Shown: piece after piece, positions 1 to 64,000 of the stretch
How positions within the stretch are numbered: the first letter of the stretch is position 1
How the letters are laid out: every line of letters begins with the position of its first letter
Assembly: GCA_945829445.1 (NCBI GenBank)
Contig: CALZUY010000004.1
Span: forward strand, 153-64,152
DNA: 64,000 bases
Source: an uncultured Clostridia bacterium
GTDB lineage: Bacteria > Bacillota > Clostridia > Oscillospirales > Butyricicoccaceae
Direction: 5' to 3'
Position numbers and translations under genes: made by a program
Notes under the pieces: model-generated
Told to the model about the DNA's origin: nothing
Databases searched by the model: none
Seen by the model: the letters and a program-made list of their open reading frames with translations, nothing else

Positions 1-68
1 ACAAACATGGAAATGTTCTTTGCATGAACCTTGCCAATACGTCCCGCACCGATAATTCCTACTTTCAT
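1..68 (-). CDS. iolG: Gfo/Idh/MocA oxidoreductase, probably myo-inositol 2-dehydrogenase (N-terminus; runs off window)
   Basis: Manual translation MKVGIIGAGRIGKVHAKNISMF (Rossmann GxGxxG); AGGAG RBS upstream. Confidence 0.7.
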   Translation of the reverse strand, partial: MKVGIIGAGRIGKVHAKNISMF

Positions 69-140
69 AATGACTCTCCTTTTCCAAAAATTTATCATAA
101 TTATAAATTATGGCTGATATAGTAAAACAAAAGGATGATA

Positions 141-1169
141 TTATCCCATGTTTTCTGAATTAATAACACTGATTTCCGTGAAAGAAATCGGCTCTACCGG
201 AGTTTCCGGAGACAAAATCAGATTTTTTAACAGGATCACCGGCTGATATCCCTGCCAGTAGATATCCTGCTTGATGATAAAATCAATGCGTCCCTCTGCC
301 AGAAGCCGTTTTGTTTCTGCTGTGAGGTCATTGCCGACAATCATGATTCTGTCCGTGCGTTTGCTGGCGGAAACTGCCTCTGTGCATGCCACCACATTTT
401 CATTCGCCATGTAAATGGCAGACAGCCTTGGCTGTTTTTCAAGAGCTTCAGTGACTTTTTCGTATGTAAGCAGATATTCGTTAAAGCTTTCGATTATGGT
501 GATTTGATAGGATGAAATCCCGGCTTCGCGGCATTTGTCACAGAAGCCCTGGACACGCTGCTTGTGTCCGTCGATTTCCAGATTCCCTGCTACTACCAAT
601 ACTTCGTCCTGTCCCTTCAGCATTTTGACGATCAGATCTGCGGCGACCCTGCCGCTCTGGTAGGGATCCTGCCCGATAAAGCACGCCCGTCCGCTGTCAG
701 GAATATCACTGTTGTACGTGACAACCGGAATGCCGGAATACGTCAGTTCCAGAATCAGGCGCTGGATCATAGGACTGTTTTTGACGCAAAGGGCAATGCC
801 GCCGATTCCCTGCTCCCGCATTTCGGTGATCCGATCGACAAACTCATTCGGGAGATCGGTTTCACATTCGATCACGTCCACCGTAAATCCGAGGGGTTCG
901 ATCATCCGTCTGGCATCATTCACGCCCCGCAGCCATTCCCGCCTCAGATTGGCATCAAACCATCCGCTGCCGGGAAACAGAATGCCAATCCGTTTTACAA
1001 GCTCATGCTCGGATTTGGGTGAGGAAATGTACCCCAGTTGTCTGGCTGTTTTCAGCACATGCTCCCGAACTTCGGGTTTCACGTTTGGCCGGTTGTGCAG
1101 TACGCGATCAACGGTTCCGCGCGAAACACCGGAGCTTTCTGCAATCATTTGAATTGTGACACGTCCCAT
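141..1169 (-). CDS. LacI-family transcriptional regulator
   Basis: N-terminal HTH VTIQMIAESSGVSRGTVDRVLHNR plus periplasmic-binding-protein-like domain; start trimmed to ATG 1169. Confidence 0.92.
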   Translation of the reverse strand: MGRVTIQMIAESSGVSRGTVDRVLHNRPNVKPEVREHVLKTARQLGYISSPKSEHELVKRIGILFPGSGWFDANLRREWLRGVNDARRMIEPLGFTVDVIECETDLPNEFVDRITEMREQGIGGIALCVKNSPMIQRLILELTYSGIPVVTYNSDIPDSGRACFIGQDPYQSGRVAADLIVKMLKGQDEVLVVAGNLEIDGHKQRVQGFCDKCREAGISSYQITIIESFNEYLLTYEKVTEALEKQPRLSAIYMANENVVACTEAVSASKRTDRIMIVGNDLTAETKRLLAEGRIDFIIKQDIYWQGYQPVILLKNLILSPETPVEPISFTEISVINSENMG

Positions 1170-1217
1170 TCGTTCACCTGTGCTTCCTGTTTTTATTGTG
1201 TTTCTTGGCACAACTAT

Positions 1218-1246
1218 TTTATAACACACATTTTTGGTGAAGTCAA
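1218..1246 (-). promoter_or_regulatory. sigmaA-type promoter of first LacI gene
   Basis: TTGACT-17-TATAAA on minus strand. Confidence 0.55.
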
Positions 1247-1491
1247 CGCAATTTATTGGCATAAAAGTTGTGAAAAGAAGAACAAATCATGGAATGTGCA
1301 AATTTTGTGCTTTTTCGTGCTTTCTATTTTCCACTATTTTTTCGATTTTGCGCACCTTTCCGTGCAAGAGGTGCACTTGTCTATACATTTTTTCCTCTGT
1401 TTTTTGTGTATTTTGCACATATCATCCTATCTGTCCAAAAAATTGTCGGTGCGTGCACATGCACACTGTCGTGCACAGCACAATTTCCGCG

Positions 1492-1526
1492 AAAAAAAGA
1501 CAGGAACCAGTCTGTCGGTTCCTGTC
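1492..1526 (-). terminator. Intrinsic terminator after second LacI gene
   Basis: GACAGGAACC/GGTTCCTGTC stem followed by T7 on minus strand. Confidence 0.75.
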
Positions 1527-1551
1527 CTGTATGTTTCTGTTTTTGGCTGAA

Positions 1552-2610
1552 TTATGTGAATGTGCCCAGGTTTTCCGAACAAATAATATCGATTGATGTT
1601 TTGTCCGTTTCATCAGACGGTTCCATGTGCTTCTGCACATAGTTCCGAAGCACCCAAAGCGGGCGGTATCCCTGATGATAAATGTCCTGTGCAATTGCAA
1701 AATCTACATCGTCGCTTTTCAGCAGGCGCTTGGTAGAGTCCGTCAGGTCATGACTGACTACAAAAATTTCTCCTTCGCGTCCGACCTCATGAATTGCATC
1801 CACACAGCCGGTCACACTGTGGTTTGCCATATAAATCGCGCGAATTCCCGGTACACGTTCCAGAACTTCCCGCACTTTTCGATACGTGAGGGAGTAATCG
1901 TTGTATGTTTCGATCAGTTCCATCTGGCCTCCGCTGAACCCTTTTTCGTAAATTCGCTCGCAGAAGCCCTGCAGACGCAGGCGGTGGCCGTTGAATTCCG
2001 GATTGCCGATTGCGACCAGAAGCGTGTCATCCGGGCCGATATATTTGGATACCAGTTCGCCTGCAACGCGGCCGCCGCTCACGACATCCTCACCAACAAA
2101 GCAAAGACGCTTACAGTTGGAAATATCCGAGTTGAATGTCACAACTGGGATGTTTTTCTCGTATAATTCGTCGATTTTCTCTGCTATTTTGACATGGTCT
2201 ATGGCGCATATCGCTATGCCGCAGGCACCCTGTTCAAGCAGATGGTCCATTCGTTCGAGCGCTTCGCCGGGCAGATTTGTTTCACACTCTTCGATCAGAA
2301 CTTCAATGGAATAATCCGCAAGCAGCGCCTGCACATCCCGGATGCCGCGCATAATCTCATTTCGAAAATGTCCTTTTTCATTGGAAAGCAGTACACCGAG
2401 CACAGACGGCTGCAGGGAAGGAACTGCAAGTCCAAGTGCTTTTGCCTGATCTTCACGCGGGGGCACATAACCCAGCTCTTTCATCGCCTTGACAATGCGC
2501 TCATGCAGCTCCGGCTTGACATGTGGACGCTGATTGAGCACACGGTCAACCGTGCCGCGCGATACCCCCGCCTGTTTTGCAACCATATTGATCGTCACTT
2601 TTCTCGGCAC
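1552..2610 (-). CDS. LacI-family transcriptional regulator (paralog)
   Basis: HTH VTINMVAKQAGVSRGTVDRVLNQR; GTG start at 2610 after GAGGTG RBS. Confidence 0.92.
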   Translation of the reverse strand: MPRKVTINMVAKQAGVSRGTVDRVLNQRPHVKPELHERIVKAMKELGYVPPREDQAKALGLAVPSLQPSVLGVLLSNEKGHFRNEIMRGIRDVQALLADYSIEVLIEECETNLPGEALERMDHLLEQGACGIAICAIDHVKIAEKIDELYEKNIPVVTFNSDISNCKRLCFVGEDVVSGGRVAGELVSKYIGPDDTLLVAIGNPEFNGHRLRLQGFCERIYEKGFSGGQMELIETYNDYSLTYRKVREVLERVPGIRAIYMANHSVTGCVDAIHEVGREGEIFVVSHDLTDSTKRLLKSDDVDFAIAQDIYHQGYRPLWVLRNYVQKHMEPSDETDKTSIDIICSENLGTFT

Positions 2611-2884
2611 AGTAATCACCTCAACTTGTGCTTTTTTACACAATTTATTTTTTAACATAATTCCTAGTATTTGTCAACACACAATGAAAATGTTAGCAAC
2701 TTTTCACAATTCACCGGCAGGATTTCGCAAGTCGGGAAAAAATTGCACAGTTGGATGAAAAAGATATGAAATGAACGTTATTTATTCAAACATCTGCGGG
2801 TAAAAAAAAGATTGTCCCCGTGTGAAATTTGTGGGACAATCCTGTGAGTTTCAGAGCCCTCCATTGGGTGGCGCAAATGTTTGC

Positions 2885-3439
2885 TCAGAACGGCCAGAAC
2901 CGTTTTTTCTCCTGTGACGATGTGGCATCCCGTGTCAGGCATTCCAAAATTCCCTTTCCCATCGCATTGCAATAGTACTGGTTTGTCGACAGATCCACAA
3001 CGCAGATACGAAGTGCGCTCCAGCCATATCTGTCGTTTTTGTACTGGCGGTAGTCTTCGCTCCGCTTGATTTTTCGCTGCAACCGCCGGTCAACCTGGTC
3101 TGTGCACAGCACAAAACTGATCAGCGTATAATCGTGTGACGGATCATTGGACGGTACCCGTTCGTCCTGGATTTTGCGGAATAATTCCAGGTACTGTGTG
3201 AATGCATCCTCTGTCAGATTCTCACAGCAGTCAAAAAAGCACAATTCACCGCATATGCTGTCTCTGGAAATGCTGGATTTAATGCCGAACAGATAGCGGG
3301 GGTCACGCTTTTCATAGCCTGTGACCATGGGAAATACCTTCCCACAGCACTCAACCTCGTATTGTGTGTCAAACGGCGGCTGATACTGCCGCTCTGCCTG
3401 CCGGAAAAACTGTCCGGCCCTTTGACTGAAATCAGTCAC
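2885..3439 (-). CDS. Hypothetical protein (~184 aa)
   Basis: GTG start after GGGAG/GGGGA; globular composition; the upstream part of the track ORF is an off-frame reading of the neighbouring gene. Confidence 0.65.
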   Translation of the reverse strand: MTDFSQRAGQFFRQAERQYQPPFDTQYEVECCGKVFPMVTGYEKRDPRYLFGIKSSISRDSICGELCFFDCCENLTEDAFTQYLELFRKIQDERVPSNDPSHDYTLISFVLCTDQVDRRLQRKIKRSEDYRQYKNDRYGWSALRICVVDLSTNQYYCNAMGKGILECLTRDATSSQEKKRFWPF

Positions 3440-3476
3440 TTCCCCGCACTCCCTTCTTCGATTGTTTCCTGCTGTC

Positions 3477-3821
3477 TCAGAGCTGTTCTGCATCGTTATC
3501 TGCTTCCTCGACGGTTTCCTCTGCTTCGACAGTTTCTTCAGCTTCTTCGATGTCCTCGGATTCGTCTGCTTCCTCAGTTTCTGCCATCTCTGACTCAATC
3601 TGCTCTGCGGGAACATCCTTCTCTGCAAAATATTTCCCGTCAATCCAATAGCCGATTCCAAAGCCGACTACGGTTCCGACGATCTCTAACGTAGAGCCTT
3701 CCATGCGGAACAGGCCGGTTAAAAACATGCCAACAGCATAGCCGAGTGCCAGTCCCAAGAATTCCGATCTCGGTACCGTATTAAAATATTTCCTCTGCGT
3801 GCTGTGATATCCGCGTTTCAT
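3477..3821 (-). CDS. Small membrane protein, two TM helices and acidic low-complexity tail
   Basis: AGGAGG RBS; two Gly-rich hydrophobic segments; tail EEAEETVEAEETVEEAD. Confidence 0.7.
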   Translation of the reverse strand: MKRGYHSTQRKYFNTVPRSEFLGLALGYAVGMFLTGLFRMEGSTLEIVGTVVGFGIGYWIDGKYFAEKDVPAEQIESEMAETEEADESEDIEEAEETVEAEETVEEADNDAEQL

Positions 3822-4183
3822 TTGATTGTATCCTCCTGGTCTACTTTCTGTCTGTTCTGTTGCAGAACAGGTTTCTTTTATCATACATACACAGTGATTC
3901 TGTTGTCAAGTATAAAATCACAGAGAGAACAGTACAGATAACATCTGAACCACTCCGGCATTCATACATAATGGGACAAAATATGACGATGCTACCTCTG
4001 CGGTGCAGTTCTGAACAAAAAATATATTTGTTGTAAATTTTTACATATAATGAACCATCACAGGCGCAGAAAAGCCGGAAACTGCAGTTAGGAACGCTGT
4101 AGCAGAAGGCCGCGTCAGCGAACGGTATACAGTAAATTTCCATATTCAAAGATAACAGCATAAAACGGAATGTGCTCGCTCAT

Positions 4184-4774
4184 TTACTGTCCGGACAGTT
4201 CTTCAATCTTCTGTCTGACCTCATCGTAATCCGCAATGGCATTGATAAATTCGAGCAGCGCGTTGGCCGTCATATGCTGCGGCAGATCGAGCGCACGAAG
4301 CAGTTGTTTCCGCTTCGCATCGCTGCCCGGCACACCGGACAGACCCCATGCATAAAAATCAGCCTTGGTAATTTTCTGCTTGCCGTCTGCCTCCGGCAGG
4401 CATTCCACGCCCGCTTTTTGGAGTGCCTGTAAAATGACTTCATCCGGCACGCCTTCGACACCCAGTGTTCCTTCCTTGGAGCCGTGTGCCTTGCGGCGTT
4501 CTTTTCCTGCGATCTGCGGAATGTAAGCGTGCCGCACCTGCCCCTTTGGAATGGCACCACGCAGGTAATTGCGGATGACAAAGCCTGCGCCATCGCTGTC
4601 GGTCAGCACGAGAATACCGCGCTCCGCCGCAATGCGGCGGATGAGCGCCAGCTTTTCTTTGTTATTGAAAATCGCAAAGCCGCCGGTTTCAATCACAATG
4701 GTATCGACGAGCTGTTTGATTTTATTGACGTCATAGCGTCCTTCCACGACAATTGCTTCGCGGATGTGAATCAT
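4184..4774 (-). CDS. rnmV: Ribonuclease M5 (Toprim + DUF4093)
   Basis: IVVEGRYD and LTDSDGAG Toprim motifs; GVEG motif. Confidence 0.85.
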   Translation of the reverse strand: MIHIREAIVVEGRYDVNKIKQLVDTIVIETGGFAIFNNKEKLALIRRIAAERGILVLTDSDGAGFVIRNYLRGAIPKGQVRHAYIPQIAGKERRKAHGSKEGTLGVEGVPDEVILQALQKAGVECLPEADGKQKITKADFYAWGLSGVPGSDAKRKQLLRALDLPQHMTANALLEFINAIADYDEVRQKIEELSGQ

Positions 4775-5829
4775 CGGCCCACCGCCTTTTCTCCGAAATT
4801 TGCCGCCATCTGGAGCAGCATCAGTTCCAACACCTTCTGCCGGTCAGCACCGGCGGATTTCATCGCCACATCGCTTTCGCCGCACAGCAGCAGTGTGCGC
4901 CGCAGCCATTTCGTGTCCAGGCGCGCAGCGGAATCACGCATTTTGCGTGCATAGTATGTCGATTTGCTGCCGAGCAGCTCCATCAGTTCTTTATCGCTTT
5001 TATGTGCCTGCATCGCCAGCTTTGCGGCATACAGGCGCTGGATATGGCGTGCAATTGCCGTGAGCAGCACAATCGGTTCATTTTTCTGCGCAATCAGGTC
5101 GTTGACCAGTCCCAGCGCGCGGTCAAACCGCTGTGCGGTAATCGCATCGGTCAGGTCAAATGTAACTGCATCCAGCACCTTTGTGCAGACAGCATCGATA
5201 TCGCTGCGCTTGACGGTATCTGTCGCGCTGTGCGCACATGCCTTTTCGATTTCCAGCGTCAGATTGGTCATCGATGTGCCGCACAAAAACAGCAGATAAT
5301 CGCACGTATCGGTATCGATAATCTTACCTGCATCCTTCGCATGCCGTTTGACCCATGGAATCAGATCGTGCCGTTCCAGATGCGAGAAATCTGCAATACA
5401 GCCGTGTTTTGTGATAATCGTGTGCAGCTTGGTGCGCTTATCCGGCTTCAATGCAATAGTGTCATAGTAAAAGACGAGGCATACATATTCCGGCAGGTCG
5501 GACAAAATGCCGGGCAGCTCATCCTTGAGCGCGGCAGGAGCCTTGTATACATCCAGATCCCGGACAACGATCATGCGCCGCTCCGCCATTGCCGGATAGC
5601 TGTCCACAGCTTCTGTCAGCCGTTCAGCAGTCAGGGACGCGCCTTCAAACACATCATAATTGAAATCGCGGAAGGTCTCATCAACGACCTCCTTTTCCAG
5701 CGCAGCGAGATAGTGCTCCTTCAAATAGTCCTCTTCCCCGCCGATCAGGTACAGCGAACCGACGGTATGGTTTTTCAGGTCAGTTTTCAGCTGCTGCACA
5801 CCGTCAGCTTTTGTCGGTTTCTTCGGCAT
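4771..5829 (-). CDS. holA: DNA polymerase III delta subunit
   Basis: LYLIGGEEDYL N-terminus, 352 aa, follows comEC. Confidence 0.9.
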   Translation of the reverse strand: MPKKPTKADGVQQLKTDLKNHTVGSLYLIGGEEDYLKEHYLAALEKEVVDETFRDFNYDVFEGASLTAERLTEAVDSYPAMAERRMIVVRDLDVYKAPAALKDELPGILSDLPEYVCLVFYYDTIALKPDKRTKLHTIITKHGCIADFSHLERHDLIPWVKRHAKDAGKIIDTDTCDYLLFLCGTSMTNLTLEIEKACAHSATDTVKRSDIDAVCTKVLDAVTFDLTDAITAQRFDRALGLVNDLIAQKNEPIVLLTAIARHIQRLYAAKLAMQAHKSDKELMELLGSKSTYYARKMRDSAARLDTKWLRRTLLLCGESDVAMKSAGADRQKVLELMLLQMAANFGEKAVGR

Positions 5830-5853
5830 AGTGCGCCTCCCTTCCAGTCTATC

Positions 5854-8076
5854 TTAATCCCGTTCGGTCTTCCAGTCAATCTGTCCCGTGTAATATGGGT
5901 TTACAATCGGAATCCCACAGTAATCTGTGCCGCTCTCCCAGCCGCTTTCCAGTACAATCTGTGCGGGAGCGATGCGGCGCAGCAGTTCTTCCATCTTTTC
6001 GGTATTTTCGGAAAATCCACCGGATACGAGCAGTGTGTCGCAGTTCAATGGTGTTTGGTCGGTCAGCTCCAGCAGCATGTTCTGCGTCAGCGCATGCACC
6101 GTCACGATGTCCTGATCTTCTGATTGAATCCGGACAACCAGCTTGCGCTCAATTGTACCGAGCACCGAAAGACCAAGCGAAGTATCACCTATTGCGGACT
6201 CTGTTCCCGGTGCGAGCTTTTCATACGAGATATGCAGTGCTTCGAGCGTTTGGATCACTTCGGGATACGGCTCTTTGTTTTCCCGGTTTATTTGCGGCAG
6301 AATGACGCGCTCCACCGGTATCTCGCGGAGAAGCTCACACACATTGCGCGCATGTCCGAGATCGACAGAGGTGAGAATCACCAGATCGAGTGAATCGATG
6401 CCGTACCAGTCGAGATATGCCGCAACATCCTCTGCCGCGTTGTGATAGCCGGAACCGCTGCAATCGATGAGTGCCGCCTGTTCCCCGCAGGAAACAACAA
6501 TCGCCTGCCCGCTGCCCTCCGGCAGCACGGAAATGCGCAGATCGTTCTGAGCCGCTGTACCACGCCAGACGCTGATTCCGACGACTGCCAGCACAAGCAT
6601 CGGCACGCCTGCCGCGAGCACGCGGCGGCTTCCCTTCCACAGCAGCAGTGCTGCAATCGCGCTCAGTGCGATTGCAAAGGCGAAATCAGTATGATTTTCG
6701 CAGTACAGAAGTCCATATGGAAACTCCGCTGTCCGGTCACTGACCCACAGAATATAATCGGTCAGCCATCCTGCGGGTGTCAGTAGTACAGTTGCCGCTG
6801 CGGGTGCAAACAGTCCGATGATTCCACCGATAAACAGCAGCGGAAATACCAGAGATACCGCCCACAGCGCAAGGAGATTTGACAGTGCGGAAAATACCGA
6901 CAGGTAGCCAAAGTGATACAGCAAAATGGGCGCGGTTATGACAGTAGAACTGACCGTGCACGCTGCTGTGCCTGACAGCACCCGGTACAGGCGTTTGATC
7001 GGCTTCGGCACGCGCTTTGGAAGTGCCAGCAGGCGCTGGATGCGCGACGCGAAGCACAGGATGCCGAAGGTTGCGGCAAACGAGAGCTGCAGGCTGACCG
7101 AGGTCAGTGAATCCGGCAGCATCACCAGAATGAGCAGTAGCGCCGCGAACAGCGAGTTCATGCTGTCACTTTGCCGCCTGACCCAGAAGCCCAGCAGCAA
7201 AATGCCGTACATGATGCAGGCGCGCACAACCGACGGCGACCAGCCGACCATGAGATAAAATGCGATCAGCGCGGGAATACCGAGCGCCGTGCCGAGCTTC
7301 CTGCCAAATACAAACAGCAGCAGCGAAATCAGAAATCCGACATGCAGGCCGGACAATGCGATGACATGCGACAGCCCGGCTTTTCGCAGATGGTCTCTGT
7401 CTGCTGTTGTCAGATTTGATTTGTCGCCCGTCGCCAGTGCATTCCAGAACGCTGCCTGCCGTTCCGTGCCATACTGCGCAAACACGCCGCGCAGCTGTTG
7501 TGCGAGCAGTTTGGGATAATACCAGAGTGGGCGGTGTTCCGGCGGCGTAATCGTGATTTCCGTCTCTTTATTCACCGATGCCAGCACAAAATAGCCCTGT
7601 GAGCGGTAATAGCTCTCTCGGTCAAAGCCCTCCCGCAGACCGGAGATATAAAATTCAAATTTGCCGGTAATTTTGTCTCCCGGTTTGATTTCTTCTTCGG
7701 TCAGCGGCAGGTATACCAGTGTGCGGAAGCCGGTTTTCAGCCCGACATCAGCTCCATCAACACGCACCTCAATACGCTGATTGTTCTCATACTGCACAGC
7801 ATAATCGGTCGCTGTGACTGTCATGAACTGCGACAGTCCCTCCAGTTCAGAGACCGGGTCGGTAATGTATCTGTGATACGCATTGGTATACGTCAGACCA
7901 CAGGCCAGGCCTGCCAGCAGGACGCATGCCGGAAGTGCCGGTGAAACCAGTTTTCCGACAACAATCGATGCTGCCAGAACGAGTATAGCCGCGATGAGCA
8001 GAACCGATGCGCCGAACAGCGCAAGTCCGCAGCCGACAGCAAACGCCGCAGAAAACCAGATCAGTGGTCGATGCAT
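5854..8076 (-). CDS. comEC: ComEC/Rec2 DNA uptake channel
   Basis: GLSHVIALSGLHV, SVVRACIM and SLQLSFAAT competence-domain motifs; many TM segments; C-terminal MBL-like domain. Confidence 0.92.
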   Translation of the reverse strand: MHRPLIWFSAAFAVGCGLALFGASVLLIAAILVLAASIVVGKLVSPALPACVLLAGLACGLTYTNAYHRYITDPVSELEGLSQFMTVTATDYAVQYENNQRIEVRVDGADVGLKTGFRTLVYLPLTEEEIKPGDKITGKFEFYISGLREGFDRESYYRSQGYFVLASVNKETEITITPPEHRPLWYYPKLLAQQLRGVFAQYGTERQAAFWNALATGDKSNLTTADRDHLRKAGLSHVIALSGLHVGFLISLLLFVFGRKLGTALGIPALIAFYLMVGWSPSVVRACIMYGILLLGFWVRRQSDSMNSLFAALLLILVMLPDSLTSVSLQLSFAATFGILCFASRIQRLLALPKRVPKPIKRLYRVLSGTAACTVSSTVITAPILLYHFGYLSVFSALSNLLALWAVSLVFPLLFIGGIIGLFAPAAATVLLTPAGWLTDYILWVSDRTAEFPYGLLYCENHTDFAFAIALSAIAALLLWKGSRRVLAAGVPMLVLAVVGISVWRGTAAQNDLRISVLPEGSGQAIVVSCGEQAALIDCSGSGYHNAAEDVAAYLDWYGIDSLDLVILTSVDLGHARNVCELLREIPVERVILPQINRENKEPYPEVIQTLEALHISYEKLAPGTESAIGDTSLGLSVLGTIERKLVVRIQSEDQDIVTVHALTQNMLLELTDQTPLNCDTLLVSGGFSENTEKMEELLRRIAPAQIVLESGWESGTDYCGIPIVNPYYTGQIDWKTERD

Positions 8077-8171
8077 GGCGATCCCTCCCATCTGTAAAGA
8101 GTGCGAAAGGTGGCGCCGCTGTGCGGCGCCACCTCACAATGCCTTTGTTCCGATATCAACAGATCAACAGA

Positions 8172-8510
8172 TCAGCCGGGCGGCCATGTCATATCACGGC
8201 CGGACAGCACGTGAAAATGCAGGTGGAACACGCTCTGCTGTGCCTGCTCACCGATGTTGGAGACAACGCGGAAGCTCTCCATACCCATGTCCTTGGCGAT
8301 TTTGGCAATGGCTTCAAAGCACTTTGCCACAACCATGCTGTTTTCCGGCGTGACTGCCGCCGCAGACGGAATGTGCTGCTTCGGAATCACGAGGAAATGT
8401 GTCGGCGCCTGCGGGTCGATGTCATAGAATGCATAGACATCGTCGTCCTCATACACCTTTTTGGAGGGGATTTCCCCTGCGATAATTTTACAGAACAGAC
8501 AATCTTCCAT
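8172..8510 (-). CDS. Histidine triad (HIT) nucleotide-binding protein
   Basis: DCLFCKII N-terminus, PQAPTHFLVIPK, HLHFH triad. Confidence 0.93.
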   Translation of the reverse strand: MEDCLFCKIIAGEIPSKKVYEDDDVYAFYDIDPQAPTHFLVIPKQHIPSAAAVTPENSMVVAKCFEAIAKIAKDMGMESFRVVSNIGEQAQQSVFHLHFHVLSGRDMTWPPG

Positions 8511-8547
8511 CGAACATCCTCCTTCCAGATGAATCGAATAATCAGAT

Positions 8548-11190
8548 TTATTTCAGCATTGCATCGACAATGTTGTTGACTGCTTCGAGGGCTTCTTCCA
8601 GCTTTGCCGGATTCTTGCCGCCTGCGGATGCGGAATCCGGACGTCCGCCGCCGCCACCGCCGCACATCTTGGCAACTTCCTTGATGATCTTGCCCGCATG
8701 TGCGCCTGCTGCCAGCGCTTCCTTGCCGCAGACACAGAGCAGCTGTACCTTGCTCTCACCGGTGACAACCGCGAGAACGGCAACCATCTTCGGCGCGCGC
8801 TCCTTGATGAGGTCACCCAGTGTGCGCATGATCTCCGGAGACTCGGCATCCAGCTTGGCAGCCAGGACATTGACACCGTGAACATCACGCGACAGGTTGA
8901 ACAGCTCGACCAGCTTCATCTCAGCCAGCTTGCCGTTGAGCGATTCAATATTGCGGCGCAGGTCACGCATTTCGTCGACCATCTGGCCCGCACGCGCAAC
9001 AACATCGTTCGGAGTCGTTTTCAGCTCAGATGCGATCTCAGCCAGCGTCTCCTGACGCTTCTCGAACATGTCGAGGAATGCACGGCCGGTGAGTGCTTCG
9101 ATACGGCGGACACCTGCCGCAACCGATGCCTCGCTGACGATCTTGAACATACCAGCCTTTGCGGTGTTGTCCAGATGCGTGCCGCCGCAGAACTCGATGG
9201 AGAAGTCACCTGCGCGGACAACGCGGACGATATCGCCGTATTTTTCACCGAACAGCGCCATTGCGCCCAGCTTCTTTGCTTCATCAATCGGCATCTCGTC
9301 GGTGCGAACCGTCATGCCTTCGAGAATCGCGTTGTTGACAATGCGCTCAACCTTCGCAATTTCCTCCGGCGTCATCGCAGCAAAATGCGTGAAGTCAAAG
9401 CGGACATGGTCAGCATCGGTGTAGGAACCAGCCTGCTCGACATGGCTGCCGAGTACCTCGCGCAGTGCCTGCTGCAGCAGGTGGGTTGCGGTATGGGAAC
9501 GGCAGATCGCCTGACGGCGCTCCTTGTCGACCTTACAGGTGACAGTATCGCCGCGGCTGATGACACCGCTCTTGACGACGCCGGAATGCAGGTACATGCG
9601 TCCGTCGCCGCTCTTCTGTACGTTATCAATTTCAATCTCGCAGTCACCGTGCGAAATGGTGCCGTGATCCGGTACCTGGCCGCCCATCTCCGCATAAAAC
9701 GGCGTGCGGTCGAGTACGAGCGTCAGCTTTGCGCCTGCGCGGACTGCGTCAGTGCTCTCGCCTTCCGAAACGATGGCGAGGACATTTGCGGTTGCTTCCA
9801 GATTGTCATAGCCGCAGAACTCCGTGCTCAGAGACTTGTCCAGGCCAAGGTCTTCCGATGCCCAGCCGAGATCGCCCATGCGCTTGCGGTCCTCACGGGA
9901 ACGCTCCTTCTGCTCCTGAATCAGCGCATCAAAACCGTCGCGGTCGGTGGTCATGCCCTGCTCCTCGAGGATCTCGATGGTCAGGTCAATCGGGAAGCCG
10001 TAGGTGTCGTGCAGCTTGAAAGCATCAGAAGCCGGAAGCTCGGTCTTGCCGTCCTTCTTTGCAGCCTCAATCATGTCGTTGAGAATATTCAGGCCTGCGT
10101 CAACCGTTGCATCGAAGCGCTCTTCTTCGACCTGAATGACCTTGCGGATATACTCCTGCTTCTCGATCAGTGCCGGATATGCACCACCGCTCTCCTGAAT
10201 GACGGTATCACATACCTGATACAGGAACGGCTTGTCGATACCGAGCAGCTTGCCATGGCGTGCCGCGCGGCGCAGCAGGCGGCGCAGAACATAGCCGCGG
10301 CCCTCGTTGGACGGGATAACGCCGTCGCAGATCATCATAACGGTGGAACGGATGTGGTCAGTGATGACGCGCAGGGAAACGTCGGTCTTGTACGACTCAC
10401 CGTAGGTCTTGCCGGAAATGCGGGAGACATGATCGGTGATGTTGCGGACGGTATCCACATCAAACAGCGAATCGACGTCCTGCATGACAACTGCCAGACG
10501 CTCCAGACCCATGCCGGTGTCGATGTTCTTCTGAATCAGCTCAGTGTAGTTGCCCTGACCGTCGTTGTTGAACTGGGAGAATACGTTGTTCCAGACCTCC
10601 ATATAGCGGTCACAGTCACAACCGACCGTACAGCCCGGCTTGCCGCAGCCATACTTCTCGCCGCGGTCATAGTAAATCTCAGAGCACGGGCCGCACGGAC
10701 CGGAGCCATGCTCCCAGAAGTTGTCTTCCTTGCCGAAGCGGAAGATACGCTCTGCCGGAATGCCGATCTGCTTGTTCCAGATTTCAAATGCCTCATCGTC
10801 ATCCTCATAGATGGACGGATACAGGCGGTTCGGGTCGAGACCCATGACCTCGGTCAGGAATTCCCAGCTCCATGCGATGGCTTCCTTCTTGAAGTAATCG
10901 CCAAAGGAGAAGTTGCCCAGCATCTCAAAGAAGGTGCCGTGACGTGCGGTCTTGCCGACATTCTCAATGTCGCCGGTACGGATACATTTCTGGCAGGTTG
11001 TGACGCGGCGGCGCGGCGGCTCCTGTTCACCGGTAAAGTACGGCTTGAGCGGTGCCATACCGGAATTGATGAGCAGCAGCGACTTGTCGCCCTGCGGAAT
11101 CAGGGAAAAGCTCGGCAGTCTCAGATGATCCTTGGACTCAAAGAATGCGAGAAACTTTTCACGGATTTCATTTAAACCCATGTACTGCAT
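8548..11190 (-). CDS. alaS: Alanine--tRNA ligase
   Basis: HGTFFEMLGNFSFGDYFK, DTGMGLER, HTATHLL and CGGTH editing motifs, GGGGG C-terminus. Confidence 0.98.
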   Translation of the reverse strand: MQYMGLNEIREKFLAFFESKDHLRLPSFSLIPQGDKSLLLINSGMAPLKPYFTGEQEPPRRRVTTCQKCIRTGDIENVGKTARHGTFFEMLGNFSFGDYFKKEAIAWSWEFLTEVMGLDPNRLYPSIYEDDDEAFEIWNKQIGIPAERIFRFGKEDNFWEHGSGPCGPCSEIYYDRGEKYGCGKPGCTVGCDCDRYMEVWNNVFSQFNNDGQGNYTELIQKNIDTGMGLERLAVVMQDVDSLFDVDTVRNITDHVSRISGKTYGESYKTDVSLRVITDHIRSTVMMICDGVIPSNEGRGYVLRRLLRRAARHGKLLGIDKPFLYQVCDTVIQESGGAYPALIEKQEYIRKVIQVEEERFDATVDAGLNILNDMIEAAKKDGKTELPASDAFKLHDTYGFPIDLTIEILEEQGMTTDRDGFDALIQEQKERSREDRKRMGDLGWASEDLGLDKSLSTEFCGYDNLEATANVLAIVSEGESTDAVRAGAKLTLVLDRTPFYAEMGGQVPDHGTISHGDCEIEIDNVQKSGDGRMYLHSGVVKSGVISRGDTVTCKVDKERRQAICRSHTATHLLQQALREVLGSHVEQAGSYTDADHVRFDFTHFAAMTPEEIAKVERIVNNAILEGMTVRTDEMPIDEAKKLGAMALFGEKYGDIVRVVRAGDFSIEFCGGTHLDNTAKAGMFKIVSEASVAAGVRRIEALTGRAFLDMFEKRQETLAEIASELKTTPNDVVARAGQMVDEMRDLRRNIESLNGKLAEMKLVELFNLSRDVHGVNVLAAKLDAESPEIMRTLGDLIKERAPKMVAVLAVVTGESKVQLLCVCGKEALAAGAHAGKIIKEVAKMCGGGGGGRPDSASAGGKNPAKLEEALEAVNNIVDAMLK

Positions 11191-11231
11191 GAAAATTGCC
11201 TCCAACTATTGATATAAATTTATTGTTTTAC

Positions 11232-11455
11232 AGATAAAAAAGCCCTCGCCCGGTATAGGGGCGAAGGCTTTGCTCGCGGTACCACCCTAATTTGCCGGAA
11301 ACCCGGCATCTCAGTGCGCCCTTAACGCGGGCAGACGATCCGGTTCTTTCCCGGATGGCTCAGAAATGGCTGACAGGCTCCTGCGCTGCGGGGCTTTCAC
11401 CGTCCCCCGCTCTCTGCAAGGCGGTATGCGCTGTCTCGTTCCGTCATCGCCAAAA
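11232..11455 (-). promoter_or_regulatory. T-box riboswitch leader of alaS
   Basis: T-box GGTGGTACCGCG (11275-11286, minus); AGAGAG and GGTGAAA stem-I motifs; terminator hairpin with T-run at ~11236-11272; promoter TTGACA-16-TATAAT at 11474-11501; candidate Ala specifier GCC/GCA, not firmly placed. Confidence 0.9.
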
Positions 11456-11497
11456 TAGCTGTATAACGCTTTCATTATACACGTTTGTGTGGATTTG

Positions 11498-12742
11498 TCA
11501 ACCGTTTTTGACCGGATTTGCCGCTTTTTCCTTGCGCAGGATTGCAAAATCCGAGACCTGGAACGGGAATTTCATATGAATGCGCATCATGGCTGAGCGC
11601 GCCGCATCGAGAATTTCCCCGTCATCGTTGCGCATTTCCTCCACGCGGAAGGAATAAACCGGTTTGCCCGGCTGCATCAGCTCGAGCGTGTCGCCGCTGA
11701 AAAAGCGGTTCTTGAGTACAAATACAGCGTTGCCGTCTGCATCACACGACTCAAACAGTGCAGCAATCTCCCAGTCGCGTATGTACATGACGTCCGGGTA
11801 ATACTGCCCCTTCGGGTCGCGCCCGAAGTAAAAGCCGGTAAAGTATTCGCGGTGGCTGATTTTGCCGATTTCCTCGCGGATATCCTCCGGAACCTTGAAG
11901 TCGGGCGTCGGGTTTGCCAGATAGGCATCAACCGCACGGCGGTACGCGGCAGTGATGCCCGCTGTATAATAGGCAGTCTTTGCACGGCCTTCAATCTTAA
12001 ACGAAGTAATGCCTGCCGCAATCAGCTCGGGAATATGGTCGATCATGCACATATCCTTGGAGTTGTACAGATATGTGCCCCGTTCGTCCTCATCGACCGG
12101 GAAATACTGTCCCGGCCGCTTCTCCTCCATCAGCGCATATTTCCAGCGGCAGGACTGTGCACAGGCGCCGTGGTTGGCATCGCGTCCGGTGGTATAGTTG
12201 GAAATCAGACAGCGTCCGGAATAGGAGATGCACATCGCGCCGTGGACAAAGCACTCGATTTCGACTTCCGGCGGAATATGGTCGCGGATGGTTTTGATTT
12301 CCTCCAGCGTCAGCTCGCGCGCGAGCACAATACGCTCCGCACCCATCTCAACCCAGAACTGCGCGGCCTCATAATTGAGGATGCTCGTCTGGGTGCTGAT
12401 ATGCAGCGGCAGCTGGGGTACTACGCGCTTTGCCACGCGGATGACACCGAGATCGGACACAATTGCCGCATCTGCGCCGTATTCATACAGCTTTTGCAGA
12501 TAGGTCTCCAGTTCCGGAAATTCGTTCGAGCGCGGAGAGATATTGACCGTGACATAGACCTTTACGCCGCGCGCGTGCGCATAAGCAATGCCCTCGCGCA
12601 GCTCGTCATCGGTAAAATTGTCGGATGCCGCGCGCATGCCGAAATGTTTTCCTGCCAGATAAACGGCATCTGCACCGTATGCAATCGCGTATTTCAGCCG
12701 TTCCATGTCCCCTGCCGGAGACAGAATTTCAGGTTTGTTCAT
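11498..12742 (-). CDS. U32 family peptidase-like protein (probable tRNA hydroxylase, TrhP type)
   Basis: KPEILSPAG, GADAVY, HGAMCISYSGRC...C...C Fe-S cysteines, FKIEGR. Confidence 0.88.
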   Translation of the reverse strand: MNKPEILSPAGDMERLKYAIAYGADAVYLAGKHFGMRAASDNFTDDELREGIAYAHARGVKVYVTVNISPRSNEFPELETYLQKLYEYGADAAIVSDLGVIRVAKRVVPQLPLHISTQTSILNYEAAQFWVEMGAERIVLARELTLEEIKTIRDHIPPEVEIECFVHGAMCISYSGRCLISNYTTGRDANHGACAQSCRWKYALMEEKRPGQYFPVDEDERGTYLYNSKDMCMIDHIPELIAAGITSFKIEGRAKTAYYTAGITAAYRRAVDAYLANPTPDFKVPEDIREEIGKISHREYFTGFYFGRDPKGQYYPDVMYIRDWEIAALFESCDADGNAVFVLKNRFFSGDTLELMQPGKPVYSFRVEEMRNDDGEILDAARSAMMRIHMKFPFQVSDFAILRKEKAANPVKNG

Positions 12743-12755
12743 AAAAATCCTCTTG

Positions 12756-13877
12756 TTATTTTGCGTTCTTTTCCGCCTGTACCTTTTTGATGTTGGCGGT
12801 CTGCTCTTCCTGCGTCTTTGCGTAGATGTGGGCCGAGCCGTCAGCATTGGCAACGTAATAATAATAGTCGTGCTCCGCAGGGCTGACAGCTGCCTTCATT
12901 GCATCCAGACCCGGATTGCAGATCGGTCCGGGCGGCAGTCCCTTGCTGGTATAGGTGTTATATGGGCTGTCGCTCTTCATATCCTCATCCGTCAGATCGA
13001 GGTGGCCGACCGCATACTGGATGGTCGCGTCAATGTTGAGGTACGGATACTCAGATGAATGGTTCAGGCGGTTGGCGATAACACCGGAAACCTGATACAT
13101 ATCATCGGGATCGACGGCCTCCTTTTCAATCATGGATGCGATATTGACCATGTCAGCGACGGACATGCCCTTGGCTTCACACAGCTCAAGGAGGCTGTCG
13201 CCTTCCGAATCGTCATTCAGCTTGTTCTGGAAGTTGCCGAGCATTTTGTTGATAATGGTATCCGCTTCATCGCTCAGATAGAACTCGTAGGTATCCGGGA
13301 ACAGATATCCTTCGAGGCGGTTGGTCTCATTGCCCAGATCATCCGGCAGGAAATCATAGTTGAATTCGCCGTCCTGCAGCACGCTGGTCAACTCATCCTT
13401 CGAGCTCAGGCCATTTTCCACCAATGTGTCAATAATCTGTGAGATCGTATATCCTTCCGGAATTGTGACAGTCTGTGTACTGCGGTCTGTCAGGCGGATT
13501 TCATTGACAATATGGCGGTAATCCATATTGGAGTTGAGCGTCCACATACCCGGGCGGAACGTGACGTCACGATAAATGATGCTGGTAAACAGCCGGAAGA
13601 ACGAACCGTAATTGACAACACCGCTCTTGTCCAGCAGCTTGGATACCTGACCGACTGAGGCATCCTCCGGAATTGTAATTGTGATTTCACGGTCTTCCTT
13701 CGCCAGGGCAAACAGGTCGTTGCCGAGCAGAATGCCGGTTGTCGCGAGAACTGCGGAAATCAGCAGGATGCTGAGCAGATACAGTAGGCTGTTATGGCGC
13801 GTGGAGCGCTTTTTTTTGGAGCGTTTTGTGTTTTGTGACTCGGTTTTTGTATTTTTTTGGTTTCCAAACAACTTCAT
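12756..13877 (-). CDS. mltG: Endolytic transglycosylase MltG (YceG)
   Basis: N-terminal TM, TIPEG, LEGYLFPDTY, ASMIEKE, SPYNTY..GLPPGPICNPG. Confidence 0.93.
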   Translation of the reverse strand: MKLFGNQKNTKTESQNTKRSKKKRSTRHNSLLYLLSILLISAVLATTGILLGNDLFALAKEDREITITIPEDASVGQVSKLLDKSGVVNYGSFFRLFTSIIYRDVTFRPGMWTLNSNMDYRHIVNEIRLTDRSTQTVTIPEGYTISQIIDTLVENGLSSKDELTSVLQDGEFNYDFLPDDLGNETNRLEGYLFPDTYEFYLSDEADTIINKMLGNFQNKLNDDSEGDSLLELCEAKGMSVADMVNIASMIEKEAVDPDDMYQVSGVIANRLNHSSEYPYLNIDATIQYAVGHLDLTDEDMKSDSPYNTYTSKGLPPGPICNPGLDAMKAAVSPAEHDYYYYVANADGSAHIYAKTQEEQTANIKKVQAEKNAK

Positions 13878-13931
13878 ATCCGTATCCTTTCTCCCTCTGC
13901 CGCGGGCGGCGGAAGGGCGGGGCTTTTTCTC

Positions 13932-14822
13932 TTATTTCAGCGCGATGCTGACAACAAAGCTGGAGATAAAAATGAAAAATCCAGGGTTAATCAGACAGTC
14001 CCGCAGGACCTCGCGGACAGGCCGGTCACACGGCGTAAATGGACGAAGCGTGTGCAGCTGAACCTGTGTTTCCAACGAGCGCAGCGTCAGATAAAGCGTC
14101 AGCAGAAACAGAATCAGATTGATGTGTGTAAAGTATTTCCAGATTCCAAAGGAACTGTACAGGTGAATCAGATAATTGATGACGTAATAATAGCAGTTGT
14201 TGATGACATGCGCCAGAACAGCCGGCCAGATCGAATCAAACGAATAGACCAGAAACGCATAGGCACAGCCTGCAATCAGCGGGCCGATGAAATTCAGCAG
14301 CGAGCCGTGCAGGATGGCGAAGCAGATTCCGCAGAGCAGAATGCTCACAGCCGTCCCGGCTTCCCGTTCAAATGCGGAAAACAGCGCGCCGCGCACAAAA
14401 ATTTCCTCGGCAATCGGCGACAGAATGACAATACCCAGAAAGCTCAGGAAGCCGTACTGGTTTCCCACGCCGCTGGTTGTAACCATGCTGCTCAGATCCA
14501 TATCAGTCGAACCGCAGATCACATACACAACAAGATTTGCCAGAAATGACAGGAATGATACAGCGAGTGCGAATTTTACCGTAAATCCAAAATAGACCAC
14601 CGCATTCTGTCGGCGTTTCAAGCGGAAATTGAGCTTAAATGTATCGTCCTGCGCCTTGTACATGCAGTACGCCGGAGGGACAAATGCCAACAGCTCGACT
14701 ACAATTACGCCCAGTGCCGGGAAGGAGGAAAAAGCAAAGTCAAACCCCATGCTGCATACAGTCAGAATAATATAACATGCAAACAGCATCAGGCCCGGAA
14801 GCATGGTACTTTTATCCTTCAT
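13932..14822 (-). CDS. CPBP/Abi (CAAX protease-like) intramembrane metalloprotease
   Basis: EEIFVRG, FAILH and AHVINN motifs in a polytopic membrane protein. Confidence 0.88.
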   Translation of the reverse strand: MKDKSTMLPGLMLFACYIILTVCSMGFDFAFSSFPALGVIVVELLAFVPPAYCMYKAQDDTFKLNFRLKRRQNAVVYFGFTVKFALAVSFLSFLANLVVYVICGSTDMDLSSMVTTSGVGNQYGFLSFLGIVILSPIAEEIFVRGALFSAFEREAGTAVSILLCGICFAILHGSLLNFIGPLIAGCAYAFLVYSFDSIWPAVLAHVINNCYYYVINYLIHLYSSFGIWKYFTHINLILFLLTLYLTLRSLETQVQLHTLRPFTPCDRPVREVLRDCLINPGFFIFISSFVVSIALK

Positions 14823-15375
14823 GGACCTGCACCACCTCCTGTTCGGTTATGATACAGCCGCAGCGGATATCGTGCGGTTCGGCAGGCACCTGCTCCAGCA
14901 GGCGCGCCTGTGCACACAGTGCCATGCGGCAGGCGGATGTCTGCGGCAGAAAGCGGTCATAAAAGCCGCCGCCGTAGCCCAGCCGTGCCCCCGTTTTGTC
15001 GCATGCCAGTGCCGGAACAAGGCATAAATCAATTTCATCCGGCGGAACTGCCGTACAATGTGCGCCCGGCTCGGGGATGCCAAAGGTCTCCTCGGTCAGG
15101 TCGCCTTCTGATGTAATGGCGCGCGGCTGCATGATATGTCCCGGCAGGCATTTCGGCAGGCATACGCGCTTGCCGCGCTGCAAGGCGTCTGCAATGATAG
15201 CGTGCGTATCAATTTCGTCCGCGGTCGAATAATAGACAAACAGCGTCCGGCTGCGTCGGTACGGCTCGCTTTGCAGTACGTTTTCTGTGATTGCCCGGTC
15301 TGTTGCAGCTTTTTCCGCCGGTGTGGTCTGTTTGCGCTGGCGGAGCAGCTCGCGCCGAAGAGAAGCCTTATCCAT
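14812..15375 (-). CDS. 5-formyltetrahydrofolate cyclo-ligase
   Basis: KASLRRE, GIPEP, RLGYGGGFYDRFL, PHD motifs. Confidence 0.93.
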   Translation of the reverse strand: MDKASLRRELLRQRKQTTPAEKAATDRAITENVLQSEPYRRSRTLFVYYSTADEIDTHAIIADALQRGKRVCLPKCLPGHIMQPRAITSEGDLTEETFGIPEPGAHCTAVPPDEIDLCLVPALACDKTGARLGYGGGFYDRFLPQTSACRMALCAQARLLEQVPAEPHDIRCGCIITEQEVVQVHEG

Positions 15376-15907
15376 GGTATCCAATGCCATGGCGAACCTT
15401 GTCGGCAGCTTCCTTTCCGCGCAGCAGTTCAACCATAGTCAGACCGAGTTCAATCGAAGCGGCAGCACCACAGCCGGTGATGATTTTGCCATCGACACAG
15501 ACCAGCCCGTCGAGCACGTTTGCACCTGCCATTTTGTCGTTTACGCTGAAATGGCACACCGCATTTTTGCCTTCGAGCACACCCTTTGCAGCCAGCACAG
15601 ACGGTGCCGCGCAGATTGCCGCGATATAACAGCCATGCTCGACGCAGTATGAAATTGCCTTGTCGATGACCGGCTTATCGTAATAATTTTTCGTGCCCGG
15701 GCCGCCCGGCAGGAAAATCATTTCACAGTCGGAAAGGTCGAGCTGCTCCGGCAGGATGTCCGCCTCGATGGTCAGGCCCATCTTGCTCGTGATCGTCTTG
15801 CCAGTCACGCCGACGCGCGTCACCGGGATGCCCGCGCGGGCCAGCATGTCGAGCGGCGCAATCATCTCGGTGTCTTCATAGCCGTCTACATGAAAGATAT
15901 ATACCAT
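15368..15907 (-). CDS. DJ-1/PfpI (YajL/ThiJ) family protein
   Basis: GYEDTE, LPGGPG, AAICAAP catalytic Cys. Confidence 0.92.
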   Translation of the reverse strand: MVYIFHVDGYEDTEMIAPLDMLARAGIPVTRVGVTGKTITSKMGLTIEADILPEQLDLSDCEMIFLPGGPGTKNYYDKPVIDKAISYCVEHGCYIAAICAAPSVLAAKGVLEGKNAVCHFSVNDKMAGANVLDGLVCVDGKIITGCGAAASIELGLTMVELLRGKEAADKVRHGIGYHG

Positions 15908-15939
15908 AATCAGCGTCCTCCTTTATTATTAAACAAGTT

Positions 15940-16758
15940 TTAGTTGAACAGCAGGTTGAAATATCCGCTTTGTACGGGGGTATCGTCGTGATACCGGATA
16001 CAGCCCAGCCTGTGCGCGTTTCCGGGCGCAGTGACGCGCATTTCCTTGCAGCCACATGCGTGCAGAACAGCCTGTTCCAGTGTGGGAACATCCGTACCGC
16101 AGGCTTCCTGCGCCCACAGCCTGTCCGCGCCGTCCTGCCAGACAAATGCATATGCCGTCAGCGTGCCGCCGAGTTCCAGCCCAAAGGCACCGGCTCCCAG
16201 CGCATGAAACAGCGCGAGCTGTGCACACCAGTCGTCTGCCGACCGCAGCAGGCACATGCCTTCCGCGGGATACAGTGCCTGCATCGCCGGAATGTCGTCC
16301 TCTGTCAGACGGCGCAGCATGATGTTTTCTTCCGGCATTTCAGTGCGGGAAACCGTCTCCGTATCGACAGAAAAGGCTGTCTGATAGCCGAACTGGTCGT
16401 AAAATCCAAACAGCCATTCCTCCTGCGGGATCAGGATGGAAGCCGCGCGCTCTGCCTGCCGGTCCAGGTCAAACGAATGCATGAGCAGGCGGTCCATACG
16501 GTGCTGCCGCCGGCATTCCGGTGCGGTACATGCGCCGTAGATGTATGTCACCGGGCGCACACCGCGCGCATCGCGCAGCTGATACGGCAGCATCTGCAGC
16601 ATGGAGCAGAGCCTGCCGTCTTCCTCATCCAGCAACGTAACCGCCGGATTGTATTGATTTTCAAAAAACCACTGAGTAAACGCCTCATCGCCCGGAAAGC
16701 AGCGTTTCCAGAGCGCGAGCACCGCGTCAAAATCGCGGGTGTCTGCAAATCGGATCAT
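15940..16758 (-). CDS. GNAT N-acetyltransferase (Eis-like)
   Basis: YIYGACTAPECRRQHRM acetyl-CoA loop; FYDQFGY. Confidence 0.8.
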   Translation of the reverse strand: MIRFADTRDFDAVLALWKRCFPGDEAFTQWFFENQYNPAVTLLDEEDGRLCSMLQMLPYQLRDARGVRPVTYIYGACTAPECRRQHRMDRLLMHSFDLDRQAERAASILIPQEEWLFGFYDQFGYQTAFSVDTETVSRTEMPEENIMLRRLTEDDIPAMQALYPAEGMCLLRSADDWCAQLALFHALGAGAFGLELGGTLTAYAFVWQDGADRLWAQEACGTDVPTLEQAVLHACGCKEMRVTAPGNAHRLGCIRYHDDTPVQSGYFNLLFN

Positions 16759-17660
16759 GCGTTTTTCACCGCCAGGAATTTTTTGCCCATCATCACCGGA
16801 TGATAGGACAGCTTGGCCTTACGCAGGCCCTCCATTCCGAGGTCGTCCTCTCGATTGATGTAGGTGTAATCCGCGCAATTGTGCTGTGCAAATTGCTGGT
16901 TAATCATCGGATATGCGCCCGCAATCGATGCTTCTGCCTTCTCCAGCTGGATGACATAGGTGTCATCGCTGACCGGACAGCCCATCGTGAATGCAATGAC
17001 CGCGCCATCCAGACGCAGAATGCCGCCCTTCATGCCGAGTGCCTCCCGATTGTCCAGTGCGAGTGAAACCGCACAGGTTTCGCCGGAGTACATCATGCCG
17101 TTCGGACAGTTGTCGCCGGTCTGGCACCAGTGCAGGTGGAAGTCATATGCTTCCTGTTTGTTCGCGCCGGTCAGCTCTTCGTATGACCAGCGGCCCTCAT
17201 AGTTTTTCTTAAAACGGTTGACAAAGTTGCGTTTGGACTGCAATTTCTTGCCGGAAAGCGTCATGAGCTTTTCCGCAGAATAGATGTAGTCCGCAGAGTC
17301 CACGCCATCGGTAAAGGCATACCGCCCCGGAAGCACAGCTTCAATCTGTTCGAGCAGCGGCTCCGGGATGCCGCACATGGTAAACGGGATACCGCGTTCC
17401 TGTGCGTCGTCCTCCAGCATCAGCATGGCGGCTTTCAGATCACCCGCGCCGATCGGTGCAAGATACATCGGAATTTTATCCGGGAAGGTCGCCATTTTAA
17501 TGAACATATATCCATTCACAAAGCATACCTGTGTGTCGTAATGATCCTTCCAGATGAACAAATCTGCAAAACAGTGTTCACAGATCCGATAATTGTGCTT
17601 TGCCGTGCAGATGTCTGCGTTTGCCTTATCCTCTAACGTAACTGGTTTAAATGGTAGCAT
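16755..17660 (-). CDS. DUF2156 / aminoacyl-PG synthase C-terminal-like protein
   Basis: DYIY, LSGKKLQSKRN, EKA, INREDDLGMEGLRKAKLSYHP. Confidence 0.82.
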   Translation of the reverse strand: MLPFKPVTLEDKANADICTAKHNYRICEHCFADLFIWKDHYDTQVCFVNGYMFIKMATFPDKIPMYLAPIGAGDLKAAMLMLEDDAQERGIPFTMCGIPEPLLEQIEAVLPGRYAFTDGVDSADYIYSAEKLMTLSGKKLQSKRNFVNRFKKNYEGRWSYEELTGANKQEAYDFHLHWCQTGDNCPNGMMYSGETCAVSLALDNREALGMKGGILRLDGAVIAFTMGCPVSDDTYVIQLEKAEASIAGAYPMINQQFAQHNCADYTYINREDDLGMEGLRKAKLSYHPVMMGKKFLAVKNA

Positions 17661-17680
17661 AAAAGAATGAGAGTCTCCTT

Positions 17681-18340
17681 TTAAGGTATTGCGCGAAGCA
17701 CCGCTGCCGTGAGCTCCGCCGAGATGTCCTCAATCGTGCGGATGCGTCCGTCCTGCGTGCAGCGGATGCGGTGCCAGCCGAGCGAATCAGCCAGCTTCGA
17801 TGCAGTTTGATAACAATGTCTGAGATATTCCATGTCCTGCTCATGGATATCCTGTGTCTTGCCCTGACGGTGTTCGAGCAGGTCGTGCACCGCTTCGGTG
17901 GGCATATCGAGAAAATACACATCGTCGGGCGCAGGAATGCCCATGATGCGGTATTCGAAGTCAAACAGCCAGTCGAGGAATGCCTTCTGCTCTTCCCCTT
18001 CCAGCTTGGATGCCTGATGTACCGCATTGGATGTAGTATAGCGGTCAGCGAGTACCAGCCCGCCGTTTTCATAATAGTCTTTCCATTCGGTCTGATAGGA
18101 TGCATACCGGTCGACGGCAAAAAAAGTAGATGCCGTGTAGGCGCTGACATCATCCGGGTGCTCACCGAACTGTCCGTTCAGGTACATGCGGATGAGTGCA
18201 GACGATTCCTCCTGATAGCGCGGAAACACAAGCCGGCGGTACGAAATGCCGCGTGCATCTAAAAACGCACACAGGCGTTCAAACTGCGTCGACTTGCCGG
18301 ATGCGTCCGTGCCTTCGAGCACCAACAGCTTTCCACTCAT
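17681..18340 (-). CDS. tmk: Thymidylate kinase
   Basis: P-loop EGTDASGKST, ADRY motif; start trimmed to ATG 18340. Confidence 0.9.
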   Translation of the reverse strand: MSGKLLVLEGTDASGKSTQFERLCAFLDARGISYRRLVFPRYQEESSALIRMYLNGQFGEHPDDVSAYTASTFFAVDRYASYQTEWKDYYENGGLVLADRYTTSNAVHQASKLEGEEQKAFLDWLFDFEYRIMGIPAPDDVYFLDMPTEAVHDLLEHRQGKTQDIHEQDMEYLRHCYQTASKLADSLGWHRIRCTQDGRIRTIEDISAELTAAVLRAIP

Positions 18341-19113
18341 TTTACGGCCTCCGCGCGGATGCGCGCATACTTTTCGCGCACCTCTTGTGCCTTTCCGCAG
18401 CTCATCTTGCCTTCCGAGCATGCGCCGCAGGTACAGGACGGGCCTGCCTTGCGGAACAGCGTCGGCGCAACGGCATAAACCTCGCGGTACATCTGCTCTG
18501 CCAGCTCACGGATCTCCCACTGCGCACGGTTGCAGCAGCGCAGGCGGAAGAAATTGTACAGCGAACGGGCATTGGCCGTCATGACCAGCTTGGTCGCGCA
18601 GGCGTTCGGTAGCACATAACGCGCGTCCTCGATCGCTTTTTTTTCCGCCTTGCGGCGCGCTTCCTTTTCGGAGCAGCCCTCAGCGAGGAAGGTCTGCATG
18701 TGGCGCTCCTGCAAAATGGCAGTCAGGTTTTCATAGGTCTTCTGGTCGTCCTCCATCGCCTTCAGGAACGCTTCCTTCGCCTCGGGAACCGCTTCGATTT
18801 CGTGCGGGATGACAAATTCAAACGCATGCTCGCGCACATAACGCTGCGACTGCACGCTGAATGATGCCATGCGGTGCCGCGTAATCTGCGCCAGCAGCGA
18901 ACGGGAAACGCCTTCAATGGCGAACGTAAACGATGCGTGCTCGATCGGGCTTTCATGGCCGATCTCGGTCAGCATAGTCAGATACGACTGCGTTTTTTCC
19001 TCGTCCAGTCCGTCCAGCAGCGTGTCAACCGTTGCAGCAGAATAGCAGGTTTTCGCCGCCGCAGAGATCAACTGCTCCGGCATGGGGGTATGTGCGATCA
19101 GCTTTACGTTCAT
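18337..19113 (-). CDS. thyX: FAD-dependent thymidylate synthase
   Basis: GHESPIEH, RHRMASFSVQSQRY, DARYVLP, RAQWEIR. Confidence 0.96.
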   Translation of the reverse strand: MNVKLIAHTPMPEQLISAAAKTCYSAATVDTLLDGLDEEKTQSYLTMLTEIGHESPIEHASFTFAIEGVSRSLLAQITRHRMASFSVQSQRYVREHAFEFVIPHEIEAVPEAKEAFLKAMEDDQKTYENLTAILQERHMQTFLAEGCSEKEARRKAEKKAIEDARYVLPNACATKLVMTANARSLYNFFRLRCCNRAQWEIRELAEQMYREVYAVAPTLFRKAGPSCTCGACSEGKMSCGKAQEVREKYARIRAEAVK

Positions 19114-19844
19114 TTGTCTTCTCCCGTTACTTTGGATTTCATAACCGTCAGCAGGAATTTCGGCAGCGCTGTCATGCGCTTTGCGCGCCACGGCTCTTTT
19201 TTGAGGCGGTAAAACCATTCCAGGCCGTGATTGACATAAAAGTCCGGCGCGCGTTCAACGATACCTGCATAGACGTCCAGCGAACCGCCGAGACCGCACA
19301 GCAATGTGCCGTTGAGCTCGTCGATGTGCTTTTCCATAAAAATTTCCTGCTTCGGCGCACCGAGACACACCAGAATGACGTCTGAGTGTCCCGCAGCGTT
19401 GATATCGCGCACAGCCTCGGCATCATCCTTGAAATAACCGTTGCGGCAGCCCGTGACAATCAGGCCCGGATATTTCTTTTTGAGATTTTCCGCAGCCTGC
19501 TCCGCGACGCCCGGCTTTGCACCGAACAGAAAGAGGCTGCGCCCTTCTTTTGCCATTGCCTCCATCAGGGAAGCGGCAAATTCAATGCCTGCGACCTTTT
19601 CCGTTATCGGTTTTTTGAGAATTTTTGCCGCGTGAATGACACCAATGCCGTCGGGCAGAACGAGTGCCGCTGCATTGAGCAGCTTTTTCAGCTGCGCGTC
19701 CGAGCGGGCCATGTATACAATTTCAGAATTCGGCGTGACAACGTAACCCTTTTTGCCTTCGCGGATGCGCGCCATCGCGCGCGTAACTGCTTCGGCCTTG
19801 GTGATTGCGTCAAACTGCACGCCGAGAATGGAAACCCTGTTCAA
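19110..19844 (-). CDS. WecB/TagA/CpsF family glycosyltransferase
   Basis: VVTPNSE, PDGIG, LGAPKQE, GLEWFYR. Confidence 0.93.
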   Translation of the reverse strand: MNRVSILGVQFDAITKAEAVTRAMARIREGKKGYVVTPNSEIVYMARSDAQLKKLLNAAALVLPDGIGVIHAAKILKKPITEKVAGIEFAASLMEAMAKEGRSLFLFGAKPGVAEQAAENLKKKYPGLIVTGCRNGYFKDDAEAVRDINAAGHSDVILVCLGAPKQEIFMEKHIDELNGTLLCGLGGSLDVYAGIVERAPDFYVNHGLEWFYRLKKEPWRAKRMTALPKFLLTVMKSKVTGEDK

Positions 19845-19952
19845 CTATCGTTCCTCCTTTGGGGAGTTTTTTTCAATTACCATCTGTTTATTATACCATC
19901 ATTGCGATATCGGTTCAACCATGATTTGTTTCGATCCTGTGCACAACTGCAC

Positions 19953-19990
19953 AAAAAACTTCCCTTTTTCGCGTGGAAAAAGGGAAGTTT
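19953..19990. terminator. Intrinsic terminator after tyrS
   Basis: AAACTTCCCTTTTTC/GAAAAAGGGAAGTTT inverted repeat with flanking A/T runs. Confidence 0.8.
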
Positions 19991-19999
19991 GAATCATTG

Positions 20000-21229
20000 T
20001 TACAGCGTAACCTTGTGGAATGTCTTCTTACCCTTGCGGATAATCATGCCGTCATTGCCGAACGCATCCGCACCGTACATGGCGAACATGTCAGTTACCT
20101 TTGCGTCGTTGATGGTCAGGCCGCCCTGCTTGACAACCTGGCGCGCTTCACTCTTGGACTTGACCAGACCGGTCTTGACCAGCAGATCGAGTGCGCCGAT
20201 CTGTCCGTCAGTCAGGTCATCCGCAGACAGCTGTGTGGTCGGCATGTCTGCCGCAGACGCACCACCTGCAAATACAGCTCTCGCTGCAGCCAGTGCCTTT
20301 TCCGCCTCGTCCTTGCCGTGAACCATGGCAGTGATTTCATAAGCGAGCTTTTCCTTTGCGCGGTTGAGGCCTGCGCCTTCCAGCTTTTCGTACTCGGCGA
20401 TTTCGTCGAGCGGCATAAAGGTCAGCATCTTCATGACGCGGATGACATCGGCGTCATTGATGTTTCTCCAGTACTGGAAGAAGTCATACGGAGAGGTCTT
20501 CTCCGGATCAAGCCAGACAGCACCCTTTTCGGTCTTGCCCATCTTCTTGCCTTCCGAGGTGGTCAGCAGCGTGAAGGTCAGGCCGTAAGCGTCGTCCTTG
20601 CCTTCGACACGGCGGATCAGGTCAGCGCCGTTGATGATGTTCGACCACTGGTCATCGCCGCCCAGCTCCAGATGGCAGTCCTCCGTGCGGTACAGGTGCA
20701 GGAAGTCATAGCTCTGCAGCAGCATGTAGTTGAACTCGATGAAGCTCAGGCCCTTTTCCAGACGGGTCTTGAAGCACTCTGCCGTCAGCATGCGGTTGAC
20801 GGAGAAATGTACGCCGACCTCACGCAGGAAATCCATGTAGTTAAACTTCAGAATCCAGTCCGCATTGTTGAGCATCGTGGCCTTGCCATCGCTGAAATCG
20901 ACGAGGCGGCGCATCTGCTGGCGGAAGCATTCCGCGTTGTGATCGATCTCTTCCTTGGTCAGCATCTTGCGCATATCGGTCTTGCCTGTCGGATCACCGA
21001 TCATAGTGGTGCCGCCGCCGATCAGTGCGATCGGACGATGGCCTGCCTGCTGCAGGCGCGCCATGACAACCAGCTGAAGGAAATGGCCGACGTGCAGCGA
21101 ATCGGCTGTTGCGTCGAAGCCGATATAAAACGTGGTCTGATGGTTGTCCAGCAGATCGCGTACTTTTTCTTCATTGGTGCACTGGGCGATTAAACCGCGT
21201 GCCTGTAATTCTTCGTATACTTGTGACAT
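20000..21229 (-). CDS. tyrS: Tyrosine--tRNA ligase
   Basis: [13 protein letters not shown] (HIGH), QSYDF, GGDDQW, KMGKT (KMSKS), S4 tail. Confidence 0.97.
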
Positions 21230-21289
21230 CGTTGTAGAAACCCTTTCTATTTATCGTCATTTGGCACAGCCGGAAGGCAGGCCAATTGC

Positions 21290-22975
21290 TCACATTGTCT
21301 TGCTGTTTGCCGCGCGCGTGAGAAGCTCCTCCGCGTTGCGCATGGAAAGCTCGGTAATCGCGTCGCCGGAAATCATGCGCGCCAGTTCGCTCGCACGCGC
21401 TTCCCCTTCCAGCGGGCGCACATCGGTAAACGTGTGCTCATCTGAAACCGATTTCTGAATGAGCAGATGGTGGTCGCCCATCGCTGCCAGCTGCGGCAGG
21501 TGCGTGACGCACAATGTCTGCTTGCTGCGGGAGATTTCACCGAGCTTGACAGCAATTTTCTGCGCCGCCCGTCCGCTCACACCGGTGTCGATTTCGTCAA
21601 AGATAAGTGTACCCACATCTTCCGACTGCGTCAACACATTTTTTATCGCAAGCATGATGCGGGACAATTCGCCGCCGGAGGCAATCTTGCTCAGCGGCTT
21701 GACCGGCTCGCCCGGATTGGTGGAAATCAGGAAGCGGACCTCATCCGCGCCGCGCGGGTTGAGCTTGGTCTGCGGGGAGACCGAAATGGACAGGCGAACC
21801 TTTGCCATGTCGAGGTCTTCGAGCTGTTCCACGATTTTTGCTTCCAGCTCAATGGCTGCATCGCGCCGCAGGCGCGACAGCTCTCCGGCGATTTCGCGTG
21901 CTGCCGACAGCGTTTCGCGGTATTCCGCGACAAGCTGCTCTTTGCGGTCATCGGCATTTTCCAGCTCTTCCAGCTCGGAAGCCGCGCTGTCACAATAGGC
22001 AAGCACTTCCTCGACGGTCGCGCCATACTTGCGGCGCAGCCGGTAAATGACATCCAGGCGCTCCTCTACGGCATCGCGCTCCTGTTCGGAGAAATCGACG
22101 CGGGAAGCCAGATCGGAGACCGTTTCCCGCAGATCTTCGGCGAGATAGCGCAGCTCTTCCGCCTTTTTTGCCGCATTGTTCAGTTCGGTCGACAGCGTCG
22201 AGATATCTGCGAGTTCTTCCGATACCTGCGCGAGCAGGTCGCACGCGCCGTCGGTATCTTCATCACCGGCGAGCATCATGGAGGCATTTTGCAGCGCATA
22301 TGCCAGCTTTCCGGCATTGTCAAAGAACTGCCTGCGTTCGGTCAGCTCTTCCTCTTCGCCCGGTTTGAGGTTCGCTGCGGCGATTTCATCGAACTGATAA
22401 CGCAGCATATCGATGCGCTGGGCGCGCTGCTGTTCGCTCTTTTCCAACTCACGGATTTTGCTCCGCAGAGAAAACAGGCGGGAATACAGCGGGCGGTATT
22501 GCTCCAGCAGCGGTTCGGTATCACAGAAGCTGTCGAGAAAATCGATGTGATATTCCTCCTGCATCAGCTTCTGGCCGTCGTGCTGGCCGTGGATGTTGAT
22601 TAAATACGGACTGAGTGTCTTGAGCACGGATGCGGGCACCGGCCGCATATTGACGCGGCACACGCTTCTGCCCTCCGCGGACAGCTCACGCTGAATGCGG
22701 ACCGTACCGTCCTCGCAGGTGTCCAGGCCGAGCTCCTGCAGCTGTTTTTCCAGCTCCGGAGAAATCTGCTCAAACACTGCGCTGACAAATCCTTTCTTTT
22801 CGCCGCTTCGGATCAGCTCACGGCTCGTGCGCTGTCCCATAATTGCGCCGATGGAATCGATGATGATCGATTTGCCTGCGCCGGTCTCACCGGTCAGAAC
22901 GGTAAAGCCCGGCTGAAGGACAATATCCGCCTGCTCAATGACAGCGATATTTTCAATATGAAGCAGGCTTAACAT
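21290..22975 (-). CDS. recN: DNA repair protein RecN
   Basis: TGETGAGKS, SGGELSRIMLA, FDEIDTGVSG, THLPQ. Confidence 0.97.
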   Translation of the reverse strand: MLSLLHIENIAVIEQADIVLQPGFTVLTGETGAGKSIIIDSIGAIMGQRTSRELIRSGEKKGFVSAVFEQISPELEKQLQELGLDTCEDGTVRIQRELSAEGRSVCRVNMRPVPASVLKTLSPYLINIHGQHDGQKLMQEEYHIDFLDSFCDTEPLLEQYRPLYSRLFSLRSKIRELEKSEQQRAQRIDMLRYQFDEIAAANLKPGEEEELTERRQFFDNAGKLAYALQNASMMLAGDEDTDGACDLLAQVSEELADISTLSTELNNAAKKAEELRYLAEDLRETVSDLASRVDFSEQERDAVEERLDVIYRLRRKYGATVEEVLAYCDSAASELEELENADDRKEQLVAEYRETLSAAREIAGELSRLRRDAAIELEAKIVEQLEDLDMAKVRLSISVSPQTKLNPRGADEVRFLISTNPGEPVKPLSKIASGGELSRIMLAIKNVLTQSEDVGTLIFDEIDTGVSGRAAQKIAVKLGEISRSKQTLCVTHLPQLAAMGDHHLLIQKSVSDEHTFTDVRPLEGEARASELARMISGDAITELSMRNAEELLTRAANSKTM

Positions 22976-22998
22976 GTCTGTTCTCCTTTGATTTCAGC

Positions 22999-23451
22999 TT
23001 ATTTCAGCATATTTTTGGTATCTTCACAAAAATCAAGCGCACTTTCATTGTCGCGCATGACAATGAACACCGTGTCATCGCCGCTGATCGTGCCGATAAC
23101 CTTCGGCACGCGCATGGCGTCAATCGCCATCGCCGCCGCAGATGCAAGCGCCGGGAGCGTCTTGATGACGACAATATTCTGTGCGGCGTCCACACCTGTG
23201 ACGCACTCGCGGAAAATATTCTGCAGCCTGTTGACAAAGCTGTTTTCCGCCTCCTGTGTTGATGTCGCATAGCGGTATTTGCCGGACGGCGACAAAATTT
23301 TAATCAGACGCAGTTCCTTGATATCACGGGAAACCGTCGCCTGTGTCGTGTCATATCCTAAATCACGCAGGCGCATGGAAAGCTCTTCCTGCGTTTCAAT
23401 TTCATTGTGCTCGATGAGCTCGAGAATTTTTGCCTGACGCTGGAATTTCAT
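22999..23451 (-). CDS. argR: Arginine repressor
   Basis: TQEEL...TQATVSRDIKEL, GTISGDDT. Confidence 0.96.
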   Translation of the reverse strand: MKFQRQAKILELIEHNEIETQEELSMRLRDLGYDTTQATVSRDIKELRLIKILSPSGKYRYATSTQEAENSFVNRLQNIFRECVTGVDAAQNIVVIKTLPALASAAAMAIDAMRVPKVIGTISGDDTVFIVMRDNESALDFCEDTKNMLK

Positions 23452-23470
23452 AAGACATCCTTTCTCCTGC

Positions 23471-24364
23471 TCAGTTGCGTCCGATTGTCAGCTTTTCGTT
23501 CAGCAAGGAATAAAAGCTGTTGCCCTTTACACGGAGCAGACGCGTGCAGAACGGCGCTTTGCGCACAAAAACGCGGTCGCCATCCGTCAGTTCAAAGCCC
23601 CTGCGTCCGTCGCTGGACACAAAAATGGTCGCATCGTTAAAGAAACGCGGCTGTACACAGATTTCACGGTGCGGGGAAAACAGATATGACCGCGGCTGCA
23701 TGCCATGCGGACAGATAGGGACGACGGAAATATTCTCCGCGGACGGTTCGATGACCGGGCCGCCTGCCGCAAGCGAATACGCCGTACTGCCGGTCGGTGT
23801 GGAAATAATGACGCCGTCGCCGTGCAGCGAGCAGACCGGCTCGCGGTCACACAGGATATCCAGCAGGCTGATACGGAAAATCGAACCGGTCTTGATAATC
23901 GCCTCGTTGAGTGCCATCGTGCGGTATACAATTTCGTCTCCGCGCAGCACCTCGACATCCAGCATCATGCGTTCATCGATGGTGTACTGCCCACGGAACA
24001 CACGCTCCACGAGACGCAGCTCCGGAAATTCCAGTTCGCTCATGAAGCCGACATGCCCGAGATTGACACCGAGAATCGGCACATGGTACGGTGCCGCCTG
24101 CTGCGCCATGGAAAGAATTGTGCCGTCACCGCCGAGCACAATGATAAAATCCGCCTCGATCATCGCTTTCTGCACCGAATAAACCAGAAATCCATCCGGT
24201 TTGATGCCGATTGACAGCGCGAGATCAGTCAGAATAACCTGTGCTCCAAATTCGCGGATGACTTCTGCTGTCTGCCGGACGGCAAATGCCATCCCCTTTT
24301 TTCCCGTATTGGGCCAGACCAGCACTTTGCGGATCGCACCGCATTTTTTCTGTTTATTCGTCAT
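23471..24364 (-). CDS. nadK: NAD kinase
   Basis: LGGDGT, GVNLGHVGF, NE, DGVIISTPTGSTAYSLAAGGP. Confidence 0.95.
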   Translation of the reverse strand: MTNKQKKCGAIRKVLVWPNTGKKGMAFAVRQTAEVIREFGAQVILTDLALSIGIKPDGFLVYSVQKAMIEADFIIVLGGDGTILSMAQQAAPYHVPILGVNLGHVGFMSELEFPELRLVERVFRGQYTIDERMMLDVEVLRGDEIVYRTMALNEAIIKTGSIFRISLLDILCDREPVCSLHGDGVIISTPTGSTAYSLAAGGPVIEPSAENISVVPICPHGMQPRSYLFSPHREICVQPRFFNDATIFVSSDGRRGFELTDGDRVFVRKAPFCTRLLRVKGNSFYSLLNEKLTIGRN

Positions 24365-25160
24365 GCTTTGCAAGCTCTCCGTGCGCTTCGGCGACCAGGG
24401 CTGCCGGGTCAAGCGTCCCGTCCTCACCGTCCTTACCCAGATAGCCGAGAAATTCGATGTTGCCCTCCGGCCCCTTGATGGGTGAGAAGGTCAGCTGATA
24501 GACATGGAAACCCGCCTCATGTGCGTTTTCAATAAATGCCTCGAGTACTTCCTGATGGATTTCCGGCTCGCGAACAACGCCTTTCTTGCCGACCTTGCCC
24601 TTGCCTGCTTCAAACTGCGGTTTAATCAGGCAGGCAATGCGACCGTGCTCACTCAGCAGGTTCGCCACAACCGGCAGAACCAGCCGCAGTGAGATGAATG
24701 AAACGTCGATAACCGCAAACTCAGGAACCTCTCCGCCCAGCATATCCGGCGTGACATGCCGGATGTTGGTGCGTTCCATGCACACGACACGCGGGTCCTG
24801 CCGGAGCTTCCAGGCGAGCTGTCCATAGCCGACATCGATGGAAAACACCTTCCGCGCGCCGCGCGTCAGCAGGCAGTCGGTAAATCCGCCGGTCGATGCG
24901 CCGATATCCATAACACACAGCCCGGATGGATCGATTTGGAAATAGTTGAGTGCCTTTTCAATTTTCAGACCGCCCCGGCTGACAAAGGCGTTGGTCTTTC
25001 CGCGGATTTCAATCTCGGCATCCTCCGGGATGCTCATGCCTGCCTTGTCCGCTTTCTGGTTGTTGACATAGACAATGCCGCTCATAATAATGGCTTTTGC
25101 CCGCTCACGGGACGGCACCATGCCCTTCTCAAACAGAAGGACGTCCAGTCTCTTTTTCAT
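24354..25160 (-). CDS. tlyA: TlyA-family rRNA methyltransferase (YqxC)
   Basis: KKRLDVLL S4 domain, FVSRGGLK, DIGASTGGFTD, DVSFIS, LIKPQFE. Confidence 0.95.
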   Translation of the reverse strand: MKKRLDVLLFEKGMVPSRERAKAIIMSGIVYVNNQKADKAGMSIPEDAEIEIRGKTNAFVSRGGLKIEKALNYFQIDPSGLCVMDIGASTGGFTDCLLTRGARKVFSIDVGYGQLAWKLRQDPRVVCMERTNIRHVTPDMLGGEVPEFAVIDVSFISLRLVLPVVANLLSEHGRIACLIKPQFEAGKGKVGKKGVVREPEIHQEVLEAFIENAHEAGFHVYQLTFSPIKGPEGNIEFLGYLGKDGEDGTLDPAALVAEAHGELAKHDE

Positions 25161-27033
25161 GTTGCATGGCCTCCAGACATGTCGCGGCAATCCCGTTGCC
25201 GTCCAGGTGGTAATATTCATAAATTTGGCTGACAGCGCCCTGCGGGGCAAACGTATCGCCAGTGTTGCACAGCCTGATCCAGTGTGTCGCAATGCCGCTC
25301 TGCGCCAGCGTTTCCGCCAGCGCCTGACCGATGCTGCCCGCATGGACAACATCCTCGACAACGGCGACACGGCCGCAGTCTGCAATGCGCTGGAGCAGCT
25401 CTGCGGAAAAATTGGCTGTCAAGTCATTTAACTTTACAACGGCAGAAAAGACGCCGTTTTTCTCCAAAATATTGGCTGCTTCGAGTGTTTGGTTGATCAT
25501 TATGCCGTATGATACCAGCACAACATCAGTTCCCTCGCGCAGGCACGCGTCTGTGCTCTCACTGCGGTCATCTGTATATGCGCCTTCACCGCCGCGCGGA
25601 TACCGCAGCGCAATCGGGCCGGACAGATGCGCCACAGCCCGGCGCAGCATGCTCCGCAGCTCGGCAAAGCTCGCAGGTGCCAGCAGTGTCATGCCGGGAA
25701 TCTGGCGCAGGAAGCCGACATCAAACACGCCGTTATGTGTCGCTCCGTCCTCGCCGACAATGCCGGCGCGATCAATGGCGAGCACCAGCGGGATGTGGTC
25801 AATGGCGACATCGTGTATGAGCTGGTCATAGGAACGCTGTAAAAATGTCGAATACAGCGCACAGACAGGGCGCATGCCCTGCTTTGCCATACCCGCAGAC
25901 ATCGCGACAGCGTGTTCTTCCGCTATTCCGACATCAAAAAAACGTTCGGGATAGCGTTTGGAAAACGATGACAGGCCTGTACCGGAAGGCATCGCCGCTG
26001 TCACCGCACAGATTTTCGGGTTCTCCTGTGCGAGCTTTACCAGCTCCGCCCCAAATACTGCCGAAAAATTTGGCGCAGATTTTTTCAGCGGAAGGCCGGT
26101 ATCCACATCAAATTTGGAAACGCCGTGATATTTTTCCGGTTTCTGCTCGGCATACGAATATCCTTTGCCCTTGCGCGTCATCACATGGATGAGCACCGGC
26201 TTATTCATTTCCTTAGCGGACTGAAACAGCTGACACATGGACAGCACATCGTGTCCATCCACCGGTCCGAGGTAGGTAAAGCCCATTTCCTCAAACATCG
26301 GGCTGGGAAGCACGACAGATTTCACCGCACGTTTGGATCTGGAAATCAGATTGACTGCACCTTCGCCGCCCGGAATGTGGCCAAGTGCTGTCTTGACATC
26401 CTTCTTCATCTGAAGGTAGTGCGGACGGACACGCAGACGGCTCAGATGGCGGCTCATTGCGCCGACATTTTTGTCGATTGACATATTATTGTCGTTGAGC
26501 ACGACAATCAACGGCTCCCTGCTGCCTCCGGCAGAGTTAAGTGCTTCATATGCCATGCCGCCGGTCAGCGCGCCGTCGCCGATAATGGCGACAACAGAAT
26601 AATTTTTATGCTGCAGCGTACGGGCATGCGCCATGCCCAGCGCAACAGACACAGAACCGGACGCATGTCCGGTAATGCATGCGTCATGCGGTGATTCTTC
26701 CGGCTTTAAAAAGCCGGACATGCCGCCAAACTGGCGCAGTGCATCAAAGCCTTCACGCCTTCCGGTCAGTAATTTGTGGGTATAGCACTGATGGCCGACA
26801 TCAAAAATCAGCCGGTCTTCCGCTGAGTCAAAGCAGCGGTGAAGTGCAACGGTAAGCTCGACAACGCCCAGATTGGACGCAAGATGACCGCCTGTTTTCG
26901 AGACATGCTCGAGCAGAAATTCCCTGATTTCCGCACAAAGCTCGTCCAGATTCTCCTTTGACATTGTTTTGATTGCTGAGGAGAGATCTTCCCGGTCCAG
27001 CAGGCCGTACCGCATATGATTTTGATTTTCCAT
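25129..27033 (-). CDS. dxs: 1-deoxy-D-xylulose-5-phosphate synthase
   Basis: GGHLASNLG, FDVGHQ, GDGALTGG..EALN, IAEEHA, YSTFLQR, DRAG. Confidence 0.97.
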   Translation of the reverse strand: MENQNHMRYGLLDREDLSSAIKTMSKENLDELCAEIREFLLEHVSKTGGHLASNLGVVELTVALHRCFDSAEDRLIFDVGHQCYTHKLLTGRREGFDALRQFGGMSGFLKPEESPHDACITGHASGSVSVALGMAHARTLQHKNYSVVAIIGDGALTGGMAYEALNSAGGSREPLIVVLNDNNMSIDKNVGAMSRHLSRLRVRPHYLQMKKDVKTALGHIPGGEGAVNLISRSKRAVKSVVLPSPMFEEMGFTYLGPVDGHDVLSMCQLFQSAKEMNKPVLIHVMTRKGKGYSYAEQKPEKYHGVSKFDVDTGLPLKKSAPNFSAVFGAELVKLAQENPKICAVTAAMPSGTGLSSFSKRYPERFFDVGIAEEHAVAMSAGMAKQGMRPVCALYSTFLQRSYDQLIHDVAIDHIPLVLAIDRAGIVGEDGATHNGVFDVGFLRQIPGMTLLAPASFAELRSMLRRAVAHLSGPIALRYPRGGEGAYTDDRSESTDACLREGTDVVLVSYGIMINQTLEAANILEKNGVFSAVVKLNDLTANFSAELLQRIADCGRVAVVEDVVHAGSIGQALAETLAQSGIATHWIRLCNTGDTFAPQGAVSQIYEYYHLDGNGIAATCLEAMQHEKETGRPSV

Positions 27034-27070
27034 TATCCCTGAATCCAATCCGTATCAGGCAAATGCCTGC

Positions 27071-27676
27071 TTATTTTTTCCACGAAAAAAAGGCCAGCAG
27101 GCGGCCTACCAGAAAAACAATATCCTCACTGCGTGAAATACCCAATGTTTTTCCGACTGCCTTGCCGCCGATTGTCAGCGAAGCGACACAGCCTGTGATC
27201 GCAAGCGAAAGCAAAACCGACCGCAGATCTGCCGCATTATTCGTCAGATGTGTAATGATGACTGCGCTCGTCGCACCGGAAATAATACCGGAAATATCGC
27301 CGACAACATCATTGCAGAAGCTGCCAACCTTCTCTGCGTTGCGCACAATCCAGATCGCCTGTTTTGCGCCCGGCACCTTCCGCGCCGCCATCGAGTGAAA
27401 GCGCTTTTCCGACGAGGCCGTGGATGCCACGCCGATAATGTCAAAGATGATGCCAAAGCCGATGAACGCAAGCAGAATGACAAATGCCACAATATTGCCC
27501 ACATTCTCCAGCGCGCGCTGCGAAAGATACGACATGGTGACCGACATCAGGAAACTGACCACACTGATGGTCACAATCCATCGGACATTCACGCCGCCGT
27601 TCTGTTTGTTTTTTGTTTTTTTCTTCGGTTTGCCGGAATCACTGTCCAAGTGACCTGACCTCCATTTATCGTTCAA
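27071..27676 (-). CDS. oapA: OLE-associated protein A (OapA), DUF21/CNNM-like membrane protein
   Basis: ~200 aa, ~4 TM; KVGSFCNDVVGDISGIISG matches the recalled OapA DxxxD signature; FHSMAARKVPGAK; sits directly upstream of dxs-tlyA as in ole operons; TTG start with AGGAGG RBS. Confidence 0.85.
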   Translation of the reverse strand: MNDKWRSGHLDSDSGKPKKKTKNKQNGGVNVRWIVTISVVSFLMSVTMSYLSQRALENVGNIVAFVILLAFIGFGIIFDIIGVASTASSEKRFHSMAARKVPGAKQAIWIVRNAEKVGSFCNDVVGDISGIISGATSAVIITHLTNNAADLRSVLLSLAITGCVASLTIGGKAVGKTLGISRSEDIVFLVGRLLAFFSWKK

Positions 27677-27741
27677 TTTTGTTGTCCTCCTGAGAAGGAA
27701 GAGGCAATCTTAACGGCTTTCGGGCACATTAAGATGCTTAT

Positions 27742-27769
27742 ATCATACCATAAACAAAAATTTTGTCAA
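27742..27769 (-). promoter_or_regulatory. sigmaA-type promoter of oapA-dxs-tlyA-nadK-argR-recN(-tyrS)
   Basis: TTGACA-16-TATGAT with TG extension. Confidence 0.65.
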
Positions 27770-27842
27770 TGGAACGCGATTTGCTATTTCCCAATTCCGG
27801 TATCATTTCTTCCTGCGGTCTTCCAGTTGCTCCCGGCGCAGG

Positions 27843-28315
27843 TTGCATTTGATTATCCAATCCTATCCCACAGCATGGATGAACTTTGCGCTTGTTATCA
27901 TCAATCTGTATGATGTGAAAAAGCTGTTAAAGGGCAGCAAGCACGATCATTTCATTGAAAGCCTGCCAGATGACGCTTTCATCCGCTTTTTCTTAGAGAG
28001 CCATTTGGCTGACATCCATCAGTATTTCCCCGGCTATGCTACCTCTAAGAACTGAAAAAACATACATCGTCTGCTGTGGTGACACACCTGCGGGTGTTTT
28101 GATCGGAGAATCGGCGTCTGATGGGATTATGAACATCTCTCTCGATTATACAACGCCAATGTACAGGGATTGTTCGGTTGGCGAATATCTTTACAACGAA
28201 CTGAGACACTGCGGAATCAAAGAGCTTGTTTTGGTGTGATGCTTCGAAGCATAAAACTTATCTGAAAAAAATGGGCTTTGAAAAAAAGAATAATCTGTAT
28301 ATGAAGAGATTATAA
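27843..28315 (+). pseudogene. 5'-truncated, frameshifted YgjV-like membrane/GNAT-like gene
   Basis: Homology runs across three pieces: IIQSYPTAWMN... / YIVCCGDTPAG...LDYTTPMYRDCSVG / YLKKMGF..KNNLYMKRL; no start codon or RBS; family call from recall. Confidence 0.55.
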
Positions 28316-28328
28316 TTTAATTTGGCGG

Positions 28329-28372
28329 AAAAAAGCCGCATCCAATGCCGTTCGGCAGTTGGATGCGGCTTT
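28329..28372. terminator. Bidirectional terminator after guaD
   Basis: AAAGCCGCATCCAA/TTGGATGCGGCTTT inverted repeat. Confidence 0.8.
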
Positions 28373-28381
28373 CATCATGTT

Positions 28382-29662
28382 TCATGGAAAAATTTCTCTT
28401 CCGTGCACATATTTTTTCACGACATGGCATTGTTCAGATAAATGAATGATTCGCTCCAGCCTCTGATGAAGATTCAACTCCTGTGGATGTACCAGATCAT
28501 GGTCATCTATTACAACAGCGTCAAATTCATAGCCTGCTTCAAAACTGCCGACCTTGCCAAAGAAGCTGCCTCCTCCGATGGTGCCCATGTAGAAAGCCTC
28601 TTCCATCGTTAATGGCGGCGTCTGTTCGTCAACATAACGCCAGCGCAGTTTGGAAACAGCAATCGCATCCGACATCGCTTTCAGAATAGACGAGGATTCT
28701 CCGGCAGACAAATCGGTTGCCAGGCCAATTTTCAGCCCGTCATTCAGATATTTTTTTGCCGGTGCAATGCCGGAGGAAAGGTTTTGATTGGAAGCCGGGC
28801 TATGTGCAATCATTACACCGCCCTTTTTCATCAGTTCGATTTCGGCATCGGGACACCATACGCAATGTGCCATGATTGTCGGTGTATTTCCAAAAAGTCC
28901 CCATTTTTCGTAGGCGTGTCCATATGTTTCTGCCCAGGGACAAAGCTCCTTTACCCATGCGATCTCTGACTGGTTTTCTGACAAATGGGACTGTACAGGC
29001 AATTGGTACTGCGCTGCAATATGCCCCAGCTCCTGTAACAGTTCATCTGTACAGCTCGGGACAAACCGCGGCGTTAGCATGGGTTTTGTTCTGCTGTACC
29101 GCCCTTCGATCTGTTCCAGCCATGTGATCGTGCCTGCAATTGAATCTGCCGTACTTTCCACAAGCCCTTCCGGACTGTTCCGATCCATATTGACCTTGCC
29201 GACATATGTGCACAATCCGCTGCGTTCCAGTTCATCCATCAGCAAAACTGTGGCCGGCACATGAACGGTTGCGAAAATGCAGGCGCGTGTGGTCGCTCCC
29301 TGCTTCAGTTCACGGACAAACATGCCATACGCATGTCGAGCATACTCCAAATCGGCAAACTTTGTTTCCTCCGGGAACGTATAGGTATTCAGCCAGTCCA
29401 GCAGCTGAAGATCCATTGCCATTCCGCGATTGCCAAACTGCGGCGCATGGGTATGCAGATCGGTCAATCCGGGAATGACCACAGAATCACCGAAATCATA
29501 TACCGGCAGATTGGAAAACTGCTCTGGCAGCTCATGGAACACACCGGCAGATAATCCATCTGCACAGACTGCATAACAGGATTCTCCACAGAATACAGTC
29601 TGGGAATCAACACTGTAGCAGATATTACCTTTTAATACAAAGCTGTTTTGTTGTGATGACAC
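28382..29662 (-). CDS. guaD: Guanine deaminase (amidohydrolase)
   Basis: PGLTDLHTHAPQ, TPRFVPSC, QSHLSEN, HSPASN, LATD. Confidence 0.88.
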   Translation of the reverse strand: MSSQQNSFVLKGNICYSVDSQTVFCGESCYAVCADGLSAGVFHELPEQFSNLPVYDFGDSVVIPGLTDLHTHAPQFGNRGMAMDLQLLDWLNTYTFPEETKFADLEYARHAYGMFVRELKQGATTRACIFATVHVPATVLLMDELERSGLCTYVGKVNMDRNSPEGLVESTADSIAGTITWLEQIEGRYSRTKPMLTPRFVPSCTDELLQELGHIAAQYQLPVQSHLSENQSEIAWVKELCPWAETYGHAYEKWGLFGNTPTIMAHCVWCPDAEIELMKKGGVMIAHSPASNQNLSSGIAPAKKYLNDGLKIGLATDLSAGESSSILKAMSDAIAVSKLRWRYVDEQTPPLTMEEAFYMGTIGGGSFFGKVGSFEAGYEFDAVVIDDHDLVHPQELNLHQRLERIIHLSEQCHVVKKYVHGREIFP

Positions 29663-30116
29663 AGCAATTCAGCCTCCTTTCCATATGCAAAGCATTGCAA
29701 TCCTGTTTCATCCATTTTAACAGAGAATGGACCGGCAAGTAAAGCATGGTACACGTTGTTTCTGCAATCAGCGTGGTTTTAAATTCCTCGATGCTGTTCA
29801 GCGCTTCCATTGTACCGAACATCTTAACGGGTGTAAAGTGCGTGTAATGACATTCAATATTCATAATGCGGTAATCCACCGCGCGCACCTTTCCGTCCAA
29901 TAAGAGATAGACGCGGTCAACAGGATCTCCTTCGTGAATGAAGGCTTGATTGGCATCGACCGTGAGAATATGGATATCTTCAAATAACCATATCGGTGCA
30001 TTGTGCAGCAGTCGAAAAAGATAATCCGCCCGTTCATCCGGAAGCTCTTTTATCAGCTGTGACAATCGTCCCTGACTGCTTAACATGTGATCTTTTTCCA
30101 TGAGCTTCTCCTCCAA
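29625..30116 (-). pseudogene. Crp/Fnr regulator truncated after the cNMP-binding domain
   Basis: FIHEGD.V.RVYLLLDG and FGTMEAL..TTLIAET beta-barrel; no HTH; ORF runs into the guaD RBS. Confidence 0.65.
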
Positions 30117-30129
30117 TGCTCCGCTGAAA

Positions 30130-31317
30130 TCAAAGCAAACGATTTAGCAGGGAATGTCCAATGGTATTTTCCGGCATTGGAACGCCGAAATTCTCCGCAA
30201 TGGTAGCGCCGATGACGGCAAAGGTATCCTGCTCCTCCAGTTCCCCGCTTCCCTGCATCGAGGGCGACCAGGCAAGAAATGGAACCTTTTCACGGGTGTG
30301 GTCGGTACCGGTATAGGTCGGATCATTGCCATGATCCGCAGTCAGAATCAGGAGATCATCCGCCTTCAGCTTGGGCAGCAGATCGCCCAGCTTGCGGTCA
30401 AATGCCTCAATTTCACGCGCATATCCGTCCGGGTTGCGGCGATGTCCCCAAAGGGCATCGAAATCAACCAGATTGACAAAGCACAGACCGGTAAAATCTG
30501 TATCCGCTGTTGCAATCGTCTGCTCCATGCCGTGTACAGAGCTTTTGGATTTCTGCGCATTGGTAATGCCTTCCTCTGCAAAAATATCGACAATTTTTCC
30601 GATGGAAAGGACATCATAGCCGTGATCCTTCAGTACATTCAGGACAGTACGTCCATATGGTTTGAGGGCATAGTCATGGCGGTTGCTCGTGCGCTTGAAT
30701 TCCCCTTTTTTCTTTCCGGTATACGGGCGTGCAATGACGCGACCAACCTTCCACTCGGGGCGCATGGTCAGCTCGCGGGCAATTTCACAATAATGATACA
30801 GATTGTCCAGGCCCATGGTCTCCTCATTGCCGCACATCTGCAAAACAGAATCTGCAGATGTGTATACAATCAGATGACCGGTTGCAATTTCCTCTTCCGC
30901 CAGCTCCTCAAGAATTTCTGTGCCGCTGGCGCTTTTATTGCCGATGATTTTGCGTCCGGTGCGCTTTTCCAGTTCCGCAATCAGCTCCGGCGGGAATCCG
31001 GTATCCGTAAAGGTCTGAAATGGTTCCGTAATGTGCAGCCCCATCATTTCCCAGTGTCCGGTCATGGTATCCTTGCCGCAGCTGCGTTCGCACAGCTTTG
31101 CGTAATAACCCATCGGATTTTCGGCAGGGTTAACCTGTACCAGCGGGTGCAGATTTGCAAGCCCCAGCTTTTGCAGGTTCGGGATGTTCAATTCCGGGAC
31201 ACTTTGCGAGATATGTCCCAGTGTATCAACACCGGTGTCACCATATTCCGGAGAATCCGGCATGGCACCGATCCCAAGGGAATCGAGCACAATGGTAAAA
31301 ATGCGTTTATATTTCAT
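30130..31317 (-). CDS. deoB: Phosphopentomutase
   Basis: [51 protein letters not shown]. Confidence 0.97.
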
Positions 31318-31401
31318 AAAAACTCCTTTTCCGTCCGAATAATCCGGATCGCTGCGATGCGGATGGAGCCGAAGCCCACTCTGTTCGCAGTAAATTGGAT
31401 G

Positions 31402-31755
31402 TTAGTGGGAACCTTTCTTATAGGGAACGCCATTTGCCTTCGGGGTTGCAGAGCGTCCCACAAAGACGACAAGAATGATAATGGTAAGCACGTACGGAAT
31501 CATGCTGATAATCTGTGACGGAATCAGTTCACCCCCGCCGAGGATAACAGCCAGAGCCTGTGCACAGCCAAACAGCAGGCATGCGGCATATACACCGTGG
31601 GGCTTCCATTTGCCGAAGATGACTGCTGCCATCGCAATAAAGCCCTGGCCGGAAATTGCTGTCGGTGAAAAGTGTGAAATAATGCCCAGTGTTACGGTTG
31701 CGCCGCCAAAGCCTGCGAGTACGCCGGAAAGCGTGGTGCAGACATAGCGGTACTT
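31402..31755 (-). pseudogene. C-terminal fragment of nucleoside ABC permease (NupQ/RnsD type)
   Basis: KYRYVCTTLSGVLAGFGGA...GQGFIAMAAVIFGKWKP...PYVLTIIIL...PKANGVPY with no start. Confidence 0.85.
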
Positions 31756-31930
31756 GACTGGTCATTGATACCGCCCGTATCTGTAACCATCGTTACTTTA
31801 AATCAATCTGCGGAACACATGTGCTTCCCTGCTGTTCTTCCAGCTTTTTGTGCTGCCGATTTACAGCCAGTGAGCAGCATGCATCCAGCTATGGCTGCAC
31901 AGCGGCATTGCAGCATTTTCCTTTTTTCAT
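31756..31930 (-). pseudogene. N-terminal fragment of BMP-family nucleoside-binding lipoprotein
   Basis: GGAGG RBS, MKK, lipobox-like LLTGC, FKVTMVTDTGGINDQS; frameshifted and cut at 31756. Confidence 0.8.
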
Positions 31931-31948
31931 GATGATTCCTCCCTGCGC

Positions 31949-32661
31949 TTACAGCTTTATCGCTGTTTCCAATGCAACACCAATCATCTGGCCAAACGTG
32001 CTGCGGCGTTCATCGGCTGACAGATGGGTATCCTTATAGATATGATCGGAAACAGTCATCATTGCCAGCGCCTGCTTGTGTGCCTGTGCCGCATTCAGAT
32101 ACAGTGCAGCGACCTCCATCTCGGCACACAGTACGCCCATCCTGCGCCATGCATCGTTGTAATTGGGATTTGCATTGTAAAATACATCCGATGTAATGAC
32201 ATTGCCGACATCCACCGGAATGTTCTGTGCCTGTGCCGCTTCAATTGCCGCCTGCATAACCGGATAGCTTGCAATGGGAGCAAATGTTCCCGGCAGCTGG
32301 AACTGTGCGGCATAGTTTGAATCGGTGCATGCGCCCATTGCAATCACCAGATCACCCAGCTCCATATCATCCTGCAGCGCACCCGCAGAACCGATGCGAA
32401 TGATGGTGTCTACATCATAAAAATGATACAATTCATAGGTGTACAGTCCGAGCGACGGCATTCCCATGCCGGCACCCATAACAGAAACTTCCCTTCCCTT
32501 ATAGGTGCCGGTGTATCCCAGCATGTTTCATACTGAATTGAAACATTTCGCGTCTTCCAAATAGGTTTCCGCGATCAGTTTTGCACGCAGCGGATCTCCC
32601 GGCATCAGCACAGTCTTTGCGATTTCGCTTTTTTTGCGGCATTGTGTGCAGTCGGTGTCAC
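31949..32661 (-). pseudogene. deoD: Purine nucleoside phosphorylase DeoD, inactivated
   Basis: [10 protein letters not shown] / [15 protein letters not shown]...FNSV*NMLGYTG...GMGMPS...EME; -1 frameshift near 32627 and TGA at 32528-32530 where Arg is conserved. Confidence 0.85.
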
Positions 32662-33443
32662 ACTCTTTTCTCCTTTTCTCGCTCTATCAGCTTCCCGATT
32701 GCTCTGACAGCAGTTCTCACTGCCAGATCGGTATCATGTGCCTGCGGATTGCTCAGCCCGCGCTTTGCACGCTCCTGATTGGCGAGCACCAGCAAAACCG
32801 TACCAATTCGTACACGCAGGCAGCTTGCGACAACAAACAGTGCAGCGGATTCCATCTCAGACGCCAGCGCGCCGCACCGAATCCATGCTTCCCATTTGTC
32901 CATCAGCTCGTAGCTGACCGGCTTGACTTCCGGCTCATGCTGGCCGTAAAAAGAATCTTTGCACTGCACAACGCCGACATAGTGTGTTGCCTTCAGTTCT
33001 TCAGCAGCTTCCGCGAGCGCCTGAACCACTGTTACATCAGCAACAGCCGGGAACTCAATCGGTGCATATTCCTTGCTGGTACCTTCCATGCGGATCGCAC
33101 CGCTCGCAATGACCAGATCTCCGCCCATAATCTCCGGCTGCATACCGCCGCTCGTCCCAACACGGATAAAGGTATGTGCACCGCAGTGCACCAGTTCCTC
33201 CAGCGCAATGGCTGCGGAAGGACCTCCGATTCCGGTGGAAGTCACGCTCACCTTTGTACCGTTCAGTTCACCCGTGTATGTCACAAATTCGCGGCTGTCA
33301 GCCATCAGAACAGCGTTGTCGAGATATTCCGCAATTTTTTTGCAGCGCTTAGGGTCGCCTGTCAGGATCACATAACCGCCAACCTGATCCGGTTTCAATC
33401 CGATATGATACTGATAACCAGAGCCTTCTGCATAATCAATCAT
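32658..33443 (-). CDS. udp: Uridine phosphorylase
   Basis: [38 protein letters not shown]. Confidence 0.95.
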
Positions 33444-33908
33444 ACTGTCTCCTCCTCTGTCTGTTTCGGGATTCTCTTACCTCATCGAGTCTTATTTTTC
33501 TGCATTTGGTTGCAACACTATGCACATCAGAGTACAATGTCTCTTACCATTTTAACCTTACCCTCTGATTTTGTATAAAATGTTAATTTTCATTGCACTC
33601 AGACCGTCAAATTCAATGAGCTTGCATAAAATATATCACTTTCTCAAGAGGCGAAAAAGGACACATGTCCCTTTCCGTTTCTTTTCTATAGTTTATACAA
33701 ATTTTGGAACAAAGTTTTGTATAGATACACAAAAACACATTGCAGATGTCTAAACCAGTGAAAGATTAAGGTTTTATATATTTAGGACAGACTTTTCTGC
33801 GGTTTTTATGATACAGCCCCGGTCTTCGCCCCGGCGTATTCCTCCGGTTTCCAATTGTTTGCATCCGTTGCTGATGTATGTTACAATACGGGAAACTACA
33901 TCGGAGGA

Positions 33909-34373
33909 ATGGATATGAAAAAGATTTACCTTGCAGGCTTTGATGTATTTTATCCGGATGCAATTCAACGCGGTGAGCGGATGAAGGCTGCGTGCAAAGA
34001 ACGGAATCTGTGCGGGCTGTTTCCATGTGATAATCACGCGGACAATGCCCATGACATCTTTCAGGGAAATGTGGATCTGATTCGTCAGGCAGATATCGTT
34101 GTTGCAAATTTAAACTGGTTCCGCGGACAGGAAATGGACTGCGGAACAGCATTTGAAATCGGTTATGCATATGCCATGGGCAAGGATATCTGGGGGTATC
34201 TCGATGATGATACGCCAATGGTGGAACAACTGGGAGAAATAGATGAAAACGGCTTTTCCGTGGAAAACTTCGGTGCTCCTGTCAACCTCATGATTGCACA
34301 ATCAAGCCATATTGTTTGCGGTTCCTTCACTGACTGCCTGGATGCCGTCAGGAAGCATCTGGATGAATCCTGA
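33909..34373 (+). CDS. Nucleoside 2-deoxyribosyltransferase family protein
   Basis: KIYLAGFDVF, ADIVVANL, DCGTAFEIGYAYAMGK, NLMI; GGAGG RBS. Confidence 0.9.
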   Translation: MDMKKIYLAGFDVFYPDAIQRGERMKAACKERNLCGLFPCDNHADNAHDIFQGNVDLIRQADIVVANLNWFRGQEMDCGTAFEIGYAYAMGKDIWGYLDDDTPMVEQLGEIDENGFSVENFGAPVNLMIAQSSHIVCGSFTDCLDAVRKHLDES

Positions 34374-34496
34374 AGAATAATTGGAAGCTGTAATCCCCTT
34401 TGATATATATAATTATAACACATTTGGAGCATGTGCGGTCACCTGCAATATTCCGCTCATGATATGCTATCGAAAATCAGCGATGAGTCATCTTGA

Positions 34497-34555
34497 ACAC
34501 AAAACACCGAACCGCTGCAAAACAGCAAATGGTTCGGTGTTTCATTTTGTGTTTT
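34497..34555. terminator. Bidirectional terminator between ndt and hppA
   Basis: AAACACCGAACC/GGTTCGGTGTTT inverted repeat between convergent genes. Confidence 0.75.
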
Positions 34556-34607
34556 GACTATTTAACCCGGACAGTGGACAGAAAAACTCTCACGATCTCG
34601 AAAGCCC

Positions 34608-36776
34608 TTATTTTAACAGGCTGCTGATCCAGCTCCAGAGATTGTACTGGCTGAAAATTGATACTGTGACCAGGGAGATATTTGCCATAATTTTGATGAA
34701 GATATCCAGACAGGGACCTACGGTATCCTTTAACGGATCACCTACGGTGTCACCGACAACAGCGGCCTTGTGTGCTTCCGAGCCCTTGCTGTGCCCTTCG
34801 ATTGCTCCGGTTTCAATGTACTTTTTGGCATTGTCCCACGCACCGCCCGCATTGCCGGTAAAAATAGCCAGCATGATAGCACAGATGGTAGAGCCGATCA
34901 AAATACCGCCGACAAATTCAGGGCCAAATACAAAACCACACAGGACAGGGACAATCACTGCCAACAGGGCCGGAACCTTCATCTCACCGATGGCACCTTT
35001 GGACGAAATTTCAATACATGTCTTATAATCCGGCTTGGCAGTACCGGCCAGAATACCAGGAATTTCACGGAACTGACGGCGAACCTCATCAACCATCTTG
35101 CGGGCAGCTTTGGCAACTGCTTCGATCAGGATGCCGGAAAAGATAAATGGAAGCGCGCCGCCGATAATAACACCGGCCAGCGTCATCGGGTTGATGACAT
35201 TTAATACCAGATCCGTGTTGGGATCATTGTAAGAAAAGATATACGAGATCATCAGTGCCAGAGCAGCCAGCGCACCGGAACCAATGGCAAAGCCCTTGCC
35301 GATTGCCGCAGTCGTATTGCCAACCGAATCCAGTTCATCGGTGATCTCACGGACTTGTGGATCGAGACCTGCCATTTCAGCGATACCACCGGCATTGTCA
35401 GAAATAGGACCATAGGTATCTACAGATACAGTAGCAGTTACGAAGGACAGCATGCCCAGAGCACTCATGGCAACACCATAAAAACCGGATACCGTGTATG
35501 CAATGATGATGCCGAGACCGAGCACTATGCAGGGCAGCATACAGGAACGCATTCCCAGAGACATACCCTGTGTAATGGTCAATGCAGTACCTTCCAGCGA
35601 TGCATTTGCAACCTTTTTGGTCGGATCATAGTCAGCGCTGGTATAATATTCAGCAATCATACCCATCAGGATACCGGCGACAATGCCGACCGCAGCACCG
35701 ATAAACGGAGAAATAAATCCGAGCTTGAAATTCAGGCCAGCCAGATTTTCTCCCTTGAATAACAGATATGTAACGACAAAACCAGCAATCAAAGTAATAC
35801 CGGCTGACAGCCATGTAGCTGTATTCAACTCCCGGTGCGGATGGTCAGAGACCTTTTTAAATAGAAGAAAAGCGATGCCAAGAATACATGCAATCAGACC
35901 ACAGCCTGCAAATGCCAGCGGATAAAGGTACAGTTTTTGCAGCATCTCGACAGAAATTTCACCGGTTGTAGCTGCGGAAGTGGCGTACAGATGGAATCCA
36001 AGTAATACAGCGGAAGAAATGGCGCCGACATAGCTCTCCAAAAGGTCAGAACCAAGGCCGGCTACATCGCCTACATTATCGCCTACATTGTCGGCAATTG
36101 TTGCAGGGTTGCGCGGGTCATCTTCCGGGATATTTGCTTCCGTCTTGCCGACCAGATCAGCACCCATATCAGCAGCCTTTGTATAGATACCGCCGCCGAC
36201 ACGGTTGAACATGGCGATGATCGAGCAGCCCAGCGCATAACCGGAAAAAGTCATTGTAAATGGAATAAATGTGACGCCCAGCCAGTTTGTATGCTCAGAC
36301 AAATCCTGCAACTGGCCGAGCCCGATGCCAAAGATGAGATATACAAGAAAGACGCCCAGCAGCGCGAAGCCACCTACACAAAGCCCCATGACAGAACCGC
36401 CCTGGAAAGCGACCTTCAGGGTATCGCCCAGGCTTTTGGTAGTACGGGCCTTATTGGATACACGTACGTTGGAATATGTAGCAATTTTCATACCGATGAA
36501 ACCGGCAGATGCGCTCATACCCGCACCGATGATAAAAGCAACTCCACACTGCCATGACACCGCAAGAGACAGCAGAATGGCTACAATGATGACAACGATA
36601 CACAATATGCGGTATTCATAGTGAATGAACGCGTTTGCACCCACGCGGATTGCAGACGCAATTTCAGACATCTGCTCCGTGCCTTCGTCCATTTTCTTTA
36701 CGGAGAAAAAGTTGAAAACGGCATAGGATAACGAAAGAACCGATGCAAACAAGACGAGAATCAACACACCATTCAT
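34608..36776 (-). CDS. hppA: Membrane pyrophosphatase, K+-dependent type (probable Na+-PPase)
   Basis: GGGIYTKAADMGADLVGK, EDDPRNPATIADNVGDNVGD, GNTTAAIGKG (Ala = K+-dependent determinant), GDTVGDPLKD. Confidence 0.95.
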   Translation of the reverse strand: MNGVLILVLFASVLSLSYAVFNFFSVKKMDEGTEQMSEIASAIRVGANAFIHYEYRILCIVVIIVAILLSLAVSWQCGVAFIIGAGMSASAGFIGMKIATYSNVRVSNKARTTKSLGDTLKVAFQGGSVMGLCVGGFALLGVFLVYLIFGIGLGQLQDLSEHTNWLGVTFIPFTMTFSGYALGCSIIAMFNRVGGGIYTKAADMGADLVGKTEANIPEDDPRNPATIADNVGDNVGDVAGLGSDLLESYVGAISSAVLLGFHLYATSAATTGEISVEMLQKLYLYPLAFAGCGLIACILGIAFLLFKKVSDHPHRELNTATWLSAGITLIAGFVVTYLLFKGENLAGLNFKLGFISPFIGAAVGIVAGILMGMIAEYYTSADYDPTKKVANASLEGTALTITQGMSLGMRSCMLPCIVLGLGIIIAYTVSGFYGVAMSALGMLSFVTATVSVDTYGPISDNAGGIAEMAGLDPQVREITDELDSVGNTTAAIGKGFAIGSGALAALALMISYIFSYNDPNTDLVLNVINPMTLAGVIIGGALPFIFSGILIEAVAKAARKMVDEVRRQFREIPGILAGTAKPDYKTCIEISSKGAIGEMKVPALLAVIVPVLCGFVFGPEFVGGILIGSTICAIMLAIFTGNAGGAWDNAKKYIETGAIEGHSKGSEAHKAAVVGDTVGDPLKDTVGPCLDIFIKIMANISLVTVSIFSQYNLWSWISSLLK

Positions 36777-37039
36777 ACTGAAACCTCCTTTGAACAACGA
36801 TATGTTGTTACAAAAAATATCTAAGAGAATTATATCATACGGAAGGTATTTTATCCACTTATTTATTATGAGAAAAGATAACGTATCATAAATGACCTGT
36901 GTAAGTGTCCAATCATTGCCCGCCGACCATACAAAATCCCGAATGCTTGCTGCATCCGGGAAAAGATCATGATTCCGTTAAAGCATGTATTAGATTGGGG
37001 TTTCAGGACATCAACTGTCCACATTCTCATTGGAAGATT

Positions 37040-37213
37040 TTATCCACATCCTTCATACAGTCCGGAAATCAAATCGTGCTGTTCAGGAGTATGAATATCT
37101 ATGGTACAACCAGATTCGACCTCACTCATATCATGATTACATGACACCATTTGAGAAGCGATATGGTTTGGTATAATTAGGTGGTGGCGTTACAAAAATG
37201 CTTGACCACTACA
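37040..37213 (+). mobile_element. IS3-family transposase 3' remnant with right inverted repeat
   Basis: Frame ending at 37176: AVQEYEYLWYNQIRPHSYHDYMTPFEKRYGLV* (WYN..RPHS....TP integrase-core tail), then GTTACAAAAATGCTTGACCACTACA ending in CA. Confidence 0.7.
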
Positions 37214-37363
37214 CAGGTTCTAGAATAAGAGTAATCAGAAAATCCAGTATAGCGCATCTCTTTGAGTGGAATAGATTATCGTCACTGTTTTTCTGGTATT
37301 GAGAAGATTTCGATCTTATTTTAGTATCAATTGAGCATTTACTTAATTTATTAAGCTCTAATG

Positions 37364-37409
37364 AAAAAGCACCGAATCAAAAGGGATTTGACCCAAATGA
37401 TTCGGTGCT
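37364..37409 (-). terminator. Intrinsic terminator downstream of ole
   Basis: AGCACCGAATCA/TGATTCGGTGCT stem followed by T5 on minus strand. Confidence 0.8.
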
Positions 37410-37424
37410 ATATTTTTAATCAAG

Positions 37425-38037
37425 GGTGGCAGCAGGCAGAGTAAATCTTACGGCTTGAGGTTCGGTTGGATTTCCCCGCAGGCGACCAGCCGTTGCCAGC
37501 TGGCGGTTTCCCATTATGGCCTGTGCCGGGTCGTCACCGATTCCGGGACCGAATTGCCACTTAGTCCGTACTGCAATCCTCTGCCTGCCCAATTACGACA
37601 GCCTAGGTGTTTTCCACGACAGTTGATCAGGTTCTTAGCCTCTTTTGCAAGAGAAGTTTCACAGATCGATACAGATTAAGCCATGGCCGTGGCATAAACC
37701 TGCGGATATCCGCTCCCCTTAACTCACTCAAGGCAGGCTACACTGCACACAGCGTCGTTGGACTCCAAAGAGTACTTTGCACCGCATTGCAGGTTCTTCT
37801 CCTGCCCCGTAAAGCATCCATCAATCCGAAGATGTTTAGGTGCTCCACAGCAACAGGTCTCCACGGAGAAAGGAATCATTCTTATGCCATTAAAAACTAT
37901 CCTAAATCCTTAACCCCCAGCATCCACCCCAAACTGGGCGTAAGAAGCAAACACCAGGGACTTCATCGATATGCCCGTCTACGGATTTTTAGGCCCGTCT
38001 TAGGAACGTGAAAAACTGACTAGAATACTGCGCCACC
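37425..38037 (-). ncRNA. ole: OLE RNA (ornate, large, extremophilic RNA), ~613 nt
   Basis: Minus strand reads GCAGTATTCTAGTCAG...GGGCCTAAAAATCCGT...GGGCATATCGATGAAGTCCCTGGTG...ACGCCCAG...GCTGGGGGTTAAGG...CCGTGGAGACC...GGATTGCAGTACGGACTAAGTGG...GGGAAACCGCC, blocks matching the recalled OLE consensus; 5' GGTGGCGCAG pairs with 3' CTGCTGCCACC; size and position after ispA are canonical; no credible ORF. Confidence 0.93.
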
Positions 38038-38044
38038 GCTACAT

Positions 38045-38073
38045 AATTTACCATATTGTTTGTAAATTTGCAA
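38045..38073 (-). promoter_or_regulatory. sigmaA-type promoter immediately upstream of ole
   Basis: TTGCAA-17-TAAATT with TG extension; predicted start site within a few nt of the OLE 5' end. Confidence 0.6.
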
Positions 38074-38112
38074 GTTGTCGTGCAATTTATTTACAAATTA
38101 TTCGCGATTGAT

Positions 38113-39003
38113 TCAGTATTTGCGCTCCGCCAGCGTGCGTGCAAGTGCCGGCAGCATACCGGCATCTGAAAACGGTGCCAATGCATGGATTGCCTGTTCT
38201 GACAGTTCGCGTACCAGTTCATGGCAGCGTGCAATGCCCAGCAGGGATGGGTATGTACTCTTACCGTTTTCTGCGTCCGAGCCAATCGGCTTGCCCAGTG
38301 CTTCCTCATCGCCCTCAATGTCCAGAATGTCATCCTGAACCTGGAACGCAAGGCCAATGCAACGCGCATATTCCAATGCAGCCTCTGTCTGTTCCGCGGT
38401 TGCGCCGCCGATCAGGCAGCCGAGCTGTGCCGCCACACAAATAAGGGCACCGGTCTTGAGTTCCTGAAGTGTTTTAAGCTGGTCAAGCGAAATCTGAGTT
38501 TCCTCCGCCTGCATGTCCAGAACCTGACCGCCGATCATGCCTTCCATACCGGAAGCACGCGACAGCGCGCGGATGGCCTTGAGCTGTACCTCAGCACCGA
38601 CCAGAGCTGTGTTTGCCGGATCAGATGCGGTCTCAAACGCCAGATTTAACAGACCGTCGCCCGCAAGAACCGCCATAGCTTCGCCATAGACCTTGTGGTT
38701 GGTCGGCTTGCCGCGGCGCAGATCGTCATCATCCATACACGGCAGGTCGTCGTGAATGAGTGAATACGTATGAATCATTTCCAATGCGCAGGCAAACGGC
38801 AGTGCTGCTTCGATATTCCCACCACTCAGACGGCAGAATTCCAGCACCAATGCCGGACGAAGCCGCTTGCCGCCTGCCATCGCAGAATAGCGGCAGGCAT
38901 CAAAAATTACACTCTGGCCTTTATCCTCCTGCGACTGCAAGTATTCCAGCAGCTTTTTTTCTACCATTGTGCTGTATGCCGCAAGCTGTTCATTCAGTGT
39001 CAT
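38113..39003 (-). CDS. ispA: Farnesyl-diphosphate synthase / geranyltranstransferase
   Basis: GGKRLRP, HDDLPCMDDDDLRRG, GQVLD, KTGA, FQVQDDILD. Confidence 0.96.
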   Translation of the reverse strand: MTLNEQLAAYSTMVEKKLLEYLQSQEDKGQSVIFDACRYSAMAGGKRLRPALVLEFCRLSGGNIEAALPFACALEMIHTYSLIHDDLPCMDDDDLRRGKPTNHKVYGEAMAVLAGDGLLNLAFETASDPANTALVGAEVQLKAIRALSRASGMEGMIGGQVLDMQAEETQISLDQLKTLQELKTGALICVAAQLGCLIGGATAEQTEAALEYARCIGLAFQVQDDILDIEGDEEALGKPIGSDAENGKSTYPSLLGIARCHELVRELSEQAIHALAPFSDAGMLPALARTLAERKY

Positions 39004-39006
39004 TGG

Positions 39007-39237
39007 TCATTCCCCTTCCTGCGCATCGAACGGCACTTCAACTTCTTCGCCGTTTTGTGTCGTCACCATCGTTACTTTCTGTTCCGCGCGGTCGAGCAAT
39101 CCGGACAGATAAGCCGAAAGCTTGGTCCCTTCCTCGAACAGCGCCATGCTTTTATCCAGCGGTGCCTCACCGGCTTCCAATTGCGTTACAATTTCTTCCA
39201 GGCGCTTCATCGCCTGTTCAAATGTCATGTCTTCCAT
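39007..39237 (-). CDS. xseB: Exodeoxyribonuclease VII small subunit
   Basis: TFEQAMKRLEEIV..LE.G...LD.S...FEEG. Confidence 0.95.
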   Translation of the reverse strand: MEDMTFEQAMKRLEEIVTQLEAGEAPLDKSMALFEEGTKLSAYLSGLLDRAEQKVTMVTTQNGEEVEVPFDAQEGE

Positions 39238-39248
39238 TATCTGTATCC

Positions 39249-40457
39249 TCAGCATTTCCGCTTAATCTGCTTTACTGTACAAACCGCGCCGCCTTTGGCA
39301 AACCGGACAAAAATTTCATCGTCGCGGCGTAGTTTGGCGCTGCTCGCAACAACCGTTCCGTCCTTCGTCACGACAGAATAACCGCGCGCCAGAACCTTGA
39401 GCGGGCTGTAAGCGTCGAGATATGCCGCCTGCCGGACAAATTCCTGCCTTCTCACCGCCAATATCTGCTGTATGGCGGCAGTCATCTGTCCGGTAACATG
39501 TTCCAGTTCAAAGCGTTTGTCCTGAATATATCCCATAGGGGTGCGCAGCTTTCTGCGCTTGTCCAATGCGTCCAGCTGTGCCCGTTTGCCCTGCAAAATT
39601 GCTGTCATATCACTGAGCAAGGCATTGTCCGCCGTGCGCAGAAAACGCCGGAGCTCTGCTGCATCCGGCACACAGATTTCTGCCGCATTGGATGGTGTGG
39701 AAGCGCGTGCATCTGCGGCAAAATCCGATATCGTAACATCCGGCTCGTGCCCCACGGCAGAAATCACCGGAATTTCCGATGCTGCAATGGCACGCGCTAC
39801 AATTTCTTCGTTAAACGCCCAGAGATCCTCCAGAGATCCGCCGCCGCGGCCTGTAATGATTACATCCGCTTCTCCGCGCCGGTTGACTGCTGCAATTGCA
39901 TTTGCGATATCAGCTGCTGCCCCTTCGCCCTGTACGAGGACAGGATAAATCTGTACTTTGGCCAGCGGATATCGGCGTTTGAGGATGCGCAGCATATCGC
40001 GCACCGCTGCGCCGGTCGGTGAAGTCACAATCGCAATCGTCTGCGGCAGACGCGGAAGCGGCTTTTTACGCGCTTCGTCGAACAGTCCTTCGGTATACAG
40101 GCGCTGCTTGAGCTGTTCGAACGCAATGGTCAGCGCACCGATGCCATCCGGCATCATGTCTGCAATATACATCTGATACTGCCCATACTTTGGATAACAG
40201 CTGATGCGTCCGCGTGCGATGACCTTCATGCCATTTTCCGGTCGAAAGCGCAGCCGTGCAGCGTCTGAACGGAACATCACTGCTGAAAGTACGCCGTCTT
40301 TGTCTTTGAGGGTCAGATATCTGTGACCGGAAGAATGTGCCTTGTAGTTGGAAATTTCGCCCTGAACATACAGGTTGCGAAACGGTTCATGTTCCTCCAG
40401 CATCAACTTAATCGCATGATTGACCTGCGAAACCGTATAAACTGTCTGTTGTTTCAT
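39249..40457 (-). CDS. xseA: Exodeoxyribonuclease VII large subunit
   Basis: GEISN...SSGH.Y.TLKD, TSPTGAAVRD, RGGGSLEDLWAFNEE, SAVGHE.D. Confidence 0.97.
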   Translation of the reverse strand: MKQQTVYTVSQVNHAIKLMLEEHEPFRNLYVQGEISNYKAHSSGHRYLTLKDKDGVLSAVMFRSDAARLRFRPENGMKVIARGRISCYPKYGQYQMYIADMMPDGIGALTIAFEQLKQRLYTEGLFDEARKKPLPRLPQTIAIVTSPTGAAVRDMLRILKRRYPLAKVQIYPVLVQGEGAAADIANAIAAVNRRGEADVIITGRGGGSLEDLWAFNEEIVARAIAASEIPVISAVGHEPDVTISDFAADARASTPSNAAEICVPDAAELRRFLRTADNALLSDMTAILQGKRAQLDALDKRRKLRTPMGYIQDKRFELEHVTGQMTAAIQQILAVRRQEFVRQAAYLDAYSPLKVLARGYSVVTKDGTVVASSAKLRRDDEIFVRFAKGGAVCTVKQIKRKC

Positions 40458-41392
40458 AGCAGCTCCCCGCTCAACAGTGCCGCCAGCACCGCAACGCCTA
40501 CCGCGTTGTCACCCGACAGCGTCGGTTCGGCAAAGTGTGCACCAAATGCATCGCGCATGCGCTGCTGGAGCCGACGATTGGACATGACACCGCCCGCACA
40601 CAACACTGGCAGATGCAGTTCTTCCACAGCCTGCCGTGTCGCATCCATCACGGCGCTGCCGACAATATCAATGGTATAGCGCGCAACGGTTTCACGCGGC
40701 GCGCCTGTCTGATACAGTTTTTCAATTTTATTCTGTGCACCGGACAGTGAAAAATGGCTGCCCGACACCTTTGGACGAAACGGCTTTTCCGGATGCGTGC
40801 AGGCATTTGCCAGCTGTTCCAGCTGTGCGCCAGCCGGGAACGAAAGCCCCAGCAGATTCCCGGCACGGTCAATCAACTGGCCTGCTGCCAGGTCGTCCGT
40901 GCCGCCAATGATTTCCGCCGAAAACAGCTGTCCATCGGGTTTGACATACAGCAGTTCTGTTGTGCCGCCGGACAAATGCCATGCCAGAAATGGCTCACGA
41001 AGCAGATGCAGGGCATCCGCTGACAGCGCTGCCGCCGCCAAATGTCCCTGTTGATGTGAGACCTCATAGAACGGTATGCCCTGTGCATGTGCCATACTGC
41101 GTGCAACACCTGCACCGGCAAGGAAGCACGGCATATAAGACCCTTCAACTGCACGCGGCCGGGTACTTGCAGCAATTGCCGTTACCTGTGTCCCGAACCC
41201 TTTTTCCAGTTCAAGAATGCGCTCCGGTAAGTGCTGCACATGCTGAAACAGCGCATCGCTCTGCCGCAGCCCGATGCGTCCTTCCGGCACCTCCAGCAGC
41301 CGTCCGGAATTATGCCACGCACGGCTCTCACTGTCAAACAGTGCCGCAGAGGTGCGGTAATTGGAGGTATCGACGCCGAAAAATCGTGCCAT
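40454..41392 (-). CDS. TsaD/Kae1-like (glycoprotease family) paralog
   Basis: GVDTSNY, SHQQGH, HLSGGTT, DLAAGQLIDR, AGGVMSN, GDNAVG. Confidence 0.8.
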   Translation of the reverse strand: MARFFGVDTSNYRTSAALFDSESRAWHNSGRLLEVPEGRIGLRQSDALFQHVQHLPERILELEKGFGTQVTAIAASTRPRAVEGSYMPCFLAGAGVARSMAHAQGIPFYEVSHQQGHLAAAALSADALHLLREPFLAWHLSGGTTELLYVKPDGQLFSAEIIGGTDDLAAGQLIDRAGNLLGLSFPAGAQLEQLANACTHPEKPFRPKVSGSHFSLSGAQNKIEKLYQTGAPRETVARYTIDIVGSAVMDATRQAVEELHLPVLCAGGVMSNRRLQQRMRDAFGAHFAEPTLSGDNAVGVAVLAALLSGELL

Positions 41393-41841
41393 CAGTCTGC
41401 CGCCAGCTCACGCGCTGCCGCACCGAGTACACCGTTGATATATGCCGGAACTTCCTCGGATTCATATTTTTTCGCCAGTTCCACAGCTTCATCAATCGCT
41501 GCTCCGACCGGAACATCTTCGACATACTGCATTTCATACAGTGCGAGCCGCAGCAGCGACATGGTCATGTGGGACAGACGGTTGGTATTCCAGTTGGTGG
41601 AATGCTTTTTAACCACTGCGTCCAGCTCCGCACAATGCGCACAGACGCCCATCACTGTATTGCGAATATACACCTTCTGATCCTCCGGCAGTTCACCCGC
41701 ATACAGCACGACATCGCCCGCCAATGAATCCATGACCGACTGTTCCAGACGGTCAGACAGCAGTTCCTTGTCACTGAACTGCTTGAAGCTCAGTTCAAAA
41801 ACCAGATGAAGTGCAATTTCTCTTGCTTCTTTTCTTCCCAC
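41392..41841 (-). CDS. nusB: Transcription antitermination factor NusB
   Basis: GTG start, RKEAREIAL, LLRLALYE, AIDEAVELAK.Y, YINGVLG. Confidence 0.95.
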   Translation of the reverse strand: MGRKEAREIALHLVFELSFKQFSDKELLSDRLEQSVMDSLAGDVVLYAGELPEDQKVYIRNTVMGVCAHCAELDAVVKKHSTNWNTNRLSHMTMSLLRLALYEMQYVEDVPVGAAIDEAVELAKKYESEEVPAYINGVLGAAARELAAD

Positions 41842-42049
41842 AGAAGTACCTCCGTATTGTGCCCGCCGTTCTGCGGCAGATCGGCACATTCATTTCGTTT
41901 TATGATTTATGCATTATTATACAACATATTGATGAGAATTGAAACCATAATCTGGTTTCAATCGGTATTCCTCTTTATAAATTGTTGTATTTGCTTTTCT
42001 GTCTTTCTCAGATTACAGGAACCACAATTCTTCCCGACGAAAAAGCCTG

Positions 42050-42093
42050 ATATAACAGAATAATTCTATCACATGGCAGGGCATTTGGCAAAT
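42050..42093 (-). repeat. Left copy of 44-bp inverted repeat, containing an outward promoter
   Basis: 37/44 identity (ungapped, counted by hand) to reverse complement of 44899-44942; minus strand TTGCCA-17-TAGAAT. Confidence 0.8.
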
Positions 42094-42104
42094 AGAAGGT
42101 GTAC

Positions 42105-42151
42105 AATAAAACCCCATAGACTGTGTGGTACACAAATCTATGGGGGTTTAT
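42105..42151. terminator. Terminator after mgtE
   Basis: AAACCCCATAGA/TCTATGGGGTTT inverted repeat. Confidence 0.78.
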
Positions 42152-42169
42152 TCATGATGATTGGGCCGA

Positions 42170-43582
42170 TTACAGCGTGCGGATCAGCAATGCCCATGCC
42201 AGACCATAGTAGGTCACAACTGCCACCAGGTCATTGATGGTGGTAATCAGCGGGCCGGATGCAACTGCCGGGTCAATCTTGAGCTTTTTAAATATAAGGG
42301 GAATGGTTGTTCCGCAGACACTGGACAGAATCATGGAAATCAACAGAGCAAAACCTGTACAGAAGGAAACAGAAAACGCAAGTGCTGCCGTCTCCCCTTT
42401 CAACAGGAATAAATACAGGCCAATCAATACAAAGGAGAGTGTGCCAAGGGCCAGGCCGTTACACAGGCCAACCCGCGCTTCCTTTGCTACGAGGGAAAGC
42501 TTCTGACGGAATGACAAATGCTCATCCATCAGCACCCGGATGGTAACAGCCAGGGACTGCGTTCCCACATTGCCTGCCATGTCCAGAATCAGAGACTGGA
42601 AGCAGACCACCAAAGTCAGACTCGCGACGACTTCTTCAAAAAGACCGACCACACTGGATACCAGAAGTCCCAAACCCAGCAGTACAATCAGCCAGGGAAG
42701 CCGCTTGGCAATGCTCTTCTTTAAGGGCTCCTGCAAATCTTCCTCTGCGGTCAGGCCTGCCAGCTTCGCATAGTCCTCTCCCATTTCCTCATCGACCAAC
42801 CGGGTAATGTCCTGAGCAGTCAGTACACCGGTTAGTTTATTCTGGGCGTCGAGTACCGGTATAGAGTCCTCAGAATAATCTTTAATCCGTTCGATACAGT
42901 CTTCTGTCTGTTCACTGGCGTAAACATACGGATAGGAAGTCACTGTGATCTCATCCAGTGCGGTTCCATCCCGGGCAATAATCAAATCCTTCAGATCAAT
43001 CGCACCGACCAGCGTTTCATCCTCGTCGACAACATAAATCGTAGAAATGTTGTCATTTTCAGCAGCCTGATCCACCAATTCCCGCATTGCCTGCCGAATG
43101 CCGATACCGGTATGGACAGAAATGAAGTTCGTGGTCATCTTGCTGCCGATTTCATCTTCGTCAAATGAACTGAGCAGTACAATTTCTCTCCTGACATCGG
43201 CATCCATCAGATCGAGAAGAATATTGCGTTCCTGCTTTTCCATCTGGCACAGATAATCTGCAGCAATTGCAGGTTCCAGCTGAGACAGGATTTCCACCTG
43301 CTTCCGAATACTCAGCTCTCCGATATAATCATTCAGCCTGTCCGAATAGGCAAGCACATTGGCCAAAGCCTGTGTTCCCAGCACGCTGTAGAGCTTGCAG
43401 CGTTCCTCTTTTTTCAGCAGTTCGATTGCTGCTGCGATATCATTTTCATGATAGGAAAGAATCCGATCCTCCATGAGCTTGGGCGTGAGATTGCTTCTTA
43501 CAATTTCCGCAATTTCGTTCTTATAATCGCGATGCTGTGTGGAAATTCCGATTCCTTCCGGATGATTCTTTTTTGTGTTCAT
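42170..43582 (-). CDS. mgtE: Magnesium transporter MgtE
   Basis: CBS pair, KRLPWL, MAGNVGTQSL, DPAVASGPLITTIND; GGAGG RBS before ATG 43582. Confidence 0.95.
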   Translation of the reverse strand: MNTKKNHPEGIGISTQHRDYKNEIAEIVRSNLTPKLMEDRILSYHENDIAAAIELLKKEERCKLYSVLGTQALANVLAYSDRLNDYIGELSIRKQVEILSQLEPAIAADYLCQMEKQERNILLDLMDADVRREIVLLSSFDEDEIGSKMTTNFISVHTGIGIRQAMRELVDQAAENDNISTIYVVDEDETLVGAIDLKDLIIARDGTALDEITVTSYPYVYASEQTEDCIERIKDYSEDSIPVLDAQNKLTGVLTAQDITRLVDEEMGEDYAKLAGLTAEEDLQEPLKKSIAKRLPWLIVLLGLGLLVSSVVGLFEEVVASLTLVVCFQSLILDMAGNVGTQSLAVTIRVLMDEHLSFRQKLSLVAKEARVGLCNGLALGTLSFVLIGLYLFLLKGETAALAFSVSFCTGFALLISMILSSVCGTTIPLIFKKLKIDPAVASGPLITTINDLVAVVTYYGLAWALLIRTL

Positions 43583-43956
43583 TGTCCTTCGCCTCCTTTG
43601 CACATCCAGCATAAAACGAATCGAGTGATTCGCCGTGGCAAAGTCAGGCATAGATTGGCTCCGTTACAGGCAAAAATGGGCATAAAAATACCATTGTCAC
43701 CTGTAATGCAACCTACGCTACACCTGCTCTGCAATGATGTAGTGCAGTTTTCAAACCGGACAATGGCGACCTATAATTGTTGGCGCAGCAAAGCGCCGTC
43801 AGAACACAGACGATATGCGGCTGCACAACTTCTGACAGTATAGGAATCCCATGCCCGAACTTCGACTACAACTACTACCGTCCATGATCTCACCTCACAA
43901 AAATGAATTTGCTGATTTCGTGTGTTCATTATATCAAATACCATCCTGAGATTCAA
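43583..43956 (-). promoter_or_regulatory. mgtE promoter and ~340-nt structured leader containing a 28-codon uORF
   Basis: TTGAAT-17-TATAAT at 43928-43956; uORF 43799-43885 with GAGGTG RBS; several stems. Confidence 0.55.
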
Positions 43957-44130
43957 GCAAAATTGTGCCTGCTATGAACAAGCCGGCTGTGCTCGCAACA
44001 GCCGGTCTTATCTTAATCATTCAAAATATGACCCATCTTCTGCTTGTATCACAATCATCTCTGGTTTAAAAAATCTTGATAATGCATACCGCACTCCGTT
44101 TCCGCAGACACTGTCCCAGAGGTGATTGCT

Positions 44131-44316
44131 ATGAAACTGGAACTTCCCCTCGGCTTCGGGATGGCACTGGCGCAGAATGAAGCCGCTATGAAAAAATTTG
44201 AATCGCTGACGGAATCTGAAAAACAGGCAGTTCTTCAGAAAACACACAGCGTCCGCTCCAAACATGAAATGCAGCAGCTGGTTTCCAGCCTTGATGCACA
44301 AAGTACAGTCGAATAG
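44131..44316 (+). CDS. Small hypothetical protein
   Basis: GAGGTG RBS; MKLELPLGFGMALAQNEAAM... Confidence 0.7.
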   Translation: MKLELPLGFGMALAQNEAAMKKFESLTESEKQAVLQKTHSVRSKHEMQQLVSSLDAQSTVE

Positions 44317-44355
44317 GATGCTGTTCCCGCGGCATACTATTTTCGGGGTGATGAT

Positions 44356-44526
44356 ATGGCAAAGAAAGCCGACAGGCCGGATCGGACAGAGGATCTGCGC
44401 CTCAATCCGGAGCAGCGCCTGTGTGCCAAATTTGACGCAGTCAGCATAGCCAATTTCCCTGTCGCATCGAGAGATGTGATGGGTGTGCGTGTGCTGGACA
44501 ACTGTGCAGAGGAGCATATCATGTAG
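44356..44526 (+). CDS. Small hypothetical protein (56 aa, below ORF-track cutoff)
   Basis: GGGGTG RBS; MAKKADRPDRTEDLRLNPEQRLCAKFDAVSIANFPVASRDVMGVRVLDNCAEEHIM*. Confidence 0.55.
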   Translation: MAKKADRPDRTEDLRLNPEQRLCAKFDAVSIANFPVASRDVMGVRVLDNCAEEHIM

Positions 44527-44612
44527 CTCCCGCCGCCATATGGCGGCTACATACTTCTTTTGTGACATGGCGGCCTGCTCTGACATACTCTGGTATATGG
44601 GAGGTCGATAAT

Positions 44613-44831
44613 ATGACGACCATGATCGCAACTGTGCTGGAGGTCCGTCCGGATAATTTACTGGTTCGTGACCGCCGAACATCGCAGGAAGTCCTCGTTC
44701 ACACATCGTTTGCGCGCAGATTCCGCCTTGGCGATGTTGTGCATATTCTGTTCAGCGGTGCAATGACCATGAGCATTCCGCCGCAGATCACTGCAATCCG
44801 CATTTTCAGGATCGGCACCTACCGGTGCTGA
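44613..44831 (+). CDS. Small OB-fold-like hypothetical protein (YobA-like)
   Basis: GGAGG RBS; ATVLEV...GD.V.I.FSGAMTMSIPPQI. Confidence 0.65.
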   Translation: MTTMIATVLEVRPDNLLVRDRRTSQEVLVHTSFARRFRLGDVVHILFSGAMTMSIPPQITAIRIFRIGTYRC

Positions 44832-44845
44832 CCACAGTGAACATC

Positions 44846-44878
44846 AGCCCGGCAGCCGGATGGCCGCCGGGCTTTCTG
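44846..44878 (+). terminator. Terminator after small-ORF cluster
   Basis: AGCCCGGCAGCC/GGCCGCCGGGCT stem then TTT. Confidence 0.6.
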
Positions 44879-44898
44879 TATGGGCATTTGCCAATTTG

Positions 44899-44942
44899 AT
44901 TTGCCAAATGCGCCCTGATATGATAGAATTACTCTGTTATAT
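44899..44942 (+). repeat. Right copy of 44-bp inverted repeat, containing the likely trmK-operon promoter
   Basis: TTGCCA-17-TAGAAT on plus strand; inverted partner at 42050-42093. Confidence 0.8.
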
Positions 44943-45045
44943 TGGGGCTCTTCCGTTAGAGAAGAGCCTCATAATATCTATAACATGTTTTCCATTTCAT
45001 ATGGATTGAAAAAACATTGAGATTTCTTGTGCAGGGAGGAATACT

Positions 45046-45753
45046 ATGCAGGACAATCGAATGCATCTGACACCGCGCCTGCGCACGATTATGCAACAGG
45101 TGCCGCAGGGCGCACGGCTCGCCGATATTGGCACGGATCATGCGCTCATCCCGGCGGCATTGCTGCGCAGAAAGCGCATTGCTTCTGCGATTGCATCGGA
45201 TATCCGTACTGGCCCGCTGGAGAGTGCGGCACGCACAGCCGAACAGTTTGGCTTTGAGAGCGAAATTTCACTGCGGCTCGGCGCGGGACTGTGTACGGTC
45301 AAACCGGAAGAAGCCGATACCATTGTCATTGCCGGCATGGGCGGTGAGACCATCGCGCAGATTCTGGAAGATGATCCATGGGCGCTGGATGGCGACCACC
45401 TGCTGTTATTGCAGGCAATGACAGCGCAGGCACAGCTGCGGCAGTACCTTGCGGCACACGGCGGTATCATACAAAAGGAAACACTGTGCCGCGAAGGCAA
45501 ACGCATGTATACAGTAATGACTGTGCGCGGCGGCGGAGATTATGTAGAAAAATCGCTGTCCGACTGCTGTATTTCGGATGCGCTGCTGTGCGATCCGCTT
45601 GCGGCGGATTATCTGGCCCGGCTGCTCAGCCGGGAACAGAAAATCTGTGCCTCGCTCGAAGCGGCACAGCATCAGAAGCCGGACGAGCTTGCACTGCACC
45701 GCGGCAATGTCCGTGTGCTGTCCGACGCATTGAATGAACTGGAAAAGGAGTGA
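45046..45753 (+). CDS. trmK: tRNA (adenine22-N1)-methyltransferase
   Basis: LTPRL, ADIGTDHA, IVIAGMGGETI, LLLQAM. Confidence 0.93.
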   Translation: MQDNRMHLTPRLRTIMQQVPQGARLADIGTDHALIPAALLRRKRIASAIASDIRTGPLESAARTAEQFGFESEISLRLGAGLCTVKPEEADTIVIAGMGGETIAQILEDDPWALDGDHLLLLQAMTAQAQLRQYLAAHGGIIQKETLCREGKRMYTVMTVRGGGDYVEKSLSDCCISDALLCDPLAADYLARLLSREQKICASLEAAQHQKPDELALHRGNVRVLSDALNELEKE

Positions 45754-46535
45754 CAGACATGATTCAGGTAAAACAGGTATTGCAGTGTCTGGAACAGGCG
45801 GCACCGTATGAACTGGCGGAGAGCTGGGACAACGTCGGCCTGCTGGTTGGTGACCCGGAGGCCGAGGTGGAAGGCGTGCTGTGCGCGCTGGATATCACCG
45901 AAGCAGTTGTGGAGGAAGCAGCGGAACGCGGCTGCAATCTGATTGTGGCGCATCATCCGGTCATCTTCACTTCGGTCAGCCGTGTCACAGCGGATACGGT
46001 AACAGGAAAAATCCTGATTTCGATGATCCGCAAGGGGATTTCCGGCATCTGCATGCATACCAATATGGATTGTGCATCAGCGGGTGTCAATGACCTGCTC
46101 GCAGCATCACTTGGCCTGACCGATGTGGAAAATATGGAGGCAGGCGAAGGCGGAAATCTCGGCCGCGTCGGAAATCTGCCGCGCGCCATGACGCTGGAGG
46201 AATTTGCAAAGCATGTCAGGCTGTCACTTGGTGCGGGTGGTGTGCGCGTTGCAGATGGTGGAAAACCGGTGCGCCGCGTGGCAGTCGGCGGCGGCGCCTG
46301 TGGAAAGATGATGGACTTTGCTGTCCGCAAGGGTGCGGATACCTTTGTCATCGGTGATTGCAGCTATGATATTATGATGAAGGCACATGATATCGGATTG
46401 AATTTGATAGATGCAGGTCATTTCCCGACAGAAAATCCGGTTGCCCGCGGCTTCCGTGACCTGATCGCAGAGCAGTTTCCTGACCTCAATGTGAATGTTT
46501 CCGATGTGCACTGCGATTGCATTTCATTTTATTAA
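45750..46535 (+). CDS. Nif3-like dinuclear metal centre protein
   Basis: AESWDNVGLLVG, IVAHHP, HTNMD, DAGHFPTE. Confidence 0.93.
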   Translation: MTDMIQVKQVLQCLEQAAPYELAESWDNVGLLVGDPEAEVEGVLCALDITEAVVEEAAERGCNLIVAHHPVIFTSVSRVTADTVTGKILISMIRKGISGICMHTNMDCASAGVNDLLAASLGLTDVENMEAGEGGNLGRVGNLPRAMTLEEFAKHVRLSLGAGGVRVADGGKPVRRVAVGGGACGKMMDFAVRKGADTFVIGDCSYDIMMKAHDIGLNLIDAGHFPTENPVARGFRDLIAEQFPDLNVNVSDVHCDCISFY

Positions 46536-46553
46536 AGAATAAAGGAGTTCCCT

Positions 46554-48329
46554 ATGCCATTAGATGCTGTGTGTCTGCTGGCCACTGTACGCGAAATCAG
46601 CACGCGCATGGCCGGTGGTCGAATTGATAAAATTTATCAGCCGGAGCGCGATGAAATCGTGCTGTCTGTCCGGTTAATGCGCGGTGGCGTGAAGCTGCTG
46701 CTGTCTGTGGGTGCCGGTGCGCCCCGGATGCATTTTATTGAAACCGGACGGGAAAATCCCGCAGCTCCCCCGATGTTCTGCATGCTTCTGCGCAAGCACC
46801 TGCAGGGCGCAAAAATTGTCTCTGTCACCTCCCCTGACATGGAACGCATGGCAATTATTGAGTGCGACACAGTGGATGAGATGGGTGTGCCGAGCAAAAA
46901 ATATCTCGCTGTTGAGATGATGGGCAAGTATTCCAATATCATCCTGTACGGCGAGGACGGACGGATTCTGGACGCCATCAAGCGTGTCGACGGCGATACC
47001 TCCGGCAAACGGCAGGTTTTGCCCGGATTGTTTTACCGCATGCCGCCCCCGCAGGACAAGGTAAATCTGCTGGAAGTCTCTCAGGCAGGCATTGCGGCTG
47101 CAATCAAACATGCGGATGATGACACAGCGGCTGACCGCTGGCTGCTCAGCCATTTCAAGGGACTGTCTCCCCTGCTCTGCCGTGAGCTGGCATGCCGTGC
47201 CTGCGGGGAAACGGCAAAGCCAATGTGTGACCTGACGGATGGTGAACGCAGCAGTCTTGCGGATGTCCTCGCGGATTTCGTCCAGATGATTGAAGACAAC
47301 CGTATGAAACCGTATCTGCTGACCCATGCGGAAGATGGCAGTGTTTTCGATTTCACGGTTATGCCGATCACGCAATACGGCGATCTGATGCACAATCAGC
47401 AGGCGGACAGCTTTTCCCAGCTCCTTGCAGAGTTTTACGAGAAAAAGAGCAGCATGGAGCACATCCGCCGCCGTGCGCAAAATATGACGCATACCATTCA
47501 GAATGCGCGTGACCGCATGCGCCGCAAGCTGGCGGCACAGCGGCAGGAGCTGAGCCGCTCTCAGAACCGCGACAAATACAAGCGCCGCGGTGATCTGATT
47601 ACCGCGAATCTGTACCAGATTGAACCGGGTGCACGCAAGGTGCGTGTCATCGATTATTATGATCCGGCATGCCCGGAGGTGGAACTGGATCTGGATATCC
47701 GCCTCTCCCCCCAGCAGAACGCACAAAAGCAGTTCAAGCTGTATACCAAGGCGAAAAATGCCGAGGAAAAGCTGACCGAACAGATTGCACAGGGCGAACA
47801 GGAACTGGCTTATCTGGACAGTGTTCTGGAATCCATTTCAGAAGCGGAAAATCTCACCGATCTCGCACAGATCAATGAGGAACTTGTGAATACAGGCTAT
47901 CTTTCCGCCAAGCAGGATAAGAAAAAGCGCCGCCGTGCCAAGCCGGTACAGGGCAAGCCATTCCATTATAAGACAAGCGATGGCTTTGATGTGTTTGCAG
48001 GTAAGAACAACACACAGAATGATTTGCTGACGCTGAAAACCGCATTTAAGAGCGACATGTGGTTTCACACGCAGAAAATTCACGGTTCACATGTCATTTT
48101 GGTCTGTGACGGGCGTGATCCGACCAATGAAGCGATGACAGAAGCGGCTGAAATTGCCGCGTGGCATTCGCAGGCACGCGGTTCCGCACAGATTCCTGTG
48201 GACTATTCCCAGGTGCGCAACATCAAAAAACCAAACGGTGCCAAGCCCGGCATGGTCATTTATCATGTCTATCAGACGGCTTTTGTCACGCCGGATGAAA
48301 AGAAAATCGAAAAAATGCGTATCGAATGA
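46554..48329 (+). CDS. rqcH: NFACT/Rqc2 ribosome quality-control factor (FbpA-like)
   Basis: MPLDA, PPMFCMLLRKHL, EMMGKYSN, NAQK.FK.Y.K, GKNN.QND.L, HTQKIHGSHV. Confidence 0.93.
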   Translation: MPLDAVCLLATVREISTRMAGGRIDKIYQPERDEIVLSVRLMRGGVKLLLSVGAGAPRMHFIETGRENPAAPPMFCMLLRKHLQGAKIVSVTSPDMERMAIIECDTVDEMGVPSKKYLAVEMMGKYSNIILYGEDGRILDAIKRVDGDTSGKRQVLPGLFYRMPPPQDKVNLLEVSQAGIAAAIKHADDDTAADRWLLSHFKGLSPLLCRELACRACGETAKPMCDLTDGERSSLADVLADFVQMIEDNRMKPYLLTHAEDGSVFDFTVMPITQYGDLMHNQQADSFSQLLAEFYEKKSSMEHIRRRAQNMTHTIQNARDRMRRKLAAQRQELSRSQNRDKYKRRGDLITANLYQIEPGARKVRVIDYYDPACPEVELDLDIRLSPQQNAQKQFKLYTKAKNAEEKLTEQIAQGEQELAYLDSVLESISEAENLTDLAQINEELVNTGYLSAKQDKKKRRRAKPVQGKPFHYKTSDGFDVFAGKNNTQNDLLTLKTAFKSDMWFHTQKIHGSHVILVCDGRDPTNEAMTEAAEIAAWHSQARGSAQIPVDYSQVRNIKKPNGAKPGMVIYHVYQTAFVTPDEKKIEKMRIE

Positions 48330-48338
48330 GAAAATATC

Positions 48339-48367
48339 TTGTCGTTTGTGCCATTCTATGGCATAAT
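48339..48367 (+). promoter_or_regulatory. sigmaA-type promoter of guaA
   Basis: TTGTCG-17-CATAAT with TG extension. Confidence 0.5.
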
Positions 48368-48442
48368 TAAAAGAATAAATCTTTTTCAGGCATAATGCGC
48401 ATGCACATGCCAGTTCACGAAAGAAAAAAGGAGTATATTCGG

Positions 48443-49984
48443 ATGAACAATCATCAGTATGTTCTGATTATCGACTTCGGCGGACAGTACAATCAGCTGA
48501 TTGCCCGCCGTGTGCGCGAAAACAATGTATATTGTGAGGTCAAGCCATATACAACTCCGCTGGAGGAATTAAAGGCGCTGAACCCGATCGGTATTATCTT
48601 TACCGGAGGACCGAACAGCGTGTATCTGGAGGAATCTCCCCATATTTCCAAGGAGATTTTTGAATGGGGTGTTCCGGTTCTTGGTATCTGCTATGGCTGC
48701 CAGCTGATGGCATATACACTGGGCGGCGAAGTCACACCGGCACAGGATGATTCTGCCCGTGAATACGGCAAAACCAAGACCTATTACAATACCGACTGCA
48801 AGCTGTTCCAGGGCCTGCCGGAAGAGGGCATCTCCTGGATGAGCCACAGCGATTATATGGCACGTGTACCGGAAGGCTTTGCACTGGTTGCACATTCCGA
48901 TGCCTGCCCGAACGTTGCAATTGCTGACGAATCGCGCGGCTTCTATGGCGTACAGTACCATCCGGAGGTCAATCACACCGAGCATGGCCAGGATATGCTG
49001 CATAACTTCCTGTACAATGTCTGCGGTGCAGTCGGTGACTGGACAATGGAGGATTACTGCAAAACCGCAATTGCCGCTGTCCGCGAGCAGGTCGGTGACG
49101 GCAAGGTGCTGCTTGGCCTGTCCGGTGGTGTTGATTCCTCTGTTGCAGCAGCTCTGCTGGCAGAAGCGGTCGGCAACCAGCTGACCTGTGTCTTTGTTGA
49201 CCACGGTCTGATGCGTAAGAACGAAGGCGATGAAGTTGAAGCTGCCTTCAAAAAGTGGGATATCAACTTTGTACGCGCGGATGCAGAACAGCGATTCCTC
49301 GACAAGCTGGCTGGAGTCACTGAGCCGGAGAAAAAGCGCAAGATTATTGGCGCAGAATTTATCCGTGTCTTTGAGGAAGAATCCAGCAAGGTCGGCCAGG
49401 TGGATTTCCTGGTACAGGGCACGATCTATCCGGATGTCATTGAATCCGGCAAGGGCGATGCAGCTGTCATCAAGAGCCATCATAATGTCGGCGGCCTGCC
49501 GGACGATGTACAGTTCCAGATCATTGAACCGCTCCGCATGCTGTTCAAGGATGAAGTCCGCCAGCTTGGCCGTGAGCTTGGCCTGCCGGAATATCTTGTC
49601 ATGCGCCAGCCGTTCCCGGGTCCGGGTCTTGCAATCCGCATCATCGGTGAAATCACCAAGGAAAAAGCAGATATTCTGCGCGATGCAGACGCTATTTTCC
49701 GCGAGGAAATTTCCAATGCCGGCTTGCAGTATTCGATCAACCAGTATTTTGCTGTACTGACCAACATGCGTTCGGTCGGCGTTATGGGTGATGCGAGAAC
49801 CTACGACTATACGCTTGCGCTGCGCGGCGTCACGACGACAGACTTCATGACTGCCGACTGGGCGAGAATTCCGTACGAGGTTCTGGACAAGGCATCGAGC
49901 CGTATTGTCAACGAAGTTGCCGGTATCAACCGTATTGTCTATGATATCACTTCCAAGCCGCCCGCAACAATCGAGTGGGAATAA
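48443..49984 (+). CDS. guaA: GMP synthase (glutamine-hydrolysing)
   Basis: [40 protein letters not shown]. Confidence 0.98.
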
Positions 49985-50250
49985 TTTCAAGATTAAATTC
50001 ATTGATAAATAAGTTATAAAATAACCCTATTTCGTTAGAACTCAGTTGTTTCAAACGGAATAGGGTTAAATTTTTTTGCTACACAAAAACTGGTGCAGCA
50101 AAAACGTAGCACTTTTTTGATTTATAACGATATCTATAATCCAACGATGAAAGCAATTTATCGTCGTTGAAATAAATTCGTACATTTTTATCCACTTCGA
50201 CTTTGGACAAAATAATTGTCCAAAACACTGGGTTGCATCACTTCTGCCCC

Positions 50251-50278
50251 AAAAGGGTACGCCATTTCGGCGTACCCT
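50251..50278 (-). terminator. Terminator of the leftward accessory operon
   Basis: AGGGTACGCC/GGCGTACCCT stem then T4 on minus strand. Confidence 0.7.
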
Positions 50279-50302
50279 CTGGTTCATGTGACTGAGCTTT
50301 AA

Positions 50303-50527
50303 TTATGTTGCATAGAATTCGTCCACCGCCGCAAAGAATGCGTCGATGTTGTCCCAGCTGGACATCGGCGGGATATCGCAGCCGGAGGAAATGACAAAAT
50401 TCGGATGGGAGCAGATCTTCTTCATGACATCCAGCGTTGCCCTGCGGACAGACTCCGGCGTACCATTGCAGAACTCTCCTGCCGGATCGACATTGCCCAT
50501 GCAGATGGTATCTGCCGGAACATTGTT
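50303..50527 (-). pseudogene. C-terminal fragment of URO-D / MtaA-CmuA-type methyltransferase
   Basis: VPADTICMGNVDP...GTPESVR...NFVISSGCDIPP....NIDAF; in-frame stop directly upstream (50528-50530), no RBS. Confidence 0.8.
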
Positions 50528-50535
50528 CTACACGG

Positions 50536-51708
50536 TCATGCGCTCAGATTATTCGCACGGTATTTCCCCGGCGGCATGCCAACATATTGCTTGAAGATGC
50601 GGGTAAAATAGCTCTGATCGTTTAAACCAACGGCACTGGCAATCTGAGACAGCGTCATATTGGTACAATACAGATATGCCTTACTGCGTTCTACCCGAAG
50701 GCGGTTGGTATATTCTGTAAACGTATATCCCAACTCGTCCTTCATTATATGGCACAGATAGGACTTTGACACATATACTTTACCTGCCACCTCATCAAGC
50801 GTCAGCTTTTCAGACAGATGCTCCTGAATATACGAAGACACTTGTCGGATAATATTCTGATGCTTGGCATCGTTGAAATCAAAGACCAGATCAAAGAACC
50901 GATGCAGCATATTGCCAAGCCAGACGTCCAGCGCGTCAAAGTCTGTCAGCTGGTCGATCTCCGCGACGCTGCGGTCACACAGAGACAGCACTGCGTTGAC
51001 ATCCGCGCCGCTGTCCGCTGCCGCGCGGGACATCAGCGTAATCAGTTCCCGGAACCGGCGTTTCAGTGCCTGCAGATCGTTGCCGCTGGTCATGTACAGC
51101 TCCAGCATCAGGATATTCAACGACTGCTGTGCTTCTTTTTTGTTTCCCGAACGAATCAGCTGCTGAAGACGGCGTTCTTCGTCAATCGGATAGCTGGTCG
51201 GCAGGTCATCCGGCTGCGCCACAGCAATCATGGTGCGCAGTGCTTCCTCGTCGATCGCCACCATCATTTGCCCGCCGGTCAGATATCCGTACATTGCGCG
51301 CACGACCTCGCCCAATGACCGGGCTTTTTCCCGTGTAAACAACGGAATGTCCTCCGGATTGCCCTGCTCCAGCGACGTGTCCTTCCGTATCTTTCCTGGT
51401 TCATCCAGAAGGAACGGCCCGATGATCATACCGTACTCTTCGGCATATCCCGCCGGGTGGAGCGACGTTGCAATAAAGTGATAGCCCCGCGGGCAGTGAT
51501 ACCGATACTGTCCGCTCCAGCGCGCTGCTTTCTTACAGCAGGTGCAGTGCATCTCTGCTGCCGTGCAGCAGCCGTCTTTCAGCCGGCAGCTGCTGCGGAA
51601 CGGTGCGCGGACAAAACTCTTCTGCTCCAGATACATCAACGCGCAGTGCACGCCGGTCAGCTGCTGGATATATTCACTGAACTGAACGGTCTGTTCCTGA
51701 AATCCCAT
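50536..51708 (-). CDS. AraC-family regulator with N-terminal PocR-like sensor domain
   Basis: YRYHCPRG...IIGPFL sensor motif; C-terminal LTLDEVA..VYVSKSY..., DQSYFTRIFK..G..PGKYR. Confidence 0.88.
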   Translation of the reverse strand: MGFQEQTVQFSEYIQQLTGVHCALMYLEQKSFVRAPFRSSCRLKDGCCTAAEMHCTCCKKAARWSGQYRYHCPRGYHFIATSLHPAGYAEEYGMIIGPFLLDEPGKIRKDTSLEQGNPEDIPLFTREKARSLGEVVRAMYGYLTGGQMMVAIDEEALRTMIAVAQPDDLPTSYPIDEERRLQQLIRSGNKKEAQQSLNILMLELYMTSGNDLQALKRRFRELITLMSRAAADSGADVNAVLSLCDRSVAEIDQLTDFDALDVWLGNMLHRFFDLVFDFNDAKHQNIIRQVSSYIQEHLSEKLTLDEVAGKVYVSKSYLCHIMKDELGYTFTEYTNRLRVERSKAYLYCTNMTLSQIASAVGLNDQSYFTRIFKQYVGMPPGKYRANNLSA

Positions 51709-51812
51709 CGTCTGCCTCCCATTCTTCCGCACAACACATTTCATTATTATGATGTTGCCATCCCTTCGGGCTGGCTGCGTTCCTGCCTGGCCGAAGCGCG
51801 AAGACAGTCGAA

Positions 51813-53123
51813 TCAGCCGTAGACCTTGCCGATACATTCACGGCACAGATCTGTCCATTTGCGGAACCGACCCGGATCGCCCTGAATGGTATGGGTGTCT
51901 TTCAGAATAATTTCAAACGGCGTGCCCTTGCCGTCCGTCATCAGTTTGCTGGTGTACTTGCGCATGAAGTCCTCATCCCAGCCGCTGGTCACATAGGACG
52001 GATTGGGCTTGCAGGAGAAGATATAATTCATTCCCATCTGATCGCGCATGGATCTCACATCTGCCCACGGGGAAACAGAGATGCGGCGCAGGTTGCTGAT
52101 CTTGGTAACGTCCTGCAGCTTGTTCTCCAGATTATCGCAGCAGCCATAGGACGACAGGCCGAACTTCTCCAGCAGTCTCTTCTCATAATCAATTGCGTAT
52201 TCCTTCGTCATCTCCGGGGATACCGAGATGAACTCCTGTGATTCTGCCGACGCCCACAGATTCTTGAAGGTCAGCTTTTCACCCGGCTTTGGCAGCTCCA
52301 GATCGTTGGTATAGCCGAAGCCGCCAGTTCCGCTGTACTGACAGGTGTTGTTCAGGTCGAGCAGCCCCATATCCAGCAGCTGCTGATACAGATTCAGATA
52401 GCCTTCTTCCAGAATTCCGCACAGCTTATGCATCTCTTCCGGATAATCGTACAGATCGTACAGCGCATTCTCATAGCCGCGAACCTTGGTATATGTCTCC
52501 ATCCAGGAAAAGCCGATGAAGGTGGTGCCGGTCCAGTGGCAGTCCAGAATATCGCCCAGCAGTTCCTGATGAATTTCCCATTTGCATTCGGATCCTTCCT
52601 TGTCGTAGATGACTTTCGGCGGAATCAGCTTGTATATCTGATCGATGTCATCCAGATCGTCAATCAGCGGATTGAATTCTGCGGCGGTCGTGTCAAACTG
52701 GTATCCGGGTCTCCAGGACGGGTTGACCTCTGAAATCATTGGAATGTGAACCCACTCGTTCGTAAATGCATTGCGCGCCGACTGGCCTTCCATCGTCCAG
52801 CCGGTGTTGCCAATTATTTTGAGGCAGTCCCAGCGCATCTCAGCCGGTACATCGTCGTGGATGAGTTCCGCACGGGCAATGCGGGCGCGCAGCGTCCATT
52901 CGATCTCACGCAGCATCTCATCTTCACATACCAGCGTCTCCGGCGGAACGATTTCGCGCCAGGCACCTTCCGGCGAGCAGTTGATGACCGGCTGATCGGT
53001 CTTTAAATCGTTGTGAGCATACCATAGCTTGCGGCGCTCTTCCATAATTGGCTGATTGGCCAGTTCAGCCACCTTCTTGGCCAGTTCGCGGATGGCCTGC
53101 CGTTCATTGTCCTTGATGGTCAT
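51813..53123 (-). CDS. Uroporphyrinogen-decarboxylase-like TIM-barrel protein (function unknown)
   Basis: RGYENALYDLYD.PE, ESQEF..VSPEM..EY, YGCCD, RISVSPWAD, KPNP, LKDTHT. Confidence 0.7.
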   Translation of the reverse strand: MTIKDNERQAIRELAKKVAELANQPIMEERRKLWYAHNDLKTDQPVINCSPEGAWREIVPPETLVCEDEMLREIEWTLRARIARAELIHDDVPAEMRWDCLKIIGNTGWTMEGQSARNAFTNEWVHIPMISEVNPSWRPGYQFDTTAAEFNPLIDDLDDIDQIYKLIPPKVIYDKEGSECKWEIHQELLGDILDCHWTGTTFIGFSWMETYTKVRGYENALYDLYDYPEEMHKLCGILEEGYLNLYQQLLDMGLLDLNNTCQYSGTGGFGYTNDLELPKPGEKLTFKNLWASAESQEFISVSPEMTKEYAIDYEKRLLEKFGLSSYGCCDNLENKLQDVTKISNLRRISVSPWADVRSMRDQMGMNYIFSCKPNPSYVTSGWDEDFMRKYTSKLMTDGKGTPFEIILKDTHTIQGDPGRFRKWTDLCRECIGKVYG

Positions 53124-53231
53124 ACTTCATTCTCCTTTCATACATTGTTGGTTTCTGTTTGTTTTTCTTTCAGCAACACCGCACAATCAAATCGGCGGCG
53201 CTTTGACACAGTTATAATTCCCTTTTACATT

Positions 53232-53390
53232 GCGTAACCGATTACGCTTGTGATTATAACAAAGCAAAACCCGAATGTCAACACTGATATTTGCATTAAA
53301 CCGGCAATAATATTTAATAAATCGGCATTATTAAAGCTAATATACTCTGTAAATTTTTCATATTTCCATTCATTGCGTAAACGATTATAC
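53232..53390 (-). promoter_or_regulatory. Consensus sigmaA promoter with two LacI/CcpA-type operators
   Basis: TTGACA-17-TATAAT (53253-53281); GCGTAACCGATTACGC (53232-53247) over the start site; GCGTAAACGATTATAC (53375-53390). Confidence 0.75.
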
Positions 53391-53498
53391 ATGATTTGAT
53401 CATTCTCGTTGTATTTTCAAAGTTGACTGCATTATTGGATGGCTGTGCTCCCCTAATAAAATTTCTCTCAGCGCACATACTGTTCCTGAGGTGATTTT

Positions 53499-53768
53499 AT
53501 GGCAAAGCAAGGCATGAAGCGTCCGGAACGGACGCATACCCAGCCCAGAAACGAGGTTGCTCCTGTGCCGGAATTGCAGGGAAAGGCCAAAACCGGAAAG
53601 AGCAAAGCTAATCCGATTATTTCAGGAACAGTTTCGCCCTCGCAGAAGGTATTCCACTCACATCCACACACGATGGAAAAGCCAATCTCTGATATTTATT
53701 CCGTGATAGACAACGATCTGGCAAGGGATAATCTGGAAAATGATATTCCGGAGCCAGACCTTCCGTGA
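53499..53768 (+). CDS. Small hypothetical protein
   Basis: GAGGTG RBS; MAKQGMKRPE...; shared terminator downstream. Confidence 0.7.
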   Translation: MAKQGMKRPERTHTQPRNEVAPVPELQGKAKTGKSKANPIISGTVSPSQKVFHSHPHTMEKPISDIYSVIDNDLARDNLENDIPEPDLP

Positions 53769-53805
53769 CGGGATTGTTCTTTAGCATTCTTCTGAAATTC
53801 CCCTG

Positions 53806-53851
53806 ACAAAAACCAGACCTTGAGATGATTCTTCATCTCAAGGTCTTTTGT
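53806..53851. terminator. Bidirectional terminator
   Basis: AGACCTTGAGATG/CATCTCAAGGTCT with T-runs on both sides. Confidence 0.82.
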
Positions 53852-53876
53852 CACAATATCAGAACACATCCCGGCT

Positions 53877-54386
53877 TCAGACTGTATTGTCTGATATACT
53901 GACCGCTTCCATGGCAACACTTCCCCCGCGGACAATTTCCAGACGATTGGGATAATGATTTTCCAGCAGCCGGATCAAATCGTTGTTCTTCTGTTCGGGC
54001 TGAACGCATTCAAGCAATGCAGCTTCTGCATCATAATCAATCAGTTTGGCGTTGAAAATCTCCCGGATATAATTCAGCCTTGTCATGTCCTGTTCCGAGC
54101 ATGTGTGAATCTTTACAAACATCAATTCTTTCATATGAATTGGCGTATCGGTAAGATCGATTACTTTGACCACTTCGACACAGCGGTTGAGCTGCTTTTT
54201 GACCTGTTCAAAGGTCTGGTCATCACTTGTCAGACTGATTGTCATCCGTGAGAGCGTCGCATCTTCCGTAACCCCTACGGTCAGGCTGTCCAGATTATAG
54301 GATTTGCTGGAAAACAGGCCGGAAACGCGGGCAAGGACACCAATTTCATTTTCAACGAATAAACTCAGCCATCTTTTTTTAACCAT
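53877..54386 (-). CDS. ilvN: Acetolactate synthase regulatory subunit (ACT domain)
   Basis: LSLFVENEIGVLARVSGLF..YNLDSLTVG, KQLNR..EVVKV, KELMFVKI. Confidence 0.88.
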   Translation of the reverse strand: MVKKRWLSLFVENEIGVLARVSGLFSSKSYNLDSLTVGVTEDATLSRMTISLTSDDQTFEQVKKQLNRCVEVVKVIDLTDTPIHMKELMFVKIHTCSEQDMTRLNYIREIFNAKLIDYDAEAALLECVQPEQKNNDLIRLLENHYPNRLEIVRGGSVAMEAVSISDNTV

Positions 54387-56121
54387 TGTCAGCATCTCCC
54401 AGAATCATATCAGACAGTGAATTTCCCGGCGGCACAATGGGAAGAACATTTTCTTCCCGTTCAATCACAAATTCAATGACAGTTGGAACTTTTTCTGTAT
54501 TTTTTGCTTCCTGTAAGGCATGCCTGATTTCCTCCGCACGCCGGACGCGGATTCCCTTTGCACCATAGCTTTCTGCCAGCCGGATAAAGTCCGGTGTATA
54601 TGCCGGGCAACACTCCGATGGTTTGTTACAGGTTACAGGGCAGCCTTTCCGATACCGCAGACATGTGCTGGAATACCGTTTATGAAAGAACATTTCCTGC
54701 CACTGGCGCACGTTTCCCAGATATCCATTGTTGAATATGCAGATGACAACAGGCAATTCATATACAACTGCGGTCGCCAGTTCCTGAATATTCATTTGAA
54801 TGCCGCCGTCACCGCAAATGGCAATGACATTCTTGTCCGGATTGCCCAGCTTTGCGCCGAGCGCTGCCGGGAATCCATATCCCATTGTCCCAAGCCCGCC
54901 GGAGGTAAGCATTTGTTTTTGATCGGTCAATTCGAGAAATTGAGTGGCCCATAACTGGTTTTGCCCGACATCCGTGGCAATAATCGCCTGTTCAAATACC
55001 TGATTGATCTCCTGGATAATGTTCAGTGGCGTCACTCCGGCTGCACTGCTTTGCATGGGAATCAGCGGGTGCATCTGTTTCCATGTATCAATTTGCTTTT
55101 GCCAGTCCGCAAAGTCATATTCCGCTGTCCGTTCCAGCAGAGCGGCAATGGCATTTTTGGCATCTGCGACAATCGGAATGTCGACAGCAATATTTCGCGA
55201 GATGGATGCGGGATCAATGTCCACATGGATAATGGTCGCGTCCTTTGCAAACTCGTTTACCTTTCCTGTGATGCGGTCATTGAATCGCACGCCGATGGAA
55301 AACAATACGTCACATTCACTGATCGCCGTGTTGGCCGCATAGCTGCCATGGATGCCCAGATTGCCGACATACAAGGGATGGTTGGTCGGAATCGCACCCT
55401 TTCCCATGATTGTTGTGATGACGGGTATGCCTGTTTTTTCTGCGAGCCGGGTCATTTCGCGATTTGCATGGGCGATATTTACACCACCGCCCAGAAGAAA
55501 CACAGGCCGTTTTGCAGTTTTCAGACATTCCAACGCTTTTTTTAACTGCCCCACATGTACGCTTGTATTGGGCTTATATCCCCGCACGTCAACCTGTGCG
55601 GGATAATCCCCGCTTCCCATTGCCTGCTGAATATCCTTCGGCAAATCAACAACGACCACACCCGGTTTGCCCGAACGGGCAATGTAAAATGCTTTTTTGA
55701 TGATCGTGGCAAGATCCTCACGCCTGCGCACTGTGACTGCATATTTGCAAATGCTCCGTGTAATGCCAACGATATCTACCTCCTGAAAGGCATCATTGCC
55801 GATCAGATGCGTTGGCACCTGTCCGGTAAAACAGACAAGCGGCACACTGTCATAATTTGCCGTGGCAATTCCTGTGGCAAGATTGGTAGCTCCGGGACCG
55901 CTGGTCACCAGACAAACGCCCACTTTTCCCGTGGAGCGCGCGTAACCGTCCGCCGCGTGAATCAGGCCTTGTTCGTGGCGCGGGAGAACAACCCGGATTT
56001 CCTCAACACCATATAATGCGTCAAACAAATCAATTGCCTGCCCGCCGGGGTAAGCAAACAGCGTGTCAACCTGTTCTTCCAGCAATGCGCGGACAACCAA
56101 TTCCGCTCCTGTGATCTGCAT
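54379..56121 (-). CDS. ilvB: Acetolactate synthase large subunit
   Basis: RHEQG..HAADGYAR, TSGPGATN, FQEVD, DVGQNQ, SGGLGTMGYG, GDGG..MN; start trimmed to ATG 56121. Confidence 0.95.
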   Translation of the reverse strand: MQITGAELVVRALLEEQVDTLFAYPGGQAIDLFDALYGVEEIRVVLPRHEQGLIHAADGYARSTGKVGVCLVTSGPGATNLATGIATANYDSVPLVCFTGQVPTHLIGNDAFQEVDIVGITRSICKYAVTVRRREDLATIIKKAFYIARSGKPGVVVVDLPKDIQQAMGSGDYPAQVDVRGYKPNTSVHVGQLKKALECLKTAKRPVFLLGGGVNIAHANREMTRLAEKTGIPVITTIMGKGAIPTNHPLYVGNLGIHGSYAANTAISECDVLFSIGVRFNDRITGKVNEFAKDATIIHVDIDPASISRNIAVDIPIVADAKNAIAALLERTAEYDFADWQKQIDTWKQMHPLIPMQSSAAGVTPLNIIQEINQVFEQAIIATDVGQNQLWATQFLELTDQKQMLTSGGLGTMGYGFPAALGAKLGNPDKNVIAICGDGGIQMNIQELATAVVYELPVVICIFNNGYLGNVRQWQEMFFHKRYSSTCLRYRKGCPVTCNKPSECCPAYTPDFIRLAESYGAKGIRVRRAEEIRHALQEAKNTEKVPTVIEFVIEREENVLPIVPPGNSLSDMILGDADNG

Positions 56122-56210
56122 AGAAACAATCCCTCCTCGATGTATGCATGTACTTGCTTGCATAAAGAGCTTTTTGATGCGGTACCGCCGGATGACAGTA
56201 CCGCACCGTT

Positions 56211-56792
56211 TTATTCCTGATAAGGTATTCCGTTGATAAATGTCTGTACTGACTGCCGGATATACTCCTCCCTGCTGATTTGGGAAAGATGATCCTCGAA
56301 TGAGGCACTCAGGAAAGTATATCCAAACGTACTGGAAAAGATCGTCATGGCAAGGCATTCAAAGTCCAGATGCGGGAGCTTGCCGCGCTGTTCCATCCCC
56401 TTAAAATATTCGATCAGAGAGGAAAGAAATGCCTGAGGAACCTTCATCACAAGAGGCGCTGTCTCCTCATAAATCTGCGGTGCCCGAAGGCCGATGGACA
56501 GCCGGACAAAATCCGGCGTCATGCGCTTCATGTATTCGGTCATAAACATTTCCAGATCCGCAGCCAGATCCCATTTGATATTCTGAAAGACATCCGGTGT
56601 GAGATTGCCGCGCCATTTTTCCTGTTCCATGCCGTTCAGTACAATATCTTTTTTGCTCTTGAACTTGCGAAACAGCGTACATTCATTCACGCCTGCCAAC
56701 TTTGCAATATCCTTTGTCGTCATGGCGACGTATCCCTTATCTCTCACAAGGGACATCGTTGCATCTATGATTTTCTGACTGGTTTCATCCAC
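56211..56792 (-). CDS. TetR/AcrR family regulator
   Basis: GYVAMTTKDIAKLAGVNECTLFRKFKSK; palindrome AAGTGTTCACTT at 56819-56830 upstream. Confidence 0.9.
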   Translation of the reverse strand: MDETSQKIIDATMSLVRDKGYVAMTTKDIAKLAGVNECTLFRKFKSKKDIVLNGMEQEKWRGNLTPDVFQNIKWDLAADLEMFMTEYMKRMTPDFVRLSIGLRAPQIYEETAPLVMKVPQAFLSSLIEYFKGMEQRGKLPHLDFECLAMTIFSSTFGYTFLSASFEDHLSQISREEYIRQSVQTFINGIPYQE

Positions 56793-56898
56793 ACCAATGC
56801 CCCTCCGTCCTGAAATGCAAGTGTTCACTTTCATTATATGGATGCTTCAGCGCATTGTCAAGGGGGATTGTCTGAGCTGGATCGCATGAACGCAAAAC

Positions 56899-57564
56899 TC
56901 AGTAATTCTCCTTGCGAACCTCAAAATAGCTCTGCGCATGTGCACAGACTGGGCAGACCTCCGGTGCTTCCGTTCCGACAACCAGATGTCCGCAGACACG
57001 GCACTCCCACATGGTCTGGCCACTCTTGGCGAAGACCTGCTGCATCTCCACATTGCTCAACAGCTTGCGATAGCGTTCCTCATGTGCTTTTTCAATTGCG
57101 CCGACACGGCGGAATTTTTCAGCCATTTCGGGGAAGCCCTCTTCGTCCGCTTCCTTTGCCATGCGGTCATACATATCCGTCCACTCGTAGTTTTCACCTT
57201 CTGCAGCGGCAAGCAGGTTTGCAGCTGTACCGCCAATACCGCCCAGCTCTTCAAACCACATCCGTGCGTGCTCCTGCTCGTTGCGGGCTGTTTTCAGGAA
57301 CAGCTCCGCCAGCTGCTCATAGCCTTCGCGCTGTGCCACTGTGGCAAAGAATGTGTACTTGTTGCGCGCCTGGCTTTCACCGGAAAACGCTTCTTCGAGA
57401 TTCTTTTCCGTTTTGGTTCCCGCATATTTGCTGCGGCTGTCAGCCTTCTCCTCTTCTACCGGAGCGAAAGCCGATGCCGGCTGCTTGCAGCGCGGGCAGG
57501 TAAAATCCTGCGGCAGTGGGCCTTCATGAATATATCCACAAACGGTGCATCTCCATTTTTCCAT
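56899..57564 (-). CDS. Rubrerythrin with an extra N-terminal rubredoxin-like domain
   Basis: CTVCGY...CPRC; [28 protein letters not shown]; C-terminal CRVCG...CPVC. Confidence 0.9.
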
Positions 57565-57729
57565 TTTTTGTTTCCTCCGTAATCTGTAAAATAAAAACAG
57601 CGTGAAGCAATCAACTGGATTTACGCAGTTATGCTACACGCTGTTTATAGTATATTACCAAATTTTTCTGATAATGTCAAATCATTTTGTGTAAAAAACA
57701 CATTCCGGATTTGTATTCAGCATCTGTTA

Positions 57730-59547
57730 TTATGTGGAGAATCCGGCGTACTGTGTCATATACAGCTCATAATACTTTCCCTTCTGAGCAAGCAGGCTGT
57801 TATGATCGCCGCTTTCTACGATCCGGCCCTGATCCATGACGACGATGATATCTGCATCGCGGATTGTGGACAACCGATGGGCAATGATGATACTGGTGCG
57901 GTTTTGCATGACAAGCTGCATCGCATCTTGAATCATCTTTTCTGTCCGGGTGTCCACATTGGAGGTCGCTTCATCCAGAATCAGTATTTTTGGATCGGCC
58001 ACAAAGGCTCGTGCAATTGCAAGAAGCTGGCGCTGTCCCTGGCTGATGTTCTCGCCTGCACCGGTCAGAACGGTATCATATCCCTGCGGCAGCATTTGAA
58101 TCATTTCGCTGCACCGGCTCATTTCGACAGCCTTTTGGAGCTGTTCTTCTGAAGCGGATTCATTTCCATATTTCAGGTTATTCTGAACGGTTTCAGAAAA
58201 CAGGATCGTATCCTGCAATACAATGGCGACATTTTTACGCAGACTGTTTCTGGAAATATCTCTGATATTCTGCCGATTGATATAGATATCTCCGCTGTCA
58301 GGATCATAAAAGCGCATCAGCAGATTGACGATTGTTGTCTTGCCGCTGCCGGTCGCACCGACCAAAGCAACCTTTTTGCCGGAAGGTATCTGCAAAGAAT
58401 AATCGTGAATGACAGGATATCCCTGCTGGTAAGAGAACCTTAAGTTCTGGAAGGTTACCGTTGCAGCCGAATCGTCGGCAAGCTCCTCCCCTGCCTGATC
58501 CTCGCTTTCTTCATCCAGAACCGCAAAGACACGCTCCGCACCCGCAATGGCGGTCTGAAGCTGACCGTAAATCTGTGCGATTTCGTTGATCGGACGGCTG
58601 AATTGCTTGGCATATACGATAAATGCAGAAATGACGCCGACGGAGATAAGTCCGTGTATTGCAAAATATCCGCCGAACACAGCAATGATGACAAAGCTGA
58701 TATTGCCGATACAGTTCATAATCGGTCCCATGACACCGCTGAAAATATCCGTGCGGATTCCCGCCTTTGTCAGCGAATCGGAAACCGCGCAAAACTCTTC
58801 CGTCGTGATATCCTGATGGTTATAGGCTACAACTGTGCGATAGCCTGAAATCATTTCTTCTACTGTGCCGTTCAGCGTTCCGAGCAGCTGCTGGCGGCGG
58901 CGGGAAAACTTCCGCACCCGTTTCGATAAGATCTTTGTCGCGAACACCGTCAAAAGCACGCTTATACAGCTCAAAAGAGCCAGCTGCCAGCAATACCACA
59001 GCATGATAGCGACTGTGCCCAATATTGTCAGGACACCGGAAAACAGAGACGGAAGGGATTGCGAAACAGTCGTTGAAATATTTTCGATATCATTCGTCAT
59101 GCGGCTCATGACATCGCCATGGGAATGTGTATCGAGATATGGAACAGGCAAATCAACGATTTTTTCAAACAGTTCTCCGCGCATGCGTTTTACAATCCGC
59201 TGGCTCAGCTTTGCGCTGATCAGTCCCTGAATCAACTGGCTGCCGCTGTAAAGCAAATATGCCGTGAGCATAAACAGTACGGTATTCATGAGCTTTCCCT
59301 GTACTGTGCCTGCGATGATATCAATCGCTTTGCTTTGCAGGCTCGGGGCAAGTACGCCGCAGAGCGTGCCGAAAATGACAATACCCAGCATACAAAAAAC
59401 CAGCAATTTTTCACGGACAAAATAGGTCACAATCCGCCGCAGTGTCCCTTTGACATCTTCGGCATGCTCCACTTCTACAAACCGGTTGCGCCGGTTCATT
59501 CCCGGAATATTGCGTTCTGCAAGCTTGGAATCATTCACGATGGTCAC
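57730..59547 (-). CDS. ABC exporter, permease/ATPase fusion
   Basis: GATGSGKTT, ISQGQRQ, ILDEATS, IAHRLST. Confidence 0.95.
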   Translation of the reverse strand: MTIVNDSKLAERNIPGMNRRNRFVEVEHAEDVKGTLRRIVTYFVREKLLVFCMLGIVIFGTLCGVLAPSLQSKAIDIIAGTVQGKLMNTVLFMLTAYLLYSGSQLIQGLISAKLSQRIVKRMRGELFEKIVDLPVPYLDTHSHGDVMSRMTNDIENISTTVSQSLPSLFSGVLTILGTVAIMLWYCWQLALLSCISVLLTVFATKILSKRVRKFSRRRQQLLGTLNGTVEEMISGYRTVVAYNHQDITTEEFCAVSDSLTKAGIRTDIFSGVMGPIMNCIGNISFVIIAVFGGYFAIHGLISVGVISAFIVYAKQFSRPINEIAQIYGQLQTAIAGAERVFAVLDEESEDQAGEELADDSAATVTFQNLRFSYQQGYPVIHDYSLQIPSGKKVALVGATGSGKTTIVNLLMRFYDPDSGDIYINRQNIRDISRNSLRKNVAIVLQDTILFSETVQNNLKYGNESASEEQLQKAVEMSRCSEMIQMLPQGYDTVLTGAGENISQGQRQLLAIARAFVADPKILILDEATSNVDTRTEKMIQDAMQLVMQNRTSIIIAHRLSTIRDADIIVVMDQGRIVESGDHNSLLAQKGKYYELYMTQYAGFST

Positions 59548-61270
59548 CTTCCTCCCCGATCTGTGAGTGGTAAATATCCTGATATGTTTTACAGGACTGT
59601 ATCAGCTCTGTATGAGTGCCGCAGGCTTCAATGCTTCCGTTATTCAGCACCACAATTTTGTCTGCATTGCGCACCGATGAAATGCGCTGTGCAACGATAA
59701 TCTTTGTACTCTCCGGTTTGGCCTCGCGCAGAGCTGCATACAGCTCTGCCTCTGTCTTTAAATCGAGTGCACTGGTGGAATCGTCAAATATCAGGATTTC
59801 TGCGCTTTTTAAAACCGCTCTGGCAATGGAAATACGCTGCTTTTGACCGCCGGATAAACTCATGCCGCGCTCTGCGACCGGTGTCTCATATCCCTTTGGT
59901 GTTGTCCGGATAAAACCATCTGCCTGTGCAATACAGGCGGAAGCACAGATTTGCCCGTCTGACGCACCCGGCGCACCCCAGGAAATGTTTTCTCCGATTG
60001 AGGTGCTGAACAATTCGCTTTTCTGTAACGCAATTGCGATTTTATCACGCAATCCCTTCTGCGGATAATCCTGTACATCCACATCGTCAATCAGGACGGT
60101 ACCGTCTGTCACATCATAAAAACGTGGAATCAGACCGACAAGTGCTGTTTTTCCGCAGCCGGTTGCGCCCATAATAGCAATGGTCTCACCCGGCTGAATG
60201 GTCAGATTGATGTGTTTCAAAACCGTCTGTCCCGTGCCGGGGAATGCAAAGGATACATCCCGGAATTCAACTTTTCCGTGAACAGATGTCTCGCCGTCAA
60301 AATTTCCATCCTTCTGCTCCGACCGGCTGTTCAATACCTCACGGACGCGCTTCCAGGATGCCACACCTTTGGAAATGTTCTGAAACAGCATAACCAGCAT
60401 CAAAATGCCATTGAGCATCTGTGTCGTATACGTAATTGCTGCCATGATAACACCGGGTGTTGTCATATGTTGGCCGACCTGGACAGAACCCCTGAGCAAA
60501 ATAAGAACAACGACGCCGTTCATCAATGCATTCATGACCGGATTCATAAACGCAAAAATAACAAGAACCTGAAGCTGCGTCCGGATCAGGCCATTGTTGG
60601 CTTTGCCAAAGCGCACTTTTTCATAACCTTCCCGTACGCAGGCCTTAATAATGCGGATACCGGAAATATCTTCCTGTAATATTGCATTGATCTGGTCAAG
60701 CTGTGCCTGCAGCTTTGACAGCAGTGGATTGGCCTTGATCAGACAGAACAGCATGCATCCAAGAATAAACGGAAACGCACACAAAACAATTTTTCCAAAT
60801 TGATGGTTCAGACGAAACAGAAAGAAAATACTGCCGCCCATCAGCAATGTGGTACGAATCATACCGCGGACAAACTGTGTCACAAAATTCTGTACCTGTG
60901 TGATATCGTTCGTCACTCTTGTGACCAGAGAGCCTGTTCCGAATGAATCAATCTGCGGGAAGGAAAATGTCATAATCCTGCGGAAGCAATCCTTGCGGAT
61001 TTCATTTCCGATATTTTGTCCCGCCATGTGTACAAACACATTGTTCATCGAGCCGCAAAATCCGCCGAACAGGACGAGGGCAATCATTGTTATGCCCACA
61101 GTCAGAATGACCTGCGGATCAGCTACGCCGTTGTTTGCAACGCCCAGCACGCCTTCATCTACAATCCGGCTCATAAGCCTGGGCTGGATCAGATCCATCG
61201 ATACCTCACCGGCCATAAACAGTGCGGCAAACACTGCAAAATGCAGATATCTTTTTACATAACTCCACAT
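59531..61270 (-). CDS. ABC exporter, permease/ATPase fusion (heterodimer partner)
   Basis: GATGCGKT, LSGGQKQR, degenerate Walker B IFDDSTS, VAQR. Confidence 0.95.
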   Translation of the reverse strand: MWSYVKRYLHFAVFAALFMAGEVSMDLIQPRLMSRIVDEGVLGVANNGVADPQVILTVGITMIALVLFGGFCGSMNNVFVHMAGQNIGNEIRKDCFRRIMTFSFPQIDSFGTGSLVTRVTNDITQVQNFVTQFVRGMIRTTLLMGGSIFFLFRLNHQFGKIVLCAFPFILGCMLFCLIKANPLLSKLQAQLDQINAILQEDISGIRIIKACVREGYEKVRFGKANNGLIRTQLQVLVIFAFMNPVMNALMNGVVVLILLRGSVQVGQHMTTPGVIMAAITYTTQMLNGILMLVMLFQNISKGVASWKRVREVLNSRSEQKDGNFDGETSVHGKVEFRDVSFAFPGTGQTVLKHINLTIQPGETIAIMGATGCGKTALVGLIPRFYDVTDGTVLIDDVDVQDYPQKGLRDKIAIALQKSELFSTSIGENISWGAPGASDGQICASACIAQADGFIRTTPKGYETPVAERGMSLSGGQKQRISIARAVLKSAEILIFDDSTSALDLKTEAELYAALREAKPESTKIIVAQRISSVRNADKIVVLNNGSIEACGTHTELIQSCKTYQDIYHSQIGEEGDHRE

Positions 61271-61306
61271 AAAAATCTTCTCCGTTATTTTCAGTGATGA
61301 CAGCTG

Positions 61307-61882
61307 TCATAACCAAGTCCGGTTTTCCAGCGAATTATGGATGTCCCTGTCAGAGCTTTTCCTGTTTTCGCGGTACCGGCTGTCCCAATCTTCATCCAGC
61401 TTTTCAGCCAGAGCCAGCAGCGTGGCCTTTTGGTCTGCCGATAGACAGGAAAATAATTCCTGATGGAGTAATTTGCGCTGTCTGGATGCCTCTTCCGCCT
61501 GTATCTGGCCGGCTGGCGTCAATTGTATATCAGTTGTCCGCCGGTCTGTTCCACTCGGCGTGCGCCGAATCAGCCCGACATTTTCCAGCTTCCGAATGAC
61601 TTCACTGGCAGAGCCGGGTTGAATGCCCAGCTGTTCCGTCAGTTCGCGCTGTGTCATTTGTCCGGATTCATACAGAATAATCAGAATTCGTTTCTGACTC
61701 CCTTTTCCCTCGAGCATAAAGCGCAACATATGCCCCAAGTCACGTAAATTCATAACAAGCCGGTTATTGATATCTGCCTCATCACAGTCTGCCGTACATG
61801 GGATGTTTAACCTGTTCTGTTCATACCCATGCTCACCCTGTAATTTGTCTTCCATACACTGTCGGTTACTGCGTTCCTCCAT
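61307..61882 (-). CDS. MarR-family regulator
   Basis: MTQRELTEQLGIQPGSASEVIRKLE..GLI.R...TDRR. Confidence 0.9.
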   Translation of the reverse strand: MEERSNRQCMEDKLQGEHGYEQNRLNIPCTADCDEADINNRLVMNLRDLGHMLRFMLEGKGSQKRILIILYESGQMTQRELTEQLGIQPGSASEVIRKLENVGLIRRTPSGTDRRTTDIQLTPAGQIQAEEASRQRKLLHQELFSCLSADQKATLLALAEKLDEDWDSRYRENRKSSDRDIHNSLENRTWL

Positions 61883-62041
61883 CCCGAACACCTCCTCGAA
61901 AACATTAGGTACCTTTATAATTATACCACAAATATCCAATTTATCAAGGTACCTTTGCTATTTTCACAGTGCAGCCTGAACTGCAAAAAAAAGAAAGGCC
62001 GACACATTTCTGTGCCGACCCTCCGGTATTTGTCCTGATAT

Positions 62042-62248
62042 TTATGCTTTGGTTGCAAGGTAATTGTTGATTTCAGTTACCAGCTCGTCCGCATTGGTGC
62101 CATGAACCATGCAGGCTTCCTCAATGCTCTCGCCCTGGGAATGCGGGCAGCCGAGGCAATGCATGCCGATGTTGATAAAGAACTGCGCGGTATTGATATC
62201 AATTGCGAGAACCTCGCCGATCGTGGTCTGTTTGGAAATTGCAGCCAT
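62042..62248 (-). CDS. DUF1858 domain protein
   Basis: GMHCLGCPHSQGESIEEACMVHG. Confidence 0.9.
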   Translation of the reverse strand: MAAISKQTTIGEVLAIDINTAQFFINIGMHCLGCPHSQGESIEEACMVHGTNADELVTEINNYLATKA

Positions 62249-62429
62249 GGGAAAATGACCTCCTGTGTTTTAGAAATAGATTACTTTAGTATTATACTGT
62301 CTCTCCGGATGTTTTTCAATACATGCAGCCGTATTTTGGAGAAAAAAACAAGGAGATGCGGTGCTTGTCGAACACTGTGCGGTTGGCTGTGCAGTTTTTG
62401 TCCGGGGATTTTGCATGAAACGCGATGGC

Positions 62430-62461
62430 AAAAAGAACACCCATCAAATTGATGGGTGTTC
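62430..62461 (-). terminator. Terminator after zinc-ribbon gene
   Basis: GAACACCCATCA/TGATGGGTGTTC stem then T5 on minus strand. Confidence 0.75.
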
Positions 62462-62476
62462 GGATAATCTGTTGAA

Positions 62477-62755
62477 TCAGCCCTCTGCCTTCATCTTGGC
62501 GAAGCACTCGCTGCAATAAACCGGGCGGTCGTTCTTCGGCTGGAACGGGATTTTTGCCTCTCCGCCGCACGCCGCACAGGTTGCGGTGAAATATTCACGC
62601 GGTGCCTTAGCTGCGTTCTTTCTCTTGTCACGGCAGGCCTTGCAGCGCTGCGGTTCGTTCTGGAAGCCGCGTTCTGCGTAAAATGCCTGTTCACCTGCGG
62701 AAAAAACGAATTCCTGACCGCATTCCTTACATACCAATGTCTTATCCTGATACAT
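62477..62755 (-). CDS. Zinc-ribbon / CxxC-x17-CxxC protein
   Basis: CKECG..F.FSAGEQ.FY..RGF.N.PQRCKAC; CAACG...PVYCSECF. Confidence 0.9.
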   Translation of the reverse strand: MYQDKTLVCKECGQEFVFSAGEQAFYAERGFQNEPQRCKACRDKRKNAAKAPREYFTATCAACGGEAKIPFQPKNDRPVYCSECFAKMKAEG

Positions 62756-62822
62756 CATGATACCTCTCTGTGACTTGTCCTCCGTCAATACCGAGGGACT
62801 GAATTTTATTGCGCACAGGATG

Positions 62823-63467
62823 TCACCTGTGTTCGCCCAAAAGTGTTGCGGCCTTCCGCCGGATGCGCTGGATTGCGTTGTCCACCGACTTTACGGGTTT
62901 GCCGACTTCTGCGGCCATTTCCTCATAGGAACAGCCGTCCAAATACAATGCGAGAACCCTGGCTTCGAACGCAGACAGCAATGACATCAGTTTCTGCTGT
63001 CTTTCCCGGTGCTCCTCTGCGCCGATGACCAGATAAGCCGGGTCAGCAGCTGCGTGCGCCGTTTCAGTATTTTCGTCAAAAAGAGGGGTTTTTGCAATGT
63101 TCTCCGAATGGTTGAGCGGCTCATGCTTGGCAGCGGAGGCTGCGCTGACAGCGGAATAGATGCGGCGCATAATGCACATGCGTGCAAACGCCTCAAACGG
63201 TACGCCGCGCTCAGGTGAAAACGCACGCACAGCTTTGAGCAGGCCGAGCATGCCTTCCTGAATCAGGTCTTCCCCGTCACCTCCTGCCAGGAAATACGGG
63301 CGGGAACAAGCCTTGACCACGCTGAAATAACGTTCAACAAGCAGTTCTTCCGCAGTACGGTCTCCCTGCTGTGCCAGCGCGCACAACTGCTCATCCGAGC
63401 AGCTTTCCATTGTAAGATTTTCATTGCTATACATCATATTGCTTCGATTATACCCCATCGTTAACAA
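62823..63467 (-). CDS. sigH: RNA polymerase sigma factor SigH
   Basis: YFLAGGDGEDLIQEGMLGL, SYEEMA....KSVDNAIQRIRRK. Confidence 0.92.
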   Translation of the reverse strand: MLTMGYNRSNMMYSNENLTMESCSDEQLCALAQQGDRTAEELLVERYFSVVKACSRPYFLAGGDGEDLIQEGMLGLLKAVRAFSPERGVPFEAFARMCIMRRIYSAVSAASAAKHEPLNHSENIAKTPLFDENTETAHAAADPAYLVIGAEEHRERQQKLMSLLSAFEARVLALYLDGCSYEEMAAEVGKPVKSVDNAIQRIRRKAATLLGEHR

Positions 63468-63612
63468 ATTGTCAATATTATTTGTTCACTTTATCGACAC
63501 CGGGCGAAATATGCCGTGCTTTTTTGTGCGTTTCCGCCAAATGCCGTGCTTTATTTTATGCAGATACAAAAGAGAGGATACATTTCTGCATCCTCTCTGC
63601 ACAAAATTTTAA

Positions 63613-64000
63613 TCAAACGATGGATTCGATGACCTTTGCAACTGCTTCAGCGGCATTGTGCACCCGGGTTTTGTCCATGCCTTCGACCATAACGCGGACC
63701 AGCGGTTCCGTGCCGGACGGGCGAACCAAAATGCGGCCTTCGCCGAGGCTCTGCTTTTCCTTTTCAATGGCGTCCTGTACCTCCGGACGGTCAGAAAGCG
63801 AATATTTCAGCGCCGTCGGAACCTGTACGTTAATCATGATCTGCGGCCACGGCACGACTTCGGATGCGATCTCAGACGCGCGCTTGCCGCTGTCCTTGAG
63901 CATTTTGAGGAACTGTACCGCAGTCAGCTCACCGTCGCCGGTGGTGGCATATTCGAGGAAGATAATATGGCCCGACTGCTCGCCGCCGAGAATATACCCG
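63613..64000 (-). CDS. glmM: Phosphoglucosamine mutase (C-terminal part)
   Basis: LGGEQSGHI, TGDGELT, PQIMINV, GRILVRPSGTEPLVRVMVEG. Confidence 0.93.
   Translation of the reverse strand, partial: GYILGGEQSGHIIFLEYATTGDGELTAVQFLKMLKDSGKRASEIASEVVPWPQIMINVQVPTALKYSLSDRPEVQDAIEKEKQSLGEGRILVRPSGTEPLVRVMVEGMDKTRVHNAAEAVAKVIESIV

Follow-up and report, generated by a model that had tools for sequence, protein, structure and literature searches.

Accessory DNA between ole and oapA in a pig-gut Butyricicoccus, a separation shared with related species

The gene oapA is merely "the most common" downstream neighbour of the OLE RNA gene ole (PMC12265935). The stretch of DNA analysed here (the window, 64 kb in all) belongs to a Butyricicoccus of the pig gut that is closely related to B. 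porcorum, and in it the two genes lie 9,760 nt apart, counted from the end of the Rfam match at 37410 to the oapA start codon at 27649; the "~9.7 kb" of a first-pass annotation was correct. The locus raises the question whether this separation is genuine, whether the two genes are transcribed independently, and whether the arrangement is peculiar to this genome, as that annotation had supposed.

The interrupted locus

The features are given in order from ispA to dxs.

38113..39003, minus strand: ispA (farnesyl diphosphate synthase), last gene before ole; Pfam polyprenyl_synt 205 bits, NCBIfam FPPsyn 349.5 bits
38045..38073, minus strand: predicted ole promoter, read from sequence; TTGCAA (38073-38068), 17 nt, TGgTAAATT (-10 at 38050-45; extended -10)
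37410..38052, minus strand: OLE RNA gene, full length; Rfam RF01071, 457.6 bits, E 4e-131, model positions 1-616
37363..37409, minus strand: predicted ole intrinsic terminator, 12-bp outer stem then U5; -25.7 kcal/mol, z -7.3
36917..37324, no strand: segment of 408 bp, present or absent by strain (absent in L105 and in one contig of DNA run X19), holding the IS3 remnant
37030-37176, plus strand: C-terminal remnant of an IS3-family transposase; tblastn, 58% identity to a Selenomonas IS3 transposase C-terminus, E 1e-6
36829-36857, minus strand: predicted promoter of hppA itself, from a sequence scan; TGGATA-17-TATAAT with TG
34608-36797, minus strand: hppA (membrane pyrophosphatase); Pfam H_PPase 816.9 bits, NCBIfam NF001954 1042.7 bits
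33855..34373, plus strand: ndt (nucleoside 2-deoxyribosyltransferase), the sole insert gene on the opposite strand; Pfam Nuc_deoxyrib_tr 117 bits
32658..33443, minus strand: udp (uridine phosphorylase); TIGR01718 326 bits
31949..32661, minus strand: deoD pseudogene; 1-nt deletion after an A7 run and a CGA>TGA nonsense codon
31402..31932, minus strand: what we take to be a nucleoside ABC transporter relic, a Bmp-type lipoprotein N-terminus fused to a permease C-terminus; read from sequence
30130..31317, minus strand: deoB (phosphopentomutase); NF003766 558 bits
29625..30116, minus strand: truncated cNMP-binding (Crp-like) protein without DNA-binding domain; 163-aa ORF overlapping the guaD start
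28382..29662, minus strand: guaD-like amidohydrolase (guanine deaminase family); TIGR02967 344.8 bits, Pfam Amidohydro_1 163 bits
28329..28373, minus strand: strong predicted intrinsic terminator after guaD; -31.6 kcal/mol, z -6.4, no shuffle folding as well
27770..28328, no strand: non-coding stretch (~560 nt) with plus-strand gene fragments; only short ORFs
27742..27769, minus strand: predicted oapA promoter; TTGACA, 16 nt, TGgTATGAT (extended -10), 11/12 against the consensus
27650..27735, minus strand: predicted oapA 5' leader; predicted hairpin and possible anti-Shine-Dalgarno segment
27071..27649, minus strand: oapA, 192 aa, in ORF 27071-27676; likely start TTG at 27649
25129..27048, minus strand: dxs, next gene downstream of oapA; TIGR00204 709 bits

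The match at ole, well above the RF01071 gathering score of 50, is the sole Rfam match in the whole 64-kb window. Gene calls of the near-identical assembly L099, and of L001, place xseB, xseA, tsaD and nusB upstream of ispA and tlyA, nadK, argR and recN downstream of dxs.

A GGAGG ribosome-binding site precedes the TTG at 27649, and the resulting 192 aa is the length of database homologues; the protein is 98-99% identical to B. porcorum proteins. Were the ORF to encode another small membrane protein of the CNNM/MpfA type and not an OapA orthologue, nothing would be split. Its match to Pfam CNNM is weak and stays under the cut-off (23.7 against 28.4 bits), and the NCBIfam profile search gave no model for it. 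Such a misassignment is nevertheless very improbable: the ORF immediately precedes dxs, which is the position of OapA in all the loci surveyed, its product is 78-82% identical to the proteins whose genes follow directly on ole in L016, L020 and L028, and 192 aa is too short for CBS or CorC domains. The DxxxD motif, reported to set OapA apart from CNNM domains (PMC11332333), is moreover invariant in 11 homologues (D114-D118 here).

The insert has a G+C of 0.42-0.52, against 0.53-0.58 in the flanks. The deoD lesions were called against the intact 237-aa gene of L100, and the remaining ORF of 191 aa matches DeoD positions 46-235. The relic at 31402..31932 was assigned by our own recognition of motifs and has no significant Pfam family; cNMP_binding (44 bits) is the sole Pfam match of the cNMP fragment, and the TIGR02967 score of the guaD-like protein is below the cut-off of 375. 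The IS3 remnant, which also has weak matches to Pfam rve_3/rve_2 (E 0.002-0.003), lies at the ole end and not at the oapA end, where it had been placed earlier; no transposase similarity was found in 27770-28328. No Pfam family was found in that stretch either, and one 67-aa ORF in it has 36% identity to a region of a Butyrivibrio megaplasmid. The window holds no integrase, tRNA or flanking repeats and gave no plasmid or phage matches, so that the insert could not be delimited as a discrete mobile element.

The IS remnant near ole, and the many metagenome contigs with a BB10-type OapA protein (P0008) that break 150-750 nt upstream of oapA, might suggest an assembly chimera in which two loci were wrongly joined at a repeat. 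The same junctions are however found in an NCBI assembly (L100, GCA_043426855.1), which aligns at 99.46% identity along 16.9 kb (window 45000-28114) and spans the ole junction and the entire island, and in other ENA assemblies. L101 and L103 span the ole-hppA junction, and the identity of L099, L100, L101 and L103 to the window is 99.5-99.99%. Single Logan contigs of the separate DNA runs X19 and X21 span 26500-36186 and 26500-36917 (dxs-oapA-guaD...hppA), and depth is even across both junctions and in all four DNA runs. Co-occurring strains and species that differ exactly at 27769 and 27667, as seen in loose ends, account for the contig breaks. With the junctions thus reproduced in independent assemblies and DNA runs, a chimera has next to no probability, and the physical separation of a full-length ole from a true oapA, as first annotated, is borne out.

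Transcription signals and RNA

The promoters and the ole terminator are as the first-pass annotation had described them (ole TTGCAA-17-TAAATT with a terminator, oapA TTGACA-16-TATGAT). In the 13 kb scanned, promoter-like sites numbered 23 against 17.4 +/- 4.9 by chance, which is not above chance, and neither is the total of terminator-like sites in the region; the case for the signals therefore rests on their individual strength, position and conservation. The candidate ole promoter matches the consensus weakly (8/12), its position and core (CTTGnAAA...ATATGGTAnAnT) being kept in split and adjacent relatives alike. Its location matches that of ole's own promoter in H. halodurans, which was shown by experiment to be active (PMC3413148). 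The folding energy of the ole terminator was equalled by 0 of 200 shuffles, and the same hairpin, 88% identical, is found 3' of ole in the distant split lineage L113. Judged by sequence, ole would be a stand-alone transcription unit with its own predicted promoter and terminator.

The oapA promoter is the top promoter match of the 13 kb scanned. Its hexamers and spacing are identical in BB10 and L009, though everything upstream differs; homology of BB10 with the window begins exactly at 27769, at the oapA -35 box, and a loose end in DNA run X40 marks the same breakpoint. Transcription probably starts near 27735, giving a leader of ~85 nt whose fold has two compensatory pairs among three lineages. 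The terminator after guaD, upstream of this promoter, is predicted to shield oapA from island transcription. These signals suggest that oapA is a transcription unit of its own, and it probably heads an oapA-dxs-tlyA-nadK-argR-recN operon.

In four gut metatranscriptomes the OLE RNA contigs reach a depth of 500-14,000 (bins of 859/1657 in X3 and 5047/14270 in X4, with neighbouring genes at 20 or less), which is ~50-3,000x deeper than the contigs of neighbouring genes; these values are depths of contigs assembled from mixed communities, and the conservation of OLE segments in other species may inflate them. RNA contig depth is 0 in 36748-37174 and 27781-28207 in all four, and in 27755-28600 in four further runs. 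The oapA RNA contigs, of a depth of only 2-10, end at or before 27715. These contigs agree with ole and oapA as separate units, and both they and the predicted signals support the independent transcription proposed earlier.

The split genes might still be co-transcribed, if transcripts from the ole and hppA promoters ran past the terminators and across the co-oriented island to oapA, with the oapA promoter a minor one. As eight of the nine insert features share the strand of ole and oapA, ndt being the exception, some read-through is possible; intrinsic terminators are seldom fully efficient, X3 shows low continuous RNA depth across most island genes, and in H. halodurans some OLE is co-transcribed with neighbouring genes (PMC3413148). 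We nonetheless hold co-transcription to be unlikely. Against it stand the two strong predicted terminators between the genes, the zero RNA depth at both ends of the insert, and an 11/12 promoter with TG whose hexamers are retained where the upstream DNA is different.

Distribution among relatives

Among 80 species-representative OapA loci, ole ends within ~250 nt of oapA in 68, the two are split in nine, and three could not be judged. All nine split loci are Butyricicoccus-like, with an OapA at least 75% identical to that of the window, and they make up nine of the ~20 Butyricicoccus-like species representatives. The intervening DNA differs by lineage, and the separation is 9.8 kb in the window, 20.6 kb in BB10 and >10 kb elsewhere. 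The type strain BB10, the closest relative, has ~90% nucleotide identity to the window across oapA-recN. L113 keeps ispA, ole and the terminator, after which come 9 kb of unrelated genes. In some relatives no ole lies next to ispA.

Among relatives with adjacent genes, ole abuts the oapA ribosome-binding site in L020, L028, L035 and L119, and in L016 and L029-L032 a 175-nt spacer holds a terminator of -24.5 kcal/mol and TTGACA-17-TAAAAT. Uncoupling therefore needs no insert.

A recent private insertion that newly uncoupled ole and oapA, and made a new balance of RNA and OapA necessary, was the first reading of the locus. The insert does have a G+C below that of its flanks, an IS remnant and fresh pseudogenes, and the two genes are adjacent in most OLE-bearing species. 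This reading is improbable all the same, the survey having largely refuted it. Nine related species representatives have a split locus with different cargo, so the split is not special to this genome; a separation common among relatives had been named beforehand as speaking against that idea. BB10, at ~10% nucleotide divergence, carries diverged copies of guaD, udp and hppA at this site, which implies that the island predates the divergence of BB10 and the window. The L113 terminator and the terminator and promoter already present in adjacent relatives weigh against it too, as does an OLE RNA far more abundant than neighbouring mRNAs (also PMC3413148).

Nor is the ole promoter a consequence of the split, being kept where the genes are adjacent and demonstrated in H. 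halodurans (PMC3413148). In that organism OLE RNA is stable, reaches very high levels and is transcribed chiefly from its own promoter (PMC3413148), and OapB, another partner in the OLE ribonucleoprotein (RNP), is encoded elsewhere (PMC9723947); the "another way to balance RNP components" of the first-pass annotation is thus not called for. Its "clean target for separate knockouts" adds little, as ole and oapA have already been knocked out separately in H. halodurans (PMC3413148).

The history of the split is less simple. A neighbour-joining tree of dxs+recN+OapA does not place the split loci in a single clade. The window and L113 have ole terminators of 88% identity, against only a degraded copy in BB10, and the oapA promoter cores of the window and L113 clades are only 61-72% identical (background 50-57%). 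The genes may have split once, long ago, and re-fused later, insertions may have occurred independently several times, or the arrangement may have been exchanged by recombination.

Origin of the arrangement and comparison with known systems

We consider it probable that the split of ole and oapA by accessory DNA is old and widespread and that the two genes are read as separate units. In the usual ispA-ole-oapA-dxs cluster, the space from the 3' end of ole to the ribosome-binding site of oapA is here taken up by 9.76 kb of lower-G+C accessory DNA, comprising, from ole, the IS3 remnant, hppA with its putative promoter, a partly decayed nucleoside-salvage cluster with a strong terminator, and ~560 nt of gene fragments. 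Transcription of ole would start at a clade-wide promoter and stop at the hairpin-U5 directly after the RNA, and that of oapA would start at a near-consensus extended -10 promoter followed by the ~85-nt leader. Acquisition of the ole terminator and the oapA promoter may have created a spacer in which insertions cost nothing; signals without insertion would be the state still seen in adjacent-gene relatives. The arrangement appears old in the group, its gene content almost wholly different by lineage and presumably turned over by IS activity, deletion and pseudogenisation. Selection for linkage of ole and oapA would be weak, the level of OLE RNA depending on its own promoter and on its stability and not on co-transcription with oapA. 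Co-transcription never balanced OLE RNA against OapA: OLE is far deeper than its neighbours, and OapB is encoded elsewhere, the OapC gene likewise. The split is real and, being common in related species, only moderately surprising.

The locus resembles that of H. halodurans and other Bacillota in RNA family, OapA DxxxD motif, very abundant OLE RNA, ole-proximal promoter site and flanks (xseA-xseB-ispA upstream, dxs-tlyA-nadK-argR-recN downstream). It differs in the 9.76 kb of unrelated genes and in ole having its own terminator and oapA its own promoter and leader; where junctions were read (L020, L028, L034, L035, L041, L048 and L119) the ole-oapA spacer has no terminator hairpin. The human-gut Butyricicoccus relatives L016-L018 and L029-L032 share with the window the ole promoter and flanking genes, and they too have a terminator immediately 3' of ole and a sigma-70-type promoter in front of oapA, but their spacer is only ~175 nt long with nothing inserted. 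Their terminator (54-60%) and promoter (52%) identities to the window are near background and not clearly homologous.

BB10 and the complete genome CP178353.1 are split at the same two breakpoints as the window. BB10, on one contig, shares the diverged guaD, udp and a broken hppA (81-87% nucleotide identity); a comparison with it did not recover ndt, deoD, deoB or the cNMP fragment (no match to window 33456-34612 or 29689-32647), and it carries additional sugar-ABC/two-component, aldose epimerase and heme/cobalamin-type ABC blocks and IS copies. Its degraded ole terminator is replaced by another hairpin ~110 nt further on (-27.3 kcal/mol). With insertion hotspots between core genes the locus has in common fixed breakpoints, strain- or species-specific cargo, IS remnants, pseudogenes and lower G+C; unlike them it lacks integrase, tRNA and flanking repeats, and its flanks are two genes of one ribonucleoprotein.

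Gene order and contents of the ole-oapA interval

Few bacterial non-coding RNAs are as large or as well conserved as OLE RNA; its biochemical function is not known, and its protein partner was discovered thanks to the near-constant adjacency of oapA. In the window OLE RNA (Rfam RF01071) was identified at 37410-38052 of the minus strand with 457.6 bits against a gathering threshold of 50 (E-value 4e-131), the covariance model being matched from end to end (positions 1-616 of 616), and it is the sole Rfam family in the 64 kb. The gap between the ispA stop at 38113 and the start of the OLE match at 38052, on the same strand, is 60 nt, so that ole directly follows ispA at the position in the isoprenoid/DNA-repair cluster expected for the family. 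The gene oapA is not immediately downstream of it: 9,760 nt separate the end of the OLE match from the oapA start codon, which agrees with the approximately 9.7 kb of the first-pass annotation.

Features from ispA to dxs, in the direction from ole towards oapA
38113-39003, minus strand: ispA, precedes ole
37410-38052, minus strand: OLE RNA gene, ole
37363-37409, minus strand: strong intrinsic terminator predicted for ole, 12-bp outer stem and U5, -25.7 kcal/mol, z -7.3
37030-37176, strand opposite to ole: C-terminal remnant (about 50 aa) of an IS3-family transposase
insert: hppA, with its own predicted promoter
insert, opposite strand: ndt
insert: udp
31949-32661: deoD pseudogene, with a nonsense mutation (CGA>TGA) and a frameshift where 1 nt is missing after an A7 run
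insert: relic of a nucleoside ABC transporter, by our own reading of the sequence
insert: deoB
insert: truncated cNMP-binding protein
insert: guaD-like deaminase
28329-28373: very strong intrinsic terminator predicted for guaD, -31.6 kcal/mol and U6
about 560 nt between guaD terminator and oapA promoter: gene fragments
27742-27769, minus strand: predicted oapA promoter, TTGACA-16-TGgTATGAT, 11/12 consensus positions, TG extension
27071-27649, minus strand: oapA (reading frame open back to 27676), membrane protein of 192 aa
25129-27048, minus strand: dxs, next after oapA

The 192-aa protein fits the OapA family in size and architecture (about 190-200 aa, a CNNM-like domain and no CBS/CorC). CNNM is its only Pfam match (residues 67-199, 23.7 bits), below the cut-off as in many homologues. 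The DxxxD motif, given as distinctive of OapA (PMC11332333), is present as D114-V-V-G-D118 and invariant in 11 homologues. Identity is 98-99% to Butyricicoccus porcorum proteins and 78-82% to the proteins encoded right after ole in three loci of related species (L016, L020 and L028), in each of which dxs comes next. Judged by sequence the protein is OapA, and as such it would bind OLE RNA and recruit it to the membrane. According to the gene calls of the near-identical locus L099 and of L001, the flanks continue with xseB, xseA, tsaD and nusB upstream of ispA, and with tlyA, nadK, argR and recN downstream of dxs. The OLE RNA and OapA of the window are ordinary members of their families, and it is their arrangement that is a variant.

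The gene list that the first-pass annotation gave for the insert is right, save that the IS3 remnant sits at the ole end rather than the oapA end, where no transposase similarity was found in 27770-28328. The relic of the nucleoside ABC transporter contains no Pfam family. Since deoD is intact in L100, a 99.5%-identical sister assembly, its decay in the window must be very recent. G+C content is 0.42-0.52 in the insert and 0.53-0.58 in the flanks. This lower G+C is the sole island-like trait, and with only the IS3 remnant of about 50 aa present, a discrete mobile island, transposon or prophage was rejected: comparison of the insert with plasmid and phage collections gave no match, and no repeats bound it. 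The only notable repeat links the oapA and hppA promoters, whose -10 regions (27730-27748 and 36822-36840, respectively) agree at 16 of 19 positions, GTATGATATAA...TCTTA; two strong promoters may be alike here by chance, or a promoter module may have been duplicated.

The split is not an assembly artefact. The NCBI assembly L100, 99.46% identical over window positions 45000-28114, contains the ole junction and the whole island with order kept; the ENA assemblies L099, L101 and L103 agree with the window arrangement; four DNA runs give even depth over the entire stretch, and single DNA-run contigs extend through dxs, oapA, island and hppA. Strains do vary just downstream of the ole terminator, where a 408-bp segment with the IS3 remnant (36917-37324) is missing in locus L105 and in one contig of DNA run X19. 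A second variable junction lies upstream of nusB, at about window 41900-47000 (compare L099, L121 and L016): mgtE and small ORFs are found there in L099, a phage-type integrase with uvrA/uvrB in BB10 (the B. porcorum type strain), and spoIIIA-asp23 in other relatives.

Distribution and history of the split

OLE, ispA and dxs were located in 80 species-representative genomes encoding an OapA relative. In 68 of the 80, among them Bacilli, other Clostridia and B. pullicaecorum, the ole 3' end is no more than about 250 nt away from oapA; in nine, OLE is absent from the available sequence upstream of oapA (0.5 to 10 kb), and in three the contigs are too short for judgement. The nine split loci all fall within the Butyricicoccus-like group nearest to the window, where nine split loci stand against 11 adjacent ones.

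The genes between ole and oapA vary among the split lineages. In BB10 both ends lie on one contig, 20.6 kb apart instead of 9,760 nt; its island has diverged guaD and udp and a broken hppA as counterparts of those in the window, and differs by unrelated sugar-ABC and heme/cobalamin-type ABC transporter blocks. The complete genome CP178353.1 has one additional IS. Homology between BB10 and the window restarts precisely at the oapA -35 box (27769). After ispA, ole and a terminator hairpin that is 88% identical to the one in the window, loci L113-L115 continue with 9 kb of unrelated genes. Island ancestry common across species was rejected, since, when the insert was compared by tblastx with the other split loci, matches were confined to BB10 (guaD, udp, hppA) and the promoter region. 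Separately, a LysR gene and a Na/alanine symporter gene form a pair with 77-78% nucleotide identity between L113:16775-19681 and L036:6803-9606, located 6-9 kb downstream of ole in L113 and directly upstream of oapA in L036, a phylogenetically separate split lineage; this hints at common island history or exchange.

Reading of the junction sequences revealed three states in the group. Besides the split, there is an abutting type, in which only 30-60 nt, lacking a terminator, lie between the ole 3' end and the oapA start (L020, L028, L035, L119); judged from gene positions, Bacilli and other Clostridia have comparably short gaps. In the third type the genes are adjacent and yet uncoupled, with a 175-nt spacer that contains a -24.5 kcal/mol terminator and a promoter, TTGACA-17-TAAAAT (L016-L018, L029-L032). 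A terminator and a promoter between ole and oapA are therefore possible without any insert, and repeated insertions into such a permissive spacer are one possible history of the split.

One old split with later re-fusions is possible as well. The ole terminator is common to the window and L113 and has a degraded trace in BB10, which suggests that it predates those clades. The oapA promoter cores are 61-72% identical, a modest excess over a background of 50-57%. The terminator thus supports common ancestry of the distant split lineages, the promoter only weakly so. In a neighbour-joining tree of dxs, recN and OapA, split and adjacent lineages are interleaved with high bootstrap values, and the L036 lineage, whose oapA promoter differs, branches from within the adjacent relatives, which makes at least one split independent. 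Recombinational exchange between the highly conserved flanks is a third possible history.

In part of the group ole is not found beside ispA. In the MAG GCA_030540435.1 (L116, L025), as in contigs L107-L109, a terminator and an opposite-strand DHquinase gene come within 80-95 nt of the ispA end, and the 10 kb after ispA contain no OLE match (L116:10891-20891; L107-L109:10891-20891). GCA_030540435.1 has kept oapA (L025:1-1083) with a split-type promoter and an intact DxxxD, and OLE is absent from the 505 nt upstream of it, up to the contig end. It is possible, though not likely, that the link of ole with its neighbours has been wholly dissolved here, with ole either free-standing elsewhere or lost while OapA was kept for an RNA-independent function. 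A metagenome scan for free-standing ole by its conserved 3' pattern yielded 12 loci, all 12 of the adjacent type.

Transcription signals and RNA contigs

The predicted ole promoter has only 8 of 12 consensus positions, yet it is conserved across the clade: its pattern, CTTGnAAA, spacer and ATATGGTAnAnT, is kept in all three junction states. A promoter driving ole has been demonstrated at the equivalent position in H. halodurans (PMC3413148). Given this conservation and this counterpart, ole appears to have a promoter of its own as a rule, rather than in response to the split. A motif, ATTGTAAATAAATTG (38084-38100, minus strand), precedes the ole -35 box by about 10-25 nt. It is conserved among Butyricicoccus relatives of both the split and the adjacent type (window, L016, L029, L020, L113, L028, L037) and could represent an UP element or the site of a regulator.

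The predicted oapA promoter, of the sigma-70 type, was the top promoter match in the 13 kb scanned and is conserved in relatives. The predicted oapA leader (27650-27735, minus strand) has a conserved hairpin and also a GCCUCU segment with two alternative partners in the predicted fold, an AGGAGGA decoy further upstream and the true ribosome-binding site; the three sequences compared (window, BB10 and L009) show two compensatory pairs, and the leader may serve translational control. An Rfam search of the leader and junction (27550-28450) by E-value gave chance-level matches only. A further terminator-like hairpin with a T run (27094-27112, minus strand) overlaps the last oapA codons just before dxs and could be an oapA-dxs attenuator or simply follow from the conserved FFSWKK codons.

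Members of the OLE family are expected to be abundant, discrete RNAs of about 600 nt. RNA evidence was taken from the depth of assembled metatranscriptome contigs of mixed communities. In four pig/gut RNA runs OLE reached a contig depth of 500-14,000 over 37437-38028, to which OLE of other species may contribute, and ispA, hppA, oapA and dxs one of 0-20; by community contig depth OLE exceeds its neighbours about 50- to 3,000-fold. The same runs gave zero depth over 36748-37174 and 27781-28207, the two non-coding stretches at the junctions. Contigs of oapA from four other RNA runs extend to 27715, within the predicted leader, and none lies between 27755 and 28600; these ends are compatible with the predicted promoter. 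Considering the low oapA depth and an OLE signal possibly inflated by other species, the pattern fits, weakly, separate ole and oapA units. In three RNA runs the OLE contigs stop at 37437-37455, inside the Rfam match and about 30-45 nt before the terminator hairpin, a possible sign that the mature RNA is trimmed at its 3' end, or else an assembly effect.

Proposed separate expression and comparison with known OLE systems

In the proposed arrangement ole would be started by its own promoter and ended by its own terminator, oapA and probably also the downstream genes from dxs to recN would be transcribed from the oapA promoter, and the guaD terminator would protect oapA from island transcription. 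Co-transcription would never have fixed the ratio of RNA to protein, which would be why the split is tolerated. OapC is encoded elsewhere. So is OapB (PMC9723947), and OLE RNA is mainly the product of its own promoter and exceptionally stable (PMC3413148); together with the depth excess of OLE, these points speak against the proposal of the first-pass annotation that uncoupling calls for another way to balance the RNP components. Across a group of gut bacteria ole and oapA are intact and conserved while lying 10-20 kb or more apart with separate signals, from which it follows that maintenance of the particle needs neither co-transcription nor tight linkage.

With its abutting, adjacent-uncoupled and split loci, the group offers a natural series for the expression of the components, and it points to lineages that possibly are without ole. 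Practical value is limited, since few genetic methods exist for the strictly anaerobic Butyricicoccus, and separate knockouts and ectopic complementation exist for H. halodurans. The gene oapA has been termed only 'the most common' neighbour of ole (PMC12265935), a wording that implies exceptions to their adjacency; we found no published description of such exceptions. Genuinely new against the known systems are a whole clade with unlinked ole and oapA, an intermediate in which the two genes are adjacent but uncoupled, and fixed breakpoints with fast-changing cargo between them.

What the first reader, a model, noticed from the sequence alone, without database searches (positions are those of the whole stretch)
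37425..38037. Large structured ncRNA gene hidden between ORFs: an OLE RNA
Seen: ~613 nt with no credible ORF, self-pairing ends (5' GGTGGCGCAG with 3' CTGCTGCCACC), UUCG and GAAA hairpins, a promoter ending at its 5' end and a terminator just past its 3' end. Established: OLE RNAs are ~610 nt, follow nusB-xseA-xseB-ispA, and form a membrane-bound RNP with OapA. In Halalkalibacterium (Bacillus) halodurans they are linked to cold, alcohol and Mg2+ stress, and their biochemical activity is unknown. Inference: this is an intact OLE gene in a mesophilic gut anaerobe, likely missed by ORF-only annotation.
Basis: partly seen in the sequence, partly recalled or inferred. Interest (0 to 1): 0.85.

Follow-up and report, generated by a model that had tools for sequence, protein, structure and literature searches.

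The report
Genuine, expressed OLE RNA gene
The region is a textbook, highly expressed copy of the already known OLE RNA from an uncultured pig-gut Clostridia bacterium; its only unusual feature is that an old rearrangement has moved it about 10 kb away from the gene for its membrane partner protein OapA.

Summary
Window 38052..37410 (minus strand) matches the Rfam OLE model RF01071 end to end (457.6 bits, gathering score 50, E 4e-131). It is the full-length type. It keeps P7/P8, all four dimerisation loops, the OapB site (P13 GUGA tetraloop plus bulge) and the OapC k-turn nucleotides. Across 7 related OLEs, 92 of 171 predicted pairs keep pairing through changes on both sides.

Pig-gut and wastewater metatranscriptomes show a discrete, very abundant RNA confined to about 37426-38031, with zero depth in both flanks. 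In one run depth is about 800x, against 9-22x for ispA and about 8x for oapA. Adapter-joined contig ends lie at 37426/37427 and 38029.

The upstream genes are mgtE-nusB-tsaD-like-xseA-xseB-ispA, as expected. The one departure is that oapA is not adjacent. It lies 9.7 kb downstream (27676..27071), intact, with its own strong promoter. A block carrying a Na+-pyrophosphatase gene and nucleoside-salvage genes separates them, with an IS3 transposase scar next to ole. In a sample of 98 OLE loci, 94 have oapA immediately downstream.

This is a known RNA class that is already documented in gut anaerobes, so it is a correct identification with low novelty.

The parts
37410..38052 (-). OLE RNA gene, as the full extent of the Rfam RF01071 match. 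The stable RNA itself is about 38037..37426, roughly 605-612 nt.
   Evidence: 457.6 bits, model 1-616/616. RNA depth is confined to 37420-38031, with adapter-joined contig ends at 37426/37427 and 38029.
38045..38073 (-). Putative dedicated sigma-70 promoter of ole: -35 TTGCAA, 17-nt spacer, TG-extended -10 TAAATT. The predicted start lies at about 38039-38037, which is the first base of P1.
   Evidence: Read from the sequence. Promoters of the same design and position occur in L001, L006 and L018, and less clearly in L036 and L075. It is below the threshold of the scanner. Its function is inferred, not shown.
37363..37409 (-). Intrinsic terminator after ole: a 12-bp stem AGCACCGAAUCA/UGAUUCGGUGCU with an 18-nt loop, then UUUUU. 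It is not part of the stable RNA.
   Evidence: dG -26.4, z -5.9; I5; zero RNA depth at 37386-37419. It is absent from the relatives, where OLE runs straight into oapA.
37983..37993 (-). P4 A-rich loop (CCUAAAAAUCC), dimerisation centre 1.
   Evidence: Its role comes from the cryo-EM work summarised in PMC12265935.
37933..37941 (-). P5.1 loop (ACGCCCAGU), kissing partner of the P6.1 loop.
37884..37891 (-). P6.1 loop (AAUGGCAU), kissing partner of the P5.1 loop.
37683..37690 (-). P9 apical loop with the palindromic GGCC, a self-kissing dimerisation centre.
37532..37539 (-). P13 GUGA tetraloop above a bulged stem, the primary OapB-binding site. The P14.1 GCAA tetraloop at 37498-37491 is the secondary site.
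   Evidence: The site is defined in PMC7936274.
37907..37970 (-). P5 with its flanking joining regions (AUCGAUGAAGU ... GGUUAAGGA), which can refold into the k-turn bound by OapC/YbxF.
   Evidence: The k-turn is defined in PMC9723947.
27071..27676 (-). oapA: a 201-aa membrane protein with four hydrophobic segments, a basic N-terminus and a D123-x-x-x-D127 motif. It is the obligate OLE partner and is unlinked from ole here.
   Evidence: tblastn, 57% identity to L036 OapA, E 6e-52. (all 40 invariant columns kept). (weak CNNM hit, 4.3e-5). (hydropathy). (transcribed at about 8x).
27742..27769 (-). Own promoter of oapA: TTGACA, 16 nt, TG-extended TATGAT, 11 of 12 matches.
   Evidence: RNA depth is zero across 27510-28445 upstream of it.
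27677..37362 (-). A 9.7-kb block separating ole from oapA. On the minus strand it carries the Na+-translocating pyrophosphatase (36797..34608), two PNP/UDP-family phosphorylases (33443..32658 and 32524..31949), a phosphopentomutase-like metalloenzyme (31317..30130), a cNMP-binding regulator (30116..29625) and an amidohydrolase (29662..28382). On the plus strand it carries a nucleoside 2-deoxyribosyltransferase (33855..34373). Each end has about 0.6 kb of non-coding sequence.
   Evidence: GC is 45-52% against 53-57% in the flanking cluster. The region is tiled at even depth by four independent metagenome assemblies and the oapA-side junction is confirmed by L081.
37030..37213 (+). IS3-family transposase C-terminal remnant, a rearrangement scar that ends at 37213 with ...CA.
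   Evidence: NF033516, profile positions 334-367 of 369, E 2.7e-5. (rve_3 and rve_2, weak). (depth roughly doubles over 36916-37349, and alternative continuations branch at 37213 in two runs, as expected of a repeat).
38113..43651 (-). Upstream conserved cluster: ispA (39003..38113), xseB (39255..39007), xseA (40457..39249), a TsaD/Kae1-like gene (41392..40454), nusB (41889..41392) and mgtE (43651..42170).
21290..27048 (-). The remainder of the canonical cluster after oapA: dxs (27048..25129), tlyA/rrmJ-like (about 25157..24354), nadK (24427..23471), argR (23451..22999) and recN (22975..21290).
   Evidence: The order is the same as in L001, L006, L018, L036 and L075.

Best explanation
This is a functional, full-length OLE (ornate, large, extremophilic) RNA gene of an uncultured pig-gut member of the Oscillospirales (class Clostridia).

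Shown here. The sequence and secondary structure are those of the family. The RNA accumulates in vivo as a discrete species of about 610 nt, far more abundant than the neighbouring mRNAs. Its stable 3' end lies at the base of helix P1, not at the terminator. The partner gene oapA is intact and transcribed, but from a separate unit 9.7 kb away.

Inferred from the sequence. ole is transcribed mainly from its own TG-extended promoter, which ends 7 nt before P1. Transcription stops at the intrinsic terminator at 37409-37363, and the 3' tail is trimmed back to P1.

Inferred from work on Halalkalibacterium halodurans and Clostridium OLE RNAs (PMC12265935, PMC7936274, PMC9723947). Two OLE RNAs dimerise through the P4, P5.1/P6.1 and P9 loops, all of which are conserved here. 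The four-helix membrane protein OapA tethers the dimer to the membrane, and possibly threads it through. OapB and OapC bind at the P13 tetraloop and the P5 k-turn. The particle helps the cell cope with stresses such as alcohols, cold, excess Mg2+ and poor carbon sources. The biochemical activity of the RNA itself is still unknown.

The separation of ole from oapA is best explained as a lineage-specific insertion or rearrangement mediated by an IS3 element. Each gene now has its own promoter and ole has its own terminator, so the complex must assemble in trans.
For: Family membership: (RF01071, 457.6 bits, E 4e-131, full model, not truncated). Structure under selection: (171 pairs, 92 kept through changes on both sides across 7 sequences that are only about 70-74% identical). 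Functional motifs present: interpreted.

Expression: (depth in the hundreds to tens of thousands over 37404-37988, 0-22 in the flanks; in X29 an exact-match contig at 797x against 22x and 9.5x for ispA). (four more runs at >=98% identity: depth only within 37420-38031; adapter junctions at 37426, 37427 and 38029).

Separate transcripts: (zero depth at 36585-37403 and at 27510-28445). Promoter. Terminator. Intact OapA. Canonical context.

The rearrangement is real and carries an IS3 scar. Adjacency is the norm elsewhere: (94 of 98).
Against: All RNA evidence comes from assembled metatranscriptome contigs, not raw reads. Depth values are assembler k-mer depths, and in the conserved segments they are inflated by OLE RNAs of other community members. 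The ends rest on adapter-joined contigs from three runs (3' end) and one run (5' end).

The promoter matches only 8 of 12 consensus positions, and no transcription start was mapped. One X29 contig (37945-38389, 22x) crosses the ispA-ole junction, so some read-through from ispA occurs. Processing from a longer transcript, as in H. halodurans, could therefore contribute.

Nothing here tests OapA binding, dimerisation, membrane localisation or any phenotype in this organism. Whether the genome encodes OapB or OapC is unknown, because only the window is available.
Confidence: 0.93

Rival explanations
1. ole has no promoter of its own. It is transcribed as the tail of the nusB-...-ispA operon, as in the polycistronic H. 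halodurans cluster, and the stable RNA is cut out by processing. Its high abundance would then reflect stability only.
For: An X29 contig at 37945-38389 spans the ispA/ole junction at 22x. There is no terminator between ispA and ole in the window. The H. halodurans cluster is polycistronic (PMC12265935). The candidate promoter matches only 8 of 12 positions.
Against: A TG-extended promoter with a 17-nt spacer ends 6-8 nt before the first conserved OLE base in the window and in L001, L006 and L018. L006 and L018 also have a terminator between ispA and ole, so ole must have its own promoter in those relatives. OLE depth is 36-80 times that of ispA. The two routes are not mutually exclusive.
Confidence: 0.2
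2. The gene is an orphaned, decaying OLE relic. The rearrangement that removed oapA from its side made it non-functional, and it is only transcribed passively.
For: ole and oapA are unlinked and an IS3 scar lies beside ole. [quoted passage not shown]
Against: The full-length model match shows no truncation, and every dimerisation loop and protein-binding motif is intact. The RNA is extremely abundant with defined ends. oapA keeps all 40 invariant residues, has an 11-of-12 promoter and is transcribed. The locus is 97-100% conserved across many pig-gut samples.
Confidence: 0.03
3. The region encodes a protein (for example the 134-aa ORF at 37607-38011 on the plus strand), or it is merely a structured 3' UTR or attenuator of a neighbouring gene.
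For: An ORF of 134 aa exists on the opposite strand.
Against: The ORFs have no protein-family match. The substitution pattern among relatives is compensatory base-pair change, not codon-like. The covariance-model E-value is 4e-131. The RNA is terminated and is followed by an IS scar, not by a regulated gene.
Confidence: 0.01

Closest known systems
OLE RNA (Rfam RF01071), full-length type as defined by Fernando and Breaker 2024. Reference members are from Halalkalibacterium halodurans, Clostridium acetobutylicum and C. botulinum.
   Same: Length is about 610 nt. All helices P1-P15 align to the model, and P7 and P8 are present, so it is not variant 1 or variant 2. The P4, P5.1/P6.1 and P9 dimerisation loops are conserved, as are the GUGA tetraloop and bulge in P13 and the k-turn nucleotides at P5. 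It lies after ispA in the nusB-xseAB-ispA ... dxs-tlyA-nadK-argR-recN cluster, the RNA is very abundant, and an OapA with a DxxxD motif is encoded in the genome.
   Different: oapA is not the immediate downstream neighbour; it lies 9.7 kb away behind eight unrelated genes and an IS3 scar. ole has its own intrinsic terminator and oapA has its own promoter. There are lineage-specific insertions at the tips of P7 (13 nt with a UUCG loop) and P8 (22 nt). The nearest OLE sampled from representative genomes is only about 74% identical. A TsaD-like gene stands where folD usually does.
OLE loci of related gut Oscillospirales MAGs: L001 (Agathobaculum sp.), L036, L006 and L018.
   Same: The promoter design directly before P1 is the same, the flanking genes are the same, and the OapA proteins are 40-57% identical to the window's OapA.
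   Different: In those loci OLE runs directly into oapA with no terminator. L018 has one extra gene between them. None has a pyrophosphatase gene or an IS fragment nearby.
Other large ornate bacterial ncRNAs (ROOL, GOLLD, raiA motif RNA).
   Same: They are large, highly structured, abundant non-coding RNAs of Bacillota whose biochemistry is unknown. ROOL and GOLLD also form homo-oligomers (PMC12286853 abstract).
   Different: They share no sequence or structure with this RNA. The window gives no Rfam hit to any of them, and OLE is the only family above its gathering score in the 64 kb. They have no OapA-type membrane partner.

Membership tests
OLE RNA (RF01071) | Sequence plus secondary structure matches the family covariance model above the curated gathering score, over the full length. 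| tested here: met
   457.6 bits against a gathering score of 50, E 4e-131, model positions 1-616 of 616, no truncation.
OLE RNA (RF01071) | About 600 nt with roughly 25 base-paired substructures supported by covariation. | tested here: met
   613 nt between the P1 ends. RNAalifold on 7 clade members gives 171 pairs, 92 of them kept through changes on both sides.
OLE RNA (RF01071) | Conserved loops that mediate RNA dimerisation: the P4 A-rich loop, the complementary P5.1/P6.1 loops and the palindromic P9 loop. | tested here: met
   CCUAAAAAUCC, ACGCCCAGU, AAUGGCAU and ACGGCCAU are present at the aligned positions. Dimerisation itself was not tested.
OLE RNA, full-length type (as opposed to variant 1 or variant 2) | P7, P8 and a long P9 are present, and the OapB site at the tip of P13 is present. 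| tested here: met
   The P7 and P8 regions of the model are aligned and even extended by 13-nt and 22-nt insertions. P9 has a single 1-nt deletion. P13 carries the GUGA loop and a bulge (type definitions).
OLE RNA (RF01071) | The host is a member of Bacillota, typically anaerobic and/or extremophilic. | tested here: met
   The closest IspA and OLE loci are Agathobaculum, Oscillospiraceae and Acutalibacteraceae MAGs. The sequence is found in pig-gut and wastewater metagenomes. The exact species was not identified.
OLE RNP system | The genome encodes OapA, a protein of about 200 aa with four transmembrane helices, a DxxxD motif and a basic cytoplasmic face. | tested here: met
   27676..27071 (-), 201 aa, E 6e-52 to L036 OapA. 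All 40 invariant columns are kept, including D123 and D127. Four hydrophobic segments and 9 K/R in the first 32 residues. Weak CNNM similarity, as the literature describes.
OLE RNP system | oapA is the immediate downstream neighbour of ole. This is typical of the system, not strictly defining. | tested here: not met
   The next gene after ole is a Na+-pyrophosphatase gene, and oapA is 9.7 kb away. In my sample, 94 of 98 OLE loci have oapA adjacent.
OLE RNP system | ole lies in the conserved cluster with nusB, xseA, xseB and ispA upstream and dxs, tlyA, nadK, argR and recN downstream. | tested here: met
   The cluster is complete but interrupted by the inserted block.
OLE RNA (RF01071) | The RNA is a very abundant, stable cellular species. 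| tested here: met
   Depth is about 800x against 9-22x (ispA) and about 8x (oapA) in X29. The RNA is discrete in eight RNA runs. The caveat is that these are contig depths.
OLE RNP system | RNA sites for the accessory proteins OapB (GNRA tetraloop and bulge in P13) and OapC (k-turn at P5), and the genes for those proteins. | tested here: inconclusive
   The RNA sites are present. The oapB and oapC genes could not be sought because only the 64-kb window is available.
OLE RNP system | OapA-dependent membrane localisation, and phenotypes under alcohol, cold, Mg2+ or carbon-source stress. | not testable with these tools
   This needs experiments in the organism or in a surrogate host. It is known only for H. 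halodurans.

The most novel reading that the evidence does not exclude
The split is more than a neutral scar. In this lineage OLE is made as a monocistronic RNA that is roughly 100 times more abundant than the oapA mRNA and assembles with OapA in trans. Its new neighbour, a membrane Na+-translocating pyrophosphatase that uses Mg-PPi, might be functionally coupled to the OLE particle. That would link OLE to PPi, Mg2+ and ion-gradient homeostasis, next to the PPi-releasing IspA and the Mg2+ channel MgtE in the same cluster.
Probability: 0.05. Interest if true: 0.5.

Novelty: already known. Interest (0 to 1): 0.22.

Why it matters
The identification is sound, and it is useful for annotation because a protein-only gene call would leave this 0.6-kb stretch blank. 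OLE remains one of the most intriguing bacterial RNAs: its biochemical function is unknown and it is possibly an integral membrane RNA.

This copy adds little to that question, for three reasons. The family is in Rfam. Thousands of members are catalogued, including many from gut anaerobes. And this copy is canonical in every feature tested.

There are two modest points of value. First, public pig-gut and wastewater metatranscriptomes show that the RNA is among the most abundant transcripts of its host in a natural community, with ends at the base of P1. Second, it is a natural case, found in about 4% of sampled loci, where ole and oapA are transcriptionally uncoupled. That shows co-transcription is not required and would make the organism convenient for testing trans-assembly.

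Tried and rejected
1. The first genome-collection scan used a two-block OLE pattern with the wrong spacer (21 N instead of 19) and found nothing. This was my error and carries no information.
2. An exact 39-mer from the variable P9 region found no representative genome. An exact-protein look-up of OapA found only two Logan contigs.
3. The consensus promoter/terminator scanner found neither the ole promoter nor its terminator. Both were established in other ways.
4. A 19-nt direct repeat (family D3, 27730-27748 and 36822-36840) looked like a possible duplication at the edges of the insert. It is only the similar -10 regions (GTATGATATAA) of the oapA and pyrophosphatase promoters, and I treat it as chance.
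5. The lower GC of the inserted block is suggestive of foreign origin but not conclusive, because the mgtE region is equally low.
6. I looked for a pyrophosphatase gene next to OLE in 200 other loci and found none. The juxtaposition is therefore lineage-specific and probably accidental.
7. ORFs inside the OLE region were scanned against Pfam, with no result.
8. Fragments at the oapA-side junction (27843-28239, plus strand) gave no family match, so their nature is unresolved.
9. Three of the 120 motif hits (L106, L170, L182) were not OLE by nhmmer and were excluded from the adjacency count.
10. The large protein searches, structure prediction and custom covariance models were not needed and were not used.

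Full report
OBSERVATION. A gathering-threshold scan of the whole 64-kb window against Rfam 15 returns exactly one family: OLE (RF01071) at 38052..37410 on the minus strand. The score is 457.6 bits against a gathering score of 50, E is 4e-131, and the match covers model positions 1-616 of 616 without truncation. The only ORFs in the interval are 51-134 aa, lie on both strands and have no protein-family support.

GGUGGC/GCCACC is P1, and it covaries in an alignment with six related OLE RNAs. The adjacent GCAG instead pairs with CUGU near 37600 (the P2 region), and the 3' CUGCCUGC belongs to a long-range stem with GGCAGGCAGAG. The UUCG hairpin sits in a 13-nt lineage-specific insertion at the tip of P7 (37833-37824), and the GAAA-type loops are the conserved ones of the family.

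The terminator is real. It has a 12-bp stem (37409-37398 with 37379-37368) followed by UUUUU, with dG -26.4 kcal/mol and z = -5.9, and none of 200 shuffles folds as well. The promoter is TTGCAA, 17 nt, TG-extended TAAATT, ending 7 nt before P1. At 8 of 12 matches the consensus scanner does not list it. However, promoters of the same design lie at the same distance from the first conserved base in L001, L006 and L018, and promoter-like elements lie upstream in L036 and L075. In L006 and L018 a terminator also separates ispA from ole.

WHAT IT IS. It is a canonical full-length OLE RNA. P7 and P8 are present and even extended (13-nt and 22-nt insertions), so it is neither of the shortened variants 1 and 2 described for the TANB77 and RF39 gut clades. 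The four dimerisation centres seen in the cryo-EM structures are all present at their aligned positions: the P4 A-rich loop CCUAAAAAUCC, the complementary P5.1 GCCCA and P6.1 UGGC loops, and the palindromic GGCC loop of P9. The primary OapB site (a GUGA tetraloop on a bulged P13) and the secondary site (a GCAA tetraloop on P14.1) are present. So are the conserved strands flanking P5 that refold into the OapC k-turn. Among seven OLE RNAs of this clade, which are only about 70-74% identical to the window's copy, RNAalifold predicts 171 pairs, of which 92 keep pairing through changes on both sides.

EXPRESSION. The sequence occurs at 97-100% k-mer identity in many pig-gut, faecal and wastewater metagenomes, and its OLE segment occurs in many metatranscriptomes. 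I laid the contigs of four RNA runs on 36.0-39.5 kb. Depth is in the hundreds to tens of thousands over 37404-37988 and 0-22 elsewhere. In run X29, an exact-match contig at 37588-37937 has depth 797, whereas the ispA contigs have 22 and 9.5 and the 0.8 kb downstream of the terminator has none.

At >=98% identity in four further runs, depth is confined to 37420-38031 and is zero on both sides. Contigs carry the library adapter, with the A/T-tailing base, joined at 37426 (X25), 37427 (X33) and 38029 (X25). X27 also has an adapter junction at 37426. The stable RNA therefore runs from about 38037 (the last few 5' bases are commonly lost in cDNA libraries) to 37426, which is 605-612 nt. It ends at the base of P1, and the terminator hairpin is not retained, which implies 3' trimming. 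These are contig data, not read data. The conserved segments also attract OLE RNAs of other community members, so the depths are semi-quantitative.

SURROUNDINGS. Upstream on the same strand lie mgtE, nusB, a TsaD/Kae1-like gene, xseA, xseB and ispA, which is the expected cluster. Downstream, however, there is no oapA. After the terminator come about 0.56 kb without an ORF, then a Na+-translocating pyrophosphatase gene (NF001954, 1042.7 bits), a nucleoside 2-deoxyribosyltransferase gene on the other strand, two PNP/UDP phosphorylase genes, a phosphopentomutase-like gene, a cNMP-binding regulator gene and an amidohydrolase gene.

In related loci the order is ispA-OLE-oapA-dxs-tlyA-nadK-argR-recN. 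Searching the window with those proteins finds oapA at 27676..27071, followed by dxs, tlyA, nadK, argR and recN, all on the minus strand. The window's OapA (201 aa) keeps all 40 columns that are invariant among six OapAs, including D79 and the N122-D123-V-V-G-D127 motif. It has four hydrophobic segments and a basic N-terminus. It also shows the weak CNNM similarity reported in the literature. Its promoter is near-consensus (TTGACA, 16 nt, TG-extended TATGAT, 11 of 12 matches), and it is transcribed at about 8x in X29. The 0.9 kb upstream of it has zero depth. ole and oapA are therefore separate transcription units.

HOW THE SPLIT AROSE. Between the ole terminator and the pyrophosphatase gene, on the plus strand, lies the last roughly 40 codons of an IS3-family transposase (NF033516, profile positions 334-367 of 369, E 2.7e-5, with weak rve_2 and rve_3 hits). 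In four independent metagenome assemblies the 26.5-39.5 kb stretch is tiled at even depth, which rules out a chimeric assembly. Depth roughly doubles over 36916-37349, and alternative continuations branch off at 37213 in two runs. This is the behaviour of a repeat whose end...CA as is typical of IS3, lies at 37213. An independent Logan contig also shows the amidohydrolase-oapA-dxs junction. The block has 45-52% GC against 53-57% for the flanking cluster. The most economical reading is an IS-associated insertion of about 9.7 kb between ole and oapA in this lineage.

HOW UNUSUAL THE SPLIT IS. A near-invariant 17-nt OLE motif retrieved 120 loci from representative genomes, of which 117 are OLE by nhmmer. 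Of the 98 true OLE loci with at least 1.5 kb of downstream sequence, 94 have oapA immediately downstream. One (L092, the same contig as L018) has a single intervening gene. Three (L096, L117, L138) have no oapA within 2-5 kb, and in two of those dxs follows OLE directly. None of the 200 loci held has a pyrophosphatase gene near OLE. The split is therefore rare, about 4%, but not unprecedented. The review literature calls oapA only the 'most common' downstream neighbour.

MECHANISM. Shown here are membership, structural conservation, abundance, transcript boundaries, an intact and expressed oapA, and transcriptional uncoupling. Inferred from the sequence is transcription from a dedicated promoter, termination at the hairpin and trimming to P1. 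A minor contribution from ispA read-through is indicated by one junction-spanning contig.

The following steps are transferred from H. halodurans and Clostridium work. OLE forms a homodimer through the conserved loops. OapA dimers bind it and hold it at the membrane, and possibly across it. OapB and OapC act as folding or assembly factors. The particle supports growth under alcohol, cold, Mg2+ and carbon-source stress, while the RNA's chemistry remains unknown. None of these steps could be tested here.

COMPARISON AND NOVELTY. This is a member of OLE by every criterion that could be tested. The only unmet expectation, adjacency of oapA, is typical rather than defining. OLE in gut anaerobes is well documented: there are 2,822 hits across Bacillota, including uncultured gut clades, and my motif scan returned many Oscillospiraceae, Ruminococcus and other gut MAG loci. 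The specific sequence is not close to any sampled representative, at about 74% identity at most, and the species could not be named. That makes it one more member, not a new kind.

VERDICT. The class is already known and the interest is low, at about 0.2. The modest added value is twofold. There is in-situ evidence that OLE is a hugely abundant, precisely bounded RNA in a gut commensal. There is also a clean natural example of ole and oapA being uncoupled by an IS3-associated insertion.

Noticed in passing
window 37030-37213 (+): C-terminal remnant of an IS3-family transposase (last ~40 codons; NF033516 E 2.7e-5). Metagenome depth roughly doubles here and alternative continuations branch at 37213, so intact or other partial copies exist elsewhere in this genome or community.
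   Followed up: partly
window 40454-41392 (-): A 312-aa TsaD/Kae1-like protein sits between nusB and xseA, where folD is usual in OLE clusters. It scores far below the TsaD equivalog cut-off (112.9 against 296 bits), so it is a divergent paralogue of unknown role.
   Followed up: no
window 42170-43651 (-): The Mg2+ channel gene mgtE (TIGR00400, 257.5 bits) lies directly upstream of nusB, on the same strand as ole. OLE RNP mutants are Mg2+-sensitive, and OapA is distantly related to the CNNM domain of the MpfA Mg2+ transporter, so the neighbourhood may be meaningful.
   Followed up: no
window 27843-28239 (+): Two overlapping ORF fragments (70 and 67 aa) lie in different frames in the non-coding gap between the amidohydrolase terminator and the oapA promoter. 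They look like a frameshifted gene remnant but match no Pfam family.
   Followed up: partly
window 28325-28375 (-): A clean intrinsic terminator (GCCGCAUCCAA...UUGGAUGCGGC followed by UUUUUU) closes the inserted block just after the amidohydrolase gene. The simple scanner missed it because of its long loop.
   Followed up: no
window 31949-32524 (-) and 32658-33443 (-): Two PNP/UDP-family nucleoside phosphorylase genes lie in tandem. The first ORF starts at profile position 35, so its start may be mis-called or it may be N-terminally truncated. With the phosphopentomutase-like, deoxyribosyltransferase and amidohydrolase genes they form a nucleoside-salvage cassette.
   Followed up: no
L096 (Ammoniphilus MAG) about 2842-5511 and L138 about 300-2756: In these two OLE loci dxs follows OLE directly, with no oapA in between or within 2-5 kb. 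These are further natural cases of ole without an adjacent oapA. Whether oapA exists elsewhere in those genomes is unknown.
   Followed up: partly
L013, L052, L065, L077, L160: Several hits to the ispA or OLE queries carry non-Bacillota labels (delta proteobacterium, Chthoniobacteraceae, Methylacidiphilaceae, Desulfovibrionaceae). L160 is an OLE-motif hit labelled Desulfovibrionaceae, which fits the published remark that the few non-Bacillota OLE hits reflect mis-binning or horizontal transfer.
   Followed up: no
window 37579-37917, RNA runs X26-X29: Many low-depth 'joints' that skip 70-340 nt inside OLE appear in the metatranscriptome contigs. They join conserved segments, and they are most simply de Bruijn-graph chimeras between OLE RNAs of different species rather than real deletions or splicing.
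   Followed up: no

Follow-up and report, generated by a model that had tools for sequence, protein, structure and literature searches.

Gene content of the nusB-trmK region

The window, by which we mean the whole 64,000-nucleotide stretch of DNA analysed here, comes from a pig-gut Butyricicoccus. It holds two operons that point away from each other across a 2.8-kb interval bordered by inverted repeat arms. Profile matches agree with the description in the first-pass annotation, which had placed a nusB-ispA-ole operon on the left, where Pfam and Rfam identify nusB, a TsaD-like gene, xseA, xseB, ispA and OLE RNA, and trmK-nif3-rqcH on the right. The features are as follows.

37410..41889, minus strand: operon assigned to the left arm (Pfam, Rfam, pig-gut metatranscriptome RNA contigs)
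37410-38052, minus strand: OLE RNA (Rfam RF01071, 457.6 bits)
38113-39003, minus strand: ispA (Pfam)
39007-39255, minus strand: xseB (Pfam)
39249-40457, minus strand: xseA (Pfam)
40454-41392, minus strand: TsaD-like gene (Pfam)
41392-41889, minus strand: nusB; likely true start near 41833-41841 (149 aa in public assemblies)
41897..41925, minus strand: proximal nusB promoter-like site P2, TTTCAA-17-TATAAT (alignment, upstream sequences)
42039..42093, minus strand: left arm, predicted distal nusB-operon promoter P1 (repeat, pattern and promoter scoring; orthologous copies at nusB); -35 TTGCCA 42091-42086, TGTG at -18 to -15, -10 TAGAAT 42068-42063, predicted +1 G 42056
42105..42152, minus strand: mgtE intrinsic terminator, an inverted repeat with a 16-bp stem and then a T-rich tail, directly inside the left arm
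42170..43582, minus strand: mgtE magnesium transporter, 470 aa (Pfam MgtE_N, CBS and MgtE domains)
43583..43956, minus strand: mgtE promoter-like site TTGAAT-17-TATAAT with TG (43956-43928) and ~340-nt 5' leader (promoter scoring, Rfam)
43982..44006, no strand: bidirectional terminator-like hairpin between divergent units (hairpin/promoter scan)
44131-44316, plus strand: orfA, function unassigned by profiles
44356-44526, plus strand: orfB, function unassigned by profiles
44613-44831, plus strand: orfC, function unassigned by profiles
44847..44873, plus strand: terminator-like hairpin after orfC (sequence inspection)
44899..44953, plus strand: right arm, predicted trmK-nif3-rqcH promoter (repeat, pattern and promoter scoring; orthologous copies at trmK); -35 TTGCCA 44901-44906, TATG at -18 to -15, -10 TAGAAT 44924-44929, predicted +1 G 44936
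44943..44971, plus strand: hairpin near the 5' end of the trmK leader, conserved (leaders of the window, L002 and L007 folded; alignment)
45046..48329, plus strand: operon assigned to the right arm (Pfam/NCBIfam profiles, RNA contigs)
45046-45753, plus strand: trmK (profile match)
45750-46535, plus strand: nif3 (profile match)
46554-48329, plus strand: rqcH (profile match)

The arms of the inverted repeat resemble sigma-A promoters

A repeat search returned 55-nt inverted arms (42039-42093 and 44899-44953) that are 78% complementary, with 43/55 positions matched and a spacer of 2805 nt. Recounting the core base by base (42050-42093 against 44899-44942) gave 37/44 identical positions, which is the value first reported, and the arms agree without interruption over at most 13 nt (ATTTGCCAAATGC). 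The best ungapped inverted-repeat score in 41500-45500 was 26.5, while 60 dinucleotide shuffles scored 14.0 +/- 1.5 with a maximum of 18, which places the repeat ~8 sd above the shuffle mean. A 42-nt degenerate pattern occurs at two sites only in the 64 kb, both of them the arms (0 expected from 100 shuffles), and pattern and motif searches found no third copy within the window.

Promoter scoring assigned TTGCCA-17-TAGAAT to both arms (10/12 matches), each with a TG and each facing outward, toward the nusB operon on one side and the trmK operon on the other, as the first-pass annotation had proposed. The hexamers are 17 bp apart and the -10 is preceded by TG, within a TRTG, in both arms, which is the arrangement of an extended -10 sigma-A promoter. 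Each arm is positioned after a terminator and before its co-oriented operon. From these features we infer that transcription starts in both arms, at a G in the predicted +1 positions listed above.

The interior consists of two divergent transcription units

The interior had been described as a single cassette of mgtE and small ORFs, but its 2.8 kb comprise two divergent transcription units. One consists of mgtE together with a promoter, a ~340-nt leader and a terminator of its own, the other of three small ORFs and a terminator. The MgtE protein scores 257.8 bits against TIGR00400 (cut-off 232.75). An Rfam search of 41850-45100 returned neither an M-box nor any other family, and the mgtE leader had no match. 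Except for a weak, sub-threshold match of orfA to OmdA, orfA-orfC matched nothing in Pfam, NCBIfam or PHROGs. These ORFs (44131..44831) are conserved 5' of trmK in B. porcorum with 87-95% amino-acid identity. The genes flanking mgtE are 88-99% identical to those of B. porcorum; the closest MgtE homologs outside the species are 72-81% identical, and mgtE relatives lie in other gene contexts. Judged by these comparisons, mgtE looks like a lineage-specific unit at the junction. The same profile sets (Pfam, NCBIfam, PHROGs) revealed no recombinase or transposase domain among the interior genes, which agrees with the first description of the interval.

Related Butyricicoccus genomes carry the same module at the same two operons

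The nusB-side arm has orthologous copies upstream of nusB in L125 (B. porcorum) and L001 (Ca. B. stercorigallinarum), and copies of the trmK-side arm lie upstream of trmK in L002, L003 and L007. When 185,579 species genomes were scanned with a loose pattern, two copies per Butyricicoccus genome were found, at nusB and trmK; the remaining 58 matches were unrelated generic promoters, and the single match in a JGI metagenome scan was an unrelated Acholeplasmatales-type promoter. A dispersed high-copy repeat of the REP/MITE kind does not fit two copies per genome and none elsewhere in the window.

Across the 45-nt core, identity is 39-40/45 between orthologs, 36-37/45 between paralogs within a genome and 35-38/45 between paralogs of different species; the pair in B. 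porcorum matches at 36/45 and that in Ca. B. stercorigallinarum at only 27/45. Beyond ~55 nt the sequence is unrelated between paralogs. Invariant in 7/7 copies are TTGCCAA, AT.TG.TA.AATT and TGT at -1/+1/+2, and the TRTG is likewise present in all seven. Evolutionary statements drawn from these counts rest on few genomes, since the module was found in no more than three or four species. Since orthologs are barely more alike than paralogs, no recent homogenisation is indicated. We also considered gene conversion between the arms and rejected it, as the window trmK copy matches the B. porcorum nusB copy at 38/45 and the window nusB copy at 37/45.

A chance resemblance between two strong, consensus-like promoters would explain part of this similarity, given that the sigma-A consensus dictates ~15/45 positions and that the stercorigallinarum pair agrees at no more than the 27 positions given above. 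However, the window pair also matches at ~22/30 positions that sigma does not contact (~13/30 in the stercorigallinarum pair), the B. porcorum pair is as similar as that of the window, and the shuffles predict no such repeat, which together make coincidence very unlikely. Judged from the alignments, the similarity of the arms could be that of a copied promoter or the outcome of shared constraint.

Gene order and a probable ~98-kb inversion

In B. porcorum BB10, one contig carries both copies on its minus strand, at ~33.5 kb and ~132.5 kb, as direct repeats separated by ~99 kb; in Ca. B. stercorigallinarum, the two copies are on different contigs. Homology between the window and B. porcorum ends at 42096 and resumes at 44082 with inverted contig order. 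This pattern of breaks fits one ~98-kb inversion relative to BB10, with mgtE at the junction.

We consider it probable that the arms are two related sigma-A promoters, each with its own housekeeping operon, which were juxtaposed by inversion. Each would be of the Gram-positive extended -10 type (TTGCCA, 17-bp spacer, TRTG, TAGAAT) and would sit just past the terminator of the upstream gene, serving nusB-tsaD-like-xseAB-ispA-OLE on the left and trmK-nif3-rqcH on the right. The ~98-kb inversion would have put the two operons back to back, with one breakpoint at the upstream edge of the nusB promoter, the other upstream of orfA, and the putatively lineage-specific mgtE unit at the junction. The ~45-55-nt module, which a small subclade of Butyricicoccus has at exactly these two loci, would travel with its operon through rearrangement. 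Because inversion brought the operons back to back, the inverted-repeat geometry would be a by-product of gene order and not a recombination substrate. Part of an earlier suggestion, that of a duplicated promoter co-regulating two RNA-metabolism operons, survives in this form: orthologous copies at both operons bear out a pair of related promoters, which may also be duplicates and may be co-regulated.

The remnant termini of a transposon or an insertion sequence, with their outward promoters retained, would have the same geometry, namely terminal inverted repeats with promoters reading out, and would enclose a gene that looks lineage-specific, as mgtE does. Such ends had been proposed for this locus, but the profile searches found no transposase in the interior, and the sequences that flank the arms (cttcccgacg at 42029-42038 and cgttagagaa at 44954-44963) show no target-site duplication. 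In the relatives, the two copies are always at the orthologous nusB and trmK operons and are separate from each other. The small ORFs remain with trmK in B. porcorum without mgtE, and synteny with B. porcorum breaks inside the interior at 44082, which indicates that the interior has not been preserved as a whole. We regard a defunct element as extremely unlikely.

The arms show a single orientation in assemblies and contigs

A further proposal was that 42094-44898 is an invertible segment flipped between the arms by a recombinase encoded elsewhere. A 55-nt inverted repeat does flank a discrete 2.8-kb interval, and a Xer-like tyrosine recombinase adjoins the nusB promoter in B. porcorum; no homolog of it is encoded in the 64-kb window. 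However, ten independent assemblies with an identical MgtE share the same order and orientation with unchanged arms, and contigs from four pig-gut metagenomes and another four runs cross both arms with no strand-change joint. Single contigs span the whole of 41500-45500, and chimeric arms were absent from the 10 assemblies and the 8 metagenome/isolate contig sets. The orientation check that had been called for, run here on these assemblies and contigs, thus did not find the inverted form, a result that holds above a few percent since Logan contigs and assemblies drop rare variants; inversion at a frequency below a few percent is compatible with it. An apparent 147-nt deletion fusing P1 to P2 in metagenome contigs was traced to a B. 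porcorum-like sequence present alongside, in which 125 divergent nucleotides separate the two.

The arms themselves also argue against a flip. Their longest exact run is just the 13 nt noted above, and a run of this length is too short for RecA-mediated exchange; moreover, the B. porcorum copies are direct repeats. Because the promoters lie within the arms and face outward, a flip would leave the driven genes unchanged. Inversion in trans therefore seems hardly credible, with one orientation and unaltered arms everywhere we looked.

Transcripts and the two nusB promoters

Both operons are expressed in pig-gut metatranscriptomes, in which OLE RNA is far more abundant than the mRNA 5' of it. The RNA contigs stop at 41892 on the nusB side and start at 45081 on the trmK side, and they are sparse (depth 3-12). 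Because they reach only 41892, nusB may be transcribed mainly from the proximal site P2. An alignment showed that P2 is common to the window and the outgroup L010 and is degenerate in B. porcorum and Ca. B. stercorigallinarum. These two species have lost a recognisable P2 but have kept P1, which suggests that P1 is a working nusB promoter. Folding found no significant structure in the nusB leader (z -0.3), which indicates that the repeat is not an RNA element common to both leaders.

Possible shared regulation of the two operons

Judged from the shared module, co-regulation of the nusB and trmK operons is possible. One version holds that a common transcription factor binds the parts of the module outside the sigma contacts and thereby defines a two-operon regulon of nusB-OLE and trmK-rqcH. 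Candidate operators are two quasi-palindromes, ATTTGcCAAAT, which covers the -35, and AGAATtATTCT, which covers the -10 to +1 region; both sub-motifs occur in the 64 kb at these two sites only, and each promoter is kept across species at 39-40/45. Ahead of the trmK copy lie additional TTTGCCA(A) repeats spaced by 13 nt, of which the window has two and B. porcorum three, and a motif search located the extra one in the window, TTTGCCAA, at 44887, 13 nt ahead of the -35 copy. Against an operator, the palindromes are not kept in other copies, for example those of Ca. B. stercorigallinarum at nusB (GCATTGCCAACC) and trmK (AAAATTGTGTT), and the columns invariant in 7/7 copies coincide almost entirely with the sigma-A contacts and the start site. 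Compared by eye, the module has no convincing match to the consensus operators of CodY, Fur-family regulators, Rex or CcpA, and to our knowledge it resembles no known operator. We judge a shared operator unlikely. Such an operator would be compatible with the two-promoter explanation, to which it adds a specific regulator.

A second route to common control would be the start site itself. Among the rrn P1 promoters of B. subtilis, those sensitive to GTP are marked by a G at +1 and by a T three bases beyond the -10, and comparable sequences are found across Firmicutes (PMC3113569). The module shares these sequence features, with G as the predicted +1 in 7/7 copies and the T in 6/7. By analogy, GTP level and growth rate may act on both translation-related operons through the T-rich stretch that is conserved between -10 and +1. 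A broader proposal, which we hold doubtful but somewhat less so than the operator, is that the ~50-nt module is a cis-regulatory unit in its own right, which originated a single time in the subclade, was copied to a second operon and answers one signal, be it a transcription factor that binds the two quasi-palindromes or GTP sensing at the conserved +1 G. If true, it would define a small, recently built regulon that joins rRNA antitermination, OLE RNA, tRNA modification and ribosome rescue.

Discussion

Replacing a candidate invertible or mobile element with two ordinary promoters matters little beyond annotation. Our interpretation as related promoters also suggests that one promoter module can serve two unrelated housekeeping operons, and can do so through large rearrangements that break exactly at transcription-unit edges. 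In this species, the OLE operon appears to have acquired mgtE as a neighbour and, besides its proximal promoter, a distal one, which may interest those who study how the OLE complex is reportedly linked to Mg2+ tolerance.

The locus resembles several known systems in part. In invertons such as E. coli fimS, the Bacteroides capsule promoters, and flgB and cwpV of Clostridioides difficile, the segment that flips is 100-700 bp long and contains the promoter, and the two orientations are found side by side. As in those systems, inverted repeats here bracket a segment beside operons; unlike them, the promoters are the repeats and face outward, the 2.8-kb interior consists of ordinary genes, and a single orientation is seen. 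IS10 pOUT and ISAba1 exemplify insertion-sequence ends with outward promoters. The arms share with them the layout of terminal inverted repeats that carry outward-reading promoter elements, but they lack a transposase, target duplication and dispersal, and are fixed to orthologous operons.

In sequence features, the arms resemble the Gram-positive extended -10 sigma-A promoters, including the GTP-sensitive rrn P1-type promoters of B. subtilis (PMC3113569), with which they share a 17-bp spacer, the TRTG of the '-16 region' (TRTGnTATAAT), a T-rich -10/+1 stretch and a predicted +1 G. Also like those promoters, the arms serve translation and RNA-metabolism genes. They differ from the generic extended -10 class in the -35 TTGCCA, in the -10 TAGAAT or TAAAAT and in the extra similarity of spacer and flanks, and in our case the start is a predicted one and GTP sensitivity a possible one.

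In Bacillota, OLE RNA lies 3' of ispA within a nusB/xseAB/ispA cluster. OLE RNA itself is treated in PMC11332333 and PMC10898510. The window conforms to this neighbourhood, with its OLE RNA 3' of ispA in such a cluster; it departs from it in having an mgtE unit directly 5' of the cluster and a predicted distal promoter added to the ancestral proximal one.

A pair of predicted outward-reading promoters around two divergent units

The inverted arms are a real, non-random repeat. A repeat search placed them at 42039-42093 and 44899-44953 (55 nt, 78% complementary, 2805 nt between them), and a recount over the 44-nt core gave the 37/44 identities reported in the first-pass annotation; the longest exact run between the arms is 13 nt. 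Within 41500-45500, the best ungapped inverted-repeat score was 26.5, compared with 14.0 +/- 1.5 (maximum 18) in 60 dinucleotide shuffles, and a 42-nt degenerate pattern matched only the two arms in the 64-kb window and nothing in 100 shuffles. Promoter prediction called TTGCCA-17-TAGAAT with an upstream TG in both arms, each reading outward as previously described. We consider the arms to be two related sigma-A promoters of an ordinary kind, as predicted from their sequence.

Features flanking and between the arms
Left of the repeat, minus strand: nusB, TsaD-like gene, xseA, xseB, ispA (Pfam)
37410-38052, minus strand: OLE RNA, after ispA (Rfam, 457.6 bits)
42105-42152: strong mgtE terminator hairpin
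42170-43582, minus strand: mgtE (TIGR00400, above cut-off)
43956-43928, minus strand: mgtE promoter-like site
43982-44006: bidirectional terminator-like hairpin between the mgtE and small-ORF units
44131-44831, plus strand: orfA-C, three small ORFs without known function
44847-44873: hairpin after the small ORFs
Right of the repeat, plus strand: trmK, nif3, rqcH

The interior, formerly described as one mgtE and small-ORF cassette, consists of two divergent units, and profile searches found zero recombinase or transposase domains within it, as had been noted. Each arm follows the preceding gene's terminator and precedes its own operon, which is the usual position of a promoter. The TsaD/Kae1-like gene (312 aa, 40454-41392, minus strand) lies between nusB and xseA, a placement widely conserved in Oscillospiraceae (578 related loci). 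On the trmK side, TTTGCCA(A) recurs at 13-nt spacing just 5' of and including the -35 element (window 44887-44907; ~7796-7830 in L002, the B. porcorum trmK locus), occurring twice in the window and three times in B. porcorum. A stable hairpin (44943-44971, plus strand) lies 7 nt past the predicted trmK start. Four species share it, with a single base pair changed from G-C to G-U; because no T-run follows, it is not a terminator.

A single orientation of the interior

One earlier proposal was that the segment inverts. We surveyed ten independent assemblies encoding an identical MgtE (NCBI, ENA, Logan), and all ten showed the order rqcH-nif3-trmK-orfC-orfB-orfA / mgtE-nusB-... in one relative orientation, with arms letter-for-letter identical and none chimeric. 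Contigs from four pig-gut metagenomes crossed each arm uninterrupted and lacked strand-change joints, and four more runs yielded single contigs (37 kb and 6.3 kb) that spanned all of 41500-45500 collinearly at ~98.5% identity. The invertible segment thus fails its defining tests, with one orientation and intact arms in the ten assemblies and eight contig sets; since contigs may drop rare variants, these data bound inversion as "not common" rather than "never". Furthermore, the promoters lie within the arms and point outward, so an interior flip would not change which promoter drives either operon. Exact identity of 13 nt is insufficient for efficient homologous exchange.

The ends of a defunct element, also proposed, do not fit, because there is no transposase, the sequences outside the arms contain no target-site duplication, and the arms stand apart in relatives. 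In B. porcorum, the nusB promoter has a divergently oriented Xer-like tyrosine recombinase gene (349 aa, 4678-5727 of the nusB locus L125) next to it; the window contains no homolog of this recombinase. An ortholog that is 81% identical directly follows trmK-nif3 in another MAG (L008, 3299-4312), and this recombinase therefore adjoins either the nusB or the trmK operon, depending on the genome.

Promoter copies in relatives

The source species is a pig-gut Butyricicoccus, the runs containing the window sequence are pig-gut metagenomes, and amino-acid identity between the window TrmK and the B. porcorum BB10 protein is 92%. Copies of the promoter module precede trmK in L002 (B. porcorum), L003 (a Butyricicoccus MAG) and L007 (Ca. 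B. stercorigallinarum), and precede nusB in L125 (B. porcorum) and L001 (Ca. B. stercorigallinarum). The B. porcorum copies occupy one contig, both on the minus strand at ~33.5 kb and ~132.5 kb, which makes them direct repeats 99 kb apart. Those of Ca. B. stercorigallinarum are on separate contigs with differing upstream neighbours (urease accessory genes for nusB, a homolog of window 62041-62275 for trmK). A loose pattern, TTGCCA-N14-TGRTARAATTRNNNTGT, scanned across 185,579 species genomes, matched twice per Butyricicoccus genome with both loci assembled; the remaining 58 matches were unrelated generic promoters in other taxa. Two copies per genome in a restricted clade indicate that the module is not a dispersed high-copy repeat, the case that the first-pass annotation had named against itself.

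Neither copy was found in a more distant clade (L004-L010), where nusB has the proximal promoter alone. The window keeps that promoter-like site, P2 (TTTCAA-17-TATAAT, 41897-41925, minus strand), in common with the outgroup L010. In B. porcorum and Ca. B. stercorigallinarum, P2 is degenerate and no longer recognisable and the distal P1 alone is retained, which suggests that the distal nusB promoter is functional. This pattern looks like promoter turnover in progress.

A probable lineage-specific inversion

The window is homologous to B. porcorum over 37546-42096, as far as the left arm's upstream edge; homology restarts at 44082, with contig direction reversed, and takes in the three small ORFs, the right arm and trmK. 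In B. porcorum coordinates, ~132.5 kb is joined to ~34.35 kb with a strand switch, as expected from one ~98-kb inversion. The 2 kb between these two breaks in homology (42097-44081) make up the mgtE unit. Outside its own species, MgtE lacks a close ortholog, and the best matches there share 72-81% identity, whereas the genes beside mgtE are 88-99% identical to B. porcorum. MgtE relatives occur in unrelated genomic contexts. A lineage-specific inversion would thus have set two related sigma-A promoters back to back around the mgtE unit.

In L004-L008 and L007, the DNA 5' of trmK matches positions 62041-64000 of the window in inverted orientation, which implies a putative older inversion of ~17 kb (window 44950-62345) with a breakpoint just 5' of the trmK promoter; in L007 the module remained with trmK despite this rearrangement. 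Breakpoints fall at transcription-unit edges, and promoters move with their operons. Compared with B. porcorum, the window has insertions as well (~50088-53470, 53770-56899 and 57696-61988). A minority contig in two runs skips 368 nt at 43760-44129, across the intergenic region of the mgtE promoter and orfA, and probably reflects strain variation at the synteny junction.

The mgtE leader and OLE RNA

The mgtE 5' leader (43583-43956, minus strand; ~340 nt) had no Rfam match, M-box included. A relative with a 77%-identical MgtE has a leader in which a 92-nt unit is perfectly repeated three times in tandem (L164, 5664-5936); the window leader shows weak likeness to one unit and no array, and may be an undescribed Mg-related leader. 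A link between the OLE ribonucleoprotein complex and Mg2+ tolerance is reported (PMC11332333). The mgtE unit lies directly 5' of the nusB...ispA-OLE cluster (37410-43582) in this species only, an adjacency that may be coincidental.

In four pig-gut metatranscriptomes, OLE RNA reached word depths of ~500-4000, about two orders of magnitude above the upstream mRNA of its own operon, which either processing and stability or a promoter of its own could explain. Depths were 1-22 for nusB-ispA, ~2-5 for mgtE and 3-6 for trmK-rqcH, with thin coverage near both promoters; no coverage of the small ORFs was seen.

Significance of the promoter similarity

Identity between promoter copies over the 45-nt core
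nusB orthologs, window vs B. porcorum: 40/45
trmK orthologs, window vs B. porcorum: 39/45
Paralogs within the window: 37/45
Paralogs within B. porcorum: 36/45
Paralogs across species: 35-38/45
Ca. B. stercorigallinarum pair: 27/45

Nothing in these values suggests that the nearby arms were homogenised recently, and their resemblance is older than the split from B. porcorum. Paralog similarity is confined to ~55 nt, with unrelated sequence beyond. Outside the sigma contacts, ~22/30 positions match in the window pair, so that copying or a shared constraint, and not chance, relates the two. The duplicated-promoter reading survives as related sigma-A promoters that may be co-regulated. A dedicated operator within the module is weakly supported, because the quasi-palindromes ATTTGcCAAAT and AGAATtATTCT lose their palindromy in other copies.

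All seven copies share TTGCCAA, AT.TG.TA.AATT and TGT, which comprise the -35 element, the TRTG/-10 block and positions -1/+1/+2 around the predicted +1 G; six also have a T three bases after the -10 element. Such a +1 G and T are reported as hallmarks of the GTP-sensitive rrn P1 promoters of B. subtilis and other Firmicutes (PMC3113569), and by analogy we infer that the two translation-related operons may be coupled to growth rate.
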